DNA of 64,000 bases. Origin: Bacteroidales bacterium (GTDB lineage: Bacteria; Bacteroidota; Bacteroidia; Bacteroidales; UBA1402). Shown piece after piece: positions 1-64,000 of this stretch. The translations under genes were made by a program, and so were the position numbers. The notes beneath the pieces are model-generated. The model was not told the DNA's origin. It saw only the letters and a program-made list of their open reading frames with translations, and did no database searches. How positions within the stretch are numbered: position 1 is the first letter of the stretch; each line of letters starts with the position of its first letter. Location of the stretch: NCBI GenBank assembly GCA_017380635.1, contig JAFODP010000004.1, positions 22,828 through 86,827 on the forward strand, written 5' to 3'.

Positions 1-1355
1 GTAACTTCAAGCAGGCTCTCGAAGCTGCCGCTGCCCGTAGCGACAAGGCTGCCCGTTATCGTATCTTCGTAAGACAGGGTGACCATATCATTCCTGCCAA
101 CGAAAACAACATGGTAACCGGCAACGACGGAAAGAGCTATCCAGACCCGAAGACCTCGTTCAACACGCCTAACACCTCTATCATTGGTGAAAACATGAAG
201 CTGACCACCGTGGCCAACACCATGCCTAACGACTTGGTAGCTAATCCCGATGCCGGCAAGGGCGGACAAGCTAATGCTTTGGAAGGTATCCGTACCAGCG
301 GTATGCTTTATCTTACCAGCGGCGCCACCAATACCTACTTCCAGGATATTACCTTGAAGACCAACACACCTGATGGTAGCGGACGTAACGTTATCCTCGT
401 GGATGGTGGTAACAAGACCATCTGCAAAGACGTAACCTTGTGGGCTTATCAGGATACTTATGTTTCTGACCGTGCTCAAAGCCTCTACTACTTCGAAGGT
501 GGTGTTATCCGCGGACGTACCGACTTTATCTGCGGTAGCGGTGATGTATTCTTCAATGCTGTTGACATCGTCATGTGCGAAAAGGGCGGCTACATCGTAG
601 CTCCTCGCGACAACGTGAAGTATGGTTATGTATTCAAAGATTGTACCTTGAAGGGTGAACAAGCCGATGTTAATGGCAACTACTTCCTTGGTCGTCCTTG
701 GACAGAAGCTGCTGAAACTTACTACATCGACTGTGTGATGGAAGCTATTCCTACAGCTGCAGGTTGGACCAACATGAGCGCTGGTGGTTGTACTCGCTTC
801 GCTGAATTCAACAGCGTTTCAAGTAGTGGTACTCCCATCGATCTCAGCGGACGTGTCAAGTCGCTTGGTAACGAAAACCCGCACTCTTTCAATCCTGTTC
901 TTAGCGCTGCAGAAGCTGCTGAAATTGGCAACATGAGCAACATGTTTGGCGACTGGAATCCTCGTCTGGCTACAGAACAAGCTCCTATGCCTACCAATGT
1001 CACATTGAACAAGGAAAGCAAGACTCTCTCTTGGGACAACAGCGAATATGCATTGTTGTGGGCTATCTGTAAAGATGGCAAGGTGGTTGATTTCACCATC
1101 GAACCTACTTATGTGGTTGACGATGCTACGGCTCAATGGTCTGTACGCGCTGCCAACGAAATGGGTGGTTTGGGCGAAGCTGCTCCTGCCAGCGATGCCA
1201 ACGCCATGGAAAGCATCAACCAACAAATAGAAGTGGTGAACACCGTCTATTACAACCTCCATGGTGTAAGAGTTGGTGACACTTACGATGGTTTGATTAT
1301 CAAGGTTGAAACCCTCAAGAATGGCCAGCAGGTTGTAAGCAAAATGATGCGATAA
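1..1355 (+). CDS. Pectinesterase (carbohydrate esterase family 8), 5'-truncated by the window edge, with a T9SS C-terminal sorting domain
   Basis: The reading frame is open from nt 3, in the same frame as ORF 111..1355. The upstream residues NFKQALEAAAARSDKAARYRIFVRQGDHIIPA contain no stop. CE8 motifs are present: YQDTYV, GRTDFICGSG, LGRPW. The last ~80 aa (…VYYNLHGVRVGDTYDGLIIKVETLKNGQQVVSKMMR) look like a Bacteroidota type IX secretion CTD. Confidence 0.9.
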   Translation, partial: NFKQALEAAAARSDKAARYRIFVRQGDHIIPANENNMVTGNDGKSYPDPKTSFNTPNTSIIGENMKLTTVANTMPNDLVANPDAGKGGQANALEGIRTSGMLYLTSGATNTYFQDITLKTNTPDGSGRNVILVDGGNKTICKDVTLWAYQDTYVSDRAQSLYYFEGGVIRGRTDFICGSGDVFFNAVDIVMCEKGGYIVAPRDNVKYGYVFKDCTLKGEQADVNGNYFLGRPWTEAAETYYIDCVMEAIPTAAGWTNMSAGGCTRFAEFNSVSSSGTPIDLSGRVKSLGNENPHSFNPVLSAAEAAEIGNMSNMFGDWNPRLATEQAPMPTNVTLNKESKTLSWDNSEYALLWAICKDGKVVDFTIEPTYVVDDATAQWSVRAANEMGGLGEAAPASDANAMESINQQIEVVNTVYYNLHGVRVGDTYDGLIIKVETLKNGQQVVSKMMR

Positions 1356-1374
1356 GACTGCGCCGTCCTATACA

Positions 1375-1416
1375 AGGAGGAGGCTGTGCCGCAGGCACAG
1401 CCTCCTCTTATTTTTG
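1375..1416 (+). terminator. Rho-independent terminator after the pectinesterase gene
   Basis: A 15-bp GC-rich stem (1375-1390 pairs with 1394-1408) has a GCA loop and is followed by TATTTTTG. It lies 20 nt after the stop codon at 1353-1355. Confidence 0.8.
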
Positions 1417-1445
1417 CTCGATTGCTCAGCCGTTTGTCGGATCAC

Positions 1446-1770
1446 TCAGCCGGCGGGCAGTTCCTTATCTACAGGCACCGTCACCGAACCGATGGCCATC
1501 ACAGCAAAGAAAGAGCAGCACCAACCATAAGAATTTTCGCCCACAATGGCAATATTTTCTTCTCTCAAACCATTGGCAATGAGCCCCGTTCCCAAATGTC
1601 GCACATCGTCGCGCCACTGCGAGAAAGTCACCTTCTTTACCTCTTTGTCCCAATAATTTTCTTTGTAAGAAATGGCGATACTATCGGAAAAAATTCTGCG
1701 CAGCTTCCTCTACCAGAGAGCGCATGTCGTCTATAAAAGTGGTCTTGTAAATAGGGTAATTTTTGTTCAT
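1446..1770 (-). pseudogene. Frameshifted, 3'-truncated remnant of an AMP-binding long-chain acyl-CoA ligase (N-terminal ~105 codons only)
   Basis: The reverse-strand ATG at 1770 reads MNKNYPIYKTTFIDDMRSLVEEAAQNF and then hits TAG at 1681-1683. Removing one base from the A6/T6 run at 1688-1693 continues the frame as SDSIAISYKENYWDKEVKKVTFSQWRDDVRHLGTGLIANGLREENIAIVGENSYGWCCSFFAVMAIGSVTVPVDKELPAG, then a stop. This matches only the N-terminus of enzymes like the intact 635-aa paralogue at 61223..63130. Confidence 0.6.
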
Positions 1771-1953
1771 ATTTTTAATTTCTCTCTATAATAACATTCG
1801 ATTAAAATGTCCATTTGGTTGCGAGGGTCGGCATCAGGCGGAAGCCCTTTTCCACGAAGTTGCACAAAGGCCGCAAGCCATCGCGCGATAAATTTCTTCA
1901 TATCCGAGACTTTGTAGTGTTAAAGATTGAGCAACAAATCTACGTTTTATTTC

Positions 1954-1961
1954 TAACTTTG
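1954..1961 (+). promoter_or_regulatory. Candidate Bacteroidetes -7 promoter box (TAACTTTG) upstream of the glutaredoxin-like gene
   Basis: Exact match to TAnnTTTG, 25 nt upstream of the ATG at 1986. No clean -33 TTTG was seen. Confidence 0.3.
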
Positions 1962-1985
1962 CCTGCGTGAATAAAACGATTTATC

Positions 1986-2354
1986 ATGATTAAAGTTTAT
2001 GTGATGGCCACTTGCCCCGATTGTACGCAAGTGAAGGCCGAAGCCGTCAACGACCCGCGTTTCGAATTGATCGATTTGGGCGAACATGTCAAACATTTAA
2101 AAGCCTTTCTGACACTGAGAGATACGCATCCCGCTTTCGACAAGGTGAAAGCGCGCGGCAACATAGGTCTGCCCTGCTTCGTAATGGAAGACGGCAGCAT
2201 AGATTTTTCATGGACCCGCATAAAAGAGCGCATTGCCTGGATGCCGCTTGAGCATGAGGCTTCTGATGCCAGCTCGAACGATGGAGGTCTTGCTCAGGAT
2301 GGCAGTCTCGCAAACGATGGTGCAAGTTGCAGCTTGGATGGAAAAGGATGTTGA
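1986..2354 (+). CDS. Glutaredoxin-like protein (NrdH/YruB-like thioredoxin fold)
   Basis: N-terminus MIKVYVMATCPDCTQVK carries a CxxC motif (CPDC). It also has a GLPCF motif and a small thioredoxin-fold size with a low-complexity tail. Confidence 0.75.
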   Translation: MIKVYVMATCPDCTQVKAEAVNDPRFELIDLGEHVKHLKAFLTLRDTHPAFDKVKARGNIGLPCFVMEDGSIDFSWTRIKERIAWMPLEHEASDASSNDGGLAQDGSLANDGASCSLDGKGC

Positions 2355-2370
2355 TAATACCTTAAGGATT

Positions 2371-2838
2371 ATGGCAGAAGAATTGATTGTCAAAGGAGAA
2401 AGCAAGCAAGAGCGCTACGCCACATTGTTCCCGCAACTGCAAACACTGATGTCGGCCGAGGACGACCTTATCGCCAACATGGCCAATCTTTGCGCCTGTC
2501 TGCGCGACACTTTTCATTTCTGGTGGGTAGGCTTTTACCGCGTTTACGGCGAGGAACTATTGTTGGGTCCCTTCCAAGGTCCTTTGGCATGTACGCGTAT
2601 CGCCAAGGGTCGCGGCGTTTGCGGAAGCGCCTGGCAACAAGAGCGTTGCATCATCGTTCCCGATGTAGAGCAATTTCCCGGACACATCGCTTGCAGCAGC
2701 GCATCGCGCTCGGAAATCGTGCTACCTCTTTTCAAAGACAACAAAATACTGGCCGTCCTGGACATCGACAGCGAATACTTGAATCATTTCGATGAAACAG
2801 ATTGTTATTGGTTGGAGAAAATACTCGCACTACTATAG
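2371..2838 (+). CDS. msrC: GAF-domain free methionine-(R)-sulfoxide reductase (MsrC/YebR family)
   Basis: Starts at the ATG at 2371 (MAEELIV...), 17 nt after the previous stop. Family motifs: WVGFYRV, LLLGPFQGPLACTRI, GRGVCGSAW, FPGHIACSSASRSEIVLP, LDIDS. The longer ORF from 2233 overlaps the glutaredoxin gene and was rejected. Confidence 0.88.
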   Translation: MAEELIVKGESKQERYATLFPQLQTLMSAEDDLIANMANLCACLRDTFHFWWVGFYRVYGEELLLGPFQGPLACTRIAKGRGVCGSAWQQERCIIVPDVEQFPGHIACSSASRSEIVLPLFKDNKILAVLDIDSEYLNHFDETDCYWLEKILALL

Positions 2839-2850
2839 CGAATGAAGGAT

Positions 2851-3324
2851 TCACTTGCCGGGCACCAAAGCCTTTAAGGCATCTTCGGTGAGGCGATAGG
2901 TTGTCCATTCGTCCAAAGAAATGGCGCCCATGGCTCGATAGAAATCGATGCTCGGTTGGTTCCAGTTGAGGCAAACCCATTCCATGCGTCCACAACCGCG
3001 CTCCACAGCCGTTTTGACCAAATGCAAAAAGAGCGCCTTGCCATAGCCTTTGCCTCGATGCTGCGGATACACATACAAGTCTTCGAGATAAATGCCCGCC
3101 TTACCCACAAAAGTGGAAAAATTGTGAAAATATAGCGCAAATCCCACAGGCTCACCCTCTTGCTCGGCAAACACCACTTCGGCCACTTCTTTCTCGAAAA
3201 GCCATTCGTGCAGTTTCGCTTCGGTGGCAATCACCTCGTTTTCCATTTTTTCGTAGCGGGCAATGCCCTTTATAAAATTCAGTATCTGAGGAATATCCTC
3301 CGCCGTTGCCTTTCTTATTTCCAT
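2851..3324 (-). CDS. GNAT family N-acetyltransferase (diamine/spermidine acetyltransferase-like)
   Basis: Starts MEIRKATAEDIPQIL at the ATG at 3324. Acetyl-CoA binding motif: QHRGKGYGKALF. Confidence 0.85.
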   Translation of the reverse strand: MEIRKATAEDIPQILNFIKGIARYEKMENEVIATEAKLHEWLFEKEVAEVVFAEQEGEPVGFALYFHNFSTFVGKAGIYLEDLYVYPQHRGKGYGKALFLHLVKTAVERGCGRMEWVCLNWNQPSIDFYRAMGAISLDEWTTYRLTEDALKALVPGK

Positions 3325-3435
3325 CGTTATCGTGTTTATCGGCGGCAAATGTAAGCTTTTTTCACGCTTATTAAGCATAGTTGTGAAAGGCTTTGCGTAA
3401 ATTCGCCGTTTGTATAATCATCAACATAGCTCATT

Positions 3436-4143
3436 ATGAAAACCAAACAGATTATTTTTATCGGCATGCTGCTTATTTCCAGCATGTTTGCGCAAAACAT
3501 CAGCGCACAGAACATTGAAAACACGCCTTACATCGAAGTGGTTGGTAGAGCCGAAAAAGACATTCTTCCCGACGAAATCTACCTGAGCATCAGCATCAAC
3601 GAAAGCGATTACGGCAAAGAATCGAGCCTGACAGCCAAAGAAAAACAAGTCATCAAAAGCCTGGAAAATCTCGGCATCGACATCAAGGAACAGCTGCGCG
3701 TGAAAGACTTGGGCAGCAATTTCAAGAAATACATTTTACGCAAGAACGAGGTGATACTCAGCAAGGAATACGAATTGAAAACCTCTTCGGCCAAACAGGC
3801 GGCGCAAGTGATGATTGCCCTCGAAAGCATCGGTGTTTCCAAAGTGAACATCACCAAAGTAGATTGCAGCCAAACGGAAACTTACCGCGACCAGTTGCGC
3901 GTGGAAGCCATCAAGAACGCCAAGGCCAAAGCCGAACAACTTTGCAACGCCATCGGTCAGACTTGCGACAGAGCCATTTACATCGTGGAACAAAATTATG
4001 GGCACCGCGTCTACAACGCCGTACCCATGTTCAAAGCTGCTCTGAGCAGAAGCGAATCAGCCGATGCTGCAGCCGTTCCCGATTTGGAATTCGAAACCAT
4101 CACTTTGGAAAGTAGTGTGGTGGCGCGCTTTATGATCAAGTGA
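3436..4143 (+). CDS. SIMPL/DUF541 domain periplasmic protein
   Basis: Signal peptide MKTKQIIFIGMLLISSMFAQNISAQ. Overall pattern (YIEVVGRAEKDILPDEIYLSISI ... RVEAIKNAKAKAEQL ...) is typical of 26-kDa SIMPL proteins. Confidence 0.75.
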   Translation: MKTKQIIFIGMLLISSMFAQNISAQNIENTPYIEVVGRAEKDILPDEIYLSISINESDYGKESSLTAKEKQVIKSLENLGIDIKEQLRVKDLGSNFKKYILRKNEVILSKEYELKTSSAKQAAQVMIALESIGVSKVNITKVDCSQTETYRDQLRVEAIKNAKAKAEQLCNAIGQTCDRAIYIVEQNYGHRVYNAVPMFKAALSRSESADAAAVPDLEFETITLESSVVARFMIK

Positions 4144-4146
4144 GCA

Positions 4147-4173
4147 GCGCCGGCGGCGGAACGCCGCCGGCGC
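4147..4173. terminator. GC-rich hairpin between convergent genes (likely bidirectional terminator)
   Basis: A perfect 12-bp stem GCGCCGGCGGCG/CGCCGCCGGCGC has a GAA loop. It sits between the stop at 4143 (+) and the stop at 4183 (-). The flanking T-tracts are weak. Confidence 0.55.
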
Positions 4174-4182
4174 CCCCGCCCT

Positions 4183-7100
4183 TTATCGTATCAACACCTT
4201 CTGACCATCGATAATGTACAAGCCCTTTGAAAGCGATTCGAGGGGCTTGTTCACTTTCTGTCCGAAAATATTGTAAATCGCACTATTGGGAGCTATCTCA
4301 ATGCGAACAATACCATCAGTACCCTGACGCAAAATCACCAACTTGGTAATAAAGACATTGGTGCCCGCCACCGAACGAACTATTTTGAAGCTTTTGCTTC
4401 CGGCTGCTTCGCTCAGCGAGTAAGTTTGGGTATTGGGCTTCTGACCGAGCGCGATATTGTTCCAACGCACTTCCTGGCCTTCGTCAATAACAAATCCGTT
4501 GTCGAAAAGATAATAAAGCGTACCATTGGCATCGGTGTCTTTGTTGCGGAAAGCCGTAACTTCCATCTGGTCGTCGGCCTGCAGCGCCTCGTCAAGACTG
4601 ATAAGCACATAGTCGCTTTCAATATTGGCCTTCTTAGCATTGATACTCAGCGTGTGATAATCGGCATTCACATAATTGACACGACCTTCACTGGCGCCAT
4701 GTCCGCTAGCCACACCACCTTTTTCGACAGGCGTTCCATGGGCACTCTGCCAGAAATACACCGCATTTTCGGGCGTTTCAGGTTCTGAAGGTTCAGATGG
4801 TTCTGAAGGTTCAGAAGGATTCGTTGCCTGCAGCCATTCCCATTCCAAACTGGCCATGATGAACGGACCGATAGCCTTACCTTCGTTGCTCACCACCGTC
4901 ACATCGCTGCCGCAGAGATAATAACTGGCGCTACCGTCGCGCTGACGATTGTTGGACGGGCCCAAGCCTGCCGAACGACAACTTTGGTTGATATTGATGC
5001 TGCCGTCGTTGTTTACCGTGATGAAAGTTTCCAACGCACCTTTATAAGCCGCTTCGGCCGTTTCGCGATACGATTCGTCAATCAAGCCCAAACGCAAAGC
5101 CTTCAGATAAGAGTAAGCAAACATACACGAAGCCGAAGCTTCCAAATAATTTCTATTACCACAAGTACCTTTATAACTGTCGTCGTATTGCAACAACTGA
5201 TACCACACGCCGCTAACAGGATCTTGCCAAAGTTTCAGTCCGGCAGCCACTTGCGAGAGAATATCCTTCAAGGCCTGATAATCTTCGTGCGTGGCAGGCA
5301 TCAATTCCAATACATCGGTGAGGGCAGCAAAATACCAACCCATACCACGTCCCCAAAATTCGCTCGAACAGCCCATATACTCACCTCCGGTCTTGGCCCA
5401 GAAAGAATTAGGATCTTTGGGTTCGGCACTCCAGCCATGATAATTCAACTGTAAATCCTTGTCGTAAGTATGACGATGAATGGTGATAAACTGATTGGCC
5501 ACATCGCTCCAGCCTTCCATATCGTCGGCCGCAAAATGATGCAAATATTCGGCATAGAAAGCAGCACCCATATACAAACCATCCAGCCACATCTGATTGG
5601 GATAGACATCCTTATGATAGAAACCACCTTTGCCATCTTCCTTCTGAATACGAGAATATTCGTAGCGCAAATAATGGTAGAGATAATCGGCAGCCGCTTT
5701 GTACTTGGCCGCATTGGCATCGCCCTGCGACGTTCCCTTAGACAATTCGCGGTCGTATAGTTCGAAGAAAACCTTACCCGAAGCAATGTTGTCGATATTA
5801 CCTTTTTTGAAATTTCTGAAACTACCGTCGCTATTGAGCGCGGCATCGGCATAAGTCTGACACCAAGCATAAGCTGTTTGCGTCCAGTCGTCTTCGGGAT
5901 ATTGTGTGGTACATTTCAAGATAGATTTTGTCACCAGACCGCTCACGTAATCCCACGATTTCATGGCCGACCAAGCTTCGCCCTGCGAGAGCACCATACG
6001 CTTAGAGTAATCGCTGTCTTTGGCCGTCATCGGCTCTTTCTTAGGCTGCACCAAATCGTCGATGGTAGCGCCGGCTCCGTATTTTCCTGTCAGCACCTCA
6101 GGCACTTGCATCACATCGATGTAAGGATATTGATAAGGCACTTCCATGTTTTGTTCGGTATTGGTAGCCTCGCCATAGTTCTGGAAGCCGTAATTGTTGC
6201 GGTTCAGGTAGAAAATATCACTAGAATTGCCAAATACACAAGCATTATTCACGCCTTCCACCACATAATTGCCTTCGATGAGCGCGTGCGAATTATCATT
6301 GATACCGATGGCCTCCGCATTGCCGGGACAATTGTAATAATTATTAAGAACGTGAATATACACCCAATCGGCCACCGGCAAACGACGGTTGCAGCCATTT
6401 CCCCAGATATTGTAGGCATAAGTAATGTATTGCAAATAACCTTTGCTCCAGCCCACTCCGTTGGAATAAGGATGCGAATAACTTCTTTCGGTATAACGGA
6501 AAATATTCCAAGAATAGGTGACGAATTGTTCGCTACCCTCGCGCTTGCCGCTATCGAGATTGCCATCGAGTCCGTCGATAAATTCGCAATGGTCAATCCA
6601 CACGTGCGTGGCACCATTGTTCGAGATAAGATCGTTTCCGCCAACGTCCACACTACCAGGGCCTTGGAAAATAAGGTTGCGGAAGATGATGTTTTCGTTG
6701 CTGATGTTGATGGCAAAAAAGCCCGACTTGCGGTAGGCTTCTGAATCGTCGCCCGTGATGTCGATGATGAGCTGACGCGTTTTCAGTTCGCGTTCCTCGT
6801 TCACGGAGGCGCCATTGCTCAGCGTGCCGCCGGTGCCGGAAGAGGTGCTGTATCGATCGAGATTAGCATCGATGAGTTGCTGCTTCAATTCGGGCGTCAC
6901 ATACCATTTCGTGCAAAGTCTGGCGCCATTGATACCGATGATACTTTTGTTGGATACGCCTTTGATATCCATTTGTTTAGAGACAATAAAATCGCCTTTC
7001 GATCCATCCAAATAAATAATATCGTTAGCCTTGATGGCATTGATAATGGCTTGATAATCGTCGCCGCCGGAGGCTGTCAATACGATGCTTTTAGGATTGT

Positions 7101-7272
7101 CGGCGCGTTGGCCACCGTCCAAGTTGTAGGGCGTTCCGTTGACATCGCTGCAAGTGCCCCAACCAAAGGCATTGAGACTGATATAGGGCCTAGCATCGGC
7201 CGCGTAGGCATAACTTGCAGATAATAACATGGAAACCAGGAGCGTAAGGCTCAAAAGTTTATTTTTTCTCAT
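4183..7272 (-). CDS. Multidomain secreted pectinase: PL1 pectate lyase + GH105 unsaturated rhamnogalacturonyl/galacturonyl hydrolase + beta-sandwich region + T9SS CTD
   Basis: - Signal peptide: MRKNKLLSLTLLVSMLLSASYAYA.
- PL1-like motifs: HVWIDHCEF, DGNLD, NRRLP, VLNNYY.
- GH105 motifs: QMWLDGLYMGAAFYAEY, FWGRGMGWYF, SGVWYQLL, YLEASASCMFAYSY.
- Linker: PSEPSEPSEPSEP.
- C-terminus (...IYNIFGQKVNKPLESLSKGLYIIDGQKVLIR) is T9SS CTD-like. Confidence 0.85.
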   Translation of the reverse strand: MRKNKLLSLTLLVSMLLSASYAYAADARPYISLNAFGWGTCSDVNGTPYNLDGGQRADNPKSIVLTASGGDDYQAIINAIKANDIIYLDGSKGDFIVSKQMDIKGVSNKSIIGINGARLCTKWYVTPELKQQLIDANLDRYSTSSGTGGTLSNGASVNEERELKTRQLIIDITGDDSEAYRKSGFFAINISNENIIFRNLIFQGPGSVDVGGNDLISNNGATHVWIDHCEFIDGLDGNLDSGKREGSEQFVTYSWNIFRYTERSYSHPYSNGVGWSKGYLQYITYAYNIWGNGCNRRLPVADWVYIHVLNNYYNCPGNAEAIGINDNSHALIEGNYVVEGVNNACVFGNSSDIFYLNRNNYGFQNYGEATNTEQNMEVPYQYPYIDVMQVPEVLTGKYGAGATIDDLVQPKKEPMTAKDSDYSKRMVLSQGEAWSAMKSWDYVSGLVTKSILKCTTQYPEDDWTQTAYAWCQTYADAALNSDGSFRNFKKGNIDNIASGKVFFELYDRELSKGTSQGDANAAKYKAAADYLYHYLRYEYSRIQKEDGKGGFYHKDVYPNQMWLDGLYMGAAFYAEYLHHFAADDMEGWSDVANQFITIHRHTYDKDLQLNYHGWSAEPKDPNSFWAKTGGEYMGCSSEFWGRGMGWYFAALTDVLELMPATHEDYQALKDILSQVAAGLKLWQDPVSGVWYQLLQYDDSYKGTCGNRNYLEASASCMFAYSYLKALRLGLIDESYRETAEAAYKGALETFITVNNDGSININQSCRSAGLGPSNNRQRDGSASYYLCGSDVTVVSNEGKAIGPFIMASLEWEWLQATNPSEPSEPSEPSEPETPENAVYFWQSAHGTPVEKGGVASGHGASEGRVNYVNADYHTLSINAKKANIESDYVLISLDEALQADDQMEVTAFRNKDTDANGTLYYLFDNGFVIDEGQEVRWNNIALGQKPNTQTYSLSEAAGSKSFKIVRSVAGTNVFITKLVILRQGTDGIVRIEIAPNSAIYNIFGQKVNKPLESLSKGLYIIDGQKVLIR
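4781..4818. repeat. 9-bp tandem repeat encoding the (PSE)n interdomain linker
   Basis: GGTTCTGAAGGTTCAGATGGTTCTGAAGGTTCAGAAGG consists of about four copies of GGTTCWGAW. It translates on the minus strand to PSEPSEPSEPSEP. Confidence 0.8.
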
Positions 7273-7408
7273 ATCGTTTAGTTTTAATTTATCACAAACA
7301 GCTTGCGAAGATACATCAGGAAAGAGCGAGAAAAAATATATCCATGTTAAAATTTCAAGAACTTGCGGGAAAATGACTATTTTTGGAAATCATTTAAACG
7401 AAACAACT

Positions 7409-7870
7409 ATGAACATTGGAGATAAACTTCCCGATATCTTGGGCATCGACCAAGCGGGCAACGAAATCAAGAGTAGCGATTATCGCGGACGAAAAATCAT
7501 TCTGTACAGTTATCCGAAAGCCAACACCAGCGGTTGCACAGCCGAAGCATGCAGCCTGCAGGCGCATAAAGACGAACTGGAAGCTTTGGGCTACAGCATC
7601 ATCGGAGTGAGCAAGGACAAGATGGAAGCGCAGAAAAAATTTGCCGATGCGCAAGGCCTTGATTTTCCGCTCATCGCCGACACCGACACCACACTTTTGC
7701 AGACTTTGGGTTGTTGGGGCGAAAAAGTGGCTTGCGGCCGTCGTACCGTGGGTATTTTGCGCACTACCTATTTGGTGAACGAAGAGGGCGTCATCGAAAA
7801 GATTTTCACGCCCAAAGAAATCAAGACAAAAATACATGCCGAACAGATTTTGGATTACATTAAAAAATAA
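7409..7870 (+). CDS. bcp: Thioredoxin-dependent thiol peroxidase (peroxiredoxin Bcp)
   Basis: Starts at the ATG at 7409 (MNIGDKLPD...). The peroxidatic Cys is in the context YPKANTSGCTAEAC. The remainder reads GVSKD...KKFADAQGLDFPLIAD. Confidence 0.9.
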   Translation: MNIGDKLPDILGIDQAGNEIKSSDYRGRKIILYSYPKANTSGCTAEACSLQAHKDELEALGYSIIGVSKDKMEAQKKFADAQGLDFPLIADTDTTLLQTLGCWGEKVACGRRTVGILRTTYLVNEEGVIEKIFTPKEIKTKIHAEQILDYIKK

Positions 7871-7874
7871 AGTC

Positions 7875-9314
7875 ATGAGAAAGAGATTTTCGTGGAGCAG
7901 TTTGATGCTCCTTTTGGTGATAGGCCTGAGCCTCAGCGCTTGTCAGTGTAAGAAACAGCAGAACGAGTGCCGTGAGGCTTGCCCGCAAGGCTTGGCCGAG
8001 CAACGCGAGGCCATGCGCGACGAAATTTTGGCGCGCATCACGGGTGCCAGCATGCCCCAAGCCCAACTGAACATCATGGACTTCGGCGCCATCGCAGATG
8101 GCGCCGCCAACTGCCAACCTGCCTTTGTTCAAGCCATTGCCAAGGCCAAGGAAATGGGCGGTGCCCGATTGGTGGTGCCCGCCGGCATTTATCATCTTTG
8201 CGGTCCGCTGCATTTGCCCAGCAACTTCTGCCTCGATTTGCAAGAAGGCGCCGTGTTACGCTTCGACAGCGATCCCAAACATTATCTTCCCATCGTCAAG
8301 ACCAGCTGGGAAGGCACTTTTGTCAACAATTACAGTCCTTTCATCTACGCCTACGGACAACACGACATCAGCATCGTTGGTAAAGGCACCATCGATGGCA
8401 ATGCCACCAACAGTTTTGCCGAATGGCGCAAGCAACAAAAGCAAGGCAAAGACCTGAGCCGCCAATACAACCACGAAGGCACGGCGGTGGAAGAACGCAA
8501 TTTTGGCGAAGGCTATTATCTGCGTCCACAACTCATTCAGTTCTTCAACTGCGAAAGAATCACCCTGAAAGATGTTTTCATCACCCAATCTCCTTTCTGG
8601 TGCGTGCACTTGCTCAAGTCGAAAAACATCATCTGCGACGGTCTGCGCTACGATGCCAAACTGGCCAACAACGACGGCATCGACCCAGAATACACCCAGG
8701 ATGTACTCATCCAGAACATCATCTTCAACAACGGCGATGACAATGTGGCCATTAAGAGCGGTCGCGACCACGATGGACGCAAAGAGGCTTGTCCCTCGGC
8801 CAATATCATCATCCGCAATTGTCAGTTCAAGGGCTTGCACGCTGTGGTGCTGGGTAGCGAAATGTCTTCGGGTATCGAAAATGTATTCGTTGAAAATTGC
8901 ACCTACGCCGGTTATTGCAAACGCGGTATCTACTTCAAAACCAATCCCGATCGCGGCGGTTTCATCCGCAACGTTTTCGTAAACAATTGCGAATTCGGAC
9001 AAGTGGAAGACCTCTTTTTCTTCACTTCGAAATATGCGGGCGAAGGCATGGACAATCATCATTTCTCGCAAGTGTACAACGTCTTTATCGAAGATGTTCG
9101 CTGTCAGGAAGCTACGGCTGCCGCCATCGTTTTGCAAGGCACGCAGAAAGAACCGCTGCACGATATTTACTTTACGCGCGTAGATGTAGATAAAGCCAAA
9201 GTGGGCCTATCGATGGAAGATACCCGCAACATCAGCTTCACCGATTGTCATTTGGGCGGTTATGCCGGCGTTCCCACCACGGCCAGCGCCAAAGACAAGA
9301 TTTTCGAGAAATAA
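7875..9314 (+). CDS. Glycoside hydrolase family 28 (polygalacturonase/exo-galacturonidase), lipoprotein
   Basis: ATG at 7875. Lipoprotein-type signal MRKRFSWSSLMLLLVIGLSLSAC. GH28 motifs: NNDGIDP, GDDNVAIKSG, GLHAVVLGSEMS, RGIYFKT. Confidence 0.9.
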   Translation: MRKRFSWSSLMLLLVIGLSLSACQCKKQQNECREACPQGLAEQREAMRDEILARITGASMPQAQLNIMDFGAIADGAANCQPAFVQAIAKAKEMGGARLVVPAGIYHLCGPLHLPSNFCLDLQEGAVLRFDSDPKHYLPIVKTSWEGTFVNNYSPFIYAYGQHDISIVGKGTIDGNATNSFAEWRKQQKQGKDLSRQYNHEGTAVEERNFGEGYYLRPQLIQFFNCERITLKDVFITQSPFWCVHLLKSKNIICDGLRYDAKLANNDGIDPEYTQDVLIQNIIFNNGDDNVAIKSGRDHDGRKEACPSANIIIRNCQFKGLHAVVLGSEMSSGIENVFVENCTYAGYCKRGIYFKTNPDRGGFIRNVFVNNCEFGQVEDLFFFTSKYAGEGMDNHHFSQVYNVFIEDVRCQEATAAAIVLQGTQKEPLHDIYFTRVDVDKAKVGLSMEDTRNISFTDCHLGGYAGVPTTASAKDKIFEK

Positions 9315-9337
9315 TCGTCTTCGAAATAAGCGCTCAG

Positions 9338-9371
9338 GCTTCCTGTTTTCCAAAAGCAGGAAGCTTTTTTT
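9338..9371 (+). terminator. Rho-independent terminator after the GH28 gene
   Basis: Stem GCTTCCTG (9338-9345) pairs with CAGGAAGC (9357-9364) and is followed by T7. Confidence 0.75.
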
Positions 9372-9557
9372 GCTAATAAAGATTGCACATTGTTAATAGG
9401 CAAGCAGGCGATGGCTACATAATCTTATTATTTCTTAAAAAAGAAGTCAAAATATTGTGCATTTCAGAAATGCTGTACTTTTGGGGCCATCAAACAAAAA
9501 CAACACAAAAACCGAATTCAATCATCAACCTTTCTTTTCATCCTTAATTAATTTACC

Positions 9558-10088
9558 ATGAAAACACTACTTACCCTTTCAACGGCCATGTGCCTGCTCA
9601 GCTGCGGATCTTGTCATGCTCAGAAAATGAACGACGAGATGCCCTACGACAACTCCACCGTGCAAACCCTCAATCTGAACCGCTATTTGGGCGATTGGTA
9701 CGAAATTGCTCGCTTCGACCATTCTTTCGAACGCGACATGGACTACACGCGTGCCTACTACGAACTGCGTCCCGACGGCAAAGTGGACGTGTTCAACTCG
9801 GGCTTCAAGCACGGTAAATTCAAGATGGCAAAAGGCAAAGCCAAACTCACCGACGATCCGGCTAGATTGCGCGTATCTTTCTTCGGACCATTCTACTCCG
9901 ATTACAGGGTGCTCTACATCGACCCGAATTATCAATATGTGTTGGTGGGAAGCAAAAGCCCTAAGTATCTGTGGATATTGTCGCGCAAACCGCAAATGGA
10001 TGTCACAAGCAAATATCTGCTGGTGAACGAAGCCGCCATGAGAGGCTACGACGTGGACAAACTTATTTGGGTAAAGCAATACCGATAA
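9558..10088 (+). CDS. blc: Bacterial lipocalin (outer-membrane lipoprotein Blc)
   Basis: Lipobox LLSCG. Lipocalin signature: LNRYLGDWYEIARFDHSFE. Confidence 0.88.
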   Translation: MKTLLTLSTAMCLLSCGSCHAQKMNDEMPYDNSTVQTLNLNRYLGDWYEIARFDHSFERDMDYTRAYYELRPDGKVDVFNSGFKHGKFKMAKGKAKLTDDPARLRVSFFGPFYSDYRVLYIDPNYQYVLVGSKSPKYLWILSRKPQMDVTSKYLLVNEAAMRGYDVDKLIWVKQYR

Positions 10089-10237
10089 TTTTTCAATGTG
10101 AATGTGGTGAGAGTGCTTGCCGCCGGGGGACCCGGCGGCAAGCACCTTTCATTCCCCCAACCCTCATTTCCTCAGCTTTTCATCACCCGGCCTGTCCCTT
10201 TCACTTTCCGGCGAAAAACATTACCTTTGCCGCCATC

Positions 10238-11086
10238 ATGGAAAAGAGCTACACACTAAATCAACGTTCCGGATTGATACTCGAAGGCGGCGGCATGCGC
10301 GGCGTCTTCACCATCGGCGCACTCGACAACCTGATGGACCGCGGCATACGTTTTCCCTACAGTATCGGAGTCAGTGCCGGCGCCTGCAATGGCCTGTCGT
10401 ACATGTCCCATCAACGCGGACGCGCCAAAATGAGCAACATCGACCTGATGGAAAAATACCATTACATTAGCCTGAAAAACCTGATTTTCAAAAGAAACCT
10501 CATCGACTTCGATTTACTTTTCGATGTCTTCCCCAACCAGATCTGCCCTTACGATTATCCGGCTTTCGCCCAATGCAAGGAACGCTTCGAAATGGTCACC
10601 ACCAGCTGCGAAAGCGGCCAGGCCTGCTACTACGACGAACACGAAAATCCACAGCGCATTATTGATATTGTGCGGGCTTCCAGCAGTTTGCCCTTCGTCT
10701 GCCCCATCGCATACGTAGACGGACAGCCCATGTTGGACGGCGGCATTGCCGATTCCATTCCCCTGCTTCGCGCCCGCAGCCAAGGCTACGACAATAATCT
10801 GGTGATTCTCACGCGCAACCAAGGCTATCGCAAGAGCGACAAGCCGAGCCGACTTTTCGGATTCTACCGGCAATATCCTCATCTTCGCGAAGCTATCAGA
10901 AATCGCAACGCGCTATACAACAAACAGTTGGATTATGTAGAAAAAGAAGAGGCCGCAGGCAATATCATCGTGATTCGTCCCGAAAAACCCATCCAGGTAG
11001 ATCGCATGGAACGCAATACACAAAAACTGCTCGACCTCTATCAGCAAGGCTACGACGCGGCAGCCTCGCTCCAAATCAATTTTTAA
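10238..11086 (+). CDS. Patatin-like phospholipase
   Basis: Starts at the ATG at 10238 (MEKSYTL...). Motifs: oxyanion GGGMRG, nucleophile elbow GVSAG, catalytic DGG (MLDGGIADSIP). The long upstream extension of ORF 9971 overlaps blc and was rejected. Confidence 0.88.
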   Translation: MEKSYTLNQRSGLILEGGGMRGVFTIGALDNLMDRGIRFPYSIGVSAGACNGLSYMSHQRGRAKMSNIDLMEKYHYISLKNLIFKRNLIDFDLLFDVFPNQICPYDYPAFAQCKERFEMVTTSCESGQACYYDEHENPQRIIDIVRASSSLPFVCPIAYVDGQPMLDGGIADSIPLLRARSQGYDNNLVILTRNQGYRKSDKPSRLFGFYRQYPHLREAIRNRNALYNKQLDYVEKEEAAGNIIVIRPEKPIQVDRMERNTQKLLDLYQQGYDAAASLQINF

Positions 11087-11087
11087 A

Positions 11088-11792
11088 CTAGTTCTTCAAG
11101 TAATACGACACCGAAGTCACCACGCGCACTTTCTTGATATAAGGCGTGTTCTGATCTCGGTTGCTGATGGTAAAAGTGCCTTGGCTGGCATCGCTGATCT
11201 TGCCGAGTTTACTGCCCGAATCTTTGGCAAATTTTTCGGCTGCTTCGCGCGCATTACGCGTAGCTTCTTCTATCATTTCCGGCTTGATGTCGTTCAAAGC
11301 CTCGTAGGTAAATTCCACGGGATTTTCCCAATTGTTTTCCGCAATCAGCACATTCTTGGTAAGCAATTCCGACTGACGCGACATCAACGAACGCACCAAA
11401 TCCACCTGCGAACTGCAAACGGTAATCACCGAAGTGGCAATGTATCGGTAAGCGCGGTTGTTGTCGCCATATTCGTTGGCAAATTTGTCCGAAATGGAAG
11501 GATTGGCCACCGACACTTCTTCGCCCGCAATGCCATTGCGCTGCAAAAAGCGTAGCACTTCCTCCTGCTGACGGGCAATTTCGGCATACAATTGCTGATT
11601 GTCGTTAGACATCACCTTGAAAGTAATGGGCCAAATTACCTTGTCGGCTTTCACCTCGCGTTCGCACAAACCTTTCACATACACCGTTCTGTTGGAACTG
11701 CGCATCACTTTGACGGCCACGGGCATCATCGCACCCAAAAACATCAGTCCCAGCATAATACAAATGCCGCCGTAGAATTTTCCTTTGTCCAT
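11088..11792 (-). CDS. SIMPL/DUF541 domain protein with N-terminal membrane anchor (last gene of the caspase operon)
   Basis: N-terminal TM segment: GGICIMLGLMFLGAMMPVAV. Pattern VYVKGLCEREVKADKVIWPITF ... EATRNAREAAEKFAKDSG resembles SIMPL. It lies 10 nt downstream of the preceding gene. Confidence 0.7.
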   Translation of the reverse strand: MDKGKFYGGICIMLGLMFLGAMMPVAVKVMRSSNRTVYVKGLCEREVKADKVIWPITFKVMSNDNQQLYAEIARQQEEVLRFLQRNGIAGEEVSVANPSISDKFANEYGDNNRAYRYIATSVITVCSSQVDLVRSLMSRQSELLTKNVLIAENNWENPVEFTYEALNDIKPEMIEEATRNAREAAEKFAKDSGSKLGKISDASQGTFTISNRDQNTPYIKKVRVVTSVSYYLKN

Positions 11793-11802
11793 GGTAATAA
11801 GT

Positions 11803-12672
11803 TTATTGCTTGATATCGATATACATCACCTTTACGCCCATGTGAGTATCTCTGGCACGACGCTTATTCAGCCAATTGGTAAAATCGGCAAAACTCAATT
11901 GTCTTGGCAATCCATCTTGCAACTGCGTATCGACAGCCTTTGTGAAAGGATTCTCAGAGAAAATGACGTAGATACGATTTCTCTCAACAGGCGCCGAAGA
12001 AGTCAAAGTATATTCATCTACGATGGCTTTTTCCTTGGGTTCCTTATCTATAGAGAAAAATACATATTCTTGTCCGTGCTTCACCGGATACAAACCATCG
12101 GCATCACCCGCATAAGGGAGCAAGCAATATGCATCGGGGGCCTCATCTACCAAATACACAGCCACATAACCATCGGAAGGAGCCTTGAAATGCAGATACA
12201 TATCGTCGCCCGTTCTGAAGTGCGTGTCGGCAAATTTCAGGTCGGTACCGTTTTTCAATACAGAAGCAGAGAAATCGGCAATCTCGTTGCTCACCGCGCG
12301 GGCCATACCACAAACACTACATTTCACCACCAACATATCTTGCACAAACTCAATACTATACACAGGATCTCCAACATTTTCCAGCCATTCACCCTTCACC
12401 TCGACAGAACTCAATTGAGAGAAAAAGGTATGATCGCCTGCGTCATCGTGGGTCTCTGTCTGCATGGTGCTTTGAGCCACCACCGTGCCGAATTCTTGTG
12501 CCAAGGCTTGCAACTTCGCTTTTTCCAAGGCAAAAGCTTTTGCCTCATTCACAGAGACATCGCCTTCAGCATAATAGACATATTCTCCACAAACTTTCTT
12601 ATTTCGCTGTGCCGAGAGAGAAAAGGCAACAGAGAAAAGCAACAGAAATCCCAGTAGTTTTATCGCTTTCAT
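11803..12672 (-). CDS. Exported LPP20-like / DUF4384 domain protein
   Basis: ATG at 12672. Signal peptide MKAIKLLGFLLLFSVAFSLSAQ. The C-terminal half (FRTGDDMYLHFKAPSDGYVAVYLVDEAPDAYCLLPY...RIYVIFSENPF) fits my recollection of the DUF4384 pattern (GD-x-l-x-f, dGYv-vy, LlP). Confidence 0.6.
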   Translation of the reverse strand: MKAIKLLGFLLLFSVAFSLSAQRNKKVCGEYVYYAEGDVSVNEAKAFALEKAKLQALAQEFGTVVAQSTMQTETHDDAGDHTFFSQLSSVEVKGEWLENVGDPVYSIEFVQDMLVVKCSVCGMARAVSNEIADFSASVLKNGTDLKFADTHFRTGDDMYLHFKAPSDGYVAVYLVDEAPDAYCLLPYAGDADGLYPVKHGQEYVFFSIDKEPKEKAIVDEYTLTSSAPVERNRIYVIFSENPFTKAVDTQLQDGLPRQLSFADFTNWLNKRRARDTHMGVKVMYIDIKQ

Positions 12673-12688
12673 TATTGTTTGGTTCATA

Positions 12689-15268
12689 TTATTCAAGGGT
12701 CGTATTTGAGTTGACATCCTCAGCGTTATCTGTGGCCACCTCGATACGATTGTTCAACTTGAGTGCCTGCCAATCGGAAGTAATATAGTTCGATACAGAA
12801 ACCGTCGGCGTCTGGCGCTTATCATTAATCAGAATGGATTCTCTACCCACATTATCTCTAACGTATTCACTAAGTTCCATCAAGGTGATGTCACCCTTGG
12901 TTTCTTGCAGTTTTTTCAAAAGGAAGTAAGTGAACATTCCATGACCTTTATCCTTGTAGGGCATAGCGGTTTCGTCGTTAGATACAGCGCTGAAAACAAT
13001 GGTATTTCCGGTGGGGACAGCCATTTTAGGCTTGATAGCCACACCACGAGCATCGGCCACCATACCTCCATCACGTTTCGAACCGCTGAAACAAGCATCC
13101 ATAAACACCATCACCGAGCGAGCTTCCATAGCCCCCAACTGCGCATAGATATCAGTCAGAGAGAAACGGACACCAGTACTCTTGCCATTGGCATCGGTAG
13201 GCAGCAAATATGCATCACGACTCGATTCATCGGGAATACCATGACCAGCATAATAGAAAATAACGTCCATATCGCCACCACGCACAGAGGCCAAGGAAGT
13301 AATCTTGTCCATAGCTTCGAGCATGATACCATATGAAGCATCCGTGTAGAGCAATACATTCTTTTCGGGAACACCCAAAGTTTTCTGGCAATACTCAGCA
13401 AAAACTTCGCCATCGTGCAAGGCAAAAGGCACCTTGGGAACACGGGTATAATTTTCGTTGGCAATCACCACTGCATAAAGACTTTCGTTCTGAGAAGCAT
13501 TTTGAGGAATGTTCACATCCACATCGGAGCGGATAGCGCCCACCTTGACAGATTGCTTGCCAACATTAGGTCCATTGCCCGATTCTGCGGCATACATTTC
13601 GCCCGAGAGAGGATCGAAGGTCACGTCTACCACAGTTTCCACATAGTTCAAGTTTTTGTCCACATCGTAACGATAAGATTTTCCGGTAGGCATCACAAAG
13701 GTAATACCCGACAATTGCAGTTTATCGTTATTGATGTAAAATTCAGGATTTTCAAATTTCACAGCCGTCCAAGTACTTTCAAAGGTTTTGGCTTCGTTGT
13801 TGGCACGAGGCACGGGAAGAATAATGTTTCCATATCTCGATTCTACCAAGAACACTTCATGGTCGGCATCGTAAGGTTTCAGAGACATATCCTCGATACG
13901 AACCTTCTGTGCATAGTTGGCAATGTATTTCTTTTCAGCTTCTTCAAGAAGTTCTTTAGCCTTTAGCTTTCGCGTTTCTTCGGTCACACGCACTTGGTAT
14001 TCGGCAATGGTTTCGTATGGATCCTTAGCTTGCCAGTCGCGGATACGGGGTTCCACATATTCCTTGGCAAATAATGAATACAAAGGAGCTTCCACTTCGG
14101 CAGTCGATTGACCGGCGCCATAGACTGTACCCGAAGAAGCATTGGCATTGTCAGAGAAAGCCACCAAAGAAGGAGCCACATCGACAGCCACTGTAGGAGC
14201 GCCCAAATTGGCCAACTTCATATTGATATTATCCAATTGTTCTTTATTACCCTTGTAACTGTAAGCCGTAGCTAAGGCAGTCATGTACTTTACGTTATTA
14301 GGGGTATTGTACACCACACTTTCCAGCACAGGAATAGCAGCCATGAAATAATTATCAGCCTGTTGGTCATACATCTTGGCATCTTTCTTCGATTCGGCCA
14401 TATTCGAACGAACATAATTCATCACGGCCATATTGTAATAGTTCAAAGCCAAATGCTGAGAAATACCCAAGTTACTGGGAGAAAGTTTGTTCAACTGATC
14501 GTAGATGGCCAATGCACTCTGATAATCCTGCATTTCTTCGTACAACTGACCTTGCATGCTCAAAAGACCTTCGTCCTGTGGACTCAGTTCCAAAGCCTTA
14601 CTGATGTACTCCTGCAATTTCACCTTATCTTCAATAATCAGACAAGTGTTGATAGCCATTTTCAGAACTTCCAAATTGGCAGGATACTGCATCATCATCT
14701 CATTCAGAACGCTCATGGTCATCTGATAATCTTGAACATTGGTGTGGGCCTTAGCCAAAAAGTAATACACATTCTGACGATTGTTGGCCACACCGGTATC
14801 GAGGTAAGCCCTCAAATACTTGATAGCACGGTTAAAATCTTGTGTATTGTAAGTATTGGCGGCAGCGAAGTATGCCATGGTCGGATACATTTCACCATGC
14901 ATGGTCATGTCATTCCTAAATTCAGGCATCAAAGCCACATCCACATACGACTGAGCAGCTTTCAGCGCCTTGGCCGGCTGACCATGATTCGAATAATAAG
15001 CCGCTGCATTATACAAATAAGGATACAATTCACGGATAACACCTTTGGCCTGGTTGTAAGCAGGTGTACTAGGTGAATACATAGTAATAATGGCTGCATA
15101 ATCATCGTAACAAGTCTGTAGCGCCGTGTACAACTGATCGTCAGAATTTGCCTGCGTCTTCAGCAAATTAAATTGTTGATAGTTGGCAGCCGCTTTTTCT
15201 ATATTCTGCGCCTGAACCAGACAGACAGCCATCAAAAACAAAATAATGATTCCAAAAAATCGTCTCAT
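12689..15268 (-). CDS. Exported TPR-repeat protein with a C-terminal caspase-like (peptidase C14) domain
   Basis: Signal peptide MRRFFGIIILFLMAVCLVQAQ (ATG 15268; an alternative ATG lies at 15289). The N-terminal ~350 aa are helical TPR-like repeats. The C-terminal domain has the caspase His-Cys dyad context IFYYAGHG ... VFMDACFSGSKRDGG. Confidence 0.8.
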   Translation of the reverse strand: MRRFFGIIILFLMAVCLVQAQNIEKAAANYQQFNLLKTQANSDDQLYTALQTCYDDYAAIITMYSPSTPAYNQAKGVIRELYPYLYNAAAYYSNHGQPAKALKAAQSYVDVALMPEFRNDMTMHGEMYPTMAYFAAANTYNTQDFNRAIKYLRAYLDTGVANNRQNVYYFLAKAHTNVQDYQMTMSVLNEMMMQYPANLEVLKMAINTCLIIEDKVKLQEYISKALELSPQDEGLLSMQGQLYEEMQDYQSALAIYDQLNKLSPSNLGISQHLALNYYNMAVMNYVRSNMAESKKDAKMYDQQADNYFMAAIPVLESVVYNTPNNVKYMTALATAYSYKGNKEQLDNINMKLANLGAPTVAVDVAPSLVAFSDNANASSGTVYGAGQSTAEVEAPLYSLFAKEYVEPRIRDWQAKDPYETIAEYQVRVTEETRKLKAKELLEEAEKKYIANYAQKVRIEDMSLKPYDADHEVFLVESRYGNIILPVPRANNEAKTFESTWTAVKFENPEFYINNDKLQLSGITFVMPTGKSYRYDVDKNLNYVETVVDVTFDPLSGEMYAAESGNGPNVGKQSVKVGAIRSDVDVNIPQNASQNESLYAVVIANENYTRVPKVPFALHDGEVFAEYCQKTLGVPEKNVLLYTDASYGIMLEAMDKITSLASVRGGDMDVIFYYAGHGIPDESSRDAYLLPTDANGKSTGVRFSLTDIYAQLGAMEARSVMVFMDACFSGSKRDGGMVADARGVAIKPKMAVPTGNTIVFSAVSNDETAMPYKDKGHGMFTYFLLKKLQETKGDITLMELSEYVRDNVGRESILINDKRQTPTVSVSNYITSDWQALKLNNRIEVATDNAEDVNSNTTLE

Positions 15269-15278
15269 AAAAATTATA

Positions 15279-17351
15279 TTATAATGCATCTACGAAAATC
15301 ATTGAAACACTGATACGACGATATTCACCGCCCTTACCTTTGCTCAGTTCGATATGATACTTGTAATCAACATCCATATCAGAAACCCCCTTGATATTAT
15401 TGGTAATGTACTGACCAACACCCAAGGCACGCAACATTGCCAATTGTTCGTTCTGAGTAATACCACCCTTCTTGGTCAGCGTAATATTACTTAGTTCATT
15501 GCCCTTATACATGGGTTCTTTTTCCAATTCTCCATAACAACCATCGTAAGCAATCTTGCCATGAATAGGCATAGAATCGGCCATACCCGTGATATGAAGA
15601 ATCAGTTTCTTACCTTCCTTAATATACTTCGAGAATTCGCCTTCGAAAGCTTCCTTCATAATGGACAACATCGACATAGCCGCGCCGGAATCTTCCACTT
15701 TGTACTTACCGGGAGCAAAGTCTTCTTTGGCAGAGAATCCCACTTCCACCTCGTACGACAATTCGATACTATAGTTTCTGATATTATTTCCTTCGGCATC
15801 TACATCCGTTTTGATGTCGGTGTTAACCGAGATGTTGGTATGGTCGGAAATCACATTTCTTTCCTTGGCGGTTTCAATCACGGCCGTCTTAATTTCCTGA
15901 AGCATCACTTCTTGCATATTGGTCTGTTGAACCAATTCGAGAGGCACAAATTCTTCTTCAGACACCAAGAATTCAACATCACGTTTTTCGGTGTTGTCGT
16001 AAGTATAAGACTTACCTGTAGATTTGTTATACACTTCGGCATAAATCAACTCAAACTTATCGTCCTCGGTAATACCATACTTCGCGTTACGGAATTCCAA
16101 ATTGCCGGGATCCATAAAATCGGTCACTTCTTCGTTAGGAACGGCCAAATAAATAGAAGGCATATTGTCGAAATTCACCGCCAACATATTAGACTCGGTG
16201 CTGTAATTACCCAAAGACACTTCCGACATCTGTACCATATTTTCAGCCAACTGAGTAGAAATTTCCTGTTCAAAAAGACGCATTTGCTGTTCACGGCTTT
16301 CATCGTTTACACGAAGTGAGTAGGCTTCCATACTTTCATTAGGCATCTGCTTCAGCCATTCAGCCATATTCTTATCTACTTGATCTGAAATCAATTGCTT
16401 GTAATAAGGCACCAAAGATGTCATCAACTTATAGACGATGGACAAATAATTGTTATACACCAGGAACACCTGATTATCAGCACCTTCAATAAAAATAGTT
16501 TCTGTAATACCGCCATTTTCATTGGTAAACGACAAACGGTCTTTGTTGTCGAGCAAGTTGACGATAACAATGCTGTCTTGAGATGTCAAAACCGACACAT
16601 ATTTTCCGCTGGGATGGAAATCGCAATGCTTTGCTTCTCCCAATTCGCCATAAGTTCCTTGCAAGGTAAAGTGTTGAGTATCATAGATAGACAACACACC
16701 ATCGGCTGTTACCACGGCCATAGACTTACTATCGTCCGAGAAGCTGAAAGCGTTCACCTTGCTATCTTTCTGCAAAGTTGTACGCAGGTTCTTGCTTTCG
16801 TAATTCCATACTGACAACGAAGAATCGCAGGCACTGGCTGCCAAGAAATAAGAATTCGGACTCACAGCCATATAATTAGCCGTAAAAGCCGTAGGAATAT
16901 TCACGATAGGTTCGTAAGTTCTAGCATCGTACACCAGAATCTGGTTTTCAGTAGAAATAAGGAAATTTTTGGCATTCGGTGTGTAAGCGATCGCACTGGG
17001 ATTGACCAATTTCTTATACGACTTGAGAAGAACATCCACACCATGAAAATCGTATACAGAGACTTTCTTCACATCCTTTTTCTGAGAAAGAATGGCATAA
17101 GACGAACCAGAAGGATTAATTTTCAACGACTTAATCATTCCATCAACTTCACAAATCGGAAAGCTCCTCATGGTAAAAGCTTGGGATTCATCGAAGAAGT
17201 ATGAAGCCATATAATAGCTGTCAAAACCACTGGGACAAGCTTTCGTAGTAAACACGTACTCGCTCTTGTACTGGCCGCCTTCCGATTGCGCCATCAGCGG
17301 AGCGGACATCATAATCAATGCAAAGGCAATCATGCTGAAGATTGCCTTCAT
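15279..17351 (-). CDS. Exported WD40/beta-propeller-like protein with a C-terminal OmpA-like (peptidoglycan-binding) domain
   Basis: Signal peptide MKAIFSMIAFALIMMSAPLMAQ. The first ~320 aa contain repeated beta-strand blades (VSVYDFHG, ILVYDARTYEP, LSVWNYES, LSIYDTQHF, IVIVNLLDN). The C-terminus (ITGMADSMP...NEQLAMLRALGVGQYI...GGEYRRISVSMIF) resembles OmpA_C. Confidence 0.6.
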   Translation of the reverse strand: MKAIFSMIAFALIMMSAPLMAQSEGGQYKSEYVFTTKACPSGFDSYYMASYFFDESQAFTMRSFPICEVDGMIKSLKINPSGSSYAILSQKKDVKKVSVYDFHGVDVLLKSYKKLVNPSAIAYTPNAKNFLISTENQILVYDARTYEPIVNIPTAFTANYMAVSPNSYFLAASACDSSLSVWNYESKNLRTTLQKDSKVNAFSFSDDSKSMAVVTADGVLSIYDTQHFTLQGTYGELGEAKHCDFHPSGKYVSVLTSQDSIVIVNLLDNKDRLSFTNENGGITETIFIEGADNQVFLVYNNYLSIVYKLMTSLVPYYKQLISDQVDKNMAEWLKQMPNESMEAYSLRVNDESREQQMRLFEQEISTQLAENMVQMSEVSLGNYSTESNMLAVNFDNMPSIYLAVPNEEVTDFMDPGNLEFRNAKYGITEDDKFELIYAEVYNKSTGKSYTYDNTEKRDVEFLVSEEEFVPLELVQQTNMQEVMLQEIKTAVIETAKERNVISDHTNISVNTDIKTDVDAEGNNIRNYSIELSYEVEVGFSAKEDFAPGKYKVEDSGAAMSMLSIMKEAFEGEFSKYIKEGKKLILHITGMADSMPIHGKIAYDGCYGELEKEPMYKGNELSNITLTKKGGITQNEQLAMLRALGVGQYITNNIKGVSDMDVDYKYHIELSKGKGGEYRRISVSMIFVDAL

Positions 17352-17402
17352 GGGCACATTTTCCATAAATCTCTTTAGTTTAGTTAATATTTATATTTAT
17401 AT

Positions 17403-17825
17403 TTATTCCACTTTCTCGTACACAGCCGTCACGCCAAATTCGTCTTCGTAGGCGAGCGTCTGCAAGGTCAGTTTGGTAATATGATATTGTTTGGGGATGA
17501 TAGCGTCGCTGATTTCCATTTTGTGCAAATGCGTGAACAGCGTCTTGTCTACCGTCCAGGTGAAATGCGAAGCTTCTTCTTCCTTGATATCTTCGGCAGC
17601 ATCCCAGGTAAGGCCCGTGCCATCAGCATTGTAACGATAATACATCGAGCCCGAACGCCACAGTCCGATAAGCAGGTCGGGATCCACTTTCAGTTTTTCA
17701 AACACTTCGGGTTCAATCACTTCCGGTTGATGTACACGCTTCTGATAACGAATCACAAAAACGGCAGTAGCCGCCAAAGCCACGAGCAACAAGCCCATCA
17801 GCAAAAATACTTTCTTGTTTCTCAT
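17403..17825 (-). CDS. Small membrane-anchored hypothetical protein (lipocalin-like beta domain?)
   Basis: N-terminal TM anchor VFLLMGLLLVALAATAVFVI. It lies 4 nt downstream of the preceding gene and has no recognisable catalytic motif. Confidence 0.55.
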   Translation of the reverse strand: MRNKKVFLLMGLLLVALAATAVFVIRYQKRVHQPEVIEPEVFEKLKVDPDLLIGLWRSGSMYYRYNADGTGLTWDAAEDIKEEEASHFTWTVDKTLFTHLHKMEISDAIIPKQYHITKLTLQTLAYEDEFGVTAVYEKVE

Positions 17826-17829
17826 CTCA

Positions 17830-19395
17830 TTACAGTTTTTTCAGTTTGATAATCTCAGGCGTCTGATCTTTAAACTCCGGCATCGACATACCGATGGAAG
17901 CATTCACGTAAGTGGGATCGCAAACATAATATTTACGGCCGCCATAATTGAAAGCATCGCCCGTCAGCTTGGGATCCGCCTCAAAACTTACCGCCGTGGC
18001 CACATGACCTTCGTATTGCAAACCCAGCACTTTGGCCTCGGTAAGCTGGGTCACCAGCCAAGAAAACAAAGCCGAACGGTCTTCGCAATCGCTGTAAGGA
18101 TAGGCAATTACTTCTTCGGGATAAAAATATTTTTCGTAGCCGAATTGCTGTTCGTCGGTTTTATAGGCAAAAGCCGATTGCACGAAAGCAAGCAAAAGCG
18201 CCACCATTTCCTGCTGACTGTAACGCGATTTCTGTGCCGAGAAATAATCGAGCAAAGCCTGTTGCGCTTCGGTGGGCGCATCGGTGCTGAAATAAATGGG
18301 GAACACCGTCATGGGCACATCGTCCAGATAAGCCATGTGACTGGAGTTGTAAGGCAATTGCAAAACAGCTTTTTGCTTAGGCACTTGCAGGCTGCGTTTC
18401 TTGTCGCATGCGCCAATTTTCAGCGTCTGATCGAAATCGAGACCCATCTGTCGCAACACCTGATCTTGTTCGTTGAAAGCGTAAGAATAAATGCTTTCCT
18501 TGGCCGTGCCGCCGCCATAAACGGTATAATATTTGATGTTTTCTTCGTTTTCCTTGAAGCGGAAAAAGATATACGAATACACTTCCTTGTCGTTGTCGAT
18601 GGCCAACAAAAGCGTCAACTTGCCCGATTCGCGTCCGCGAGCCAATTTCACCTTGTAACCACCCTGATTGCGAAGCATATAGAAAAGGAAAAGCACGCGG
18701 TCGTCGCTATTGCTGTGGATGGTTTCGGCCACCGAACGCAACAAACAGAAATGTCCCCAATCGTTCAAACCGAAATTCTTCGCCTGCTCATCGATGGCTT
18801 TCCACAGACTTTCGCTTTCGTATTTGCAACGCGACATAGCACGGAAATAAGCCGCCGCATCGTTTTCCTTGGCGCCTTTGGATTTCACGCAAAGACTCTG
18901 GCTGCAAGGAATGGTCAAAGGACGTCCGTAGAAATCGATCTGCGCCTGATAACCATTGTACACGCCCGGCTTGATTTGATTGGGCACATAAGCCTCGCTG
19001 CTGCCTTGCTCGCTTACCACGGTGCGCATGGCATAAGCACCCGGAGCTGCTGCGCCCGCATGAGTGGTGGGCTGCGTGGTTTCGTCAAAGTTGATGACGG
19101 TTTCCGTTGCCTCGGTACCGGGAGCCACCGGCGCTGCCGTCAATTTAGGTCGCCCCAGACGCAAAGCCGTTTGCTTCATATCTTCGTACACCTGCCACTG
19201 ACGTTCCATAAAGGCCGCATATTCCTCGTTCTGTCTATCGGAAAAAGCCTTGAACTCGGCATCGCGCTGCTCTTCGAAAGCCGCGAAACGACTATTGATC
19301 TGATCCAAATAATCCTGATTGAAATTGCTCTGCGCCGCAGCTGTCAGACAAAGGCCAAACAACAACGAAATCAGACTTAACTCCTTGTATCTCAT
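17830..19395 (-). CDS. Exported transglutaminase-like (papain-fold Cys-His-Asp) protein
   Basis: ATG at 19395. Signal peptide MRYKELSLISLLFGLCLTAAAQ. The C-terminal core YSDCEDRSALFSWLV ... YEGHVATAV ... YYVCDPTY has the spacing and context of the transglutaminase-like C/H/D triad. Confidence 0.6.
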   Translation of the reverse strand: MRYKELSLISLLFGLCLTAAAQSNFNQDYLDQINSRFAAFEEQRDAEFKAFSDRQNEEYAAFMERQWQVYEDMKQTALRLGRPKLTAAPVAPGTEATETVINFDETTQPTTHAGAAAPGAYAMRTVVSEQGSSEAYVPNQIKPGVYNGYQAQIDFYGRPLTIPCSQSLCVKSKGAKENDAAAYFRAMSRCKYESESLWKAIDEQAKNFGLNDWGHFCLLRSVAETIHSNSDDRVLFLFYMLRNQGGYKVKLARGRESGKLTLLLAIDNDKEVYSYIFFRFKENEENIKYYTVYGGGTAKESIYSYAFNEQDQVLRQMGLDFDQTLKIGACDKKRSLQVPKQKAVLQLPYNSSHMAYLDDVPMTVFPIYFSTDAPTEAQQALLDYFSAQKSRYSQQEMVALLLAFVQSAFAYKTDEQQFGYEKYFYPEEVIAYPYSDCEDRSALFSWLVTQLTEAKVLGLQYEGHVATAVSFEADPKLTGDAFNYGGRKYYVCDPTYVNASIGMSMPEFKDQTPEIIKLKKL

Positions 19396-19439
19396 AACTT
19401 TAATGAAAGAATCGGCAAACATTCGCCAAAAGTAATTTG

Positions 19440-19473
19440 CAAATGTAATGAAAGCTCTGCGAAGAATAACAAA
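19440..19473 (-). promoter_or_regulatory. Candidate Bacteroidetes promoter for the 19395->11088 operon
   Basis: On the minus strand there is TTTG at 19473-19470, a 22-nt spacer, then TACATTTG (TAnnTTTG) at 19447-19440. The box ends 45 nt upstream of the ATG at 19395. Confidence 0.4.
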
Positions 19474-19509
19474 AAGGCAAAGAAAAAGTTGCGAAAGTGA
19501 TATTGATAG

Positions 19510-19638
19510 TTTTTCGCTAAGCTTTGGGGATGACGTTGCCACCCTCGGCATCTTAGAGGGAGGGGCCCGCCGCGAAGCGGTGGGAGGGATGAGTCGGAAC
19601 TCGCTTCCGACGAAGTCATCACAAAGCTTAGCGAAAAA
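19510..19638. other. 129-nt imperfect palindrome, candidate structured RNA or DNA element (three hairpins closed by a long stem)
   Basis: - Outer stem: 17 bp, perfect (19510-19526 with 19622-19638).
- Adjacent helix: 6 bp, GATGAC/GTCATC (19529-34 with 19615-20).
- Internal hairpins: 19542-19560, 19566-19584 (8 bp, GAA loop) and 19593-19611 (7 bp).
- It is intergenic, between the operon promoter and the ferritin terminator. Confidence 0.4.
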
Positions 19639-19705
19639 CCGTATCACCAGAGCCAAGCCGACTGTTCCGAGAAAGACTGCCAGTTTTGCCAAGGCTATAA
19701 AACAT

Positions 19706-19731
19706 GCAGCGCTCGCATTCGCGAGCGCTGC
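19706..19731 (-). terminator. Hairpin terminator downstream of the ferritin gene
   Basis: A perfect 11-bp stem GCAGCGCTCGC/GCGAGCGCTGC has an ATTC loop. It lies 47 nt past the ferritin stop at 19778-80. On the minus strand it is followed by ATGTTTTAT. Confidence 0.6.
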
Positions 19732-19777
19732 GGTCATTATTCACAGAATGAAATTTCAAAGAATGTATCGATAAACT

Positions 19778-20299
19778 TTATTCGGCAGTAGCCAAAGGTG
19801 AAGCCTGGGTGTAAACGCGAGTGGCAAGCTCTTTATCCAGCTGATACATACCGTATTTGTCGTTTTCTACGGCTTCGGCAGCAAAGATCTGGTCGCGGGC
19901 ATTTTCTTCTTCTTCCACCTGTTCGTTCACAAACCAAACCAACATATTGGACGAAGCAAAATCGCGGTCTTCAGCAGCGATGGCAGCCAAGTTGTTGATA
20001 AGAGAAGTCACCACTTTTTCGTGCTTGAGGGTTTCCTGGAACATTTCCAAAACAGAATCCCATTGGGTACGCACTTCGGCCAAAGGCTTGAGTTCCACCT
20101 TGGCATCGCGCGAGTTGAGGTAATTCATAAAGATGCGTGCATGATCTTGTTCTTCGAGCCATTGCACATAAAACCAATTGGCAACACCCTTGTAACCCTT
20201 AGACTCGGCATCGAGCGACATAGAAAGATATAAATAGGCCGACCAAAGTTCGGCATTGATCTGCTCGTTGATGGCAGCATGTAATTTTTCGCTTAACAT
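19778..20299 (-). CDS. ftnA: Non-haem ferritin
   Basis: MLSEKLHAAINEQINAELWSAYLYLSMS...WLEEQDHA shows the ferroxidase-centre E/ExxH pattern. The 173-aa size is typical. Confidence 0.9.
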   Translation of the reverse strand: MLSEKLHAAINEQINAELWSAYLYLSMSLDAESKGYKGVANWFYVQWLEEQDHARIFMNYLNSRDAKVELKPLAEVRTQWDSVLEMFQETLKHEKVVTSLINNLAAIAAEDRDFASSNMLVWFVNEQVEEEENARDQIFAAEAVENDKYGMYQLDKELATRVYTQASPLATAE

Positions 20300-20339
20300 A
20301 ATAGTTCGTTTTTAAATGATGTCCCAACATTGAGACAAG

Positions 20340-20347
20340 CAAAGGTA
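20340..20347 (-). promoter_or_regulatory. Candidate -7 box (TACCTTTG) for ferritin
   Basis: CAAAGGTA on the plus strand equals TAnnTTTG on the minus strand. It lies about 40 nt upstream of the ATG at 20299. Confidence 0.35.
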
Positions 20348-20484
20348 AAATCGACAAGAAGGATTTGCAAGCATCAGCCTCATAATTATTCTAAAAAATT
20401 TGCAGAAAAATCTTTAGCTTTGCGGCCTACTATCGTTCGGCAGAAATTTCGCAAGAACAGCCGGACAATTAAAACATTACGACT

Positions 20485-21504
20485 ATGATTTATTTCGACT
20501 CAGACTATATGGCCGGCGCGCATCCCCAGGTGATGCAGGCGCTCGTGGAAAGCAATCTCGAACAGACCACCGGTTACGGCAGCGACGCCTACACCGCCCA
20601 AGCAGCAGCATTGATCCGTCAGGCTTGCGATGCTCCACAGGCACGCGTACATTTTCTGGTGGGCGGCACACAAACCAACGCCACCGTCATCGACGGATTG
20701 TTGGCGCGACATCAGGGCGTGTTGGCGGCCGAGAGTGCGCATATCAATGTGCACGAATCGGGCGCCATCGAAGCCTCCGGGCATAAGGTGCTGACACTTC
20801 CCCAGCACGAGGGCAAAGTGAAAGCCGACGAAGTAAAAGCCTATATCGACGAATTTTACCGCGACGACAGCTACGAACACATGGTAGCGCCGGGCATGCT
20901 CTACATTTCATTCCCCACAGAATATGGCACGCTTTACAGTTTGCAGGAACTCAGCGACTTGAGCCAAGTGTGTCACGAAGCCGACATTCCGCTTTACGTG
21001 GACGGAGCCCGCTTGGGCTATGGTTTGGCCGCCAGCGATGTCAGTCTGCCCGACCTGGCGCGTCTTTGCGATGTTTTCTATATCGGAGGCACCAAAATGG
21101 GCGCACTTTTCGGCGAAGCCGTCGTCATCAACAACGACAAACTGCTGAAACATTTCTTCCCGCTCATCAAGCAACACGGCGCCTTGTTGGCTAAAGGCAG
21201 ACTTTTGGGTGTACAATTCAAAGCCTTGTTCAGCAAGGGATTATACGAAGAAATCGGACGCGAAGCCGTGGCCAAAGCCCTGCGACTGAAAGCCGCCTTC
21301 GTAGAAAAAGGATATCAGGTAGAAGTGGATTCGCCCACCAATCAACAATTTTTCCGACTGCCCAACAGCCTTATAGACAGACTGAAACAAGAAGCAAGTT
21401 TTGAATATTGGGGACCGCGCGGACAGCAGGAAAGCGTGGTGCGTTTTGTCACGAGTTGGGCCACCAGCGACGAGGATATCGACCAACTTATTGCCCTGCT
21501 TTGA
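20485..21504 (+). CDS. ltaE: Low-specificity L-threonine aldolase / beta-eliminating lyase family (PLP-dependent)
   Basis: Motifs: MIYFDSDYMAGAHPQVMQAL...GYGSDAYT...VGGTQTN...GGTKMGALFGEAV. Confidence 0.85.
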   Translation: MIYFDSDYMAGAHPQVMQALVESNLEQTTGYGSDAYTAQAAALIRQACDAPQARVHFLVGGTQTNATVIDGLLARHQGVLAAESAHINVHESGAIEASGHKVLTLPQHEGKVKADEVKAYIDEFYRDDSYEHMVAPGMLYISFPTEYGTLYSLQELSDLSQVCHEADIPLYVDGARLGYGLAASDVSLPDLARLCDVFYIGGTKMGALFGEAVVINNDKLLKHFFPLIKQHGALLAKGRLLGVQFKALFSKGLYEEIGREAVAKALRLKAAFVEKGYQVEVDSPTNQQFFRLPNSLIDRLKQEASFEYWGPRGQQESVVRFVTSWATSDEDIDQLIALL

Positions 21505-21509
21505 GCCGA

Positions 21510-21998
21510 TTATTTCTCCGTTTCGTCGATAGGCATTTTGCCGTGGAGGTACATCAGTAGGCGCATTTTGCCTTCCTTGTCTTCCATAACGCTGAGAAAA
21601 TCGCTGAGGTTCTCCTCGTCAAGGGTCACGAAAAAGAAGCGCACATAGTTGCCGTCGCGTTCCTCTTCGGAGATGGATTTTTCCTGGAAAGCGCTCAGTT
21701 GTGTGTCGAGATCTTGGTGGAATGCCTGCAATTGTGCTTCGTTCAGAGCGGAATAATCGAACATGGCAATCAGGCTGACGTCTTTCATGAATTTCTTGCC
21801 CGCTTGCTTGCCAACCAGCATTTTAATCATTTTCAAGCCTTCGCCTTCGCGAAAGAATTGAGCATCCTTGTCGTTTAGTTTGTGCTTGTTTATCAAATCG
21901 GTCAATTGCATCGTTGCCTGCGATTGCGCCAAGACTGGCAAGGCAAGCAGCATCCACAAAGAGAGGACAAGAAATCGTAATTTATTCGTTTTGTTCAT
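21510..21998 (-). CDS. Exported hypothetical protein (DUF4252-like)
   Basis: Signal peptide MNKTNKLRFLVLSLWMLLALPVLAQ. The C-terminal pattern FLSVMEDKEGKMRLLMYLHGKMPID is reminiscent of DUF4252. The family call is tentative. Confidence 0.5.
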   Translation of the reverse strand: MNKTNKLRFLVLSLWMLLALPVLAQSQATMQLTDLINKHKLNDKDAQFFREGEGLKMIKMLVGKQAGKKFMKDVSLIAMFDYSALNEAQLQAFHQDLDTQLSAFQEKSISEEERDGNYVRFFFVTLDEENLSDFLSVMEDKEGKMRLLMYLHGKMPIDETEK

Positions 21999-22096
21999 AA
22001 AGATTCGTTTTTAAGGCCGCCAAAGATATAGCAAATTCTCGATAAAGACTTATTTTTGCAGCGCGATAAAACATCAACCAACACAGGAAAGACATT

Positions 22097-23518
22097 ATGA
22101 TTACCTTTATTATTTCTCTGAGTATCTTGATTTTAGGATATATTTTCTACGGAAAATTCGTCAATCGTATTTTTGCTCCGGACGATAGAATCACGCCCGC
22201 CATCAGCCAACACGATGGCGTTGATTTTGTGGCACTTCCTTCGTGGAAAGTGTTCATGATACAGTTTCTGAACATTGCCGGTCTGGGGCCTATTTTCGGC
22301 GCCATCATGGGTTCGCAATTCGGTACGGCCAGTTATCTGTGGATAGTTTTCGGCACCATTTTCGGCGGGGCCATGCACGACTTTTTTGCCGCTACCATTT
22401 CTATCCGCAACGGCGGCGAAAGCCTTACGCAAACCATCCGTCGCTATCTGGGCAAATATGTCAATTGGGTGATGTTGGCGCTTACCGTGGTGCTAATGCT
22501 CTTGGTGACAGCCGTTTTCGTTTCCGGACCGGCCGAAATTCTGGCCACGCTCACGCCCGATTGGATGAACGCTTATTTTTGGATGATAGTCATTTTCATC
22601 TATTACATTTTGGCCACGCTGCTTCCCATCGATAAAATTATCGGACGTATTTATCCGCTTTTTGCCATCGCTTTGCTGTTTATGGCTGTGGGCATTCTGG
22701 TGGTGCTTTTTGTTAAATGGCCGGCGCTGCCCGAAATTTGGAATGGTTGGGGCATCAAGCACGATCCCGCTCCGATTTTCCCGATGATGTTTATCTCCAT
22801 TGCTTGCGGCGCCATCAGCGGATTTCATGCCACGCAATCGCCTTTGATGGCGCGTTGTCTGAAGTCGGAAAAGATGTGTCGACCGGTGTTTTATGGTGCC
22901 ATGGTGACGGAAGGTATCGTTGCGCTCATTTGGGCGGCCGCCGCCACTTGCTTCTTCCAGCAGAACGGCATTGTGGACGCCGCTTCCGGCAAAGCCTTCA
23001 GCGGCGCGATGGTGGCAACCCGTATTTCTAAAGAATGGCTCGGTGCCGTGGGTGGCGTGTTGGCAATTCTGGGCATCGTGGCGGCGCCCATCACCTCGGG
23101 CGACACGGCGCTACGTTCTTGCCGCCTCATCCTGGCCGACCTTTTCCACATCGATCAGAAGAAAGTGGGCAAACGACTGCTCATCACCCTGCCTATCAGC
23201 CTCATTGCCATGGGCTTGCTCATCTTCAGCCTGTCCGATGCCAACGGTTTCAAAATTATCTGGCGCTACTTTGCCTGGACCAACCAAACCCTGGCCGTGT
23301 TCACGCTTTGGGCCATCACCGTTTTTCTGGCACGCGAACGCAAAGGCTTCACTTACCTCATTTCCCTGCTGCCTGCGCTTTTCATGACGGCCGTCAGCAG
23401 CGCCTACATCTGCATCGCGCCCGAAGGCTTCGGCCTCAACGTCAATCCATTCTTGGTCGGCGGCAGCTGCGCCCTGATTTTGCTGATTCTCTTCGTTGTC
23501 AAACAAAGGGGTAAATAG
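22097..23518 (+). CDS. cstA: Carbon starvation protein A (CstA peptide/pyruvate transporter family)
   Basis: Polytopic membrane protein. The N-terminus (GYIFYGKFVNRIF...DGVDFVALPSWKVFMIQFLNIAGLGPIFGAIMG) is characteristic of CstA. Confidence 0.88.
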   Translation: MITFIISLSILILGYIFYGKFVNRIFAPDDRITPAISQHDGVDFVALPSWKVFMIQFLNIAGLGPIFGAIMGSQFGTASYLWIVFGTIFGGAMHDFFAATISIRNGGESLTQTIRRYLGKYVNWVMLALTVVLMLLVTAVFVSGPAEILATLTPDWMNAYFWMIVIFIYYILATLLPIDKIIGRIYPLFAIALLFMAVGILVVLFVKWPALPEIWNGWGIKHDPAPIFPMMFISIACGAISGFHATQSPLMARCLKSEKMCRPVFYGAMVTEGIVALIWAAAATCFFQQNGIVDAASGKAFSGAMVATRISKEWLGAVGGVLAILGIVAAPITSGDTALRSCRLILADLFHIDQKKVGKRLLITLPISLIAMGLLIFSLSDANGFKIIWRYFAWTNQTLAVFTLWAITVFLARERKGFTYLISLLPALFMTAVSSAYICIAPEGFGLNVNPFLVGGSCALILLILFVVKQRGK

Positions 23519-23526
23519 TTTCGCCG

Positions 23527-24024
23527 TCACGGCTGTTGCACCCTGCACTCTTCCATCACCAGGGCTTTTTCCATGACAAGTGTCTTGAAGAGCCATAATT
23601 GTTTCGTGGCAATGGTCTTGAAGCCTAGGTGTTCGTAGAAAGCAATGGCCGCTTTGTTTCCGGCAAACATTTCCACATGAAGGCAGGGACAAGCCATCTT
23701 TTGGGCGTATGCTTCCACATAAGCCATGTTGCGCGAGGCCACTCCCAGACCTTCGTACTCGGGCAGGGTCGTCATTTTCCTCACATACACCACCCCGTTT
23801 TTGGCAAACATCTGGAAAGTACTACTGAAGTCGTCCAGCTCGACGTCCCATACCAGCACCACCACTTTGTCCTTGCAGTCTTTTCGTATAGCGCGTTTCG
23901 AATAAGGCAGCATCCAACAAAACAGCCCTTTCTTCATCATCTCGCCGCTACTCTTACGCAAAATACGGTAGATGATATTAATCACCTCATAATCAGTATC
24001 TCTCGTAAGTATACGTTTTTCCAT
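23527..24024 (-). CDS. GNAT family N-acetyltransferase
   Basis: Motifs: PEYEGLGVASRNMAYVEAYA ... NKAAIAFYEHLGFK. A TAAATTTG -7 box lies on the minus strand at 24060-24053. Confidence 0.75.
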   Translation of the reverse strand: MEKRILTRDTDYEVINIIYRILRKSSGEMMKKGLFCWMLPYSKRAIRKDCKDKVVVLVWDVELDDFSSTFQMFAKNGVVYVRKMTTLPEYEGLGVASRNMAYVEAYAQKMACPCLHVEMFAGNKAAIAFYEHLGFKTIATKQLWLFKTLVMEKALVMEECRVQQP

Positions 24025-24251
24025 TGCTGTTGATTTTTAAAAAATTGCGCGGCAAATTTAGACACTTGCCCCAATCGTGCAACAGCATCCCTCCCCAAGG
24101 CGCCCATTTTTTCAATTTTTTTAGAATAATTAGGACTCGTACATTTTTTCTCCGACCCACAGCAATGCCCGCTATTTCCACTCGTTCCCCGCATTCCAGC
24201 CCCTCATTCCTCCAGCATTTCTCGCCATTCCTCGCCATTTACGCCCATCAT

Positions 24252-24959
24252 TTACGTCCAACATTCGAACAGCAAAGCACTTACAACAGCTATAAACACA
24301 CTAATAAGCGTTCCGGCCAAGACATATTCTGTTTTCGTGGTATCGGTATCCCGAAATCTAATGATTGATTTAGCAGCCAACAGAAAGCCGATAGCTTCAT
24401 AATGATTGAGGAATATAAAGATAATTATCAACCATCGCTCAATACTACCAATCAAAGCCCCCGACTGAAACTTTGCATAATCACTGGCATCACCATTTTC
24501 TTCTTGCGGATTATGGACACTATACAATTTTAATATATGCTTGGTCAGAATATTGGCAGGCTTTGCATTAGTCAGAAAAACAAGAACGTACAACAAAATC
24601 AAGTTCCAATCTTCTGGCAAAGAATACATCGTACCGCACCAAACATTTTCATACATAAACGCAATGCAAATCAAGCAAAGCAAATGCGCCATCTGATCTA
24701 TCACAAACGACCAGAAACCATCTTTTACTTTACAACAGTCTATGATCCAATGCGAAAATGCAATACATAGCGCAAAACTCCATGCTGACCAAGTCCACAA
24801 AGCCATCCACGACAGCAAGAAGACGATAAATGCATGAGCATAACAATGCCAACAAGCAAAACGTTTTTCCAATTTTTGCTTACACCACGCATCATTTTGT
24901 AAAAAGAAATCACTCAAAACATGAGCCAACAATAAGCGAAGAAACAAGTCAATAAACAT
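24252..24959 (-). CDS. DUF3307 family polytopic membrane protein (SatE-like partner of SatD)
   Basis: ATG at 24959 (MFIDLFLRLLLAHVLSDFFLQNDAW...); the listed ORF start at 24983 is a TTG. It has multiple TM helices and an HxxxDFxLQ N-terminal motif. It overlaps the SatD stop by 11 nt. Confidence 0.65.
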   Translation of the reverse strand: MFIDLFLRLLLAHVLSDFFLQNDAWCKQKLEKRFACWHCYAHAFIVFLLSWMALWTWSAWSFALCIAFSHWIIDCCKVKDGFWSFVIDQMAHLLCLICIAFMYENVWCGTMYSLPEDWNLILLYVLVFLTNAKPANILTKHILKLYSVHNPQEENGDASDYAKFQSGALIGSIERWLIIIFIFLNHYEAIGFLLAAKSIIRFRDTDTTKTEYVLAGTLISVFIAVVSALLFECWT

Positions 24960-25629
24960 AATTACTAAAATTAATAGATTCAAATACTCGTAAAGTCTCC
25001 GCTATTAAATGCCAACCACCCCCTTTTGCTCGACTATTGACAGAAGACTGGGAAATCCGCAAAATTCTTGAAATCTCCATCTCCGTCATCCCCAACAATC
25101 TTAAGTAAATCACCGCGCTCTGCTTGGCAGACAAAGCATTCACAATATTGTCCAACAATTGTATCTCATTCTTTATAATCTCTGTGATATCAGCATCTTT
25201 TGCCACCATACCGAAAGTAGAAGTCACCGAAGATCTTGTTATTCTATCCAAACCTCTCCCCGCAATATATATTGCCTCTCCATCCATGATATCGTGATTC
25301 CTATCCACAATACGCATTGCTCCAACCGCCATAGAAAAGCGCAAGCCAAAAGCCTTCAACAAAGGCGAACAATCTTCTGCGTCTGCCCAAGCCTTTATCC
25401 GACACTTCATCAACAAAGCCAATCTTAAGACATAATTTGGATTATCAACACAACATTCTATAGCATCGCCTTTCACAAGCCGACCCCAAAAAGGAATCTT
25501 TACATAACGTGCAAAATCGTCGAAACAGATATGCACTTCGCGCTGCAAATGGCGGAAACCCAACTCACTCAAAGAAGTCGAACCTATAATATCTGCCGAT
25601 ACAATACCAACCAAATTCATTTTTGCCAT
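24949..25629 (-). CDS. SatD family protein: class III nucleotidyl-cyclase-like domain + C-terminal sigma70-r4/LuxR-type HTH
   Basis: - ATG at 25629.
- Cyclase-homology-like motifs: GIVSADIIGSTSL, VKGDAIECCV, FSMAVGAMRIVDRNHDIMDGEAIYIAGRGLD.
- C-terminal HTH: LSAKQSAVIYLRLLGMTEMEISRILRISQSSVNSRAK.
- TATATTTG -7 box on the minus strand at 25649-25642. Confidence 0.65.
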   Translation of the reverse strand: MAKMNLVGIVSADIIGSTSLSELGFRHLQREVHICFDDFARYVKIPFWGRLVKGDAIECCVDNPNYVLRLALLMKCRIKAWADAEDCSPLLKAFGLRFSMAVGAMRIVDRNHDIMDGEAIYIAGRGLDRITRSSVTSTFGMVAKDADITEIIKNEIQLLDNIVNALSAKQSAVIYLRLLGMTEMEISRILRISQSSVNSRAKGGGWHLIAETLRVFESINFSNYVY

Positions 25630-25764
25630 ATTAATCCGGCACAAATATATAGAAAATGCTCGATAATCAAAAAATATCTACAAAATATTAGATATTTACA
25701 GAATATCCAAGAAAAGTCAGATAACACCTTATTGCATAAAACAAATTCTACATCGACAAAGCCA

Positions 25765-26742
25765 TTAAAAAACATCGCTTTCAATATCTGTCATCGCATC
25801 GTGAACTCCAGAACTAAGCTTATTCACCAGAAATTCTTTTTGTAAGCCCCTGTTGCGTGTACCCACAATCAAGTTTCTTGCTTCCAATTCCAAAATGAGC
25901 GTTTCCACAATATCTTTCTTCAGTTTGTCAAAGCTTCCCCAAAACAAGAAGCAGACCCATCGCTTAGACATCATGCCGTGAACGCAGCTATATACATCGT
26001 TCTCGGAGAAATAAGCCGACTCGTAGGGATTTCTTCCAGGCTTGATGTTCAACAAATTATTAATGTTTCCCGACGAAAAGATTTTTGCCAGCATCGATTC
26101 CATGAATTGTTTGGCACAATAATTACGAAAATGTGAAAATAGCCAAAGCACAGCAAATACCAACAACAAGGCAGAACCCACACAGCCACCTAATCCCAGG
26201 GTCGAAATAAGAGTCCTGACTTGCGGTAACAATACAGAAAAAGTGGCCACCATAGACACGATACCCACCACATTACTAAAACGACTTGGCTTGTATATAG
26301 ATGATAGATTTTCTTTAGACTGCTGTAGTTCCGAAGATATACGTTGCTCATACTTTTCATTCACTTCCTTCAGTTTCTTTTTCAAATTCAGATTCTCATA
26401 TTCCATCAAATGCAAATCGGTTTGCAATTTGCGGATTTCATCCTCTTTCTTAGAATTCTGACGAAGCAGATCGATACACGCTTCTTGATGTTCATCTATT
26501 ACAGCCAATTGAGTTTGCAAACGAAGATTCTCTATGTAGATGTCGAATTCTTTGCGTAACTGCGACAATTGTTTAAATTGTTCCTCGGCCGTTTTCTTAG
26601 CAGCCTCATCTTGAAACCTATCTGGATGTAAAGTCGGCATCTTCTTAACCAACATTTGATAAAGCTGATACACATCCTCACACTCCGTTCCCAAAGCCTC
26701 CTTGATTTTCTCAATAACTGAAGTTTGTATTTCCTGTGACAT
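25765..26742 (-). CDS. J-domain (DnaJ-like, HPD motif) coiled-coil membrane protein
   Basis: - N-terminal J-domain-like helix pair: VYQLYQMLVKKMPTLHPDRFQDEAAKKTAEEQFKQLSQLRKEF.
- ~90-aa coiled coil.
- Two TM helices: VVGIVSMVATFSVLL and GCVGSALLLVFAVLWLF.
- ~115-aa C-terminal domain of unknown type. Confidence 0.6.
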   Translation of the reverse strand: MSQEIQTSVIEKIKEALGTECEDVYQLYQMLVKKMPTLHPDRFQDEAAKKTAEEQFKQLSQLRKEFDIYIENLRLQTQLAVIDEHQEACIDLLRQNSKKEDEIRKLQTDLHLMEYENLNLKKKLKEVNEKYEQRISSELQQSKENLSSIYKPSRFSNVVGIVSMVATFSVLLPQVRTLISTLGLGGCVGSALLLVFAVLWLFSHFRNYCAKQFMESMLAKIFSSGNINNLLNIKPGRNPYESAYFSENDVYSCVHGMMSKRWVCFLFWGSFDKLKKDIVETLILELEARNLIVGTRNRGLQKEFLVNKLSSGVHDAMTDIESDVF

Positions 26743-26768
26743 CTTAACACAAATTTTTCAATGCATGA

Positions 26769-26776
26769 CAAAAGTA
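26769..26776 (-). promoter_or_regulatory. Candidate -7 box (TACTTTTG) for the J-domain gene
   Basis: CAAAAGTA on the plus strand lies about 27 nt upstream of the ATG at 26742, immediately after the epimerase terminator. Confidence 0.3.
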
Positions 26777-26808
26777 AAAAAAAATCCGCCACGCACCGTG
26801 ACGGATTT
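26776..26808 (-). terminator. Rho-independent terminator after the epimerase gene
   Basis: Minus-strand hairpin (26806-26784, about 9 bp with one mismatch) followed by a U-run (plus-strand A9 at 26776-26784). It lies 37 nt after the stop at 26845. Confidence 0.65.
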
Positions 26809-26844
26809 CGATGAATTATCTCAAATCTTTTGTATTGGCTCTAA

Positions 26845-27888
26845 TCATTTGTAATAGCTTTTGTACCACTCGGCGAAGGCACGGAGGCCGCTGCGGAGAG
26901 AAGTACTGGGCTTGAAGCCGAAGTCGCGTTCGAGAGCAGAAGTGTCGGCAAAGGTGACGGGCACATCGCCGGGCTGCATGGGCACCAGTTCCTTATGGGC
27001 TTCGAAATCGTAATCGGCAGGAAGCACGCCGGCGCGTATCAATTCCTCTTGCAAAATGGTGACAAAGTCGAGCAAATTCTCGGGCTGATTGTTACCGATA
27101 TTATACACAGCATAAGGCGGAATAGGCAAGCCATCTTCGCCAAGCGCCTTGGCAGGAGCCTTTTGCATGACACGAATCACGCCTTCCACAATATCGTCCA
27201 CGTAAGTAAAGTCGCGCTTGCAGTGGCCGAAGTTGAAAATCTGAATCTTCTCGCCCTTCACCAACTTGTTGGTAAAACCAAAATAGGCCATATCCGGACG
27301 TCCGCAAGGACCATATACCGTAAAGAAACGCAATCCCGTCGATGGAATATTGTAAAGTTTGCTGTAGGCATGGGCCATCAATTCGTTGCTTTTCTTGGTT
27401 GCCGCATACAGGCTCACCGGGTTATCCACCTTATCGTCAGTGCTATAGGGAACTTTCTTATTGCTGCCATACACCGAGCTCGAACTAGCATACACCAGAT
27501 GTTTCACGCCACCTTCGTATTGCTCGTAAGAATGACGACAAGCCTCCAGAATGTTGTAAAAGCCTATCAGATTGGCTTCTATGTAGGCATCCGGATTGGT
27601 AATGCTGTAACGCACACCTGCTTGCGCCGCCAAGTTCACCACGATTTCAGGTTGATATTCGGCAAACAATTTATCAATCAGAGCCTTGTCGGCGATGTTA
27701 CCTTTAATAAAATGAAAATCGGGAAGATCTTGCAAGTCGCGCAAACGTTCTTCCTTCAGGGCAACATCGTAATAATTGTTCATGTTGTCAATACCCACTA
27801 CCACAGGATTTTCGTAGCGACGATAAATCATTTTCACCAAATTCGAGCCGATAAAACCCGCGGCTCCGGTTACTAATATTTTGGTCAT
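26845..27888 (-). CDS. NAD-dependent UDP-glucuronate 4-epimerase (SDR family)
   Basis: MTKILVTGAAGFIGSNL Rossmann motif and YAATKKSNE (YxxxK). The length and overall pattern match Cap1J/LpsL-type epimerases. Confidence 0.85.
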   Translation of the reverse strand: MTKILVTGAAGFIGSNLVKMIYRRYENPVVVGIDNMNNYYDVALKEERLRDLQDLPDFHFIKGNIADKALIDKLFAEYQPEIVVNLAAQAGVRYSITNPDAYIEANLIGFYNILEACRHSYEQYEGGVKHLVYASSSSVYGSNKKVPYSTDDKVDNPVSLYAATKKSNELMAHAYSKLYNIPSTGLRFFTVYGPCGRPDMAYFGFTNKLVKGEKIQIFNFGHCKRDFTYVDDIVEGVIRVMQKAPAKALGEDGLPIPPYAVYNIGNNQPENLLDFVTILQEELIRAGVLPADYDFEAHKELVPMQPGDVPVTFADTSALERDFGFKPSTSLRSGLRAFAEWYKSYYK

Positions 27889-27950
27889 AATCTTTAAGTC
27901 TTTGAAACGAAACTAGTTATGTTTTACACGAACTCGTTTGGCAAAACGTT

Positions 27951-29120
27951 TTACACGAAGCGAGCGCCGTTGTCGGTCTTGCAGAAATGAATTTCGAAAG
28001 TTTCGGTATATTCGGGGAACATACGCAAATATTCTTCCGTGATGCGCTGACGAATTTCCTCGCGTTTGGCCGGATCTGTCAAAGCAATGCATGCTCCTTT
28101 GAAGCCGGCACCCGAGAAACGACCACCGTAAATACCTTCGGTCTGACGCATGATATTGTAAATAGCAATGAGTTCTTCGCTACCGCATTCGTAGTTTTTG
28201 ATAGAGCTTTCGCAACTCTCGAAACAAAGCTTGCCAAACAAATCCAGATTACCTGTTTCCCAAGCCGTTACACCTTTGCGCACACGTTTGTATTCGCTAT
28301 AAAAATGTTCCGCACGACGCGCAAAACGAGGCGGCATTTTTTCCTTGGTCAAATCGTAGGTTTCTCTGGGAATATCGCGCAAAAAAGTCTTATCCAAGTT
28401 CTTGAGCGGCATGCCGGTATAGGCCATCATATTCCAGGCAGCCGTCTTGCATTCGGCCACGCGCAAGTTGTAATCGCTATTCACCAAACTACGGGTCAAA
28501 CCGCTGAAAATGATGGTCAAATCGAAATCGGGCATACGCGGATTGCGACGAATGATGCGATATTGTTCACTGTCAGTATCGAGAAACAGCAAAGCGTCCT
28601 TTTCGCTCAGCGCAATACAAGCCTGGTCGAGCAAACCATTGTTCAAACCGATATATTCGCGTTCAGCTTCGCTGGCAATTTTCACCACTTCGAAAGGCGT
28701 CAGCTGAATGTCGTTCGCTTTGGCAAAGGCCATCACGTAGGCAATCAGCACCGCCGCGCTCGACGACAAACCGCCAATGGGCAAGGATCCTTTAATCAAA
28801 CCTTGAATCCCTTTGCGAAGCTGAAATCGCTTTTTCAAAGCATACTTCGCACCGCGGGCATAATCGCCCCAGTTGCCGTCTTTCACCTGCGTAGGTCGCG
28901 TAATCTCGAAATCGATGTCACCTTCGAAAGTCAAACTGCGCAAGCTCACGCTGCCGTCTTCGGTAACATTGAAGAGCAAATCCACGCCCTTATCAAAAGC
29001 AAATCCCGTCACCAGACCATGCTGATGATCCACATGCGCGCCCATAGGACACACCCGATACGGCGAAAAAATATGATACTGCGCCTCCGCACCAAAAAGT
29101 TCTTTGAATGTTGTTTGCAT
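27951..29120 (-). CDS. GHMP-family sugar-1-kinase, galacturonokinase-like
   Basis: The GHMP motif GSLPIGGLSSSAAV is present. The N-terminal substrate motif SPYRVCPMGAHVDHQHG differs from the galactokinase GEHTDY motif and resembles my recollection of plant GalAK (PYRICPLGAHIDHQGG). Confidence 0.7.
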   Translation of the reverse strand: MQTTFKELFGAEAQYHIFSPYRVCPMGAHVDHQHGLVTGFAFDKGVDLLFNVTEDGSVSLRSLTFEGDIDFEITRPTQVKDGNWGDYARGAKYALKKRFQLRKGIQGLIKGSLPIGGLSSSAAVLIAYVMAFAKANDIQLTPFEVVKIASEAEREYIGLNNGLLDQACIALSEKDALLFLDTDSEQYRIIRRNPRMPDFDLTIIFSGLTRSLVNSDYNLRVAECKTAAWNMMAYTGMPLKNLDKTFLRDIPRETYDLTKEKMPPRFARRAEHFYSEYKRVRKGVTAWETGNLDLFGKLCFESCESSIKNYECGSEELIAIYNIMRQTEGIYGGRFSGAGFKGACIALTDPAKREEIRQRITEEYLRMFPEYTETFEIHFCKTDNGARFV

Positions 29121-29162
29121 GTTATATAATTATCTTTATTCAAAATAATAGCATAGTTTATC

Positions 29163-29718
29163 CTACTCTCCAAAGTCTCCAGGCTGATTCAAGGGCAAGG
29201 AATCAGAAGGATTGATATGATCTATAGCACGTTCTGCAGATATCACACTCCTGCCAAGACGACTCTCCACATTTTCTCTCGCATCACGCGCCACCTCGGC
29301 TCCCTCTTTAGCCACCGCTGCATTCTCCACAAGACCATCCGGATGACGTTCTTTAAATACTTTGAATAATACGGAATATTCCCTGCATATCGGCGACATC
29401 CGTCATATACCGTTTCCCGTCCTTTGGCGACACCAATTTCAGTTGGTGACAATTTGTCACCAACTGAAATCCTTCATCTACAAGCCTCTGTTTTAGTTTA
29501 TTCCAGTACTTACGTGATTTTAAATAATCGTGCTGGTCCGTTAGCACCGCCACGACATCCACCACCGAGAAGAACCACTCTTGCGCATCCTCATCCCACA
29601 CTGTCCTCACCTTACGCCCCTCAAAGAGTTGCAATTGAGATTTATGTTCCGGTTCCAACAAAGCCGACCGCTTTTGTTCGTTAATACTTTCCGTTGTACT
29701 TAAAATAGTCTTTTTCAT
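29163..29718 (-). pseudogene. Bro-N/DinD-like (DNA-damage-inducible protein D family) gene with an out-of-frame internal deletion
   Basis: ORF 29353..29718 encodes a Bro-N-like N-terminus ending ...DVADMQGIFRIIQSI, then a stop. In intact homologues, as I recall, this continues PSPKAEPFK. A second frame (29163..29399) encodes a DinD-like C-terminus (ENAAVAKEGAEVARDARENVESRLGRSVISAERA). The central ~130 codons appear to be missing. Confidence 0.5.
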
Positions 29719-29807
29719 GATTAGATTGTTTTAACTTTTCAGTACAAATATATAACCGCGTAATCTGTTTTGATACCGTAAGGAGAAAAATAATATTTGT
29801 CAATCAA

Positions 29808-32492
29808 TTACTCAAGCTCGGGATGAGTTTGCCACCATTGACGAACTTTCTTTAAATAAATGTTGCTCTCTTCAATATTTTCAATAGCAAGATAATTCTT
29901 ATGATGGCTTTCGAGTATGCTTTCGAGCGCCTTCTTTTCTTGTTCAAACTTGTCTTCTAATGGCAATAATTGAAGATAATCATTTAACATAAACAAAGCG
30001 CCTATCCCCATGGCTTCACGAAACAGAAAATGCCATCCAAATTTCTTATTGTCGTAGGGTATAATCAAACGATAGAACCAATTCTCAACCGGATTTACCA
30101 AAGGCAAATAGCGTGACAATCTATCTTTAAAAGCATTTCCGTCTAAATCGTTCAGTGCGAGCAAAGAATCCAATTGATCTGTACTTGGCAAACTCTGCGC
30201 CTCGGGCAAAAGCTGATCGAAATAAGAATCAAGCATTTTCCTTTTTATTTCATTGAGGCGACTTGCACTACCTGTCAGAGCCGAAGCCATTTCATACTGA
30301 CGCATTTCCAAGGTCGTGAAGACCAACACGGCAAGCCTATATCGTTTTTCGTTCAATAACAATGCTTCTAGCGCTTGTAATTCCGCGTCAACATCATCCT
30401 CTTCTCGTTTTGCATATAAAGAATACAACAACGGACTAAATAACTTGGCCTTTATTTTCTCATACTGATAGCCCTTTAAGCCCGAAGAATTGGGAAACTT
30501 CAGTATATATATTTCCATGGCAGAGAGTATCTTACGAAGCATCTCGATGCTAGGCACATCCTTGTTGTCGTCGAGATAAGATTCCCATTTATGAAGAAAG
30601 GAAGCATGCTTACTTTTATTGACAATATCGGCAAATTCAATGCTGAAATCGCTTTCGTTATGAGAGAGTATGTCACGACATTCCTTTTCGGAAACTTCTG
30701 TGCTTTTATATTTACCCGCAAAATATTTGTAATATTCTTGAGCATAAGAAATGCTACTACCGCAAATATAACCGTAGTTTCTACCAAACATTTCGCTGAG
30801 AAGACTGCACACTATATTTTCAACACTTGGAAAAAGACTTTCCGAATTTTCCATCAGAGATTTATTCTCGCTGATAGTCACATTCTCTTCCTTCTGAGGC
30901 TCCTTGCTCGAATTTAATACAGCAACATCTTTCAGCGTTTGAGCAATCTCTTTCGCGTAACGTTTATCCTCAAAAATAGTTTTAGCTTCTTTATTGAATA
31001 TAAGCCTGCCATTGCTTTCGGTTAAGACATAGTCACTATAATCTCTGAAAAATTTGTAGACATCCGGCATCAAACATTGCACCATGCTGATTTTAAACAA
31101 ATCCACAAAATTGATTTCCGACAGAATGCCTTCTTTATATAATTGCGCCGTGCTGAACGACAACAGATTAAAGAAACGAATAATATCTCTCTCGTTTTGA
31201 AAAGCCTCATTGAGATACTTTATACGCAAAATTTCCGCCTTAATATCCTCTATATCATCACTAATCGATGAATGCCCGTTTAGCACATAAGACTGATATA
31301 AATCGGCTGTTTTCTGCAAGATAGATTGTTGTGTAATATTCTCGTTAGCCGGAAACAATAGTTCAAAATTGAAGAACTTACGCAAATAAAACTCCGCGTC
31401 TTTAATACCGGCCGAGTGAAGATTATCTATCACAGATTTTTTGTCTGCCGCTATCAAATAAAAAATATTGGGAAAATCAGCTGTATCACGAATCAGATTC
31501 AAAACCATCAAAAGTTCGTTAGCCTGGAGTCGGTCCACATCGTCAATGCCCACAATGATAGGTCTTTTGCATTTAGACAAACATTCCGACAAATATTGAT
31601 GCTGTTGTACGTAAGAATCATTATGAGCATCCCATATATCAAGAAAAAAACTTGCGCCGGCACGCGCCGCATCATTCGCAAGACTTTGGCTATACTTTTT
31701 CAGTTTTCTCTCTATCTCGGAACCTTTGCCAAGCAATTCCCCCAACTGAAGAAAGAAATCTCTGATAATCTGTTGCGGACTATCGCTCAGCCATGGCCTA
31801 AATTCCATAAAACGGACCTGATTTCCATGCGCGTCACAAATAATCTCACGAAACTGGTTAAGAAAAGAGGTTTTACCCTCGCCGAATCTTTCGCTGATTA
31901 AAATATTGAAAGACGATTGTTTCGACCTGCCGCTTTTGAAACTCAGCAATATCTTCTCAGCTAAATTTTGAGCATAGGCCTTTCTACTATAATGGTCTGT
32001 CGTGGTAGGCGCATCAAACAAAAACGGGGACGCAACCTTGTTGCCATTTCCTACGTTATTCCTACCAATCTCGCGAAACTTACAAGTTTTTAGCAACCCG
32101 ACAAGAACTTCCCATACGCCGATAGTGACAAATATAATATCACCATAATTGAGCCCTATCTTAGTCGGCCCATACCATTGGTAATGAGGACGGAATAAAA
32201 AATACAGCGCAAGCGCAAACAAAATCAGCCTATGTCTTTTGCCCCAAACATTCTCGTCCTTCATCAAATGAGCAAAACGTATCAGATACCAAATTGAAGG
32301 CAATGCCACGAAAATCAGCGCAACGCCCCATGAATAATTCTGAACCTTGCTAATGAACGGCATGATATAGCTATCAACAAAATCCAACGCGGCTTGTTTG
32401 AATAGAACGATTATCAATAGCAGAACCACTATTTGTCTCCACTGTTTCAGTGCCCTGCAAAACCTCGCCAATAGCAATTTCGCTTTTTTCAT
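29808..32492 (-). CDS. KAP-family P-loop NTPase with an N-terminal 4-TM region
   Basis: ATG at 32492 (MKKAKLLLARF...). The first ~170 aa contain four hydrophobic helices. Walker A: ISERFGEGKTSFLNQF. Walker B: IIVGIDDVDRL. A large helical C-terminal region follows. Confidence 0.75.
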   Translation of the reverse strand: MKKAKLLLARFCRALKQWRQIVVLLLIIVLFKQAALDFVDSYIMPFISKVQNYSWGVALIFVALPSIWYLIRFAHLMKDENVWGKRHRLILFALALYFLFRPHYQWYGPTKIGLNYGDIIFVTIGVWEVLVGLLKTCKFREIGRNNVGNGNKVASPFLFDAPTTTDHYSRKAYAQNLAEKILLSFKSGRSKQSSFNILISERFGEGKTSFLNQFREIICDAHGNQVRFMEFRPWLSDSPQQIIRDFFLQLGELLGKGSEIERKLKKYSQSLANDAARAGASFFLDIWDAHNDSYVQQHQYLSECLSKCKRPIIVGIDDVDRLQANELLMVLNLIRDTADFPNIFYLIAADKKSVIDNLHSAGIKDAEFYLRKFFNFELLFPANENITQQSILQKTADLYQSYVLNGHSSISDDIEDIKAEILRIKYLNEAFQNERDIIRFFNLLSFSTAQLYKEGILSEINFVDLFKISMVQCLMPDVYKFFRDYSDYVLTESNGRLIFNKEAKTIFEDKRYAKEIAQTLKDVAVLNSSKEPQKEENVTISENKSLMENSESLFPSVENIVCSLLSEMFGRNYGYICGSSISYAQEYYKYFAGKYKSTEVSEKECRDILSHNESDFSIEFADIVNKSKHASFLHKWESYLDDNKDVPSIEMLRKILSAMEIYILKFPNSSGLKGYQYEKIKAKLFSPLLYSLYAKREEDDVDAELQALEALLLNEKRYRLAVLVFTTLEMRQYEMASALTGSASRLNEIKRKMLDSYFDQLLPEAQSLPSTDQLDSLLALNDLDGNAFKDRLSRYLPLVNPVENWFYRLIIPYDNKKFGWHFLFREAMGIGALFMLNDYLQLLPLEDKFEQEKKALESILESHHKNYLAIENIEESNIYLKKVRQWWQTHPELE

Positions 32493-32779
32493 GTTAGGGA
32501 TTTTGTTATTCTTTATAGATTTATTGAACAAATCAGGACAGAAATGCCGGATTGATACCGAAGATAGAATAAGCACAGCAACATTTACAAAAAATAGCCA
32601 CCCTTAACATTCGGCACGATTTTTGTTAACATTTACTACGTGCCATCGGCATTCCGTTTTGCTTAAAATCCGTTTTCGGATACAACGGCAGTTTTCTACC
32701 AATCTTCCTGATAATTAAGATGGCGGAGTACCTCTCCGTTAGCAAGGAGAATTAACACTACAAACCTTTATATAATTTT

Positions 32780-33031
32780 ATGGCGAAAAGAGATACATAT
32801 AAGTATGAACTTACCAAAGGAAACAGAGTTGTATACGTTGGTATTACCAATAATCCTGAAAGAAGGGAAATGGAACACCACCAAGATAAGGATTTCGACA
32901 AAATGAGAATCATTGGAAATGCCTCTACTCTTGATGGCGCTTCTCAGTGGGAAACAAATAGGATACAAACCTATATGAATAACCACAACGGTAACACTCC
33001 TTTATACAACCAAAATGAACATGGTAAGTAA
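32780..33031 (+). CDS. Minimal stand-alone GIY-YIG domain protein (83 aa)
   Basis: YKYELTKGNRVVYVGITNNPERREMEH matches the GIY...YVG...R...H pattern. A downstream WE and N (ASQWETNRIQ) could be the conserved Glu/Asn. Confidence 0.55.
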   Translation: MAKRDTYKYELTKGNRVVYVGITNNPERREMEHHQDKDFDKMRIIGNASTLDGASQWETNRIQTYMNNHNGNTPLYNQNEHGK

Positions 33032-33086
33032 TTAAAGTGAAATGTCTATACTCCAACCTTGTTGCAGCAAGGTTCTGAGTTCTTTC

Positions 33087-33121
33087 AAATCCCTGTCATT
33101 TTGGCACGATGACAGGGATTT
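33087..33121. terminator. Bidirectional hairpin between the GIY-YIG gene (+) and the aminotransferase gene (-)
   Basis: A perfect 13-bp stem AAATCCCTGTCAT/ATGACAGGGATTT has a 9-nt loop. It has T-rich flanks on the plus strand and overlaps the aminotransferase stop codon. Confidence 0.65.
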
Positions 33122-34400
33122 ATTTCACTATCGCTTCCTTGATGCAATCTACGATGTAGTGGACGTCGTCGTCGGTAACGTAGGGGCCGGCAGGGAGACA
33201 GAAGCCAACTTTGAAAATTTCTTCAGATACGCCGTTTACGTAGGCCACGGCATCTGCATAAACAGGTTGCTTGTGCATAGGTTTCCACACAGGACGACAT
33301 TCCACTTTTTTATCGAGCATAAACACGCGCAAAGCCTCAACATTGTCGTTTGGCTGGCAATCCGTTACTGCCGAATCTACAGCTTTGATAACACCGGCAG
33401 CACCACCCACTGCACTCTTAATCACCTCTTTGTAAGCGTTTTCTTGGCCAACAATCTTGACAGAAGGATCCAAAGTGGCAGCGCAAAGCCAGAAGTTTGA
33501 ATCATAACGAGAATCTGCAGGCTGTTCATGAAGCGTTACTCCTTCCACGTCCTTCAGCAGTTCGCGATACAAATCTTGCACGTGCTTATGGTGGGCAATA
33601 TGATCATCCAGCACCGTCATCTGACCACGACCAATACCGGCACAAACATTACTCATACGATAGTTGTAGCCAATAGCCGTATGTTCATAGTAAGGATAGG
33701 CATCCCGCGCCTGAGTAGCATACCACATGATTTCATTCGCATCCTCCGGAGTACGGCAAATCAGCGCACCACCACCCGAAGTCGTAATCATCTTATTACC
33801 ATTGAACGACAGCACGCCGAAGCGGCCAAATGTACCCAATACCTGACCATTGAAGCGCGAACCCATACCTTCGGCTGCATCCTCTATTACAGGAATACCA
33901 TACTTGTCCGCGATTGCCATAATCTTATCGATTTGATAAGGCATACCATACAATGCCACCGGAATGATGGCCTTCGGATATTTCCCTGTCAGCTCTTTAC
34001 GCTCGATAATGGCTTTCTCCAACAATTCAGGATCCATATTCCAAGTTTCTCGTTCTGAATCGACGAACACCGGCTTAGCGCCCAAATAAGTAATGGGGTG
34101 CGACGACGCACAGAAGGTAAACGACTGCACAATCACTTCATCGCCCGGCTTCACGCCACAAGCAATCAGCGCCAGGTGCACAGCAGCTGTGCCCGCAGAA
34201 AGGCAAACCACCTTGCGGTCGAGCATGCTTCCGTCTGTGTTCTTATTGGAAAAATCTGCCAAGTTCTGCTCAAAAGCATTCACATTCGGGCCCATCGGCA
34301 CCACCCAATTGGTATCGAAGGCCTCTTTCACATATTTTTGTTCCACACCCTCTTCACTCATGTGAGCCAAACAGAGGTAAATTGTTTTACGTTCTGACAT
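33120..34400 (-). CDS. DegT/DnrJ/EryC1/StrS family PLP-dependent sugar aminotransferase
   Basis: Motifs: CLSAGTAAVHLAL, VIVQSFTF, IPVIEDAAEGMGS, and SFNGNKMITTSGGGAL carrying the PLP lysine. Confidence 0.88.
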   Translation of the reverse strand: MSERKTIYLCLAHMSEEGVEQKYVKEAFDTNWVVPMGPNVNAFEQNLADFSNKNTDGSMLDRKVVCLSAGTAAVHLALIACGVKPGDEVIVQSFTFCASSHPITYLGAKPVFVDSERETWNMDPELLEKAIIERKELTGKYPKAIIPVALYGMPYQIDKIMAIADKYGIPVIEDAAEGMGSRFNGQVLGTFGRFGVLSFNGNKMITTSGGGALICRTPEDANEIMWYATQARDAYPYYEHTAIGYNYRMSNVCAGIGRGQMTVLDDHIAHHKHVQDLYRELLKDVEGVTLHEQPADSRYDSNFWLCAATLDPSVKIVGQENAYKEVIKSAVGGAAGVIKAVDSAVTDCQPNDNVEALRVFMLDKKVECRPVWKPMHKQPVYADAVAYVNGVSEEIFKVGFCLPAGPYVTDDDVHYIVDCIKEAIVK

Positions 34401-34458
34401 ATTGTAAATTTTTAGAATTCCATCAAGCTATGTACTTCAACTTAATGAAGTATCATTT

Positions 34459-35151
34459 CTATATCTCCTCCCCCGCATACTGCATTTTTTTGCCGAGGAC
34501 GGTGCAGAGAATCATTTGGATGTCCTTGATGAAACTGTAGTTGCGGTAGTAGTAGCAATTGAGGCGAACTTTGTCGGGGTAGATGATGTTGTCGTTGTAC
34601 CAAACAGCGATTTCTTGGTCGGTCATGGCAGAGAAATCGGGAACATCGGCCATCTTGGCCACCAGTTCATTTTTACCCGCTTTGATTTGCGCCACAAACT
34701 CGGCAATCATTTCATCCTCCACGCGGTACTTCAAAGTAGCAGGTCCCGTAATGCCAGGGCGAAGTTTCAAAACGTCACGGTCTTCGCCGGTAAGTTTATC
34801 GGCATATCCCGGCACGTCGGGACGAGGCCCCACGAAACTCATGTTACCAATAAAAACATCCCACAAACCAGGAAGTTCATCCAACTTGTAATGACGAAGT
34901 TTTGCGCCAAAGGGAGTAATGCGCGAATCTCCGGCCACCGATACCGTCGAACCATTGTGCGCCACCGTCATCGAGCGAAACTTATGACACTTAAACAATT
35001 TACCACCCTTACCCACACGATTTTGCACAAAAAACGCAGGGCCACCAGGCATTTTCACCTTAACAAGTATGGCCGTCACTAGTATCACAGGCCACAAAAA
35101 ACACAGACCGAGAAAAGCGACAATTCGGTCGAATAAAAATTTTAGGAGCAT
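34459..35151 (-). CDS. Initiating undecaprenyl-phosphate sugar phosphotransferase (small WbaP/PglC-type bacterial sugar transferase)
   Basis: FDRIVAFLGLCFLWPV re-entrant helix, KFRSM, and VGPRPDVPGY...LRPGITGPATL. Confidence 0.88.
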   Translation of the reverse strand: MLLKFLFDRIVAFLGLCFLWPVILVTAILVKVKMPGGPAFFVQNRVGKGGKLFKCHKFRSMTVAHNGSTVSVAGDSRITPFGAKLRHYKLDELPGLWDVFIGNMSFVGPRPDVPGYADKLTGEDRDVLKLRPGITGPATLKYRVEDEMIAEFVAQIKAGKNELVAKMADVPDFSAMTDQEIAVWYNDNIIYPDKVRLNCYYYRNYSFIKDIQMILCTVLGKKMQYAGEEI

Positions 35152-35984
35152 TATCTAAACACTTTATACGCAATTTTCTTTACCCAAGCTGGTGATACCA
35201 ACATAACAAACATCATATAGCCAAAAACGGTAGCCCCGAAACCATAACCCAAAGTTTTATTTATAAGCTTTCGATCCTTTAATTGCTTCTTGGCAAATGC
35301 CCAACCATTACGACGTTTCTTGAATAAAGAATCTGTAAATCTAAACTGCAACACCACATCCGGAATATTCGCATGTCTTGTACCGGCTTTCATTCCATCT
35401 AACCAAAGCATTGTATCTTGATTCTGACGATATTCCGGACGATACTTACATCCTGCTTTTTCAAAGAAAGATTTTCTGAATAACACAGCAGGATGTGCAT
35501 GAGGATTTCTTTTTGAAAAGAATTTATAACAATCTTCAGGAGTTTCCGGATACACAATAGTCTTTCCGTTGCTCTTGCCATCTGCATCAATTTCTGTTAT
35601 GGCACCACCAACAACATCAATATCAGGATGCGCCTGCAGATATCTCATCTGTTTTTCTAAACGATCTGGCATAGATATATCATCAGCATCCATTCGAGCA
35701 ATGTACTCATAGCCTTCTGCAAAACAAACCTCCAACAAATCGTTTAACACCACAGCCAATCCTCTGTTCTCGGCAAACCATAACACTTTTACATTGTCTC
35801 TCTTTTCATATTCTTTTAATGTGTTACTTAAATCTTCACCTATAGGTCCATCAACACCAACCAACAACTCCAAATCTTGGTATGTCTGATTCAAAACACT
35901 ATCCAACGACAATCTCAAATATAAATCTTGGTCGTTTTTATATACGGGGAGAATTATTGCCAGATTGTTCATCGTACAATTCAT
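35151..35984 (-). CDS. Glycosyltransferase family 2
   Basis: ILPVYKNDQDLYLRLSLDSVLNQTY...GVDGP, and a DAD (ARMDADD) motif. The start is ATG 35984 or 35972. The listed ORF start at 36086 overlaps the upstream gene. Confidence 0.85.
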   Translation of the reverse strand: MNCTMNNLAIILPVYKNDQDLYLRLSLDSVLNQTYQDLELLVGVDGPIGEDLSNTLKEYEKRDNVKVLWFAENRGLAVVLNDLLEVCFAEGYEYIARMDADDISMPDRLEKQMRYLQAHPDIDVVGGAITEIDADGKSNGKTIVYPETPEDCYKFFSKRNPHAHPAVLFRKSFFEKAGCKYRPEYRQNQDTMLWLDGMKAGTRHANIPDVVLQFRFTDSLFKKRRNGWAFAKKQLKDRKLINKTLGYGFGATVFGYMMFVMLVSPAWVKKIAYKVFR

Positions 35985-35992
35985 CAATATGC

Positions 35993-36970
35993 TTATTTGC
36001 TTTTTATTCTTGATAATAATATAATGATATCTATCATCCCTAATTTTGAAAGCAAAAACAAAACCATTGTTTTTGCTTCCATACATTTCTTATCAAACCT
36101 CACCCTAAAAAGATTCTGATTATGTTTAATTTTATTCTTAATTATTTCTCTTGCTTTTTTATATGAATGATTTAACGATACTCTATAAAAAGATACCATT
36201 AATGCGGTTATCAAAAAACTATTTGATGGTAATTCAAATGATTCATACAAACCTTTACTTTCTAAAAAACACTTCATATTTAATGCAACCTGTCCCCATG
36301 GATTATCTGCACCCTTTTTGGACTGACTATATGGTTGATCCACATAATGATATACACTTTTCCCCAAAAATTCTATATTTCTTGCATAATAAAAGCATTG
36401 AAAACTAAATATAGCTTCCTCCCCTACTGCATCATGCGAATATCTGATATGATTATCAAAAATAATACTCTTTTTAAATACCTTTCGCCAACCTCCCCAT
36501 GGCAGTTTTCCTGTCATCTGGCATGCAATTATATCATTTTTTCTCAAAGATTTATATAATGATAATCTCTCTTCTTTGATAACTACTCCTTCCGGTGTTT
36601 CAAAATAATTATCTAAAACAACAATATCACAATCTGTTTCATGAATTTTTTTAACCACCAGCGACAAATAATCACTTTCTATATAATCATCTGAATCTAT
36701 AAAGGCGATATAATCGCAATCCCTATTAGTCACATATTCTATACCTTTATTCCGAGCCATCCCCGGTCCAGCGTTTTGTTGCTTTATTAAAGTAACTCTT
36801 TGATCTAATTGTGCGTATTCATTTACAATTCTATCTGTTTCATCTGTCGATCCATCGTCAACTACAACCAACTCCCAATTTGTATATGTCTGATGTAGTA
36901 TACTCTCTATGCATTTTCTTACTGTTTTTGATGCATTATACGCTGGAGAAATTATTGATATTTTTATCAT
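35993..36970 (-). CDS. Glycosyltransferase family 2
   Basis: ATG at 36970 (MIKISIISPAYNASKTVRKCIESILHQTYTNWELVVVDDGSTDET); the listed start at 36982 is TTG. DSDD motif present. Confidence 0.88.
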   Translation of the reverse strand: MIKISIISPAYNASKTVRKCIESILHQTYTNWELVVVDDGSTDETDRIVNEYAQLDQRVTLIKQQNAGPGMARNKGIEYVTNRDCDYIAFIDSDDYIESDYLSLVVKKIHETDCDIVVLDNYFETPEGVVIKEERLSLYKSLRKNDIIACQMTGKLPWGGWRKVFKKSIIFDNHIRYSHDAVGEEAIFSFQCFYYARNIEFLGKSVYHYVDQPYSQSKKGADNPWGQVALNMKCFLESKGLYESFELPSNSFLITALMVSFYRVSLNHSYKKAREIIKNKIKHNQNLFRVRFDKKCMEAKTMVLFLLSKLGMIDIIILLSRIKSK

Positions 36971-37026
36971 AATACTATACAATTGTCAATACTAATGATA
37001 CTATTAGTGCTTTATTTACTCTTAAT

Positions 37027-37824
37027 CTACTTTTGTGATATATACCATTTCATAAAACGAGCATAAGTCTTCTGGGACAAAATTTTAGACAAAAGAGACT
37101 TAACTACAACCTTAAAATAACCTTGTATAAAACTCCATGAGTAATACTTAAGACTTCTAATCTTAGATTGTTCAAGATAACTTCTATACAAGTTCCTGCT
37201 TGACATACCCTCATAAGCCTCATATACACTAATCGGCAATGACACATATTTCAATTTTCCACCTCTTTTCTGAATATCATAGAAAGAATTTGCGTCTGCA
37301 CAAATTTTGAATGTTGTATCATAATAATTCTCTCTTAGATAGTCACCATTTGTCAATGTACTCTGGTGACACAAATAGAATGGTATTAAAATATCCTCTA
37401 TGTTATTAAATTTACGAACTATCCTTTGATTTTGGCCATAGTCCATTAGCACATCTCCATAAATCAATTTACAATCAGAAGATATCTTGTTATTAAAAAT
37501 ATCTTCAAGTACAGAATCATTAACAAAGATATCGCCCGCATTCATAAAATTAATCCATTCTCCAGTTGACAAAGCTATACCCTTGTTCATCGCATCATAT
37601 ATACCCTTATCAGGTTCACTTTTAAATTTTGTTATGCGATCTTCATATTGCTGTATTATCTCTATAGTTCCATCCACACTACCACCATCAACAACAATAT
37701 ACTCAATATTATCATATGTCTGATTTAAAACGGATAGCAATGTCTGTTCTATATGAAGATGGTCATTGTAAACAACCGTAATCACAGATATTTTTGGATA
37801 ACTCATATTATTCCTGTTGTTCAT
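37027..37824 (-). CDS. Glycosyltransferase family 2
   Basis: ISVITVVYNDHLHIEQTLLSVLNQTYDNIEYIVVDGGSVDGT. An alternative ATG lies at 37806. Confidence 0.85.
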   Translation of the reverse strand: MNNRNNMSYPKISVITVVYNDHLHIEQTLLSVLNQTYDNIEYIVVDGGSVDGTIEIIQQYEDRITKFKSEPDKGIYDAMNKGIALSTGEWINFMNAGDIFVNDSVLEDIFNNKISSDCKLIYGDVLMDYGQNQRIVRKFNNIEDILIPFYLCHQSTLTNGDYLRENYYDTTFKICADANSFYDIQKRGGKLKYVSLPISVYEAYEGMSSRNLYRSYLEQSKIRSLKYYSWSFIQGYFKVVVKSLLSKILSQKTYARFMKWYISQK

Positions 37825-37871
37825 TGTGTAAATTATATCACATACATTAAAAAAACAAATTATTAAATAGT

Positions 37872-39059
37872 CTAGTTTTTTAAGCAGTCTTCGTATATTT
37901 TCTTATATTTTGCTACTATTACTTTTGGAGAGAACCTATCTTCAACATCTTTACGAATATAATCAGCATCATATACTCTCGTTAGAGCCAATTTTATGCC
38001 CTCTGCAATATCATTTGCCGAAAAACCATTACAGATAACTCCGTTCGCATCTGTTATCAATTCTTCAGTACCACTAACTGGTGTTACTATGGCAGGTTTA
38101 CCACATGCCATTGCTTCAATTGGTGCTTGCGAAAAAGCTTCTTTTAATGATGGCATAACAAAATAGTCAGAGGCAGAAAGATAACGTGACAAAATCGTGG
38201 AATCTCTAATAATGCCTGGTGTAATTACATTCGAATGTTCCTTAAAATAGGCATTATTCCCAATAGCTATAATTCTTATTTTATCATTGTCTATTATCTT
38301 TACGGCTTCAATTAATGTATCCAACCGTTTACGACTATCTGCAATATTTGCCGCCAAGAAAGACAAATAAATTTCTTTTCCACCAAGTCCTAATAAATCC
38401 CTAGATTCATTTCTGTCGAAAGCCGTAAATTTAGAACAATCAACACTATTAGATATAACTGAGAAATCGTGCCCAGCAAGAATTTTTGAATCTCCGAAAT
38501 TTCGTTTAAAATACTCTGAAAGAAGCACGAAATGCAATTTGTATGCTTTTTGAGTCATTTTCAACTTCAAATTTACATACTTCTGCTCTATCGAATTATG
38601 ATGAAGAATCTTATCCTGATAATGCCTTATTCCATAAAACATACCCTCATCATGTAAGGTCCATACTATAGGTTTTTTAACTCTCTGTAAAAATTTATTT
38701 TGATCAAAAAAATCATCAACCCAATGAAAATGGATAACATCGGCTTCTTTTACTAACGGATGTTTTGATAAATCAAACGGCGTCACAGGCCGAGTAAACG
38801 GAATATTATACCGAGCCGACATTTGAACTAATTTATCATATTCAAAGACATATAGGCCCAGTTTGCGCATCATAAAATGAAAGAGTCTTAGGAAATAGTT
38901 CCTTCTTTTAAAAACTCTAATCACAGACTCATCTGATTGCGATTTATAGAGCACAAGCATCTTACTATCTATACCATCAATATTTAATGCCTTATTAATC
39001 CTATACGCACACAATCCTGCTCCAGACGAATCGCTTGTACTTATATGTAATATTTTCAT
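37872..39059 (-). CDS. Glycosyltransferase family 4 (GT-B, GT1 clan)
   Basis: MKILHISTSDSSGAGL N-terminus. C-terminal E-x7-E region: PSLKEAFSQAPIEAMACGKPAIVTPVSGTEELI. Confidence 0.85.
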   Translation of the reverse strand: MKILHISTSDSSGAGLCAYRINKALNIDGIDSKMLVLYKSQSDESVIRVFKRRNYFLRLFHFMMRKLGLYVFEYDKLVQMSARYNIPFTRPVTPFDLSKHPLVKEADVIHFHWVDDFFDQNKFLQRVKKPIVWTLHDEGMFYGIRHYQDKILHHNSIEQKYVNLKLKMTQKAYKLHFVLLSEYFKRNFGDSKILAGHDFSVISNSVDCSKFTAFDRNESRDLLGLGGKEIYLSFLAANIADSRKRLDTLIEAVKIIDNDKIRIIAIGNNAYFKEHSNVITPGIIRDSTILSRYLSASDYFVMPSLKEAFSQAPIEAMACGKPAIVTPVSGTEELITDANGVICNGFSANDIAEGIKLALTRVYDADYIRKDVEDRFSPKVIVAKYKKIYEDCLKN

Positions 39060-39985
39060 TTGTTTATAAGACGTTTATAAAACCAACGTATACGCATCTT
39101 CCATAATTGCAGTGTCGAAGTGAAATTGCAAGAAAACTCCTTTCTTATGGTTCTATTGACCGTTACCATCTCAAAATTACATTCAATAGGGTCTTTTATC
39201 AATGTAGTATTGTATCTCGTCTCTTTTTTAGTAAAATTAGTACCACTTCCATCTGTACCCGTATTAAGAATTCTTGATTCAACCGGATAAATCGTATATT
39301 TATTTTGAAGAAAGGCCGCATAACACCAACGAATAGCCCACGACTTTATTTCGCCAAACATATATGCGTCCAACATAGTTGGCAAATCTTTTCCCCATTT
39401 CGAAAAAAGATATCGCTGTTTTATACTGTGCTTAAATTTACGATATCCATGAACGTCCCAATCAATTGTATTCCATCGGTCTAACCAAGTCGCCCAACCC
39501 CAACTACATGCTCTTCCAGAGATATAAACATCATGCTTATAACTCTTCAATGCATTCATCGGAAAAGTGTATGCACTAACTGACCATATAGAGGATTTAT
39601 CTTTGTAATAGTTCAATGCCCCATTCATATATCTTAGAAAATCACTAGCCACAACTAAGTCATCTTCTAATACGATTACAGAACCATATCTACTAATAAC
39701 CTCAGAAACACCATCAATTATAGATTTTGCAAGTCCTTTATTTTCTGCAGAATAAATAATATTGGTTTCTCTAAATCGAGTTTCTTGTTTAAATCTTTCA
39801 AGAAGTGTTCTTACAGCAAGAACAGATTCTTTTGACATGTCATTATCTTCCTTATATCCATCCGAATATATAAAAAGATCCGTGTATGAAGTTTCATTTA
39901 GATTATTAATACTATTTAAAACTTCTGCTGTTTTATCAGGTCTATTGTAAACAAACAAAAGAACTGGAGAGAAATTACCTTCCAC
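39056..39985 (-). CDS. Putative GT-A fold glycosyltransferase (GnT-I-like)
   Basis: VLLFVYNRPDKTAEVLNSI ... VIVLEDDLVV (EDD motif). The start appears to be GTG at 39985, overlapping the upstream stop by 11 nt. The 3' end overlaps the next ATG by 4 nt. Confidence 0.6.
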   Translation of the reverse strand: MEGNFSPVLLFVYNRPDKTAEVLNSINNLNETSYTDLFIYSDGYKEDNDMSKESVLAVRTLLERFKQETRFRETNIIYSAENKGLAKSIIDGVSEVISRYGSVIVLEDDLVVASDFLRYMNGALNYYKDKSSIWSVSAYTFPMNALKSYKHDVYISGRACSWGWATWLDRWNTIDWDVHGYRKFKHSIKQRYLFSKWGKDLPTMLDAYMFGEIKSWAIRWCYAAFLQNKYTIYPVESRILNTGTDGSGTNFTKKETRYNTTLIKDPIECNFEMVTVNRTIRKEFSCNFTSTLQLWKMRIRWFYKRLINK

Positions 39986-41012
39986 CTGTTAATAGTTTAA
40001 AAATTAATGGTAAATATTTCTTTATCCCCATAGAGACCAAAGAGGAGCTTACATAAATCACAATAGGAACACTAAAAAATACAAATAATGTATATACTAT
40101 GTTAGTTGAAGGAATACCTATTTGAGATTCAAAAATAGTAGCGGAAACCAATGATATAACCATAATATGAGATGCATATACCATAAATGTATGTTTCTCT
40201 ATCTCATGAACTTTATATTTAGTAAAATTTATTATGTCCAATGAGAAAAACAGACATATTGGAGAGAACAACTCATATAACAAATACGGAAACAGATTCC
40301 TTGCGGATACAAAATCTAGTGTTGGGTCAAAACACACTATCCTCATAATTTGAAGAGAAACAAACAAAAATGCAGCTACTCTAGCGATTTTCGGGGAGAC
40401 AGGCGAAGATAATAAACCCTTGTAATGACATGCAAGAAATGCACCGAGAAAATAATAAATAAAGCCCCATGAAAATATATCAAAGCAATGAATAATAGAA
40501 AGAACAATAATTATAATTATTGATATGTATTTTTTGTTTAGAATACACCAAATAATCGGAGAAAGTATTGATAGAATAATCAGATAGAATATATACCAAA
40601 ATGTGTACATAAACCTATAGTGAAAGATGCCATCTAATATCACATTTAAAGAAACACTTGGGCACTCTCCATTTAACAAATCCAAACTAAAATAAAACAG
40701 CATCCCTATTATATTCCAAACAAGATAAGGAATACCTAAAGAGAATAATTTCTTTTTAGCTAGCACAATGCAATCACTTATATTGTCAATTTTGTAAAAT
40801 GACAATATAGCTGATATAAAAAAAAATAGCGGAACTGCATTCCTAGAAACACATTGCCCCATATAATCAATAACTCGGAGCTGCATACTTTCAGTCACAT
40901 TATTCACAAAAGATGTCGAGTAATGAATATATACAACCATCAATGTTAATAGAGGCATTAAATGACTGATTTTTCTACTCAAAAAAACAGATACACCTTC
41001 TTTATTTGACAT
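39975..41012 (-). CDS. Acyltransferase family 3 membrane O-acyltransferase
   Basis: Roughly 10 predicted TM helices. The N-terminal LSRKISHLMPLLTLMVVYIHY pattern fits the family, and it sits in a CPS locus. Confidence 0.65.
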   Translation of the reverse strand: MSNKEGVSVFLSRKISHLMPLLTLMVVYIHYSTSFVNNVTESMQLRVIDYMGQCVSRNAVPLFFFISAILSFYKIDNISDCIVLAKKKLFSLGIPYLVWNIIGMLFYFSLDLLNGECPSVSLNVILDGIFHYRFMYTFWYIFYLIILSILSPIIWCILNKKYISIIIIIVLSIIHCFDIFSWGFIYYFLGAFLACHYKGLLSSPVSPKIARVAAFLFVSLQIMRIVCFDPTLDFVSARNLFPYLLYELFSPICLFFSLDIINFTKYKVHEIEKHTFMVYASHIMVISLVSATIFESQIGIPSTNIVYTLFVFFSVPIVIYVSSSLVSMGIKKYLPLIFKLLTGGR

Positions 41013-41073
41013 ATATTAATAGTTTAAATTCTATTCTTTTAAAGCTGAATCCTCTATAAATGAAAAATAAATT

Positions 41074-42303
41074 TCAAATATTTATATTTTCTTGTAGCAG
41101 AGTCCTTCGATCTGCTGATTTTATGAGAATGGGGCCAAAGAAGAAAAACATAAAACCAAGAGCCATAAACGTATCAAAACGATTTATGAACATAAAAACA
41201 ATCATTACAATATAATATAGTTTGTAATATTTTTTCATTAGATTTATTCTTATTCCATTCATTACAAATTTATAAAGATATTTTAAAAACATAACATATA
41301 CATATGCAAAAAGACCATATTTTTCCAAGAAATCCAATAATTGTGAATGTCCAGCTCGCCTATATTCACTACTAACATGACCAAATAATTGTCCACAAAT
41401 TGGGCTATCAAGCCAATTTAATATTGCATTATAATATATATGTATGCGGCTATTGTATTTATCTCCTGCCGAATATGTTCCAGATAGAAGTTCCTCTGCA
41501 TGCTTTGATAGTGCTGTTATATCATATTGTTCTCCAACACTCACTAGAATATCAAGAAAAACAAATCTAAGCAAGAATAGACATAGAAATAAGGTAAAAA
41601 TAGTAGTAATTTTGATTTTTTCAGGATTCACAAATAAGAGTATTAACATTGTACACACTAACAATATCCCAATCATGTACGCACCCAATACAATAGTTAT
41701 AAAAAACAAAACAATTGATGTTATATAAAATATCTTGATAAAAAATGATGACTTTTTAGAAATGAGACCTAATGGCAAGATAGCAAAGACCAACGAATAG
41801 ATATAACCATATCCACCAATATTCAACTCTCTATATAGACTACGCGTTTCAGTATAATAATCATCTCCTGTACTCGCCAATAAGCGTGATGCTGATGGAT
41901 ATTCAATATTACCTATTATAGTATATATAGCACTAATAATCATCAATATTACTATTATTGGTATTAATTCCTCAACAAGCTTCATATGATACGTATAAAA
42001 AATCAGTACGATAATCCATACAAAAGTTGGCATTTTATTAATCCCTAATAGCGTTGCAGTAGTGTCATGATGAAATGTCCCTAGTATATAATCAAGGAGA
42101 ACAATAAGGCATAACAGAAACAATGGATTAATAGCCATTTTTACCCAATGTTTGTCTATTACCAATGATGAAACAAGCCATATACAAAAGATACTTAAAA
42201 TAATTATCATTTGTTGATAAGAATACAGCGGTGTAAAAATAGCTATTGCAACAAACAACAACAACAAACACTGATTTACTCTATGTAGAAATGATATTTT
42301 CAT
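41074..42303 (-). CDS. wzy: O-antigen/capsule repeat-unit polymerase (Wzy-like, O-antigen ligase-like membrane protein)
   Basis: 409-aa polytopic membrane protein with a large loop near residue 270-330, very AT-rich, adjacent to wzx. No sequence motif verification is possible by eye. Confidence 0.6.
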   Translation of the reverse strand: MKISFLHRVNQCLLLLFVAIAIFTPLYSYQQMIIILSIFCIWLVSSLVIDKHWVKMAINPLFLLCLIVLLDYILGTFHHDTTATLLGINKMPTFVWIIVLIFYTYHMKLVEELIPIIVILMIISAIYTIIGNIEYPSASRLLASTGDDYYTETRSLYRELNIGGYGYIYSLVFAILPLGLISKKSSFFIKIFYITSIVLFFITIVLGAYMIGILLVCTMLILLFVNPEKIKITTIFTLFLCLFLLRFVFLDILVSVGEQYDITALSKHAEELLSGTYSAGDKYNSRIHIYYNAILNWLDSPICGQLFGHVSSEYRRAGHSQLLDFLEKYGLFAYVYVMFLKYLYKFVMNGIRINLMKKYYKLYYIVMIVFMFINRFDTFMALGFMFFFFGPILIKSADRRTLLQENINI

Positions 42304-43811
42304 CTTTTTAATCTTAATACCGCGCGCTCCGCTAAAGCAACAATAAACAATCGTTCCTTTTTAGTTAAGCCTGTAAAGAATACAATAACAGGAAAGGTAA
42401 TAACCGATAAACAGATACAAAATAAATCCCCAAAGAAAAAGGGCAATACAAATACAGGACATGCTAAAATAGTCACAAGCAGTGACGGATAATACGAGCC
42501 CTTAATCAATATCTTATTATCAAAATCATGATCAATACGAAGTATTATTTGTCTTACCACAACTGCAATAATGGAAAAAATAATATATACAAGCAACAAT
42601 GAATATGCTTGTGCACCCATTTTTAAGACAGCGTATCCTACAACAATAGAACATAATAAGACTGTATTAGTAATTACCTGGTATTTCTTAATATTTCCAC
42701 TTGCAAAAACATACTCTGCTATGCCTAAATTAAAAGAATCTATCAACGAATTAACCACCATTAATCTAACAAATAAAACAGAATATGGAGGAACTTCTCC
42801 TAACCATAATGTTAATAGATATTCCGGACATAATAATAGTGGTAGAGAAATCCAAAACATAAACATATACGATAACTTTGACGTCATGGCCATAAGTGTA
42901 TGGCATCTTTTCATATCGCCCTTGGAATAATTCTTTGTTATTTGAGGAGCAATTGGCTTTGAAATATTTTGAACAAACATCAAGATAAAAGAATGGAGTT
43001 GATTAGCTATTCCCAATGCTGTATTCATTATTGTATTAAAAAATGCATTTACTAATAGTGCAGCACCTTGAGACTTCCCAACTTGCACTATTGCCCCATA
43101 CCCTACCCATATAGAAAATCCTAATACTTCACGATATAGACTCCAATCTGTTACAATTTTTGGCGTAATTATGTCTTTAAATTTAAATCTACAATATAAA
43201 AAGTATATCACTGCCGGCATAACTATCGAAAATGCTGATATAAGAGCATAGGCAATCACTCGATTGGTATCTATATAAAAAAGTCCATAACAAAGCAATA
43301 ATTTAATTGGATATATAACTATATCCGATAAACAAAATACACCAAATCGTTCTTTGGCCATGAGTAACCCGTTAAAAGGAACTCCAATAAAAGACAATGC
43401 TGAAGAAACTAATGATGTATTAAAAATTTTTACAGCTATATTAATATCTCCATCATAATTCACATAATTATATACATACCAATCCCCAATTGTCAATCCA
43501 AATAATAAAACAACCACAGCACAAGCCACATGGACAATCAGACTTACATTAAAGACAATATTTACTCTATTCATATCCCCTTTTCCAATGGCTGTTGCTA
43601 TAAAACGATTCGACGTACTTAGCATCATTGTATTTATTATTGAAATAAATGTAATAATACTACCTACTACAGAATACAATCCAAAGTCAGATATACCAAG
43701 CGCTTTTAATGCAATACGCGTGATAAACATTCCACAAATAGCAGTGACACCTAATCGCAGATATAAAAAAAAAGAATTAAGTATTATTGCTTTATTAGTA
43801 TTCTCTTTCAT
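42300..43811 (-). CDS. wzx: Polysaccharide flippase (Wzx, MOP/MATE-like superfamily)
   Basis: ATG at 43811 (MKENTNKAIILNSFFLYLR...); the listed start at 43820 is TTG. About 12-14 TM helices, and an ATGA overlap with wzy. Confidence 0.75.
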   Translation of the reverse strand: MKENTNKAIILNSFFLYLRLGVTAICGMFITRIALKALGISDFGLYSVVGSIITFISIINTMMLSTSNRFIATAIGKGDMNRVNIVFNVSLIVHVACAVVVLLFGLTIGDWYVYNYVNYDGDINIAVKIFNTSLVSSALSFIGVPFNGLLMAKERFGVFCLSDIVIYPIKLLLCYGLFYIDTNRVIAYALISAFSIVMPAVIYFLYCRFKFKDIITPKIVTDWSLYREVLGFSIWVGYGAIVQVGKSQGAALLVNAFFNTIMNTALGIANQLHSFILMFVQNISKPIAPQITKNYSKGDMKRCHTLMAMTSKLSYMFMFWISLPLLLCPEYLLTLWLGEVPPYSVLFVRLMVVNSLIDSFNLGIAEYVFASGNIKKYQVITNTVLLCSIVVGYAVLKMGAQAYSLLLVYIIFSIIAVVVRQIILRIDHDFDNKILIKGSYYPSLLVTILACPVFVLPFFFGDLFCICLSVITFPVIVFFTGLTKKERLFIVALAERAVLRLKR

Positions 43812-43838
43812 CAACTGCAAAAATTCAAATCTTTATAA

Positions 43839-44774
43839 CTATTCTACCTTCGACAAATCCATCAAAGAGCCCCAGCGAAGCATTCTATCATACTGATAGA
43901 CACTACTAGCAGAGTTTAAACCCGATGGCGTAAAAGTAAATTCACCAAAATACAGTTGCCCCTTAACCTCATAAAAATCTAATCGAACAAACGGTATTTG
44001 TTCTGCTAATATTCTACAAATTTCTATCATTTGTAACAAACACTTAGGACGAGGTATCATGGGACCCTGATTATCAAATCTATGTAATTTTGTATTTTCA
44101 ATACAATTCCAATCCATATCATATAAACAATACTCAACGTTATGACTACCAAGTTCTCTATTGAAAAACACAGCACACGCTTCTGGTTTTCCATGGAACA
44201 CATAAAACTTATAATCTATAAGCGAAGTAGAAAAACCCGAATCTTCCTCCAATAACTCTTCTGCTATAATACATGGCTTTATTTTTAGATAGTGATATTC
44301 TCCAGCTTCATACCCATACGGCGTGTGCAAGTATTGATTAAACTTTTCTTTAATACTCCTTTGATCAATTAGCGACTTATCTTTCACTACCATAATTTCT
44401 CCACAGCCATGATTGGTTTTAAGAACAAATTTATTAGGCAACTTAGAGAAATCTATATCATCAGCATTTGTCCATCTCCCATATAGTTTAACCAAAATTG
44501 TTGACAATCCTTTTTCTTCTATATATTCGCGAACAGCATACTTATCCGCAAGTATCGGCCACATATACTGAGCCATCTTTGAATTAAACTGAATCCATCT
44601 TTGTTTTTCATTCATTTCTTTTGGATTATTCCAATTCATAGGTCGGCCAAACGACAATTTATAAAGGACCTCAACCCATTTCTTAGGATTGTTATGCATA
44701 AGGTACTGCCAATAACGCCTACGTAACAAAACAAATGGATAAAGAATTATCCTAAACACATTCTTAATCTTCAT
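43839..44774 (-). CDS. ATP-grasp fold amidoligase family protein (TupA-like)
   Basis: KYAVREYIEEKGLSTILVKLYGRWTNADDIDFSKLPNKFVLKTNHGCG and VRLDFYEVKGQLYFGEFTFTP are typical of the TupA-like ATP-grasp proteins seen in CPS loci. Confidence 0.75.
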   Translation of the reverse strand: MKIKNVFRIILYPFVLLRRRYWQYLMHNNPKKWVEVLYKLSFGRPMNWNNPKEMNEKQRWIQFNSKMAQYMWPILADKYAVREYIEEKGLSTILVKLYGRWTNADDIDFSKLPNKFVLKTNHGCGEIMVVKDKSLIDQRSIKEKFNQYLHTPYGYEAGEYHYLKIKPCIIAEELLEEDSGFSTSLIDYKFYVFHGKPEACAVFFNRELGSHNVEYCLYDMDWNCIENTKLHRFDNQGPMIPRPKCLLQMIEICRILAEQIPFVRLDFYEVKGQLYFGEFTFTPSGLNSASSVYQYDRMLRWGSLMDLSKVE

Positions 44775-44839
44775 TTTATATCAATTATTATCGTTCACTA
44801 AAAATCATTCTCGATAATCTGGACATCTATACTCAAATC

Positions 44840-45523
44840 CTATAACTTGTTTACCGACCTATGCATTTCATAATCGCCAATATGATCTCTGGTAAATTCA
44901 GCTTGCCATAAATAGACATCCATATTTTGAACAAAATCGCTCCACTTAACCATTGGAATATAACTGCATAACCCTCTATATACGTTATCCCCGAGGTGAC
45001 AGTCCATAGCATTCTTTTCCTTTTGATTGAACATATTCTCACTCAAAATAGTAAATAAAGCATCCGTATGGAGAAGCCTGCAACCAGAAGGACAACATGC
45101 TTTGTACTCAATCATATATGAATAACTTCCAGATTGGTCAGGAAGAACAACTGCCAATATTGCATTTGTGTGGCTGACACGACCATTGCGATTTGACTCA
45201 TAAATAGAATAGTATATCTCCCAAGGAATCCATTGAGACTTATCTAATCTATGTAGCTCTTTCATATTAGGTGATATGAGCACAATAGTAACAGATGTCG
45301 GACGAATCTTATCTTTCAGATGACTGTAGATATAATCATCAGAATAATTTGATAAATCCTCATCCCCTCCTTCACCCATATATGTATGACCATTCTCATC
45401 AAGTTTCATAGCAAGTTCATCGACATAATCCCTTACTTTAGTCTGTTCATACCATGGAGTGCGCGCTAAACGTTGAACACTAGTATCAGCATACTTATAT
45501 GATACGAAAACATTTCTACCCAT
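44840..45523 (-). CDS. TIR-like domain protein (DUF1863 / ThsB-like)
   Basis: The N-terminal strand NVFVSYKYAD, then VTIVLISPNM and SQWIPWEIYYSI (candidate catalytic Glu102), fit the MTH538/ThsB-type TIR-like pattern. A Cys-rich C-terminal extension (CCPSGC) follows. No signal peptide. Confidence 0.6.
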   Translation of the reverse strand: MGRNVFVSYKYADTSVQRLARTPWYEQTKVRDYVDELAMKLDENGHTYMGEGGDEDLSNYSDDYIYSHLKDKIRPTSVTIVLISPNMKELHRLDKSQWIPWEIYYSIYESNRNGRVSHTNAILAVVLPDQSGSYSYMIEYKACCPSGCRLLHTDALFTILSENMFNQKEKNAMDCHLGDNVYRGLCSYIPMVKWSDFVQNMDVYLWQAEFTRDHIGDYEMHRSVNKL

Positions 45524-45534
45524 AAGTTAACGAA

Positions 45535-46044
45535 TCAACAATTACAACATATAAAAAGCCATCCATTAGTAATGATTGTGATGAAAACTATTATAACAAG
45601 CATAAAAACATACGTCGGCCATACAGATTTATTAAATAGCATGCAACCAGTCTTTACATAGCCGAGTTTTTTCACTTCGGCATTTTTATTCAAAGTTTTG
45701 AAAACAAAAATTGCATCTTCTTTTGTCTTTATAGTAGAATCATCTTCATCACAGAGTTCAATATTTTTCAAAATATTAATAAATCTCTGTTCACGATTAC
45801 GAAGTCCCCTTTCTATATTTAAATAATATGCATCTATATTCCAAAATACCAATATTGGGATAACTGCCAACAATACCCAAGAACCCAAATCTGCGATATT
45901 GAACGCAATAGCTAATAAAGCTGCGACAATTGTAATCAACCAAGTCTTTGCATTGGCACTATTGGTGGCCATACGAGCAATATTGTCCTGCATCATCTGG
46001 AGATACAAGCGATCATCTTCTGAACAATTAATTTCCCCCATCAT
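45535..46044 (-). CDS. Small 3-TM membrane protein (2-TM hairpin + C-terminal TM; SLATT-like topology)
   Basis: An N-terminal amphipathic helix (DRLYLQMMQDNIARMATNS) is followed by two adjacent TM helices (WLITIVAALLAIAFNI and WVLLAVIPILVFWNI), then YYLNIERGLRNREQRF, a charged linker, and a final TM helix (YVFMLVIIVFITIITNGWLFI). It lies 11 nt upstream of the TIR-like gene. Confidence 0.5.
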   Translation of the reverse strand: MMGEINCSEDDRLYLQMMQDNIARMATNSANAKTWLITIVAALLAIAFNIADLGSWVLLAVIPILVFWNIDAYYLNIERGLRNREQRFINILKNIELCDEDDSTIKTKEDAIFVFKTLNKNAEVKKLGYVKTGCMLFNKSVWPTYVFMLVIIVFITIITNGWLFICCNC

Positions 46045-46074
46045 AATTATATATACAACTTTATAATACTTATT

Positions 46075-46503
46075 CTACAACAACTTACTATACTTTCTTT
46101 TTATCAACACCGACTGCTTCAGGCAGGCTTTGAGTCGAGAGAACAAGTCATTATGTATGGTGCCTAAATTTTCTACCGAGGAATCCATGTTTTCAAGATG
46201 CCTTAGCGAATATTCATCCACCTGTTCGCCATACACGAATGTTGGTAAAGGAAAAGCAAAGTGTTCGGTAACTGATTCTTTCGGCATAAAGACAAAAGCA
46301 TTGACAGCGCGCTCAGGAAGGTTGATACAGCCCGATTGTATCGCCACATCCGACGGAATACGATCTTTTGACGTTGGCAATGAGGCCATCAATATTTGTT
46401 CTTCTATATGCTTCAATACTATAAAATACTTTTTCTTGGGAGCCGCACCGCTTTTGAAAAAGAATGGTGTAAAGCTCAGTAATTGACCTTCGGTGTAATT
46501 CAT
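46075..46503 (-). CDS. Hypothetical 142-aa protein, candidate toxin partner of the Panacea-domain protein
   Basis: It lies 11 nt downstream of the DUF4065-like gene. It has no TM helices or known motif. KKKYFIVLKHIEEQILMASLPTSKD is faintly reminiscent of the MazF/PemK SH3-like core; this is speculative. Confidence 0.4.
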   Translation of the reverse strand: MNYTEGQLLSFTPFFFKSGAAPKKKYFIVLKHIEEQILMASLPTSKDRIPSDVAIQSGCINLPERAVNAFVFMPKESVTEHFAFPLPTFVYGEQVDEYSLRHLENMDSSVENLGTIHNDLFSRLKACLKQSVLIKRKYSKLL

Positions 46504-46514
46504 GGTGGACGATT

Positions 46515-47093
46515 TTAGATTTGCATTTGGTTGGCAAACTGGCGATATGCCAAGGCTTCTTCATAATATTCTCGGGCATCGGGACATAGCTGTTTACCCA
46601 TATCTATAACGATGCCGGAACTATTGGCCCGTTTGGCGTCGAAATCTTCTATCAAGCCATGGTCTTGAGCCGTTTGTTGCCATAGTGAGCCTTTTTTATG
46701 CGTTTCGCTGATGAGTTGCTCGGAGTTCATATTGCCATATTTTTGCATCACGGCAGCCATCACGGCCAGTTCTGCATCCGAAAATTCATCTTCTTCGAAA
46801 TCTCTTTTGGCATAGACTTTCACTCCCTTGCTTGTATTTTTAACGTCAATATATTCGTCCAAAATAACCGGCCCATCGGAAAGTTCCTCAAAAACATCTA
46901 CCGACACCGGCCCCAAGCGCCAAACTGAAAAAGGTATAGCCAAAAAGGGAATGTTATATTGCTGTACCATGCGTTCTTCCATGAGGAACAAAAGTTTCAA
47001 GACTTCTGTCTTATAGGGATATTTGGCATGTTGAGCAATATAAAGAATGGCATTTCCCAATTTTTTCTTGCTCGTTTCTGAAAATCTACACAT
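46515..47093 (-). CDS. Panacea (DUF4065 / SocA / GepA-like) domain protein, putative antitoxin
   Basis: KTEVLKLLFLMEERMVQQYNIPFLAIPFSVWRLGPVSVDVFEEL ... LSDAELAVMAAVMQKYGNMNSEQLISETHK matches the KLqKLLY...g.pl....f.aw..GPV core plus the later S...L...tH motif, as I remember this family. Confidence 0.6.
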   Translation of the reverse strand: MCRFSETSKKKLGNAILYIAQHAKYPYKTEVLKLLFLMEERMVQQYNIPFLAIPFSVWRLGPVSVDVFEELSDGPVILDEYIDVKNTSKGVKVYAKRDFEEDEFSDAELAVMAAVMQKYGNMNSEQLISETHKKGSLWQQTAQDHGLIEDFDAKRANSSGIVIDMGKQLCPDAREYYEEALAYRQFANQMQI

Positions 47094-47129
47094 AAATTTG
47101 GTTTATATTTTTCATGGATTAGTATTACT

Positions 47130-48359
47130 TTATCTCCTAATATGCAACTCAAAGGCTTCGGGATGCGCCTCGCAGAACGCTTTGGCGTCGTTTACGACGA
47201 GGGCGAGATAGCCACCGCCGCCGGCGCCGGGCATTTTCCATGCGAGCACGTCGGGCATAGCGCTGTATTGGGCAATGGTGGCTGCCACATAGCTGTTATC
47301 TTGCTCAGGATGACCAATGTAAGTAGGCTTAATCATGCCGGGAAACATGGCCACTTGGGCCTCGAAAGAATCCTTGTAAGCCGCAGCGAAGGCTGGCAAA
47401 TCGTGAGCGATGATAGCATTCCAACAAGCATCGGCTGCATCGGCAAGGGCCTTTACCTTGGCGGGCGTAATATCTTTTTCTTCCACCACCGAGCAACCGG
47501 GTTTGCGGGGTTCCATGGGCAGCATCACCAGATGTTCTTCCAAAAAGCGAAGCGTCATTTCGTCGTTGGTGCTTTCTATCTTGGCGGGCCAGAAGTTGTT
47601 GTTGTAATAATGTCTGCAAAGACCCGGCACACAAATACCGATGGCATCCTGGGCACCGGAGATATGTCCGTCCGTGCGCTCGGGATTGTTTTCGAAACAG
47701 AATACCAAACGGGCCAACATTTCGGGATCCATCTTGGGCAGCTTCATGGGCCAAATTTTCTGTATCATACTGCGAGTGCTGGTACTCAGGCCACAACGGT
47801 CGCGCACTTCGAAGGTGGGTTCCAAAGAAATGGTGATGGCCCAGCCGGGATGATGCATGCTTACATAAGGTTGGTCTATCCAAGTACCTGCCAAGTCCAG
47901 ACGCGTGGGAATACCCTTGCTATCGTCGGCTTTGTGGTCGTCTTGCTGCATGGCGGCCTTGAGCGAGCTGGAGCTGCGAGCCTGCAAACCTTCATGCGGG
48001 GTGCGTTGCAATTCGATGTACTCTATGCCTCTTTCTTCGCAGAGTTTGCGTTTGGTTTCGCTTCCACCTTCGGCATTCACCACGAAAATATCGGGTTGCA
48101 CCAAATCGAGCGTAGGGATAAAGTCGATAACGCCGCTACCTTCGTTGATATAGGCTTCCTTTACGGCTTTGATATTGCGCACCATAAACAAACGTTCCTC
48201 CTGAGGAAACATAGGTTTACGATGTTTGTATTCCAAATAAGTAGCGTCCGAACCGATGCCCACATACAAATCGCCATACTGCGAAGCTTGCTTGAAAAAC
48301 TCCACATGACCGCTGTGCAACAGGTCGTAACATCCACTGACAAATACTTTCTTAGCCAT
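47130..48359 (-). CDS. Fusion protein: cytidylyltransferase-like nucleotidyltransferase (TagD/RfaE-II type) + GHMP-kinase-like C-terminal domain
   Basis: The N-terminus KVFVSGCYDLLHSGHVEFFKQASQYGDLYVGIGSD carries the HxGH motif. The C-terminus has AWKMPGAGGGGYLALV (GHMP motif 3). A degenerate motif-2 region (RCGLSTSTRS) is also present. Confidence 0.7.
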   Translation of the reverse strand: MAKKVFVSGCYDLLHSGHVEFFKQASQYGDLYVGIGSDATYLEYKHRKPMFPQEERLFMVRNIKAVKEAYINEGSGVIDFIPTLDLVQPDIFVVNAEGGSETKRKLCEERGIEYIELQRTPHEGLQARSSSSLKAAMQQDDHKADDSKGIPTRLDLAGTWIDQPYVSMHHPGWAITISLEPTFEVRDRCGLSTSTRSMIQKIWPMKLPKMDPEMLARLVFCFENNPERTDGHISGAQDAIGICVPGLCRHYYNNNFWPAKIESTNDEMTLRFLEEHLVMLPMEPRKPGCSVVEEKDITPAKVKALADAADACWNAIIAHDLPAFAAAYKDSFEAQVAMFPGMIKPTYIGHPEQDNSYVAATIAQYSAMPDVLAWKMPGAGGGGYLALVVNDAKAFCEAHPEAFELHIRR

Positions 48360-48371
48360 ACTGCTTATTTG

Positions 48372-50822
48372 CTATTTTTTCTTGTTCTTGCTTTCGTAGC
48401 CATAGCCGTATCCGTAGCCATAACCATAGCCGTATCCGTAGCCATAACCATAGCCGTATCCGTAGCCATAACCATAGCCGTAACGACTCTTGCGTTTAGC
48501 ATAATCCACATCGTTGATAACGGTGGCCAACTTGTTGAATTTCTTCTGGTTCTGGAGCACGTTGATATAGGCGAAAGCCGCCTTGGGCGTATATTCCGAA
48601 CGACAAACATAAATACACATATCGGCCACGCGGCCTATGATAGCCGTATCGGCCACCATACCGATGGGCGCGGTGTCGAGCAGAATGTAGTCGTATTGGG
48701 TTTTCAGTTTTTCCATCATCACTTCCAAGGCGTTGCGGGCCACCAATTCCGTAGGGTTGGGAGGCACCGTACCACCGGGCAGAATGTGCAAGTTTTCACT
48801 CAATTCGGAAGTAAAAATAAAATCTTCTAAGCGGGTGCCTTCGGGATCGTTCAGGTAGTTGGAAACCCCATATTGTTTCTTGTTGAAACCGAAGGCCTTG
48901 TTCAAACCAGGTTTACGGATATCGGCACCGATCACCAAAGTTTTCTTGCCCAAATAAGCCAAACTGACAGCCAAGTTGGCGGTAACAAAACTCTTACCTT
49001 CACCAGGTTGCGAAGAAGTGACCAAAATAACTTGCTGCGTCTTGTCCAACATAAAGAGCACCTGGGTACGCAGGGCGCGGAAAGATTCTTCCATCATGTC
49101 GTTCTTGTTTTCGCGCACCAACACCGAACCAATCACCGGCGTTTGCTTGCGGCCGCTGGGCAATTCTGACAGCACGGGCACAGATGTGATTCTTTCCACG
49201 TCGGCACGGTCGTCAATCTTGAATTTGAGCAAGTCGCGCAAGTAGAGAATTGCAATGGGAGCACACAAACCCAACATCAAAGCCACCAGCATAATCATCA
49301 TGGAATTGGGTTCTACAGGGGCATTATCGGCCATAGCCTCAGCAATGATACGACCGTTGTTGGCAGTGGCAGAGAGCGTGATAGCGTTTTCTTCGCGCTT
49401 CTGCAACAAAGTGATATAGAGCGCCGCCTTGATTTCCTGCTGACGAGCGATAGACAGATATTCCTTTTCTTTTTCGGGAGCCTTGCTGATACGGCTTTGG
49501 AAAGAACCTGATTCTTTTTCGATGGCTTGTTTGCGAATCTGCAAACCATTCAACACGCTGGCCACGGTAGCTTCCACTGTATTGTACATGGTTTGGATAG
49601 AAGAAGTAACCGATACCACCACGGGGTTGCTTTCGGTAGAGGTGAGCAACAGTCGCTTGCGTTCAATCACCAAAGCATTGTATTGATCGATAACGGTAGA
49701 CAAATCGACATCCTTCAGGCCCACATTAGAAGGAATGATTTCACCTATATGTTCAGCCTTTGCCACGTAGTCGCGCAAGAATTCCACTAGAGAAATCTGG
49801 GTATTTACTTCGGTAAATTGTTGTTGATAAATCGAATTTTCCTGCAAAGCCAATTGGGCTTCCGATTCGATATCCGTCAGGCCGGAACGTTGTTTGAAGC
49901 TGGCCACTTCGCGGTCGGTGCTTTCCAGTTCTTCACCAATCACCAAAATACGTTCGTCGATAAAATCGGCAGTCTTTTGTGCCACGATATTCTTTTCGTC
50001 GTTGGCTTCTTTGTTGTAGAGTTCCACCAATTTGTTGATAAAATCTACCCCGCGTTTTTTCACGCTGTTCTTGATGGAGATATTGGCAATGGTAGTAAGC
50101 TTAGAAGTAGCTGAAACAGAGAGATTCCTGGAATAGCCACGTGCCACCGCAATAGGCGAAGCGATGTTGGTAATCATCTTGAAATTTTCGCTGATAGCCA
50201 CTTCCTGTTGAGGCTTGGTGAGCGTAATCACTCCATATTCGGAAGGAATGACGGCAGGCAGGCTGTCGAAAGCATAGCTAAACTCAAATTCCTGTTCGCC
50301 AATTTCGTAGCTCAGAAGCACATCCAATGTTCCGTTGGGACGGATAAGGCTTTCCAAACGAGCACCTTTGGGGAAATGGGCAGCATCTTCGGGCGTAATG
50401 AAAACATTCACCGGTTCGTTCTGATACAAAGGAATATCATAACCGAAAGATGATTTTTTGTAGGAATTGATATAGAGTTTCAAATCGGTCACCACATTCT
50501 TTACCAGCGTGCGGCTTTTGAGAATTTCCAACTCGTTTTCGAAAGAAGAAGTCATGGAGAAAGAACCCATGTTTTGCAAAGCCATCATGGCATCGGACAT
50601 TTGCGCACTGCGACGACCGTCTTTTTCCGTAATCAGCACCGAGGCAGAAGCATTGTACTGCGGCGTTTGGAAACGGGTATACACATAGGCAGCACTCACG
50701 CAAAGCACCACAGAAATGACAAACCAATACCAATGGCCCAAACATTTAAAGAACCATTCCACCAGATTGATACCGCCTTCTTCTTGAGCATCGGGGTTGT
50801 TATATACTTTGTTTTCTTCCAT
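48372..50822 (-). CDS. wzc: Polysaccharide co-polymerase / BY-tyrosine autokinase (Wzc/GumC-like) with a (YG)n C-terminal tail
   Basis: N-terminal Wzz-like domain with two TM segments and a coiled coil. Kinase Walker A: VTSSQPGEGKSFVTANLA. Walker A'/B: VLLDTAPIG. C-terminus: RY(GY)14ESKNKKK. Confidence 0.9.
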   Translation of the reverse strand: MEENKVYNNPDAQEEGGINLVEWFFKCLGHWYWFVISVVLCVSAAYVYTRFQTPQYNASASVLITEKDGRRSAQMSDAMMALQNMGSFSMTSSFENELEILKSRTLVKNVVTDLKLYINSYKKSSFGYDIPLYQNEPVNVFITPEDAAHFPKGARLESLIRPNGTLDVLLSYEIGEQEFEFSYAFDSLPAVIPSEYGVITLTKPQQEVAISENFKMITNIASPIAVARGYSRNLSVSATSKLTTIANISIKNSVKKRGVDFINKLVELYNKEANDEKNIVAQKTADFIDERILVIGEELESTDREVASFKQRSGLTDIESEAQLALQENSIYQQQFTEVNTQISLVEFLRDYVAKAEHIGEIIPSNVGLKDVDLSTVIDQYNALVIERKRLLLTSTESNPVVVSVTSSIQTMYNTVEATVASVLNGLQIRKQAIEKESGSFQSRISKAPEKEKEYLSIARQQEIKAALYITLLQKREENAITLSATANNGRIIAEAMADNAPVEPNSMMIMLVALMLGLCAPIAILYLRDLLKFKIDDRADVERITSVPVLSELPSGRKQTPVIGSVLVRENKNDMMEESFRALRTQVLFMLDKTQQVILVTSSQPGEGKSFVTANLAVSLAYLGKKTLVIGADIRKPGLNKAFGFNKKQYGVSNYLNDPEGTRLEDFIFTSELSENLHILPGGTVPPNPTELVARNALEVMMEKLKTQYDYILLDTAPIGMVADTAIIGRVADMCIYVCRSEYTPKAAFAYINVLQNQKKFNKLATVINDVDYAKRKSRYGYGYGYGYGYGYGYGYGYGYGYGYGYGYESKNKKK
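48396..48482. repeat. 24-bp tandem repeat (~3.6 copies) encoding the Wzc (YG)14Y tail
   Basis: GTAGCCATAACCATAGCCGTATCC repeats head to tail from 48396 to 48482. On the minus strand every codon pair is TAY GGN. Confidence 0.9.
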
Positions 50823-50830
50823 AATCTCTT

Positions 50831-51616
50831 TTACATTAAGATGTTAACCAAAAGTGAGGCAATAGACACCAACATAGAACCTGCGGTAAACCACAACGAA
50901 GTGGCGCTACCGATATCAGAGTTGCGGGCTTTCACCTTGTTGGGCGTCACATAGACCACGTCATTCTGTTGCAGATAATAGTAATCGGAGTTGATAATGT
51001 TGGCATCGTTCAGATTGAGGCTCACCACCATGCGTTCGCCATTGGCGTCTTCGCGAATCAGTTTCACGTCGTTGCGCACGCCCCAAACGGTCATATCGCC
51101 GGCCAAGGCAAGCGCTTCGAAGATGTTCACTTTTTCGTTGCTGACGGTGAAAGTTCCCGGATGGGCCACTTCGCCCAACACCGAGATTTTGTAATTAGCC
51201 ATACGCACCGTCACAATGGGCACTTCGTTGATATAAGGCTTCAAGCCTTCGCGAATCATGTTTTCGGCTTCCGTTTTGGTAAGACCGCCCACTTTCAGAC
51301 GACCCAAGACAGGAAAATCGATGCTACCTTCGTTGTCAACCAAATAAGTCATCAACATCGGGGATGAATATGTACTCGTACTTTTAATACTATAAGCCGT
51401 CTGGATAGTCAGGTTGAAAGGCAAAGCCACTTCCGGATCGGTACAGTTTACCGTAATGGTCAGCAGATCTTTCGGCATGATTTTGGCGTCGTACAGCGGT
51501 TTTTGCTCCAAAGTTACGGCGTCCACGTTCTGCATGTAAGGTACGCTCTTGTAAGAGGTACAGCTAGCCAAGCAAGCCACCAGCAAGATTGGCAAGATTC
51601 GTTTCAGCATTTTCAT
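50831..51616 (-). CDS. wza: Polysaccharide export outer-membrane protein (Wza/BexD/CtrA family)
   Basis: Lipoprotein-type signal ILLVACLASCTSY. PES motif region: LVDNEGSIDFPVLGRLKVGGLTKTEAENMIREGL. Soluble-ligand-binding repeats are also present. Confidence 0.88.
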   Translation of the reverse strand: MKMLKRILPILLVACLASCTSYKSVPYMQNVDAVTLEQKPLYDAKIMPKDLLTITVNCTDPEVALPFNLTIQTAYSIKSTSTYSSPMLMTYLVDNEGSIDFPVLGRLKVGGLTKTEAENMIREGLKPYINEVPIVTVRMANYKISVLGEVAHPGTFTVSNEKVNIFEALALAGDMTVWGVRNDVKLIREDANGERMVVSLNLNDANIINSDYYYLQQNDVVYVTPNKVKARNSDIGSATSLWFTAGSMLVSIASLLVNILM

Positions 51617-51630
51617 TTCGTATCGTATTA

Positions 51631-52086
51631 TTATTTCTTAAATCTAGCGAAAAAACCCTTCTTATGATGGCTTCTGTGATGGCTTCCATGACGAGAAGTC
51701 TGATAATCGTCGTCCTGGCCATTGTACATATCTTCGAAACTAAGCTTGTGCGTCACCATTTCGTAGATGCTTCCCCAATCGGGCAAACCACCGATGTTGC
51801 GGTCGTCGATAAAGAGATCGGCTTTGAGCTTGCGCGAAAAATGATTGTTCTTTTCGGCTTCTTCTTCGGGATAATCTCGGTTGACGGCGTAAAATTCCAG
51901 GCCACGTTCCTTGCACCATTGCACCGCCTCTTCGAGCAGTTCGCCTTCGCGTACCGACCACAATATCAGTTTATGACGATCTTCCTGCAAACGTTTGAGT
52001 GTTGCCACGGCAAAAGGAATTTCTTTACCGATGGCGGGATAAGCGTGTTCTACGATGGTGCCATCAAAATCGACTGCTATTCTCAT
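51631..52086 (-). CDS. Small HAD-superfamily-like hydrolase with a His-rich basic tail
   Basis: MRIAVDFDGTIV (DxDGT motif I), LILWSVR (motif II-like), FIDDRN (motif IV-like). C-terminus: SRHGSHHRSHHKKGFFARFKK. Confidence 0.55.
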   Translation of the reverse strand: MRIAVDFDGTIVEHAYPAIGKEIPFAVATLKRLQEDRHKLILWSVREGELLEEAVQWCKERGLEFYAVNRDYPEEEAEKNNHFSRKLKADLFIDDRNIGGLPDWGSIYEMVTHKLSFEDMYNGQDDDYQTSRHGSHHRSHHKKGFFARFKK

Positions 52087-52103
52087 GTTGATGTTGTATT
52101 AAA

Positions 52104-52685
52104 TTAGTCTTCTATTACTTCGAGCCAGTCGGCTTGTACTTCAAAACTGGCACTGAGATAACCGGGAACATCCACCAGGAAACATTTGTTGCGTCGTCCT
52201 TGGGGGCGCGCCAGAATGCCCACCACCCCATTGCTGGGATTGTCTTTGTCGGCATGCACACGCACTTTGCTTCCGGCTTTGATTTGTCTGAATTCCTGCG
52301 GTTGATAATAATGTTTGAGGCTGAGCTGCGTCATGGCAAGCATGAAGTTTTCCATTTCGCGAAAGGGCACCACCATCAGCTGATGATAACCGCTGCACTT
52401 GAATTTGAACTGCACCTGCCCGAACACAGATTCCACAAAATCGGCAATCTGTTGGCGACTGCCTTTGGCAAAAAACAAATCGCCCAAGACCGGCTGCAAA
52501 GATTTTCGCAGTTTACCTCCTCGCTGACAGAGTTGTTCCTGCATGGGTCGAAACACCGCTATGCCTTTTTGTTGCATCGTATCCAACAAAGTCTGCACTT
52601 GTTCGGAATGATACTGATTGCGTTTGGCAAAGCGCATCACATACCAAGCAACTAGTTCGTCCTGCATGCGAATTTGGTCTGACAT
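52104..52685 (-). CDS. UpxY-family (NusG/RfaH-like) capsule-locus transcription antiterminator
   Basis: ATG at 52685 (MSDQIRMQDELVAWYVMRFAKRN...). It has an NGN-like N-terminus and a KOW-like C-terminus (KAGSKVRVHADKDNPSNGVVGIL). It is the first gene of the CPS locus, as is typical for Bacteroidales. Confidence 0.8.
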   Translation of the reverse strand: MSDQIRMQDELVAWYVMRFAKRNQYHSEQVQTLLDTMQQKGIAVFRPMQEQLCQRGGKLRKSLQPVLGDLFFAKGSRQQIADFVESVFGQVQFKFKCSGYHQLMVVPFREMENFMLAMTQLSLKHYYQPQEFRQIKAGSKVRVHADKDNPSNGVVGILARPQGRRNKCFLVDVPGYLSASFEVQADWLEVIED

Positions 52686-52841
52686 CGAGCCCTTTTGTTG
52701 ATTTTTGGGTATAGTTATGAATCCTCCGAATAGCAATAAAACGCTATAACAGAGCAATTTACAAACATTATTAATCTTTTTTCGTCTTGTTTTGCCTGCT
52801 GATTCGGATTTTCCACCCGAAAGAAAACACTACAAGTCGAG

Positions 52842-52849
52842 CAAAGATA
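52842..52849 (-). promoter_or_regulatory. Candidate -7 box (TATCTTTG) of the capsule-locus promoter
   Basis: CAAAGATA on the plus strand equals TAnnTTTG on the minus strand. It lies about 157 nt upstream of the upxY ATG, consistent with the long 5' leaders of Bacteroidales CPS operons. There is no exact -33 TTTG. Confidence 0.3.
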
Positions 52850-52916
52850 AAGAATAAGTTTTGAAAACTAAGGGATTATTAGGCTTTTTTTCGTTATTTT
52901 TAGCTAACACTTTGGT

Positions 52917-54305
52917 TCACTCAGAAAGATTCAAGAAATGATATCCGTAGCGCGAACGATGGGTCAGCAACAAAACGATTGAAAGAATGGCAGACAAACA
53001 TTCGGCCACCACCACGGCCCACCAAATGCCTTCCATGCCGAAAATCAGGGGCAAAAGCAAGACGCATCCGCACTCGAAAATGATGGTTCGACTCATGGAA
53101 ATGAGTGCCGACACAGGGCCGTTGTTCAAAGAAGTAAAAAAGGATGAAGCATAAATATTGAGACCCGTCACTAAAAAATGCAGCGAATAAATACGGAATC
53201 CATGAATGGTAAGTTGCATCAAATCGAGATCGTAGCCCACAAAGATGCGTGCCAGCGCCGGCGCCGTAGTTTGCGCCATCAACACCACACTCACGCCCAG
53301 GATAGCCATCACCATCAGGCTTTTGCGCAAGAGCGAAGACACTTCCTGATGGTTCTGCGCACCAAAATGAAAACTCACCACCGGCGACACGCCCACGCTA
53401 TAACCCAAATAGAGCGACACAAATATCCAGGTGAAATACATAATGATGCCGTAAGCCGCCACGCCGTTCTCGCCTATCTCGCTCATCAACTGATACATAT
53501 AGAGCATGCTCACCAGCTGCATGGAGATATTCATCACAAATTCGGAGAGTCCGTTGCTGGCCACTTTCCACAGACTGCGGGCGTAAAAACCCAACTTGGC
53601 CCGAAATCGTCGGATGGTCACCAGGCGCAAGGGCCGTTTATCGTCTTTCGATTTGAAAATGAAGCAGAGCAAAGGTATGAATCCGCCCACCACGTAGCTG
53701 CAGGAAGTAGCCCAGGCAGCGCCTTCCAAGCCCCAATCGAGCACGGCGATAAAGATCACATCGAGTAGCACATTGGTAACGCCGGCAGCAATCATCAGCC
53801 ACATGCCGAGTTTAGGTCGTTCGGCCGTCACCAGAAAAGATTGGAAATAGATTTGCAAAGCGTAAGGCGGCAGACAGATAAGCAAAATGCGTCCGTAATC
53901 GACACAATAGGCTATCATGTCGCCTTCGGCTCCGAGGAAAATGGCGATATCTTTCAGAAAAACAACACCGCCCAAGCCCAAAACAACCGAGAAAATAATG
54001 AGCGTATAGGTGATGAAACTGAAAATTTCGTTGGCCTTGTCTTGTTTTCCTTCGCCCAAAGTTTTGGCTACCAAAGCGCTACCACCCGTTCCGAACATAA
54101 AACCGAATGCGCTCAGCAAGCCGACGAAGGGCCAGATAAGATTGAGCGCAGCAAAAGGTGTTTTGCCCACAAAATTGGACACCATCACGCCGTCCACCAC
54201 GCCGTAAAGCGCAGAGACAAGCATCATCAGCACCGAAGGCCAGGTGAATCGTCCCAGCCTTCGGTAAGTAAAATGATCGGAAAGTTGTATCGCGGTTTTA
54301 GCCAT
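52917..54305 (-). CDS. MATE family efflux transporter
   Basis: 12-TM protein. The N-terminus LGRFTWPSVLMMLVSALYGVVDGVMVSNFVGKTPFAALNL is typical of MATE/NorM transporters. Confidence 0.85.
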   Translation of the reverse strand: MAKTAIQLSDHFTYRRLGRFTWPSVLMMLVSALYGVVDGVMVSNFVGKTPFAALNLIWPFVGLLSAFGFMFGTGGSALVAKTLGEGKQDKANEIFSFITYTLIIFSVVLGLGGVVFLKDIAIFLGAEGDMIAYCVDYGRILLICLPPYALQIYFQSFLVTAERPKLGMWLMIAAGVTNVLLDVIFIAVLDWGLEGAAWATSCSYVVGGFIPLLCFIFKSKDDKRPLRLVTIRRFRAKLGFYARSLWKVASNGLSEFVMNISMQLVSMLYMYQLMSEIGENGVAAYGIIMYFTWIFVSLYLGYSVGVSPVVSFHFGAQNHQEVSSLLRKSLMVMAILGVSVVLMAQTTAPALARIFVGYDLDLMQLTIHGFRIYSLHFLVTGLNIYASSFFTSLNNGPVSALISMSRTIIFECGCVLLLPLIFGMEGIWWAVVVAECLSAILSIVLLLTHRSRYGYHFLNLSE

Positions 54306-54326
54306 AAAGCTTTGCCCATCGGCCTT

Positions 54327-55685
54327 TTAGTCGGCCAATTCTTCCAAATGATAATTTTTCTTTTTGTCTTCGCGTTTCAACATGATGGCCAAAATCAAAG
54401 CCAAAATACCGAAAGTGGCGAAAATGAGCATAGCGGGCGTGTAGTTGTAGCGAGTAACAGCGGCATCTGCCTGACTGATAATGCAATATTTATCCAGGAA
54501 CCAACCAATCAAGAGGGGCACGAAACCGAGTCCGATATTTTGGATCCAGAAAATCAAGGCGTATGCCGAACCTAATTGTTTGTGCGGGATAATCTTGGGA
54601 ACGCTAGGCCACATCGCACTGGGAACCAATGAGAAAGCAACGCCCAACAAAATCATGATGATTGCTGCGAACCAAGCGTGGTTGAGCAAAGGCATGGCAA
54701 AAAGCAAATGTACCATGATGAGCAACACCGAACCGATAATCATAATGGTGGCGCCTTTGCCTTTTTTATCGTAGATTCCTCCGAAAAGCGGCGTCATAAT
54801 CAGGTTGCCGAAAGGAACCAATGCTACCAAAGTGCCGGCCAAAGCGCCCATGCCGTACTTATTTTCCATCAGAGAAGTGGCATATTTCAAGAAGGGGAAC
54901 ACTGCCGAATAGAACATCAGACAAAGCAGGGCGAGCAACCAGAAGCCTTTGTTGGTGAGGATGAGTTTGAGGTCGGAAATGCGGAAACTGTCTTCGTCGG
55001 CGGGAATGCCTTCGCTCTGGGTCTGGGCATCGAGTTTGCGGTCCATCACGCAGAAAACCAGGTAAAAAAGCAAGCCAATGCAAAGCAGAATGAGCGACAC
55101 GAACATCGGGGTTGACATAGAGAAATGCTTCACCAAAACCGGGCTGACAATCATAGCCAAAGCCGTTCCCAAACGCGCCACTGCCACCTGCGAACCCATC
55201 GCCAAAGCCATTTCCTTACCGGCAAACCACTTGGCAATCACCTTGGTAACGGTAATTCCGCAGGTTTCGGTTCCGACAGCGAAAATAGCATAACCCAAAC
55301 AAGCCACCATCACCTGGGTGCGAATACCCAAAATAGTGCCAGCTTCGGGCAGCGGCGAGATGAATTCTACTGCATAATATTTTAAACCACAACCGATTAC
55401 CATCAAGATGCAGGCCATGGTTCCTGTAAAGCGCACACCCATTTTGTCGAGGATCAATCCGCCGAAAATAAGCATGAACAAGAAAACATTGAACCAGCAA
55501 TAAGCCCAGTTGAAAATACCGAATTCTTTGGAAGTCCAGGCCATTTCTTCTTCCAACATGGTCATCAGCGGCGACATGGCATCTGTGAGGAAGTAGCCGC
55601 ACATCATCGTCAGCGAAACGATAGCCAATACGCTCCAGCGGGCCACCGCGCTATCGTTCAATTTTTGTTTAAGTAAGTCTGTCAT
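54327..55685 (-). CDS. MFS transporter
   Basis: About 12 TM helices with a central hydrophilic loop (DRKLDAQTQSEGIPADEDSFR). The substrate is unknown. Confidence 0.8.
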   Translation of the reverse strand: MTDLLKQKLNDSAVARWSVLAIVSLTMMCGYFLTDAMSPLMTMLEEEMAWTSKEFGIFNWAYCWFNVFLFMLIFGGLILDKMGVRFTGTMACILMVIGCGLKYYAVEFISPLPEAGTILGIRTQVMVACLGYAIFAVGTETCGITVTKVIAKWFAGKEMALAMGSQVAVARLGTALAMIVSPVLVKHFSMSTPMFVSLILLCIGLLFYLVFCVMDRKLDAQTQSEGIPADEDSFRISDLKLILTNKGFWLLALLCLMFYSAVFPFLKYATSLMENKYGMGALAGTLVALVPFGNLIMTPLFGGIYDKKGKGATIMIIGSVLLIMVHLLFAMPLLNHAWFAAIIMILLGVAFSLVPSAMWPSVPKIIPHKQLGSAYALIFWIQNIGLGFVPLLIGWFLDKYCIISQADAAVTRYNYTPAMLIFATFGILALILAIMLKREDKKKNYHLEELAD

Positions 55686-55736
55686 TATTTGATGATTAAA
55701 AATTAATTTTTCTTCGCAGAAAATTCAAAGCGTCTA

Positions 55737-57113
55737 TTAGAACAAGAATCCGGTGTTGATATAGAAGGCGTTGCCACCATCGCGTTTGTCGAAGCAACGA
55801 GCCAATTCGAGCGCAATGATAAAGTTTTCGTTCATGATAAAGCGGAAGCCGCCACCGGCTGCCATGTGCAAAGCGTCCGCCTTGGAAGTATCGATGAATT
55901 TTTCGTACAAAACAGCGGCTCCGGGATTGGTCAGCGCGGTTCGGTTGCTCAAATCGTAGCCTTGCAAAACAGTAGCTCCATCGCAGAAAGTGCTGAGTGC
56001 CAAAGCGATATTCTGATTAGCAAATTTAAAATCGACAAAACGCCAACGCAATTCGGTGTTATAATAGAAGGTCTGCAAACCTTGTACGCGGTTCAAACTC
56101 AGCCCTCTGACGGTACGATATCCGCCCAAACCATCCCAATCGGCATCGGCAGAACCCATCACCGTGTAGACGGGCAACGCATACCAAGGCACATCTTTTC
56201 CAAAAAATCCTTGATAAACAGCACGATATGCAAAAGTCAACTTTTTATCGATGATAGGCAGATACTGACGCATGGTGGCACCCACGTGCGTAAAGGGATG
56301 CGAAGTGCCTAAAAACGAAGGCGCTGCCGACACATGAGCCTCGGCCCAAATACCTTTGCTGGGATTCTTTTCGCGGTCGCGGGTATCGTACATCAAACCC
56401 AGTCGCAAAGCCGAGATAAGTCCGCCGTTGGCCTGATCGGGCGAAATAATGCCCCAAGCCTGATACAAATCGTAGAGATTGCCTTCGAGCACCGTGTAAT
56501 TATCGGGCGTAAATGCCTTGATAGTAGACCAATTGAGGTTGTAACCGGCTTCCCAATAAAAATCCTCGGTGATATGTCCTTGCAATTCCGCCTTGGCTTT
56601 GAGCAAATTACGTGCATGACGATAAAAACCCATGGGATATTTGCCGCCTTCCATCTTGTTGAGCAATTTTTCGTCTTGGGTAAAAATGTGCAGAGCCTCC
56701 GCATCGTAGAGCGTCTGATAACCGTTCATGCCGTAAAAATCGAGCGCCTTTTCGTTGCTGTAGCTCACACCGGCAAACAGACGCACGCCAGGGAAAATTT
56801 CACGATTATCGTAATTGACAATCACTTTGGAAGTTCCTTTGGTATAGGCCGAAGCTTCGAAATACCAGGCCGACTTAGGATTGGGATAAGTGCTGCCATC
56901 GTCGAAATTGTAGAGATTGAGCAGAGCACCGTACTGAAATCCGCGGTCGTTGTCGAAAGCCACCACGGGAAGCGGGCCCAAATTCCAACCTGTCTTAATG
57001 ATGTCGCCATCTTCGTTGTACTGCACCGGCTTTTTACCTGAGGCATACAAAGAACTAATTGTCAGAGAGATAATTCCAATACTAAGCAGGAATCTTTTCA
57101 GATTTGTTTTCAT
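55737..57113 (-). CDS. Outer-membrane beta-barrel protein (Omp85/bacterial surface antigen-like)
   Basis: Signal peptide MKTNLKRFLLSIGIISLTISSLYA. Alternating beta-strand pattern throughout, with a C-terminal FYINTGFLF ending in Phe. Confidence 0.65.
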   Translation of the reverse strand: MKTNLKRFLLSIGIISLTISSLYASGKKPVQYNEDGDIIKTGWNLGPLPVVAFDNDRGFQYGALLNLYNFDDGSTYPNPKSAWYFEASAYTKGTSKVIVNYDNREIFPGVRLFAGVSYSNEKALDFYGMNGYQTLYDAEALHIFTQDEKLLNKMEGGKYPMGFYRHARNLLKAKAELQGHITEDFYWEAGYNLNWSTIKAFTPDNYTVLEGNLYDLYQAWGIISPDQANGGLISALRLGLMYDTRDREKNPSKGIWAEAHVSAAPSFLGTSHPFTHVGATMRQYLPIIDKKLTFAYRAVYQGFFGKDVPWYALPVYTVMGSADADWDGLGGYRTVRGLSLNRVQGLQTFYYNTELRWRFVDFKFANQNIALALSTFCDGATVLQGYDLSNRTALTNPGAAVLYEKFIDTSKADALHMAAGGGFRFIMNENFIIALELARCFDKRDGGNAFYINTGFLF

Positions 57114-57181
57114 AGTGTTCTCTTTTTTTAATTCATTACTCTTTTTGATTTTCCTATTCGCGTTTTTGATTCGCTTAATTC

Positions 57182-57244
57182 GCGGCCAAAATTTGATTCA
57201 CGCAATTTGCGGCCAAAATTTGATTCACGCAATTTGCGGCCAAA
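57182..57244. repeat. 27-bp tandem direct repeat (2.3 copies) in a divergent intergenic region
   Basis: GCGGCCAAAATTTGATTCACGCAATTT occurs at 57182-57208 and 57209-57235, with a partial third copy to 57244. Confidence 0.9.
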
Positions 57245-57284
57245 GTTACACATTATTAATAAAAGACAAAAACCATAAAAATAT

Positions 57285-57292
57285 TACCTTTG
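57285..57292 (+). promoter_or_regulatory. Candidate -7 box (TACCTTTG) for the MnmD-like gene
   Basis: Exact TAnnTTTG between the two repeat arrays, 99 nt upstream of the ATG at 57391. Confidence 0.3.
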
Positions 57293-57310
57293 TGTTCGCT
57301 TCGCGGTTTA

Positions 57311-57346
57311 GCGCTTGATTCTTGCTTGGCGCTTGATTCTTGCTTG
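57311..57346. repeat. 18-bp tandem direct repeat (2 copies + degenerate third)
   Basis: GCGCTTGATTCTTGCTTG occurs twice (57311-57328 and 57329-57346), then ACGCTTGCTTCGCG. Related TTGATTCGC words occur at 57166-57176. Confidence 0.85.
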
Positions 57347-57390
57347 ACGCTTGCTTCGCGAAGAAGATTTATTCACAAAGGATTTAGATA

Positions 57391-58218
57391 ATGATGCAGC
57401 CAACTGATTCTCAGGATAGTTTTCGTTTGATGCCTTGCCAGGATGGTAGCCTGACCATACACAGCGCCTTGCACGACCAATGTTTTCACTCTTCGGCCGG
57501 CGCGCTGTTGGAATCGCAATATATTTACCTCGAACTCGGCTTGAAGGCGTATTTAACCGCGGAAGCGTCCACCATGAAAACGGATGACGATGCTTCGGTG
57601 AAAACGATTGATTCCTCGATAAAAACGCTTGATCCGAAACAAAAGATTTCGGTATTGGAAATCGGATTTGGCAGCGGCATCAATGCTTTGCTTTGCGCGC
57701 TGGAATTTCTGCAACAACGCACGTCCAGCGAAAAGACAGCATCTGACGCAGAAGCCCTCCAAATGCCCGAGCAATTCTATTTCGAAAGCATCGAGCTCTA
57801 CCCCATTCCCGAAGAAATCTGGTCGCAACTGGATTATGCTTCACTGTTGGCAAACGAGCATTTTTCTCGCGAAGAAATACAAGCTATTTTCGAAAAAATT
57901 CACAGGGCGCCTTGGAACGAGCGATACGAGATTTCGCCCGGTTTTTTCCTGCACAAACGCCACGAAGACATCCTCACATTCGAGCCAGCCGCGCAATACC
58001 AAGTGGTATTTTTCGATGCCTTTTCGCCCGATTGTCAGCCGATGCTCTGGAGCAAAGAAGTGTTCAGCAAAATTAAAAGCGCGATGCTACCCGGCGCAAT
58101 CATGACCACCTATTCCAGCAAAGGTTTCGTTAAACAAAACCTCCGCGAACTGGGCTTTGACGTGCTTCGCAAACCCGGTCCCGGCCAAAAACGCCACGTG
58201 CTGCAGATTCGCCTGTGA
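57391..58218 (+). CDS. tRNA mnm5s2U34 methyltransferase, stand-alone MnmC2/MnmD type (DUF752 SAM-dependent MTase)
   Basis: Motifs: VLEIGFGSGINAL, VVFFDAFSPDCQPMLWSKEVF, MTTYSSKGFVKQNLRELGFDV...PGPGQKRHVL. Confidence 0.8.
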   Translation: MMQPTDSQDSFRLMPCQDGSLTIHSALHDQCFHSSAGALLESQYIYLELGLKAYLTAEASTMKTDDDASVKTIDSSIKTLDPKQKISVLEIGFGSGINALLCALEFLQQRTSSEKTASDAEALQMPEQFYFESIELYPIPEEIWSQLDYASLLANEHFSREEIQAIFEKIHRAPWNERYEISPGFFLHKRHEDILTFEPAAQYQVVFFDAFSPDCQPMLWSKEVFSKIKSAMLPGAIMTTYSSKGFVKQNLRELGFDVLRKPGPGQKRHVLQIRL

Positions 58219-58261
58219 CAAAATACAGTGCTAATTTACCGCGGGCGCGCTAGTTTGCGTG

Positions 58262-59458
58262 CTATACATCCTTGGAGATAATGAAGCGAGTAATTAGGAA
58301 CGACAAAGCATAAAGCAGCGCCAAGATGATGAAGAGCCAAGCGTTGCCGAAATGCGCGATGACGTAGTTGCCCATTTGGTTGCCGGCGAGCCCCGCCCAA
58401 GCCCAAGCAGAAAGCGCAAATCCATGAATGACAGACACATTCTTCATGCCAAATTTATCGCTGAGCAAAGAAGGCAAAGTGGAGAATCCGCCGCCGTAAC
58501 CCGCGTTGCAAACCACCAACATCAGAATGATGCAAGTTGCGTAAATGCTCAGCGAACCGCCTAATGAAAATCCGGCAAACCAAGACAATAGACAAGCCAA
58601 AGCCGAAGTGAAGAAAAGTATTTCGTACACGCGCGAGCGAATCTTGAAGCGGTCGGAAATGGTAGAATAGCCAAAGCGTCCGAAGGAATTAAAGAAAGCG
58701 GTAAGACTGGCAATGAGGCCCACTTGAGCGCCCAGGCCGCAATCGTTCACCAAAGATTTTTCTTGCGAAATAAGTGCCAATCCACACGTAATGTTTATAA
58801 AGAAAACGAACCAAATAGCCAGGAACTGCTTGTTGAGAATGAATCTCAGCGATTCTTTCAAACCGAAAGCCGAACCTTTCAGACCTTCTTGTTGCGGTTT
58901 TTTAATCAGCATAGCACCGAGCAACATCAGCACACAATATGAGCCGCCGAGAATAAAAAAGAGATTGGATATAGTGGTCACCGACAACAAATACTGGATG
59001 ATGGGCGATGCAATCACCTTGGCCAATCCGAAACCGGTGATGGCGATGCCGGTAGCCAGGCCTTTATGCTCGCTAAACCACATCATCAAGGTTTTAACGG
59101 GCGTCAGATAGCCAATGCCCAAACCAATGCCCATCACAACGCCATAGCTAAGCAACACAGCCACAGGCGAAGCCATGAGAATAGCAAAGCCGGTGCCAAT
59201 CATACCGAGCGTAAAGCAGATGGTAGACAGGAAAGCCGAGCGTTTCACGTTCTTTTCCACGAGGTTGCCGCCGAAGGCGGCAGACATTCCCAGAAAGAAT
59301 ATCGCCAGAGAGAAAGCCCATTCGATAGCAGCCACCGAGCTGCCAAGTTGTGCTGCAATAGCATCTTTCAGCAACGACCAGCAATAAACCGTTCCAATGG
59401 AGCAATGAATCAGCAAGGCGGGAATAGCGCCGTTGAGCCACTTATTGTTCAGTTTCAT
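58262..59458 (-). CDS. MFS transporter, oxalate/formate antiporter (OFA) family-like
   Basis: ATG at 59458 (MKLNNKWLNGAIPALLIHCSIGTVYCWSL...). The G-x-vY-x-WS N-terminal motif is OFA-like. About 12 TM helices. Confidence 0.7.
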   Translation of the reverse strand: MKLNNKWLNGAIPALLIHCSIGTVYCWSLLKDAIAAQLGSSVAAIEWAFSLAIFFLGMSAAFGGNLVEKNVKRSAFLSTICFTLGMIGTGFAILMASPVAVLLSYGVVMGIGLGIGYLTPVKTLMMWFSEHKGLATGIAITGFGLAKVIASPIIQYLLSVTTISNLFFILGGSYCVLMLLGAMLIKKPQQEGLKGSAFGLKESLRFILNKQFLAIWFVFFINITCGLALISQEKSLVNDCGLGAQVGLIASLTAFFNSFGRFGYSTISDRFKIRSRVYEILFFTSALACLLSWFAGFSLGGSLSIYATCIILMLVVCNAGYGGGFSTLPSLLSDKFGMKNVSVIHGFALSAWAWAGLAGNQMGNYVIAHFGNAWLFIILALLYALSFLITRFIISKDV

Positions 59459-59527
59459 GATGAGAGTCGAAAAATTCAAGAGGCTATGCCAAACCTTCAT
59501 CTGACATAGCCTCTGTATGGATAATCT

Positions 59528-61195
59528 TTAGAACAGACCTGTTATTTCTCCGCTTGCATCGATATCAATTCCCTCAGCAGCAGGCACATTGGGTAAACCC
59601 GGCATACGCATCATGGTACCAGTTAGCGGAACGATGAAGCCGGCACCTGCAGCAATATCGAAACCACGCACGGTGATACGGAAATTGCGCGGACGACCTA
59701 TCGCTTTAGGATTGTCAGAGAGTGAATTCTGCGTTTTGGCAATACAAACGGGACATTTATCCAAACCCAATTCGATGATATTCTTGATATCGGTCTTGGC
59801 TTGAGCCGTATAATCGACGCCATCGGCACCATAAATTTCGCGGGCAACGGTTTCGATCTTTTCTTCGATGGGAGCGTTCCAATCGTACAAAGGCCTGAAT
59901 TCCTGGGTAGAAGCCTCGATGGTATCAGCCACCACATGCGCCAGTTCTTCGGCACCTTCGCCACCCTTGGCCCAAACGTCGGCCATGACAGCTTTCACGC
60001 CCAGTTCGGCGCAACGGTCTTGTACCAACTTGATTTCGGCAGGCGTATCATCCAAGAAACGATTGACAGCCACGATGGGAGCCACGTTGAACTTGCGCAT
60101 ATTTTCGATATGCTTTTCGAGGTTTTCCATACCCTTGCGCAAGGCGTCCAAGTTTTCTTGTTTGAGATCGGCCACCGCCACGCCACCATGGAATTTCAAA
60201 GCGCGGATGGTAGCTACCAACACAACAGCATTGGGTTTCAAACCAGCCTTCACACACTTGATATCGAAGAATTTTTCTGCACCCAAATCGGAACCGAAAC
60301 CAGCTTCGGTCACCACGTAATCGGCCAAAGAAAGACCCATCTTGGTTGCGAAAATGGTATTGGTACCTTGGGCAATATTGGCGAACGGACCACCATGAAT
60401 AATCGCAGGCGTTCTACCGATGGTCTGTACCAAATTGGGCTTGATAGCTTCGCAAAGCAAAGTGGTCATGGCACCTTGGGCATTCAAATCGCGGGCATAG
60501 ATAGGACGTTTGTCCATGGTACGACCCACGTAGATATTACCCAAACGCGTTTTCAGATCTTCGATACTTTCTGACAAACAGAGAATAGCCATCACTTCGG
60601 AAGCAGCCGTGATATCGAAACCGGTTTGACGAGGCATACCGTCGCCAGTGCCGCCAAGACCCACTACAATGTTGCGAAGCGCGCGGTCGTTCATATCCAA
60701 AGCACGTTTCCACTTGATGGTACGCGGATCGAGGCCCAGGTTACGTTTGGCAAAATGCAGGTTGTTGTCGATAAGAGCAGCCAAAAGGTTGTGGGCTTTT
60801 TCCACCGCATTGAAATCGCCATTGAAGTGCAAGTTGATATCTTCCATAGGTAGCACCTGAGAATAGCCGCCACCGGTAGCACCACCCTTGATACCAAAAA
60901 CAGGACCCAAAGAGGGCTCGCGCAACACCACAGCCGTTTTCTTTCCGATGCGGGTAAGACCGTCCGACAAACCGATAGAAACAGTCGTCTTGCCTTCGCC
61001 TGCGGGCGTAGGAGAAATAGCCGTTACCAAAATCAGCTTCTTGCCTTTCATCTTGTCTTCGTCAATAAGACTCAAAGGCAATTTTGCTTTGTATTTACCG
61101 TAAAGTTCCAAATCGTCGGCAGGAATGTCCAACTTGGAAGCAATTTCTGCAATGGGCGCCAAAGTTACCTGTTTGGCAATTTCAATATCTGTCAT
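59528..61195 (-). CDS. fhs: Formate--tetrahydrofolate ligase
   Basis: MTDIEIAKQ...LYGKYKAKL...VTAISPTPAGEGKTT...; 555 aa; the family pattern holds throughout. Confidence 0.95.
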   Translation of the reverse strand: MTDIEIAKQVTLAPIAEIASKLDIPADDLELYGKYKAKLPLSLIDEDKMKGKKLILVTAISPTPAGEGKTTVSIGLSDGLTRIGKKTAVVLREPSLGPVFGIKGGATGGGYSQVLPMEDINLHFNGDFNAVEKAHNLLAALIDNNLHFAKRNLGLDPRTIKWKRALDMNDRALRNIVVGLGGTGDGMPRQTGFDITAASEVMAILCLSESIEDLKTRLGNIYVGRTMDKRPIYARDLNAQGAMTTLLCEAIKPNLVQTIGRTPAIIHGGPFANIAQGTNTIFATKMGLSLADYVVTEAGFGSDLGAEKFFDIKCVKAGLKPNAVVLVATIRALKFHGGVAVADLKQENLDALRKGMENLEKHIENMRKFNVAPIVAVNRFLDDTPAEIKLVQDRCAELGVKAVMADVWAKGGEGAEELAHVVADTIEASTQEFRPLYDWNAPIEEKIETVAREIYGADGVDYTAQAKTDIKNIIELGLDKCPVCIAKTQNSLSDNPKAIGRPRNFRITVRGFDIAAGAGFIVPLTGTMMRMPGLPNVPAAEGIDIDASGEITGLF

Positions 61196-61222
61196 AATAT
61201 CGATGATTAAAATAATGATTCC

Positions 61223-63130
61223 TTATAATGAAGCTTTGTTCAAGGCTTCGAATTCAGCTTTCTTATCGGTGGCATAAGCCAAGTCGATATAGTTCTGATA
61301 AGCTTTTTCTACCTTTCCACGAACCACCTTCATCGTCGAGTTCATCATACCATTCTGTTCTGTAAAAGGTTCGGGCAAAATGCAAAGTACGCTGGGCACC
61401 CAACGATCGGGGAACATACCTGCAAACTTTCCACCCTTGCGATATTCGGCCACTTCGGCGTGAATCTTTTCGAGCATCAAGGTCTTAGCTTCGTCACTCT
61501 TCAGATCGATACCCGGCTTTTGTTCCTTGGCATAAGCTTTCAAAGCATCCCAAGCGGGAACAACCAAACCGATGGTGTAAGGATCTTGGTTGTTGTGCAA
61601 AAGAATATCGCTGATGTAAGCAGAATTTTCGGCAACGTTTTCTTCGATACCTTCGGGAGAATATTTTTCGCCGTCGGCACCAATCAACAAAGATTTGAAA
61701 CGACCTACTACATACAACATTTCAGCATCGCGCATGTAACCCATGTCGCCGGTGTGCAACCAACCATCGCGAACAGTGTCGGCAGTAGCTTCGGGATTTT
61801 TCCAATAACCGGCCATCACGTTTTCGCCGTAGATAACGATTTCACCCTTTTCGCCGTAAGGCAATTCGCGGCCTTCTTCGTCCATAATCTTGATTTCCAT
61901 AGGCTTAACCACCTTACCTGACGAACCGAGAATATGCTTGGCTTCGGCATTGGCCGAAATGATAGGCGTAGCTTCCGACAAACCATAACCTTGATACATC
62001 GGCATACCGATGGCGTAGAAGAAACGTTGCAAGTCGATGTCGAGCAAAGCACCACCGCCCACGAAGAAACGGAGTTCGCCACCCATACCTTGACGCATCT
62101 TGCTGAAAATCAATTTGTCGACCAAAGCAATAATAGGCTTCTTCCACCAGTGCCAGAAACCGCCCTTGTTGTAACCTTCCTTATTATAAGAGATGGCCAG
62201 ATTCAAACCAAGGTTGTACAAGCCGGTGATAAACTTACCGTTAGCCTTAACGCCGCCTTCCAATTTAGCCTTGAAGTTCTTGGCCAAAGAAGGAACGCTC
62301 AGCATTACATTAGGCTTGAATTCGTTGATAGCAATGGGAATATTCTTCAAAGTGGCAGCGCCGGTCTTGCCCGAAGGCACCGTACCGATGCAAGCACCGA
62401 AAGACATCATACAATAGATACCGGCCACGTGAGCGAAGCAGTGGTCCATAGGCAGGATAATCAACATTCTTTCGCCCTTGTTCACACCAATTACCGAACG
62501 AGCTTGTTCCACGTTGGCGGTATAGTTGCGATGGGTCAGCACCACACCTTTAGGATCGGCGGTAGTACCGGAAGTATAACAAATAGTAGCAATATCGTTG
62601 GGTTGAACGCTGGCGCTACGAGCATCCAATTCGGCTTGATGTTCCTTGCGGTATTCATCACCCAAAGCCAGCAATTCGCTGAAGTTCACTTCGTTAGCTT
62701 CTTTATCCTGAATATCGTCCAACAAAATCACCTTATGCACCAAAGGCAGATCGGCAATCACCTTACGCACCTTGGGAAGTTGCAAAGCAGTGGTAATGAT
62801 AAACTTAGAGTCGGAGTGCTTGATACGGAACAACAAATCGTTGCTTTCGGCCAACTTGATAGACAAAGGCACACTGATGGCACCAGCATACATCAAACCG
62901 AATTCACCGATTATCCACAAGTTACGACCTTCGGCCAAATAGGAGATTCTATCTTCTTTCTCTACACCAAGAGCCATCAAACCACCGGCAATACGTTGTG
63001 CCAATTCTTTGGCCTGACCAAAAGTGGTAGGTTGCCATTCCTTTCCGATTTTTTCGTACAAATACGGATCGTTTTCGTACAAACTAGTGTAATGGTTTAC
63101 AAAATCGATAATTGTTGGTTTCTCTTTCAT
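61223..63130 (-). CDS. fadD: Long-chain fatty acid--CoA ligase (AMP-forming)
   Basis: AMP-binding motif ICYTSGTTADPKGVVLTHRN, plus GYGLSE, TGDMGYMRD and an LVGRFK-like VVGRFKSLL. Confidence 0.9.
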   Translation of the reverse strand: MKEKPTIIDFVNHYTSLYENDPYLYEKIGKEWQPTTFGQAKELAQRIAGGLMALGVEKEDRISYLAEGRNLWIIGEFGLMYAGAISVPLSIKLAESNDLLFRIKHSDSKFIITTALQLPKVRKVIADLPLVHKVILLDDIQDKEANEVNFSELLALGDEYRKEHQAELDARSASVQPNDIATICYTSGTTADPKGVVLTHRNYTANVEQARSVIGVNKGERMLIILPMDHCFAHVAGIYCMMSFGACIGTVPSGKTGAATLKNIPIAINEFKPNVMLSVPSLAKNFKAKLEGGVKANGKFITGLYNLGLNLAISYNKEGYNKGGFWHWWKKPIIALVDKLIFSKMRQGMGGELRFFVGGGALLDIDLQRFFYAIGMPMYQGYGLSEATPIISANAEAKHILGSSGKVVKPMEIKIMDEEGRELPYGEKGEIVIYGENVMAGYWKNPEATADTVRDGWLHTGDMGYMRDAEMLYVVGRFKSLLIGADGEKYSPEGIEENVAENSAYISDILLHNNQDPYTIGLVVPAWDALKAYAKEQKPGIDLKSDEAKTLMLEKIHAEVAEYRKGGKFAGMFPDRWVPSVLCILPEPFTEQNGMMNSTMKVVRGKVEKAYQNYIDLAYATDKKAEFEALNKASL

Positions 63131-63206
63131 CTTTCTATAATGTTTAGTTAAAATTTCTCAATAAAATATCCGCAAAAATATACATTTATTTTGTTTTGGC
63201 AATCTT

Positions 63207-63950
63207 TTATTCAAATTCGATACGGCTAACGAAAGCCGAGATTCCGTCTTCTTTCAAACCCTCTATCATCCAGGCATTTGCATCCAGACGATAACGACGC
63301 AGCGCAATCATTTCGTTCAGGCGAGTTTCGTGATTGAAGTTGATTTTCACCTCTTTTACTAGACGATGCATAGTCACTTCTTCGGGAATGGCATTCATCG
63401 ACCAAAGCAAATATTTGGCGTTGTTGGTGTGCACATTTTTATCCAGATCGGAGAAGGCAATGCGGTGAGTATAAGCATATTCCGGCTCAATGTCGCGGGG
63501 CGCACGCAGACGCTCGCAAGGCTTTTCGATGGCATTTTCCTTACACACCGTATCGTCACATTCGATGGGCGAACGACGCACAAACTCGCGCGTATCGATA
63601 TTGATCATCACCCAAGAAGAAGTGGCATCGGCCAAGAGTTCGCCGGCTTGGTTTTTCATCACAAAATCGCGCTGATACTGAGCCGCATCGAGGCCTTTGT
63701 GCCAAGTGGTCATCGACACAATATCGCGCCAAAAGATAGGCTTGTGAAAACGAAAATGCATACGGGTAAGCACCCAGACCACCCGAAATTGAATCAACTC
63801 ATCGTGACCGATGCCCAACAGTCGGGAATGCGGTTCGCAACATTCTTGCGCCAATTCCATGAAACAGCCCGGCGACAACATCGAACGGAAGTCGGTCTGA
63901 TAACAGGGAATAGACAAGGTTTGTGTGTACTTTTTAATTTCCTCTTTCAT
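63207..63950 (-). CDS. Acyl-[acyl-carrier-protein] thioesterase
   Basis: 247 aa with a double hot-dog pattern (YQTDFRSMLSPGCFMELAQE... and HTNNAKYLLWSMNAIPEE), typical of bacterial FatA/B-like thioesterases. Confidence 0.8.
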   Translation of the reverse strand: MKEEIKKYTQTLSIPCYQTDFRSMLSPGCFMELAQECCEPHSRLLGIGHDELIQFRVVWVLTRMHFRFHKPIFWRDIVSMTTWHKGLDAAQYQRDFVMKNQAGELLADATSSWVMINIDTREFVRRSPIECDDTVCKENAIEKPCERLRAPRDIEPEYAYTHRIAFSDLDKNVHTNNAKYLLWSMNAIPEEVTMHRLVKEVKINFNHETRLNEMIALRRYRLDANAWMIEGLKEDGISAFVSRIEFE

Positions 63951-64000
63951 TTTTATTTCATTCTAAGTTTAAGTCCGGCAATGATAGTGCCCGGATGTAA

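What the first reader, a model, noticed from the sequence alone, without database searches (positions are those of the whole stretch)
11088..19473. Six-gene, entirely exported operon combining a TPR-caspase, a transglutaminase-like protein, a beta-propeller/OmpA-like protein and DUF4384
Seen in sequence:
- Six minus-strand genes are separated by gaps of 4-51 nt, downstream of a good TTTG/TAnnTTTG promoter match.
- Every product starts with a signal peptide or membrane anchor.
- One protein has ~350 aa of TPR-like repeats fused to a C14 caspase-like domain with an intact His/Cys context (YYAGHG, DACFSG).
- One protein has a transglutaminase-like C/H/D core (SDCEDRSALF, GHVATAV, CDPTY).
- One protein has WD40-like blades plus an OmpA_C-like peptidoglycan-binding end.
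- One protein has an LPP20-like plus DUF4384 region, and the last gene encodes a SIMPL protein.
Established knowledge:
- Bacterial caspase homologues with TPR/WD40 and DUF4384 partners recur in predicted programmed-cell-death or conflict systems, but those are typically cytoplasmic STAND-NTPase-linked.
- TPR + beta-propeller + OmpA_C is also the domain set of Tol-Pal/CpoB and of the T9SS component PorE.
Inference: this is a periplasmic or cell-envelope proteolytic and cross-linking machine of unknown role. Possibilities include envelope remodelling, cargo processing or envelope-level defence. As far as I know it has not been characterised.
Basis: partly seen in the sequence, partly recalled or inferred. 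Interest (0 to 1): 0.68.

Follow-up and report, generated by a model that had tools for sequence, protein, structure and literature searches.

The report
Exported caspase cassette in gut Bacteroidales
The six genes are real and all exported, but they are a resident three-gene locus plus a horizontally exchanged three-gene cassette that belongs to a widespread, uncharacterised envelope protease system of gut Bacteroidales.

Summary
The six genes and most domain calls are confirmed:
- caspase with an invariant His/Cys pair;
- seven-bladed WD40 propeller;
- DUF4384;
- SIMPL;
- invariant Cys/His/Asp in a LapG-like fold.

OmpA_C-likeness is only sub-threshold, and the LPP20 call is unsupported.

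The "operon" is composite. g1-g2-SIMPL is a resident locus. WD40-X (g3), TPR-caspase (g4) and the DUF4384 protein (g5) form a 5.6-kb cassette with these properties:
- lower G+C than its flanks;
- absent from a conspecific of a cassette-bearing relative at exactly the g2|g6 junction;
- present as two divergent alleles whose relatedness contradicts that of the flanks.

Across at least 146 Bacteroidales species g3-g4 is a fixed pair. It is usually followed by g5, a 211-aa secreted protein and a distant g1 paralogue (33 of 42 informative loci). So the caspase and transglutaminase-like link is real, whereas g2 and SIMPL are not part of it. Other versions add a CHASE2 membrane protein, or Mfa-like lipoproteins with a CRD-barrel protein.

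g3 and g4 share a previously unnamed ~150-aa domain. It marks about 940 clusters of exported caspases with swappable N-terminal domains.

My best reading is a periplasmic, probably peptidoglycan-tethered, Arg/Lys-directed protease module. Its physiological role is unknown, with envelope-level conflict most likely. I found no published characterisation.

The parts
19440..19473 (-). Bacteroidetes-type promoter-like match (TTTG, 22 nt, TAcaTTTG), 45 nt upstream of the g1 start codon
   Evidence: It is one of 6 matches in the window (3.4 expected by chance), so placement is the only argument for it. Transcription was not tested.
19706..19731 (-). GC-rich hairpin followed by T-rich tail after the upstream ferritin gene. 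It marks the upstream boundary of the transcription unit.
   Evidence: 11-12 bp stem, 9 G-C pairs.
17830..19395 (-). g1: exported 521-aa protein. It has an N-terminal long helix, an alpha/beta middle part and a C-terminal transglutaminase-like/LapG-like Cys-His-Asp domain (about nt 17833-18273). It is a resident gene, not part of the cassette.
   Evidence: More than 1100 full-length homologues, none with a Pfam domain. AlphaFold model and Foldseek hits to LapG, CPR-C4, BDI_1141 and PNGase. C438 45/45, H465 44/45, D494 43/45. 25% identity and E=1e-35 to the cluster-type paralogue.
17403..17825 (-). g2: 140-aa protein with an N-terminal anchor or signal peptide and a weak lipocalin-like signal. 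It is a conserved partner of the resident g1, not of the caspase cluster.
   Evidence: Pfam Lipocalin_4 E=0.023, below cut-off. The g1-g2 pair is kept in distant genomes without the cassette. No similarity to the 211-aa cluster protein.
11803..17402 (-). 5.6-kb g3-g4-g5 cassette inserted between g2 and SIMPL
   Evidence: The cassette is absent at exactly this junction in L001/L002, which are 96-97% identical in the flanks to cassette-bearing L009. G+C is 41-45% against 47-52% in the flanks. Window-L009 identity is 90-93% in the cassette against 79-83% in most flanking genes and 87% in ferritin. For L089 the opposite holds: cassette 72-79%, most flanks 82-88% (lipocalin 76%).
15279..17366 (-). 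g3: exported 695-aa protein. It has a seven-bladed WD40 propeller (nt 16422-17264), a caspase-associated 'mid' domain (nt 15957-16415) and a C-terminal probable OmpA_C-like domain (nt 15282-15701).
   Evidence: WD40. (mid domain). (OmpA-like, sub-threshold, with D597 and R646 invariant).
12689..15268 (-). g4: exported 859-aa protease. It has TPR repeats (about nt 14099-15205), the mid domain (nt 13655-14086) and a Peptidase_C14 domain (about nt 12794-13477). The His676 codon is at 13241-13243 and the Cys726 codon at 13091-13093.
   Evidence: TPR. (MALT1 paracaspase E=7.7e-5 with His and Cys aligned). (H and C 69/69, Asp724 69/69). The same 859-aa product is called on public contigs.
11803..12672 (-). 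g5: exported 289-aa protein with an unassigned N-terminal domain and a DUF4384 domain (about nt 11947-12219). It is the candidate substrate or regulator of g4.
   Evidence: DUF4384 in 12/12. (conserved basic residue at the domain boundary, R/K in 59/61). DUF4384 is reported as often fused to proteases and as one C-terminal domain type of Csx30.
11088..11792 (-). g6: SIMPL/DUF541 protein with an N-terminal anchor. It is a resident gene and not part of the conserved caspase cluster.
   Evidence: Pfam E=6e-20. It lies directly after g2 in cassette-free relatives. It is next to g3-g5 only in this lineage, and it occurs elsewhere in the flank in 1 of 80 loci.

Best explanation
**What it is**
- The window holds two units fused into one transcription unit.
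- Unit A is resident: g1, an exported LapG/transglutaminase-like Cys-His-Asp enzyme; its small partner g2; and a SIMPL protein.
- Unit B is a horizontally exchanged cassette: g3, g4 and g5.
- Unit B is the core of an accessory envelope protease system found across gut Bacteroidales.

**How it most likely works**
- Shown: g4 is an active-looking paracaspase/metacaspase-type cysteine protease. It has a signal peptide and a TPR array.
- Shown: g3 is a WD40 propeller protein that shares a ~150-aa 'mid' domain with g4.
- Inferred: the two proteins pair through the mid domains. g3 tethers the protease to peptidoglycan through an OmpA_C-like end. The WD40 and TPR surfaces bind the trigger or the substrate.
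- Inferred: g4 cuts after Arg or Lys. Its dedicated target or regulator is g5, the DUF4384 protein, possibly at the conserved basic residue between its two domains.
- Inferred: a g1-family cysteine enzyme acts in the same pathway. Here the resident g1 would stand in for the cassette's usual paralogue.

**Likely role**
- The cassette is strain-variable, exists as divergent alleles and is exchanged between species.
- Relatives add a CHASE2 sensor with no cytoplasmic output domain.
- I therefore think the most likely role is regulated proteolysis in an envelope-level conflict or stress response, rather than housekeeping envelope assembly.
For: **Anatomy**
- Domain assignments.
- Catalytic residues are invariant.
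- The shared mid domain gives blastp E=1e-8 and aligns with invariant P, W, E, Y, R and GK.Y positions.
- Its profile finds 937 representative clusters. Eight of ten sampled alternative architectures place it in front of Peptidase_C14. Their N-terminal domains are absent, MORN, WG repeats or TonB_C.

**Conservation**
- g3 relatives occur in at least 146 species representatives, all Bacteroidales.
- g4 follows g3 in 77/80 loci. g5 is present in 60, the 211-aa protein in 51 and a g1 paralogue in 43.
- Among 42 compact loci with enough sequence, 39 have g5 and 33 have a g1-family gene.

**Export**
- Signal peptidase I-type signal peptides occur across all core families.

**Mobility**
- Presence/absence, G+C and identity contrasts.
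- Between alleles the WD40 blades (65%), g5 (72-74%) and TPR (80%) diverge most. The mid domains diverge least (90-93%). The family-wide trend is similar.

**Partners**
- CHASE2 partner in 22 loci.
- DUF4384 as a protease-associated domain and a Csx30 C-terminal domain type.
Against: - No biochemical or genetic data exist, and no interaction was modelled.
- The OmpA_C-like assignment is sub-threshold.
- The transglutaminase-like assignment rests on weak fold matches, with no sequence-profile support.
- Nothing identifies g5 as a substrate beyond adjacency and analogy.
- No conserved family in the cluster has an assigned toxin or pore-forming domain, and several have no assignable domain at all.
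- PADLOC gives only a generic caspase hit.
- The neighbours in the window are housekeeping genes, not a defence island.
- Repeat domains such as WD40 and TPR diverge fast under any model.
- The window's cassette lacks the 211-aa gene and its own g1 paralogue, so it may be a reduced version.
Confidence: 0.5

Rival explanations
1. Surface-structure maturation. The caspase is a periplasmic or outer-membrane-associated Arg/Lys-specific processing protease for type V pilins, adhesins or other surface lipoproteins. It would play the role that Arg-gingipain plays in Porphyromonas gingivalis. g3 would be its envelope scaffold, and g5, the 211-aa protein and g1 would be assembly factors.
For: - In Bacteroidaceae the cluster carries a CarboxypepD_reg-barrel protein in 28 loci. 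It carries one to three Mfa_like_1 lipoproteins in 14 loci, placed between g4 and g5. One of these is fused to FGE-sulfatase.
- 24/27 of the Mfa-like proteins have lipoboxes.
- Type V pilins of Bacteroides are cleaved after an Arg, for example R43 of BfrT. The paper read here does not name the protease.
- g4 aligns best to the Arg-specific paracaspase MALT1. It keeps an invariant Asp two residues before the catalytic Cys.
Against: - Only 14 of 80 loci have Mfa-like genes, and the window and its closest relatives have none.
- g4 has a plain signal peptide with no lipobox, so nothing points to surface exposure.
- The cluster is strain-variable, whereas type V pili are, to my knowledge, general in Bacteroidales.
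- Divergent alleles at one site fit a conflict locus at least as well.
Confidence: 0.2
2. Accidental juxtaposition. The cassette landed beside g1-g2-SIMPL by chance, so the six genes have no joint function. g1-g2 would be an independent protease and lipocalin-like partner pair, and SIMPL an unrelated envelope protein.
For: - The insertion boundaries are precise.
- The g1-g2-SIMPL locus is intact in relatives without the cassette.
- The g1-g2 pair is conserved alone in distant genomes.
- g2 and SIMPL are not found with g3-g4 elsewhere.
Against: - A g1-family gene lies in the cluster in 33 of 42 informative loci, in more than one gene order.
- Landing next to the resident paralogue while lacking its own copy is therefore unlikely to be chance.
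- The arrangement is kept in three diverged lineages.
Confidence: 0.2
3. Structural envelope tether. The cluster would be a PorE-like or Tol-Pal-like scaffold linking outer membrane and peptidoglycan. The enzyme-like domains would serve only as binding modules.
For: - The domain set TPR + WD40 + CRD + OmpA_C equals that of PorE. Here it is spread over g4, g3 and the CRD-barrel protein.
Against: - The catalytic His/Cys of g4 and the Cys/His/Asp of g1 are invariant across families that are only 31-56% identical.
- There is no lipobox.
- There is no sequence similarity to any solved OmpA_C-like domain; I know PorE's C-terminal domain to be among the solved structures.
- The system is accessory and strain-variable, not core.
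Confidence: 0.07

Closest known systems
Prokaryotic caspase homologues (orthocaspases/metacaspases, MEROPS C14) with accessory TPR, WD40, DUF4384, FGE-sulfatase or CHASE2 domains
   Same: - Same catalytic domain and His-Cys dyad.
- Same repertoire of partner domains as catalogued for bacterial and cyanobacterial caspase homologues.
- A fraction of those proteins were already predicted to be extracellular or to carry signal peptides.
   Different: - The partner domains sit on separate, co-conserved exported proteins.
- A previously unnamed mid domain links the protease to a non-protease scaffold.
- There is no NTPase.
- The whole unit behaves as an exchangeable cassette in gut Bacteroidales.
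Craspase (type III-E CRISPR): TPR-CHAT protease Csx29 with its substrate Csx30
   Same: - A TPR array is fused to a caspase-fold protease.
- The protease is encoded next to a dedicated small protein.
- One class of Csx30 C-terminal domains is DUF4384.
   Different: - Craspase is cytoplasmic, RNA-guided and bound to Cas7-11.
- This system is exported, has a C14 rather than a CHAT domain, and has no CRISPR or sigma-factor genes nearby.
LapG / bacterial transglutaminase-like cysteine proteinases (BTLCP)
   Same: - g1 is exported.
- Its model matches LapG best.
- It keeps Cys, His and Asp in the same order. From my own knowledge, LapG is a periplasmic protease that releases a surface adhesin.
   Different: - No sequence-profile similarity.
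- g1 is three times larger, with two extra N-terminal regions.
- No LapD-like partner is present.
PorE (PG1058) of the type IX secretion system
   Same: [quoted passage not shown]
- Found in the same phylum and the same cell compartment.
   Different: - PorE is one lipoprotein, whereas here the domains are split over three secreted proteins and joined to a protease.
- No detectable sequence similarity.
- To my knowledge the gut Bacteroidaceae that carry this cluster lack a type IX system.
MALT1 paracaspase
   Same: - It is the best solved-structure match of the g4 catalytic domain, with YYAGHG and D-x-C aligned.
- From my own knowledge, MALT1 is Arg-specific and is activated by scaffold-driven oligomerisation.
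   Different: - It is eukaryotic and cytoplasmic.
- It is only a distant match (E=7.7e-5).

Membership tests
Peptidase C14 (caspase/metacaspase/paracaspase) | Significant match to the caspase p20-type domain model | tested here: met
   PF00656 E=2.9e-18, 66.9 bits against a cut-off of 21.4. PADLOC caspase E=6.6e-11.
Peptidase C14 (caspase/metacaspase/paracaspase) | Catalytic His and Cys at the family's catalytic positions | tested here: met
   The profile alignment to MALT1 places YYAGHG on YYAGHG and DAC on DMC. H676 and C726 are invariant in 69/69.
Peptidase C14 (caspase/metacaspase/paracaspase) | Peptidase activity and P1 specificity | not testable with these tools
   The invariant Asp724 two residues before the Cys fits basic P1 specificity. 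This is an inference only.
Transglutaminase-like / BTLCP cysteine enzymes | Match to a transglutaminase-core or BTLCP sequence model | tested here: not met
   No Pfam hit even at E<=10 in 40 members. No PDB sequence hit.
Transglutaminase-like / BTLCP cysteine enzymes | Papain/transglutaminase-like fold of the C-terminal domain | tested here: inconclusive
   Foldseek top hits are LapG (E=1e-2, probability 1.0), CPR-C4, BDI_1141 and PNGase. TM scores are low, and model pLDDT is 68.6 overall and 80-90 in the domain.
Transglutaminase-like / BTLCP cysteine enzymes | Conserved Cys-His-Asp in that order | tested here: met
   C438 45/45, H465 44/45 and D494 43/45 across g1 and its distant paralogues. 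Superposition on a known triad was not possible.
OmpA_C-like peptidoglycan-binding domain | Match to the OmpA family model at its cut-off | tested here: not met
   Best E=0.03, 15.1 bits against 27.2, in 4 of 13 members. hhalign against Pal/OmpA gives E=0.039. No PDB profile hit.
OmpA_C-like peptidoglycan-binding domain | Beta-alpha-beta-alpha-beta-beta topology with the conserved Asp and Arg that bind the peptide stem | tested here: inconclusive
   The predicted strand and helix order fits. D597 in GMAD and R646 in LRA are invariant in 40 sequences. There is a 30-residue low-confidence insert, and no structural superposition was done.
WD40 beta-propeller | Repeat matches and a closed propeller | tested here: met
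   Multiple Pfam propeller models. PDB 2ymu E=2.6e-23. Model with about 28 strands, and Foldseek E down to 4e-15 with TM up to 0.81 to seven-bladed propellers.
DUF4384 | Match above the Pfam cut-off | tested here: met
   34.3 bits against 27. 12/12 family members match.
LPP20 lipoprotein family | Match to PF02169 and a lipobox | tested here: not met
   No hit at E<=1 in 12 members. 0/60 have a lipobox-like motif.
SIMPL (DUF541) | Match above the Pfam cut-off | tested here: met
   72.8 bits against 25.2.
NTPase-linked caspase conflict systems (STAND, EACC1-type) | A STAND or other NTPase, or EACC1, encoded with the caspase | tested here: not met
   None of the nine recurrent cluster families has a P-loop hit. 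The EACC1-type caspase model scores 66.8 against a cut-off of 140.
Type III-E Craspase | Cas7-11 and CRISPR array with a TPR-CHAT protease | tested here: not met
   No such genes lie in the window region or in the 80 loci. The protease is C14, and all proteins are exported.
PorE / type IX secretion | A single outer-membrane lipoprotein with TPR-WD40-CRD-OmpA_C | tested here: not met
   The domains lie on separate proteins without lipoboxes. No sequence similarity to solved OmpA_C-like domains.
Type V pilus locus | Mfa/FimA-like lipoprotein pilins in the cluster | tested here: not met
   None lie in the window. They are present in 14 of 80 related loci only.

The most novel reading that the evidence does not exclude
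The g3-g4-g5 cassette, with a g1-family enzyme, would be a periplasmic, NTPase-independent caspase surveillance system.
- The fast-evolving WD40 and TPR surfaces would recognise a foreign protein or envelope damage in the periplasm. Candidates are a phage component, a T6SS effector or a bacteriocin.
- The peptidoglycan-tethered caspase would then be switched on and would cleave the DUF4384 protein to trigger a protective or suicidal response.
- This would be a new compartment and a new logic for bacterial caspase-based immunity. The system would be exchanged between gut Bacteroidales as allelic cassettes.
Probability: 0.2. Interest if true: 0.85.

Novelty: new variant of a known kind. Interest (0 to 1): 0.62.

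Why it matters
- Bacterial caspase-fold proteases with a worked-out mechanism act in the cytoplasm, as far as I know. Examples are Craspase and the gasdermin-activating and STAND-linked systems.
- This is a widespread, fully exported version in dominant gut bacteria. It has its own scaffold protein, a second cysteine enzyme and a defining shared domain that has no name in Pfam.
- Its behaviour as an exchangeable, allelic cassette suggests it matters for strain-level fitness in the gut.
- Cultured carriers exist: Bacteroides timonensis, Mediterranea massiliensis, Odoribacter lunatus and Barnesiella sp. WM24. The function is therefore directly testable.
- If the pilin-maturation rival is right instead, it would identify a protease that the type V pilus paper read here leaves unnamed in Bacteroides.

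Tried and rejected
- **g3 C-terminus as a degenerate caspase domain.** hhalign against the g4 caspase profile gave E=0.086 and probability below 1%. The extra terminal hairpin, the RR motif and the GxxD...N..L..RA pattern fit OmpA_C better, so I rejected this.
- **The 211-aa cluster protein as a relative of g2.** No similarity.
- **The 281-aa upstream protein as a DUF4384 relative.** hhalign aligned only the signal peptides.
- **The 211-aa protein against the g5 N-terminal domain.** Not significant.
- **Word-indexed protein search with the mid-domain alignment.** It returned only five fragments, so one capped search was used to little effect. The exhaustive representative search then worked.
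- **Whole-model fold search of g3.** The propeller dominated the hits, so the C-terminal domain could not be searched alone.
- **Exact look-up of the 866-aa g4 ORF.** It failed because the real start is the second Met. The 859-aa form was found.
- **Plasmid collection.** Only generic caspase-domain hits, so there is no sign the cassette rides on known plasmids.
- **PADLOC.** Only a generic caspase model matched.
- **Literature searches.** Searches for DUF4384, CHASE2, caspase, WD40, Mfa and Bacteroides found no description of this cluster.
- **Sigma-70 promoter and terminator scans.** They were no better than shuffles, as expected for Bacteroidetes.

Full report
**1. The observation**

Six minus-strand ORFs occupy 11088-19395.
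- Gene starts, judged from homologues and from public gene calls, are g1 19395, g2 17825, g3 17366, g4 15268 (859 aa, not the 866-aa ORF), g5 12672 and g6 11792.
- Gaps are 4-36 nt.
- Upstream, the ferritin gene ends in a strong hairpin (19706-19731).
- A TTTG-N22-TAcaTTTG match lies at 19440-19473. The motif occurs six times in the window against 3.4 expected, so only its position speaks for it.
- All six products begin with a hydrophobic N-terminal segment. g1, g3, g4 and g5 have an A|Q site typical of Bacteroidetes signal peptidase I substrates.

**2. Domain assignments**

- g4 matches Peptidase_C14 (E=2.9e-18) and has TPR hits at aa ~130-290.
- A profile of the g4 catalytic domain finds MALT1 paracaspase (E=7.7e-5), with YYAGHG and D-x-C aligned. 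His, Cys and the Asp two residues before the Cys are invariant in 69 homologues.
- g3 has a seven-bladed WD40 propeller at aa 35-315.
- The g3 C-terminal 140 residues have the strand and helix order of an OmpA_C-like domain. They also have invariant GMAD and N.QLA.LRA motifs. Sequence tests stay below threshold: Pfam E=0.03 and hhalign E=0.039. I call this domain probable, not shown.
- g5 matches DUF4384 in all 12 members tested. An LPP20-like N-terminus is not supported.
- g6 is a SIMPL protein.
- g2 has only a weak lipocalin-like signal.
- g1 has no Pfam or PDB sequence match. It has more than 1100 full-length homologues.
- The motifs DCEDR, GH and DPT carry a Cys, His and Asp conserved in 45/45, 44/45 and 43/45 members, including distant paralogues.
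- The best fold matches of the g1 model are the periplasmic protease LapG, the CPR-C4 protease, BDI_1141 and PNGase. All have weak E-values. This favours a transglutaminase-like cysteine protease fold and gives no reason to prefer a cross-linking activity.

**3. The operon is composite**

- L001 and L002 encode a g1 that is 79% identical to the window's. They have the same neighbours: ferritin upstream, and patatin-like and lipocalin genes downstream. They carry only g1-g2-SIMPL.
- L009 has all six genes. It is 96-97% identical to L001 in 16 kb of flanks, so I take them to be one species. The two differ by a 5.65-kb block that starts right after the g2 stop and ends at the g5 stop.
- The block has 41-45% G+C against 47-52% for its neighbours. 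Between the window and L009 it is 90-93% identical in DNA, against 79-83% for most flanking genes and 87% for ferritin.
- A third lineage, L089, shows the opposite pattern. Its flanks are closer to the window (mostly 82-88%; lipocalin 76%), but its cassette is more distant (72-79%).
- So one chromosomal site carries an empty state and at least two diverged alleles, and their relationships disagree with those of the flanks. This is the signature of exchange by recombination.
- Between the two alleles, the WD40 blades (65% protein identity), g5 (72-74%) and TPR (80%) differ most. The mid domains differ least (90-93%). A similar ranking holds family-wide.

**4. What the cassette belongs to**

g3 relatives were found in at least 146 species representatives, all Bacteroidales. 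The families include Bacteroidaceae, Rikenellaceae, Muribaculaceae, Porphyromonadaceae, Barnesiellaceae, Paludibacteraceae, Prevotellaceae and Odoribacteraceae.

I clustered the ORFs in 80 loci. The recurrent families were:

| Family | Loci (of 80) |
|---|---|
| g3 | 80 |
| g4, directly downstream of g3 | 77 |
| g5 | 60 |
| secreted 211-aa protein, no Pfam match | 51 |
| ~499-aa protein, 22-31% identical to g1 over its whole length, same Cys/His/Asp motifs | 43 |
| CarboxypepD_reg protein with a barrel-like C-terminus | 28 |
| secreted 281-aa protein | 24 |
| CHASE2 membrane protein without a cytoplasmic output domain (E=1e-25) | 22 |
| Mfa_like_1 lipoproteins, one fused to FGE-sulfatase | 14 |

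- The commonest gene order is g3-g4-g5-211aa-g1-like. Circular permutations also occur.
- Among 42 compact loci with at least 4 kb after g4, 39 have g5 and 33 have a g1-family gene.
- The link between the caspase and the transglutaminase-like family is therefore real.
- g2 and SIMPL are not part of the conserved cluster.
- The window's cassette lacks its own 211-aa gene and g1 paralogue, but it sits beside the resident g1.

**5. A shared domain**

- g3 (aa 318-470) and g4 (aa 395-538) are homologous in this stretch (blastp E=1e-8; alignment with invariant positions).
- An exhaustive profile search finds 937 representative clusters, 512 of them at E<=1e-10.
- Besides the g3 and g4 architectures, I sampled ten others. 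In eight of them the domain lies directly before a Peptidase_C14 domain. Their N-terminal parts are absent, MORN, WG repeats or TonB_C.
- The domain thus marks a family of exported caspases with exchangeable targeting or sensing modules.
- Its presence in the non-protease g3 suggests that g3 and g4 pair through it. That step is an inference.

**6. Mechanism**

- Shown: an exported, catalytically intact paracaspase-like enzyme is strictly co-encoded with a WD40 protein that shares one domain with it. It is usually also co-encoded with a DUF4384 protein and a second Cys-His-Asp enzyme.
- Inferred:
  - g3 tethers g4 to peptidoglycan.
  - WD40 and TPR bind the trigger or target.
  - g4 cuts after Arg or Lys.
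  - g5 is its substrate or regulator.
- Support for g5 as substrate is limited to three points:
  - Position 130, at the boundary of its two domains, is basic in 59/61 members.
  - DUF4384 is reported as often fused to proteases.
  - DUF4384 is one C-terminal domain type of Csx30, the substrate of the TPR-CHAT protease Csx29.
- Strain variability, allele exchange and the CHASE2 partner make a conflict or stress role the most likely one in my view.
- The evidence does not exclude a role in maturing surface structures. The Bacteroidaceae version carries Mfa-like lipoproteins. Bacteroides pilins are cut after Arg by a protease that the paper read here does not name.

**7. Comparison with known systems**

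- The catalytic domain is a member of family C14.
- The system is not a member of the NTPase-linked caspase systems, because no NTPase is present and the EACC1-type model scores below its cut-off.
- It is not Craspase, PorE, Tol-Pal or a type V pilus locus. The membership table gives the tests.
- It resembles PorE only in its domain set.
- It resembles LapG only in fold.
- I found no paper describing the cluster. The library does not hold most subscription journals, so a published description cannot be excluded.

**8. Verdict**

- This is a real and well-conserved feature.
It is wrong about the unit: three of the six genes form a mobile cassette, and two of the six are bystanders.
- It is a new variant of the known class of bacterial caspase-homologue systems. 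It stands out for being wholly exported, NTPase-free and scaffold-linked.
- Interest is moderate to high.

Noticed in passing
window 35151-45523 and 48372-50822: A low-G+C block (29-34% against ~47%) encodes GT2 and GT4 glycosyltransferases, an acyltransferase and a TupA-like ATP-grasp protein. Nearby lies a Wzz/GNVR tyrosine-kinase-type chain-length regulator. This looks like a horizontally acquired capsule or exopolysaccharide locus.
   Followed up: partly
window 29808-32576 (-): A 922-aa protein with a KAP-family P-loop NTPase domain (E=4.5e-24). A KAP NTPase also lies near the locus in the relatives L001 and L002.
   Followed up: partly
window 3436-4143 (+) and 4183-7272 (-): A second SIMPL-family gene lies about 7 kb from g6. 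Next to it is a 1029-aa protein with no Pfam hit on the identical public contig.
   Followed up: no
L050 (whole locus); L033 and L044: One locus carries two caspase genes and three g1-like genes in tandem. One Bacteroides MAG has two separate g3 loci. So the system can be duplicated within a genome.
   Followed up: no
L005/L006 6916-9739; also L018, L021, L025, L027: In several Bacteroides loci a TPR-histidine kinase and a LytTR response regulator lie directly upstream of g3. They are a possible dedicated regulator.
   Followed up: no
L005 16670-18322: An Mfa_like_1 lipoprotein is fused to an FGE-sulfatase domain inside the caspase cluster. FGE-sulfatase is also a recurrent partner domain of prokaryotic caspase homologues.
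   Followed up: no
window 17830-17825 region; L003/L004 10001-12191: g1 is always followed by a small (140-146 aa) weakly lipocalin-like protein, even in distant genomes. The pairing recalls cysteine protease and beta-barrel inhibitor pairs such as staphopain and staphostatin. That comparison comes from my own knowledge and was not tested.
   Followed up: no
window 1-64000 vs L090: The window appears to be the public metagenome contig ERZ28019010 k141_1546344 (64,024 bp). The nine genes compared, from the lipocalin gene to the ferritin gene, are 100% identical in DNA. The nearest named relative is a roe-deer rectum Bacteroidales MAG, RGIG4528.
   Followed up: partly

Follow-up and report, generated by a model that had tools for sequence, protein, structure and literature searches.

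Two adjacent genes, thsF and thsB, very probably form a type V Thoeris anti-phage system in an uncultured gut Bacteroidales. They lie in a 64,000-nucleotide stretch of DNA, the whole of which is referred to here as the window. This kind of system is already catalogued, type V Thoeris being the same as PDC-M50, and the pair is one more member. The architecture was listed as candidate PDC-M50 in PADLOC-DB v2.0.0 (2023), and was later validated and given the name Thoeris type V, with an especially strong enrichment in Bacteroidota (Yirmiya et al., Dec 2025, bioRxiv 10.64898/2025.12.03.692087). In the literature library searched, PDC-M50 is mentioned by no paper. The window system is minimal, having a single ThsF and a single ThsB. 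The original prediction described a ThsB-type TIR coupled to a small membrane effector in a compact Thoeris-like module that lacks SIR2, SLOG and Macro domains, and we find a bona fide ThsB, a ThsF homologue and wide co-occurrence of the two.

The features of the locus are collected in the table below. The gene thsF is upstream of thsB in the same orientation. The arrangement first described, two co-directional genes 11 nt apart, was confirmed from the ORFs and the sequence, with the strand corrected to minus. In related loci the spacers range from 0 to 25 nt, also on the same strand. The two ORFs are evidently not due to chance, since thsF has 164 close homologues and a family profile with 4,036 cluster representatives, and the thsB product matches a solved structure over its full length.

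Table. Features of the thsF-thsB locus, with positions counted from the first nucleotide of the window.
Feature	Position	Strand	Description
thsF	45535..46044	-	Predicted three-TM membrane effector, 169 aa; PADLOC PDC-M50A, the ThsF of type V Thoeris
ThsF N-terminal amphipathic helix, residues 13-34	45943..46008	-	Motif YLQMMQxNIxRMAxNSANAKxW, conserved in alignment A1
ThsF TM1-TM2 hairpin, residues 32-73	45826..45951	-	Hydropathy and AlphaFold2 helices 8-46 and 53-91
ThsF juxtamembrane motif, residues 70-84	45793..45837	-	D-x2-YL-x2-ER-x-LRNRE; Arg-rich cytoplasmic extension of TM2
ThsF third, C-terminal TM helix, residues 139-167	45544..45630	-	Hydropathy; AlphaFold2 helix 141-158; P142 and Y144 conserved
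Operon junction (thsF stop to thsB start)	45524..45534	-	Spacer of 11 nt
thsB	44840..45523	-	ThsB-type TIR, 227 aa; predicted sensor of infection and synthase of an NAD+-derived signal
ThsB P100-W101-E102 codons	45218..45226	-	E102 is the predicted catalytic glutamate; its GAG codon is at 45218-45220

By homology, the 227-aa protein is a ThsB TIR enzyme. Its N-terminus reads MGRNVFVSYKYAD and an internal stretch reads SQWIPWEIYYSI (translation of the ORF), and both conserved motifs, FxSYxY and WxxWE, are present. It matches the PFAM family “ThsB_TIR” (PF08937; E 6.2e-8, 33.4 bits, cut-off 21.2) and, over its full length, the PADLOC ThsB model PDLC00428 (7.8e-72). The PDB entry 9vyl_A, reported as “Putative cyclic ADP-D-ribose synthase TIR1”, aligns along the full length including the C-terminal half, with about 51% identity (E 1.1e-60); a literature search on 9VYL found no paper. 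The protein is also 47% identical, again full length (E 2e-66), to the TIRs of cluster 2742576382, which Yirmiya et al. list in their Table S1 as “DUF2270 - Type V” (bioRxiv 10.64898/2025.12.03.692087). Among 26 aligned family members, W98, W101 and E102 are at least 95% conserved, and in the ThsB of B. cereus MSX-D12 the residue aligned to Glu102 is the glutamate of the WVRYE (WxxYE) motif. A ThsB-type TIR-like domain with a catalytic Glu had been proposed from the sequence, and the PF08937 and PADLOC ThsB matches, 9vyl and the conserved E102 all agree with it.

By homology, the 169-aa protein is a three-TM effector of the ThsF family. All four PADLOC PDC-M50A models match it (4.2e-19, 1.4e-17, 2e-12 and 2.4e-11). 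Both parts of PDC-M50 are represented in the pair: the adjoining ThsB matches PDC-M50B, though weakly (1.8e-3), and is better fitted by the PADLOC ThsB model. A direct link to a validated effector comes from locus L079, where the TIR is identical in 251 of 251 residues to the validated type V ThsB of B. thuringiensis DAR 81934. The gene 13 nt downstream of this TIR encodes the protein P0285, which we take as ThsF because of that position next to a TIR 100% identical to the validated ThsB. The ThsF family profile aligns with P0285 over its full length (hhalign 99.9%, E 3.4e-31), and the window ThsF finds it directly by BLASTP (E 4e-18). The second validated system, from Bacillus sp. 1NLA3E, is represented by relatives whose TIRs are 71% identical to its ThsB, and the effectors adjoining these TIRs are also homologous to the window ThsF. 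PDC-M50A is matched alike by the validated-type ThsF proteins, by the 1NLA3E-like effectors and by the window ThsF.

The PFAM family DUF2270 (PF10028), the label by which ThsF has been defined, was uninformative as a mark of membership. The window ThsF reaches only 13.6 bits (E 0.052, cut-off 25), weak matches were found in 5 of 95 ThsF relatives, and the validated ThsF (P0285) does not match in the PFAM release used; close relatives of it fail as well. Since the validated protein also fails it, this family is unable to separate members from non-members. The domain 8xMP (PF24838), with an E value of 0.012 on the validated ThsF, gave no lead, and the literature on “8xMP” is unrelated.

In terms of membrane topology, hydropathy places two adjacent hydrophobic helices in residues 32-73 of ThsF and a third at 139-167, with a charged linker in residues 70-140 (13 K+R and 11 D+E). 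In the AlphaFold2 monomer model (pLDDT 83, pTM 0.75; helices 8-46, 53-91 and 141-158), the amphipathic helix at the N-terminus continues as TM1, a tight hairpin leads to TM2, which extends into the cytoplasm, and TM3 is at the C-terminus. Hydropathy and model are thus in agreement with the layout described at first, an amphipathic helix, a 2-TM hairpin, a charged linker and a third C-terminal TM helix.

Residues 13-34 of ThsF contain invariant or near-invariant columns in alignment A1. In A2, an alignment of 75 distant ThsF relatives, R23 and K32 are invariant and Q18, I21, M24, N27, S28 and W34 are at least 90% conserved. D70 and E77 are invariant in A2, and R78, R81 and R83 in A1. The juxtamembrane motif formed by residues 70-84 is a candidate contributor to a ligand pocket. 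The Arg-rich R78/R81/R83 motif would be compatible with a ThsF ring with positive pockets, which is not the same as proof of one.

The family profile finds the 4,036 representatives (approximately 4,000, clustered at 50% identity) at E ≤ 1e-3, and the family has no solved structure. A Foldseek search of the ThsF model against the PDB found nothing (best E 3.1), and neither did the family profile against PDB sequences (best E 2.6).

The pair, by its recurrence in related genomes, is an operon conserved in evolution. A metagenome scan for ThsF homologues was built on alignment A1, with counts covering intact homologues. A TIR gene lies on the same strand within 40 nt of thsF in 39 of 45 metagenome loci, or in 24 of 27 when counted per distinct ThsF sequence. 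The six exceptions are three contig ends and three loci with a shortened TIR ORF 73-250 nt away. On plasmids, the TIR gene either adjoins thsF or lies no more than about 0.5 kb away; these plasmids come from Bacteroidota, Bacillota, Cyanobacteriota, Pseudomonadota and Actinomycetota, and also from a haloarchaeon. Co-occurrence of the two families outside this genome, proposed as a check, thus holds in the metagenome loci and in plasmids of five phyla and one archaeon. Related loci with sufficient flanks have two or three TIR genes around thsF in 21 of 32 cases, and a single TIR in the 11 others. Rathayibacter (L013) and Citricoccus (L020) encode fusions in which a complete ThsF-like three-TM module is attached C-terminally to a HIT domain, with TIR genes flanking. 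These fusions show the ThsF module to be a portable part of Thoeris effectors.

Type V Thoeris has been validated in B. thuringiensis DAR 81934 and in Bacillus sp. 1NLA3E, with two genes each, and the phage-defence and 3'cADPR evidence for this type comes from Bacillus systems only. It protects B. subtilis, and its ThsB produces 3'cADPR. Added 3'cADPR is toxic to cells with the B. thuringiensis system, but in one validated type V system no toxicity was triggered by it. In the published model, ThsF forms a ring of seven protomers that has positively charged pockets between them (all bioRxiv 10.64898/2025.12.03.692087). By analogy with the experiments on these relatives, phage infection would activate ThsB in the window system, with its C-terminal Cys-containing half (approximately residues 130-227) probably acting as the phage sensor. 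ThsB would then use Glu102 to make from NAD+ one of the cyclic ADP-ribose isomers, 3'cADPR being the most likely, and this signal would bind an oligomeric ThsF ring in the inner membrane. The likely binding site is in positive pockets between protomers, which may be formed by the conserved N-terminal helix and the juxtamembrane motif after TM2. ThsF would finally damage the membrane, so that the infected cell is arrested or killed before release of phage progeny.

In another reading, the roles are reversed or a diffusible signal is absent: the TIR itself would deplete NAD+ as the effector, like those of CBASS, Pycsar or SPARTA, and the membrane protein would be a sensor, an anchor or a direct protein partner. 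NADase effectors are common among bacterial TIRs, and the validated system in which 3'cADPR is non-toxic leaves room for other activation modes. Still, we regard this as quite unlikely. The window TIR is a full-length member of the ThsB family, 51% identical to a TIR1 protein. TIR1 is also the name of a B. dafuensis protein in Ofir et al., whose partner is a separate SIR2-SLOG ThsA (only the shared name links 9vyl to it). Moreover, two or three different TIRs commonly flank one ThsF, a pattern known from Thoeris in which a single effector is fed by several sensors, and the ThsF module is also found fused to a HIT hydrolase effector.

It is very unlikely that the pair is what is left, decaying or inert, of a larger Thoeris locus with several TIRs, kept only as hitch-hiking cargo. 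Most related loci have more TIRs than the one found here, but both window ORFs are full length when compared to relatives, their catalytic and family-invariant residues are intact, single-TIR loci are found elsewhere, and the validated Bacillus systems have two genes as well. As many relatives have two or three TIRs per ThsF, the one-TIR version in the window may be a reduced form of type V Thoeris with a narrow phage range.

A SLATT-TIR module resembling Thoeris type VII, in which a divergent SLATT domain would polymerise on binding canonical cADPR, is highly improbable. Operons of TIR and SLATT genes are known, with validation as type VII, and in the window a small protein with a 2-TM hairpin adjoins a TIR. 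However, the membrane protein has three TM helices, not two, and its family is PADLOC PDC-M50A/ThsF; the cluster that contains the window TIR carries the label type V rather than type VII. SLATT PFAM matches are absent from ThsF (E ≤ 1), from 20 close relatives (E ≤ 10) and from 75 distant relatives (E ≤ 0.01). A SLATT assignment of the membrane protein, which the original prediction had offered as an alternative, is not supported, given these absent profile matches, with none in the protein itself and 0 of 95 in its family. Finally, that the pair belongs to the capsule pathway and not to immunity, for example as a membrane protein partnered with an enzyme that resembles nucleoside 2-deoxyribosyltransferases or modifies sugar nucleotides, is extremely improbable: the pair is inside a polysaccharide operon, as are four related cassettes, but the ThsB assignment is strong, the nearest neighbours are a Panacea toxin-antitoxin pair and not sugar enzymes, and the same cassette is also found outside polysaccharide context, on plasmids and beside integrases, restriction-modification, OLD/UvrD and phage genes.

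Compared with the validated Bacillus examples, the window system has the same operon layout of two genes, one for a ThsB TIR and one for a small three-TM effector that is homologous to validated ThsF, and its TIR falls in a cluster listed under type V. Some variations were found. The order here is effector then TIR, whereas the Bacillus systems have the TIR first, and the window TIR cluster differs from those of both validated systems. The window ThsF is about 41% identical to the validated one over the N-terminal half only. It is also longer (169 aa vs 135-141 aa): its cytoplasmic linker carries an acidic insertion of about 30 residues, and the third TM helix is followed by a tail rich in Cys (CCNC). 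The window system is, in addition, embedded in a capsule operon.

As for other Thoeris types, the TIR resembles type I ThsB (9vyl) along its full length, but its partner is a membrane protein and not a SIR2-SLOG NADase. Types VII (TIR with the SLATT effector ThsH) and II (TIR with a TM-Macro effector) have in common with the window a TIR signal generator and a membrane-disrupting effector. The window effector belongs to a different family, with no detectable SLATT or Macro domain, and the signal is probably different. A PFAM scan of the membrane protein and of four flanking genes showed no SIR2-SLOG (type I) or TM-Macro (type II) domain. The early statement that the pair differs from types I and II is therefore true, but the novelty it implied is outdated by PDC-M50 (2023) and type V. 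In Thoeris type XI (PADLOC ThsC, a HIT-family effector), the likeness is through the ThsF-like module joined to HIT in L013 and L020; the window ThsF has no HIT or other enzymatic domain.

In the window, the pair is placed between wza, wzc and cytidylyltransferase genes on one side and ATP-grasp, flippase, polymerase and glycosyltransferase genes on the other. The window cassette and its closest relatives, together with toxin-antitoxin modules, are located inside Bacteroidales capsule loci. The pair appears to be co-transcribed with the capsule operon. Between 44600 and 47300, the Bacteroidetes TAnnTTTG promoter motif was not found, and sigma-70-like and terminator-like matches showed no excess over shuffled expectation. 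An empty-site version of the capsule locus was not found either, as the contigs with an identical cytidylyltransferase all share the same arrangement.

This result contributes a clean and minimal type V Thoeris example from uncultured gut Bacteroidales. It also reveals an annotation gap, since the large ThsF family is missed by PFAM and NCBIfam and is detected only by PADLOC PDC-M50A or purpose-built models. The placement in a capsule operon beside a toxin-antitoxin pair gives a testable clue to how capsule switching and intracellular defence are coordinated in Bacteroidales. A tentative extension, doubtful at this stage, is that type V Thoeris cassettes and toxin-antitoxin modules are recurrent cargo in the 5' portion of capsular-polysaccharide operons in these bacteria, downstream of an UpxY/NusG-like antiterminator or of wza-wzc and co-transcribed with the operon. 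If true, intracellular immunity would be turned on and off together with a given capsule type, and phage resistance at the surface and by abortive infection would be coupled in one, possibly phase-variable, transcription unit.

By homology, the thsF-thsB pair is assigned to type V Thoeris, equal to the PADLOC system PDC-M50 and hence an already known kind. Types V to XI were defined by Yirmiya et al. in Dec 2025 (bioRxiv 10.64898/2025.12.03.692087). According to this preprint, type V consists of ThsB and ThsF ("DUF2270"), with three membrane-spanning helices in ThsF, and Bacteroidota are "especially enriched" for it. As originally predicted, the two ORFs are co-directional with a gap of 11 nt, with the correction that both lie on the minus strand, and the quoted peptide motifs were found. 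Several metagenome assemblies from one study carry identical copies of the locus. Proteins encoded in the flanks of the window share clusters, at 90% identity or more, with proteins of "Bacteroidales bacterium" MAGs.

Positions of the features in the window and in loci with ThsF homologues
Feature	Sequence	Position	Strand	Remark
Polysaccharide locus with cassette	window	33000-52800
wza	window	50831-51616	minus
wzc	window	48372-50822	minus
(Tyr-Gly) tail of Wzc-like kinase	window	48395-48484
cytidylyltransferase	window	47130-48359	minus
Panacea/SocA antitoxin, 192 aa	window	46515-47093	minus	PF13274, 6.4e-16
142-aa partner of antitoxin	window	46075-46503	minus	11 nt downstream of antitoxin gene
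Probable toxin-antitoxin pair	window	46075-47093		directly upstream of thsF
thsF, 169-aa ORF	window	45535..46044	minus
Cys-rich tail of ThsF	window	45535-45555
thsB, 227-aa ORF	window	44840..45523	minus
Glu102 codon, GAG	window	45218-45220
Cassette stretch of low GC	window	35000-46500		GC 0.28-0.36 vs 0.45-0.50 in both flanks
HIT-ThsF fusion	L013 (Rathayibacter plasmid)	2030-2941
HIT-ThsF fusion	L020 (Citricoccus)	1933-2829
Separate ThsF-like ORF	L014 (Natrinema)	2516-2947
AGS_C protein, 153 aa	L012 (L. plantarum plasmid)	1950-2411		PF18134, 2.4e-24
Nmad2, nucleotide kinase domain, radical SAM genes	L009 (P. distasonis plasmid)	4986-7589		Nmad2: PF18753, 9e-60
Gene with weak 8xMP match, 166 aa	L087	3733-4233		two genes upstream of ThsF
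ThsF, nSTAND-type NTPase, TIR_2	L089	6001-11655

The identity of the TIR protein as ThsB is supported by both Pfam (ThsB_TIR, PF08937; 33.4 bits, cut-off 21.2) and the PADLOC model PDLC00428, which matches it end to end (7.8e-72). Residues 1-223 also match the solved structure 9vyl (1.1e-60, ~51% identity), titled "Putative cyclic ADP-D-ribose synthase TIR1" and, going by the shared name TIR1 only, presumably that of B. dafuensis. There, the type I TIR1 together with the SIR2-SLOG ThsA gives phage-specific defence (Ofir et al.). Among 26 aligned family members, conservation is at least 95% at F6, S8, Y9, W98, W101 and E102, and the counterpart of E102 in B. cereus MSX-D12 ThsB is the Glu of its WVRYE motif.

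As for the membrane protein, the predicted arrangement of hairpin, charged linker and C-terminal helix was seen both by hydropathy, with two adjoining hydrophobic helices in residues 32-73, a charged 70-residue linker and a third helix at 139-167, and in an AlphaFold2 model built from 20 homologues (pLDDT 83, pTM 0.75), which places helices at 8-46, 53-91 and 141-158. There is no significant Pfam or NCBIfam match to window ThsF, SLATT families included; within Pfam, only PF10028 (DUF2270) left a trace, with E 0.052 and 13.6 bits where the cut-off is 25. None of its 164 close homologues carries a Pfam domain. A Pfam scan of 95 family members gave DUF2270 in 5, every one weak, and SLATT in 0, and the SLATT identity first offered as an option was therefore dropped. 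Four models of the PADLOC family PDC-M50A do match (4e-19 to 2e-11).

The ThsF family is large: a library clustered at 50% identity contains 4,036 representatives that match at E<=1e-3. In 75 distant members, R23, K32, D70 and E77 never vary, and conservation is at least 90% at Q18, I21, M24, N27, S28, W34, Y73, L74 and Y144. Two motifs are defined by these residues, one in the N-terminal helix and a juxtamembrane one, D-x2-YL-x2-E(R). No PDB relatives were found by structure or sequence. Window ThsF and its nearest relatives have an acidic insertion of ~30 residues (~92-125) in the cytoplasmic linker, and their C-termini form a Cys-rich tail (CCNC, CNCR, CPC) that the Bacillus-type ThsF proteins (135-141 aa) lack.

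The core reading of a Thoeris-like module is supported by homology to validated type V components. The window TIR aligns over its full length (47% identity, E 2e-66) with the TIRs of cluster 2742576382, labelled "DUF2270 - Type V" in Table S1 of the preprint. In locus L079 (GCA_900108905.1), the TIR is identical (251/251) to the validated B. thuringiensis ThsB, so the 141-aa protein P0285, whose gene lies 13 nt downstream, is ThsF. The window family profile covers the full length of P0285 in hhalign (probability 99.9%, E 3.4e-31), and BLASTP of window ThsF gives E 4e-18 with 41% identity across 79 residues. The same kinship holds for Exiguobacterium and Thalassobacillus effectors that follow TIRs 71% identical to the second validated ThsB, that of Bacillus sp. 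1NLA3E. It also holds for effectors on plasmids of Terribacillus and C. botulinum, where the preceding TIRs are B. thuringiensis-like.

PDC-M50A matches all these validated-type effectors (1e-31 to 1e-51) as well as the window protein, and on this sequence evidence PDC-M50A, ThsF and the window membrane protein form a single family. None of these effectors, P0285 included, reaches PF10028 in hmmscan against current Pfam, and the "DUF2270" label therefore cannot be reproduced as a membership criterion. The better test is homology to validated ThsF, which the window protein shows. P0285 also has a weak full-length match to PF24838 ("8xMP, octameric membrane protein family"; E 0.012), and a weak 8xMP match occurs in locus L087; a distant relationship is possible.

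The pairing also extends beyond the source genome, as the co-occurrence analysis shows. A family-alignment search of metagenomes gave 52 loci, 45 with an intact ThsF homologue, and 39 of these 45 have a same-strand TIR gene within 40 nt. The other six are either at contig ends (3) or have a shortened TIR ORF 73-250 nt downstream (3). Among loci with sufficient flanking sequence, one TIR gene lies within 1.2 kb of ThsF in 11, two in 9 and three in 12, the Thoeris pattern of several sensors for one effector. On plasmids, TIR genes are adjacent or within ~0.5 kb in Parabacteroides (Bacteroidota), Ligilactobacillus, Lactiplantibacillus, Vibrio, Nostoc, Rathayibacter and the archaeon Natrinema.

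In L013 and L020 the entire three-TM module is fused C-terminally to a HIT hydrolase domain (ThsC by PADLOC), with TIR genes flanking the fusion. In Natrinema the module stands as an ORF of its own, with a TIR gene on one side and a HIT gene on the other. Fused in one setting and free-standing in the other, ThsF thus behaves as a portable Thoeris effector module. In L089, a close relative, ThsF precedes a 1,321-aa nSTAND-type NTPase rather than ThsB, followed by a 358-aa TIR_2 protein, possibly a STAND-sensor variant. In L012, the TIR gene and the ThsF homologue are separated by the gene of an AGS_C protein; AGS_C is a sensor domain linked to nucleotide cyclases and SMODS. Directly downstream of ThsF-ThsB in L009 is a nucleotide-modification-like module, which may be a neighbouring, separate defence system.

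For the window pair itself, the evidence is that both proteins are homologous to validated components, with catalytic and invariant residues intact, that the operon is conserved and that the membrane protein has three TM helices; the mechanism is carried over from Bacillus experiments. By analogy, phage infection would switch on ThsB, which would convert NAD+ to a cADPR isomer via E102. An oligomeric ThsF ring would then take up the signal at basic pockets, and the membrane would be breached, aborting infection. In the preprint's model, ThsF forms a heptameric ring whose inter-protomer pockets carry positive charge; in the window protein, the pocket may be built by the conserved helix at the N-terminus together with the Arg-rich segment that follows TM2 (R78, R81, R83). 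The signal would most likely be 3'cADPR, since the window TIR is closest to the TIR1 protein, which shares its name with the type I TIR1 of B. dafuensis. For type V, the preprint reports 3'cADPR as the signal of the B. thuringiensis DAR 81934 system, and one validated system that did not respond to added 3'cADPR.

Along the minus strand, the order is wza, wzc, cytidylyltransferase, antitoxin, 142-aa partner, thsF and thsB, followed by TupA ATP-grasp, flippase, polymerase, acyltransferase, glycosyltransferase, sugar transferase and aminotransferase genes. All share one strand, gaps near the cassette are 11-65 nt, and no promoter-like or terminator-like signals beyond chance were found around it; co-transcription with the capsule operon is therefore likely. 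The local GC dip fits horizontally exchanged, serotype-specific capsule genes with defence cargo. The 142-aa protein has no match in Pfam, NCBIfam or PADLOC and is a candidate new Panacea-associated toxin. The C-terminus of the Wzc-like tyrosine kinase is a highly regular run of (Tyr-Gly) x ~13. A tandem repeat built on a hexanucleotide (24-nt period, 100% matches) encodes this tail, and slippage could change its length.

The closest relatives of window ThsF (63-79% identity) lie in four other polysaccharide loci: after an MNT/HepT pair, just downstream of a NusG/UpxY-like gene (L090); after MNT/HepT, YafQ and KilA-N genes (L087); among glycosyltransferases and epimerases (L089); and adjoining AbiH in a Muribaculaceae MAG (L005). 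The cassettes, that of the window included, usually lie near the 5' end of their polysaccharide loci, and toxin-antitoxin or Abi genes (MNT/HepT, YafQ, AbiH, Panacea) adjoin them. More distant relatives occur in other settings, namely on plasmids and next to integrase or conjugation genes, and a capsule-pathway function of the pair was therefore rejected. The newness of the system is low, and what interest remains comes from the capsule-operon setting and from the gap in ThsF annotation.
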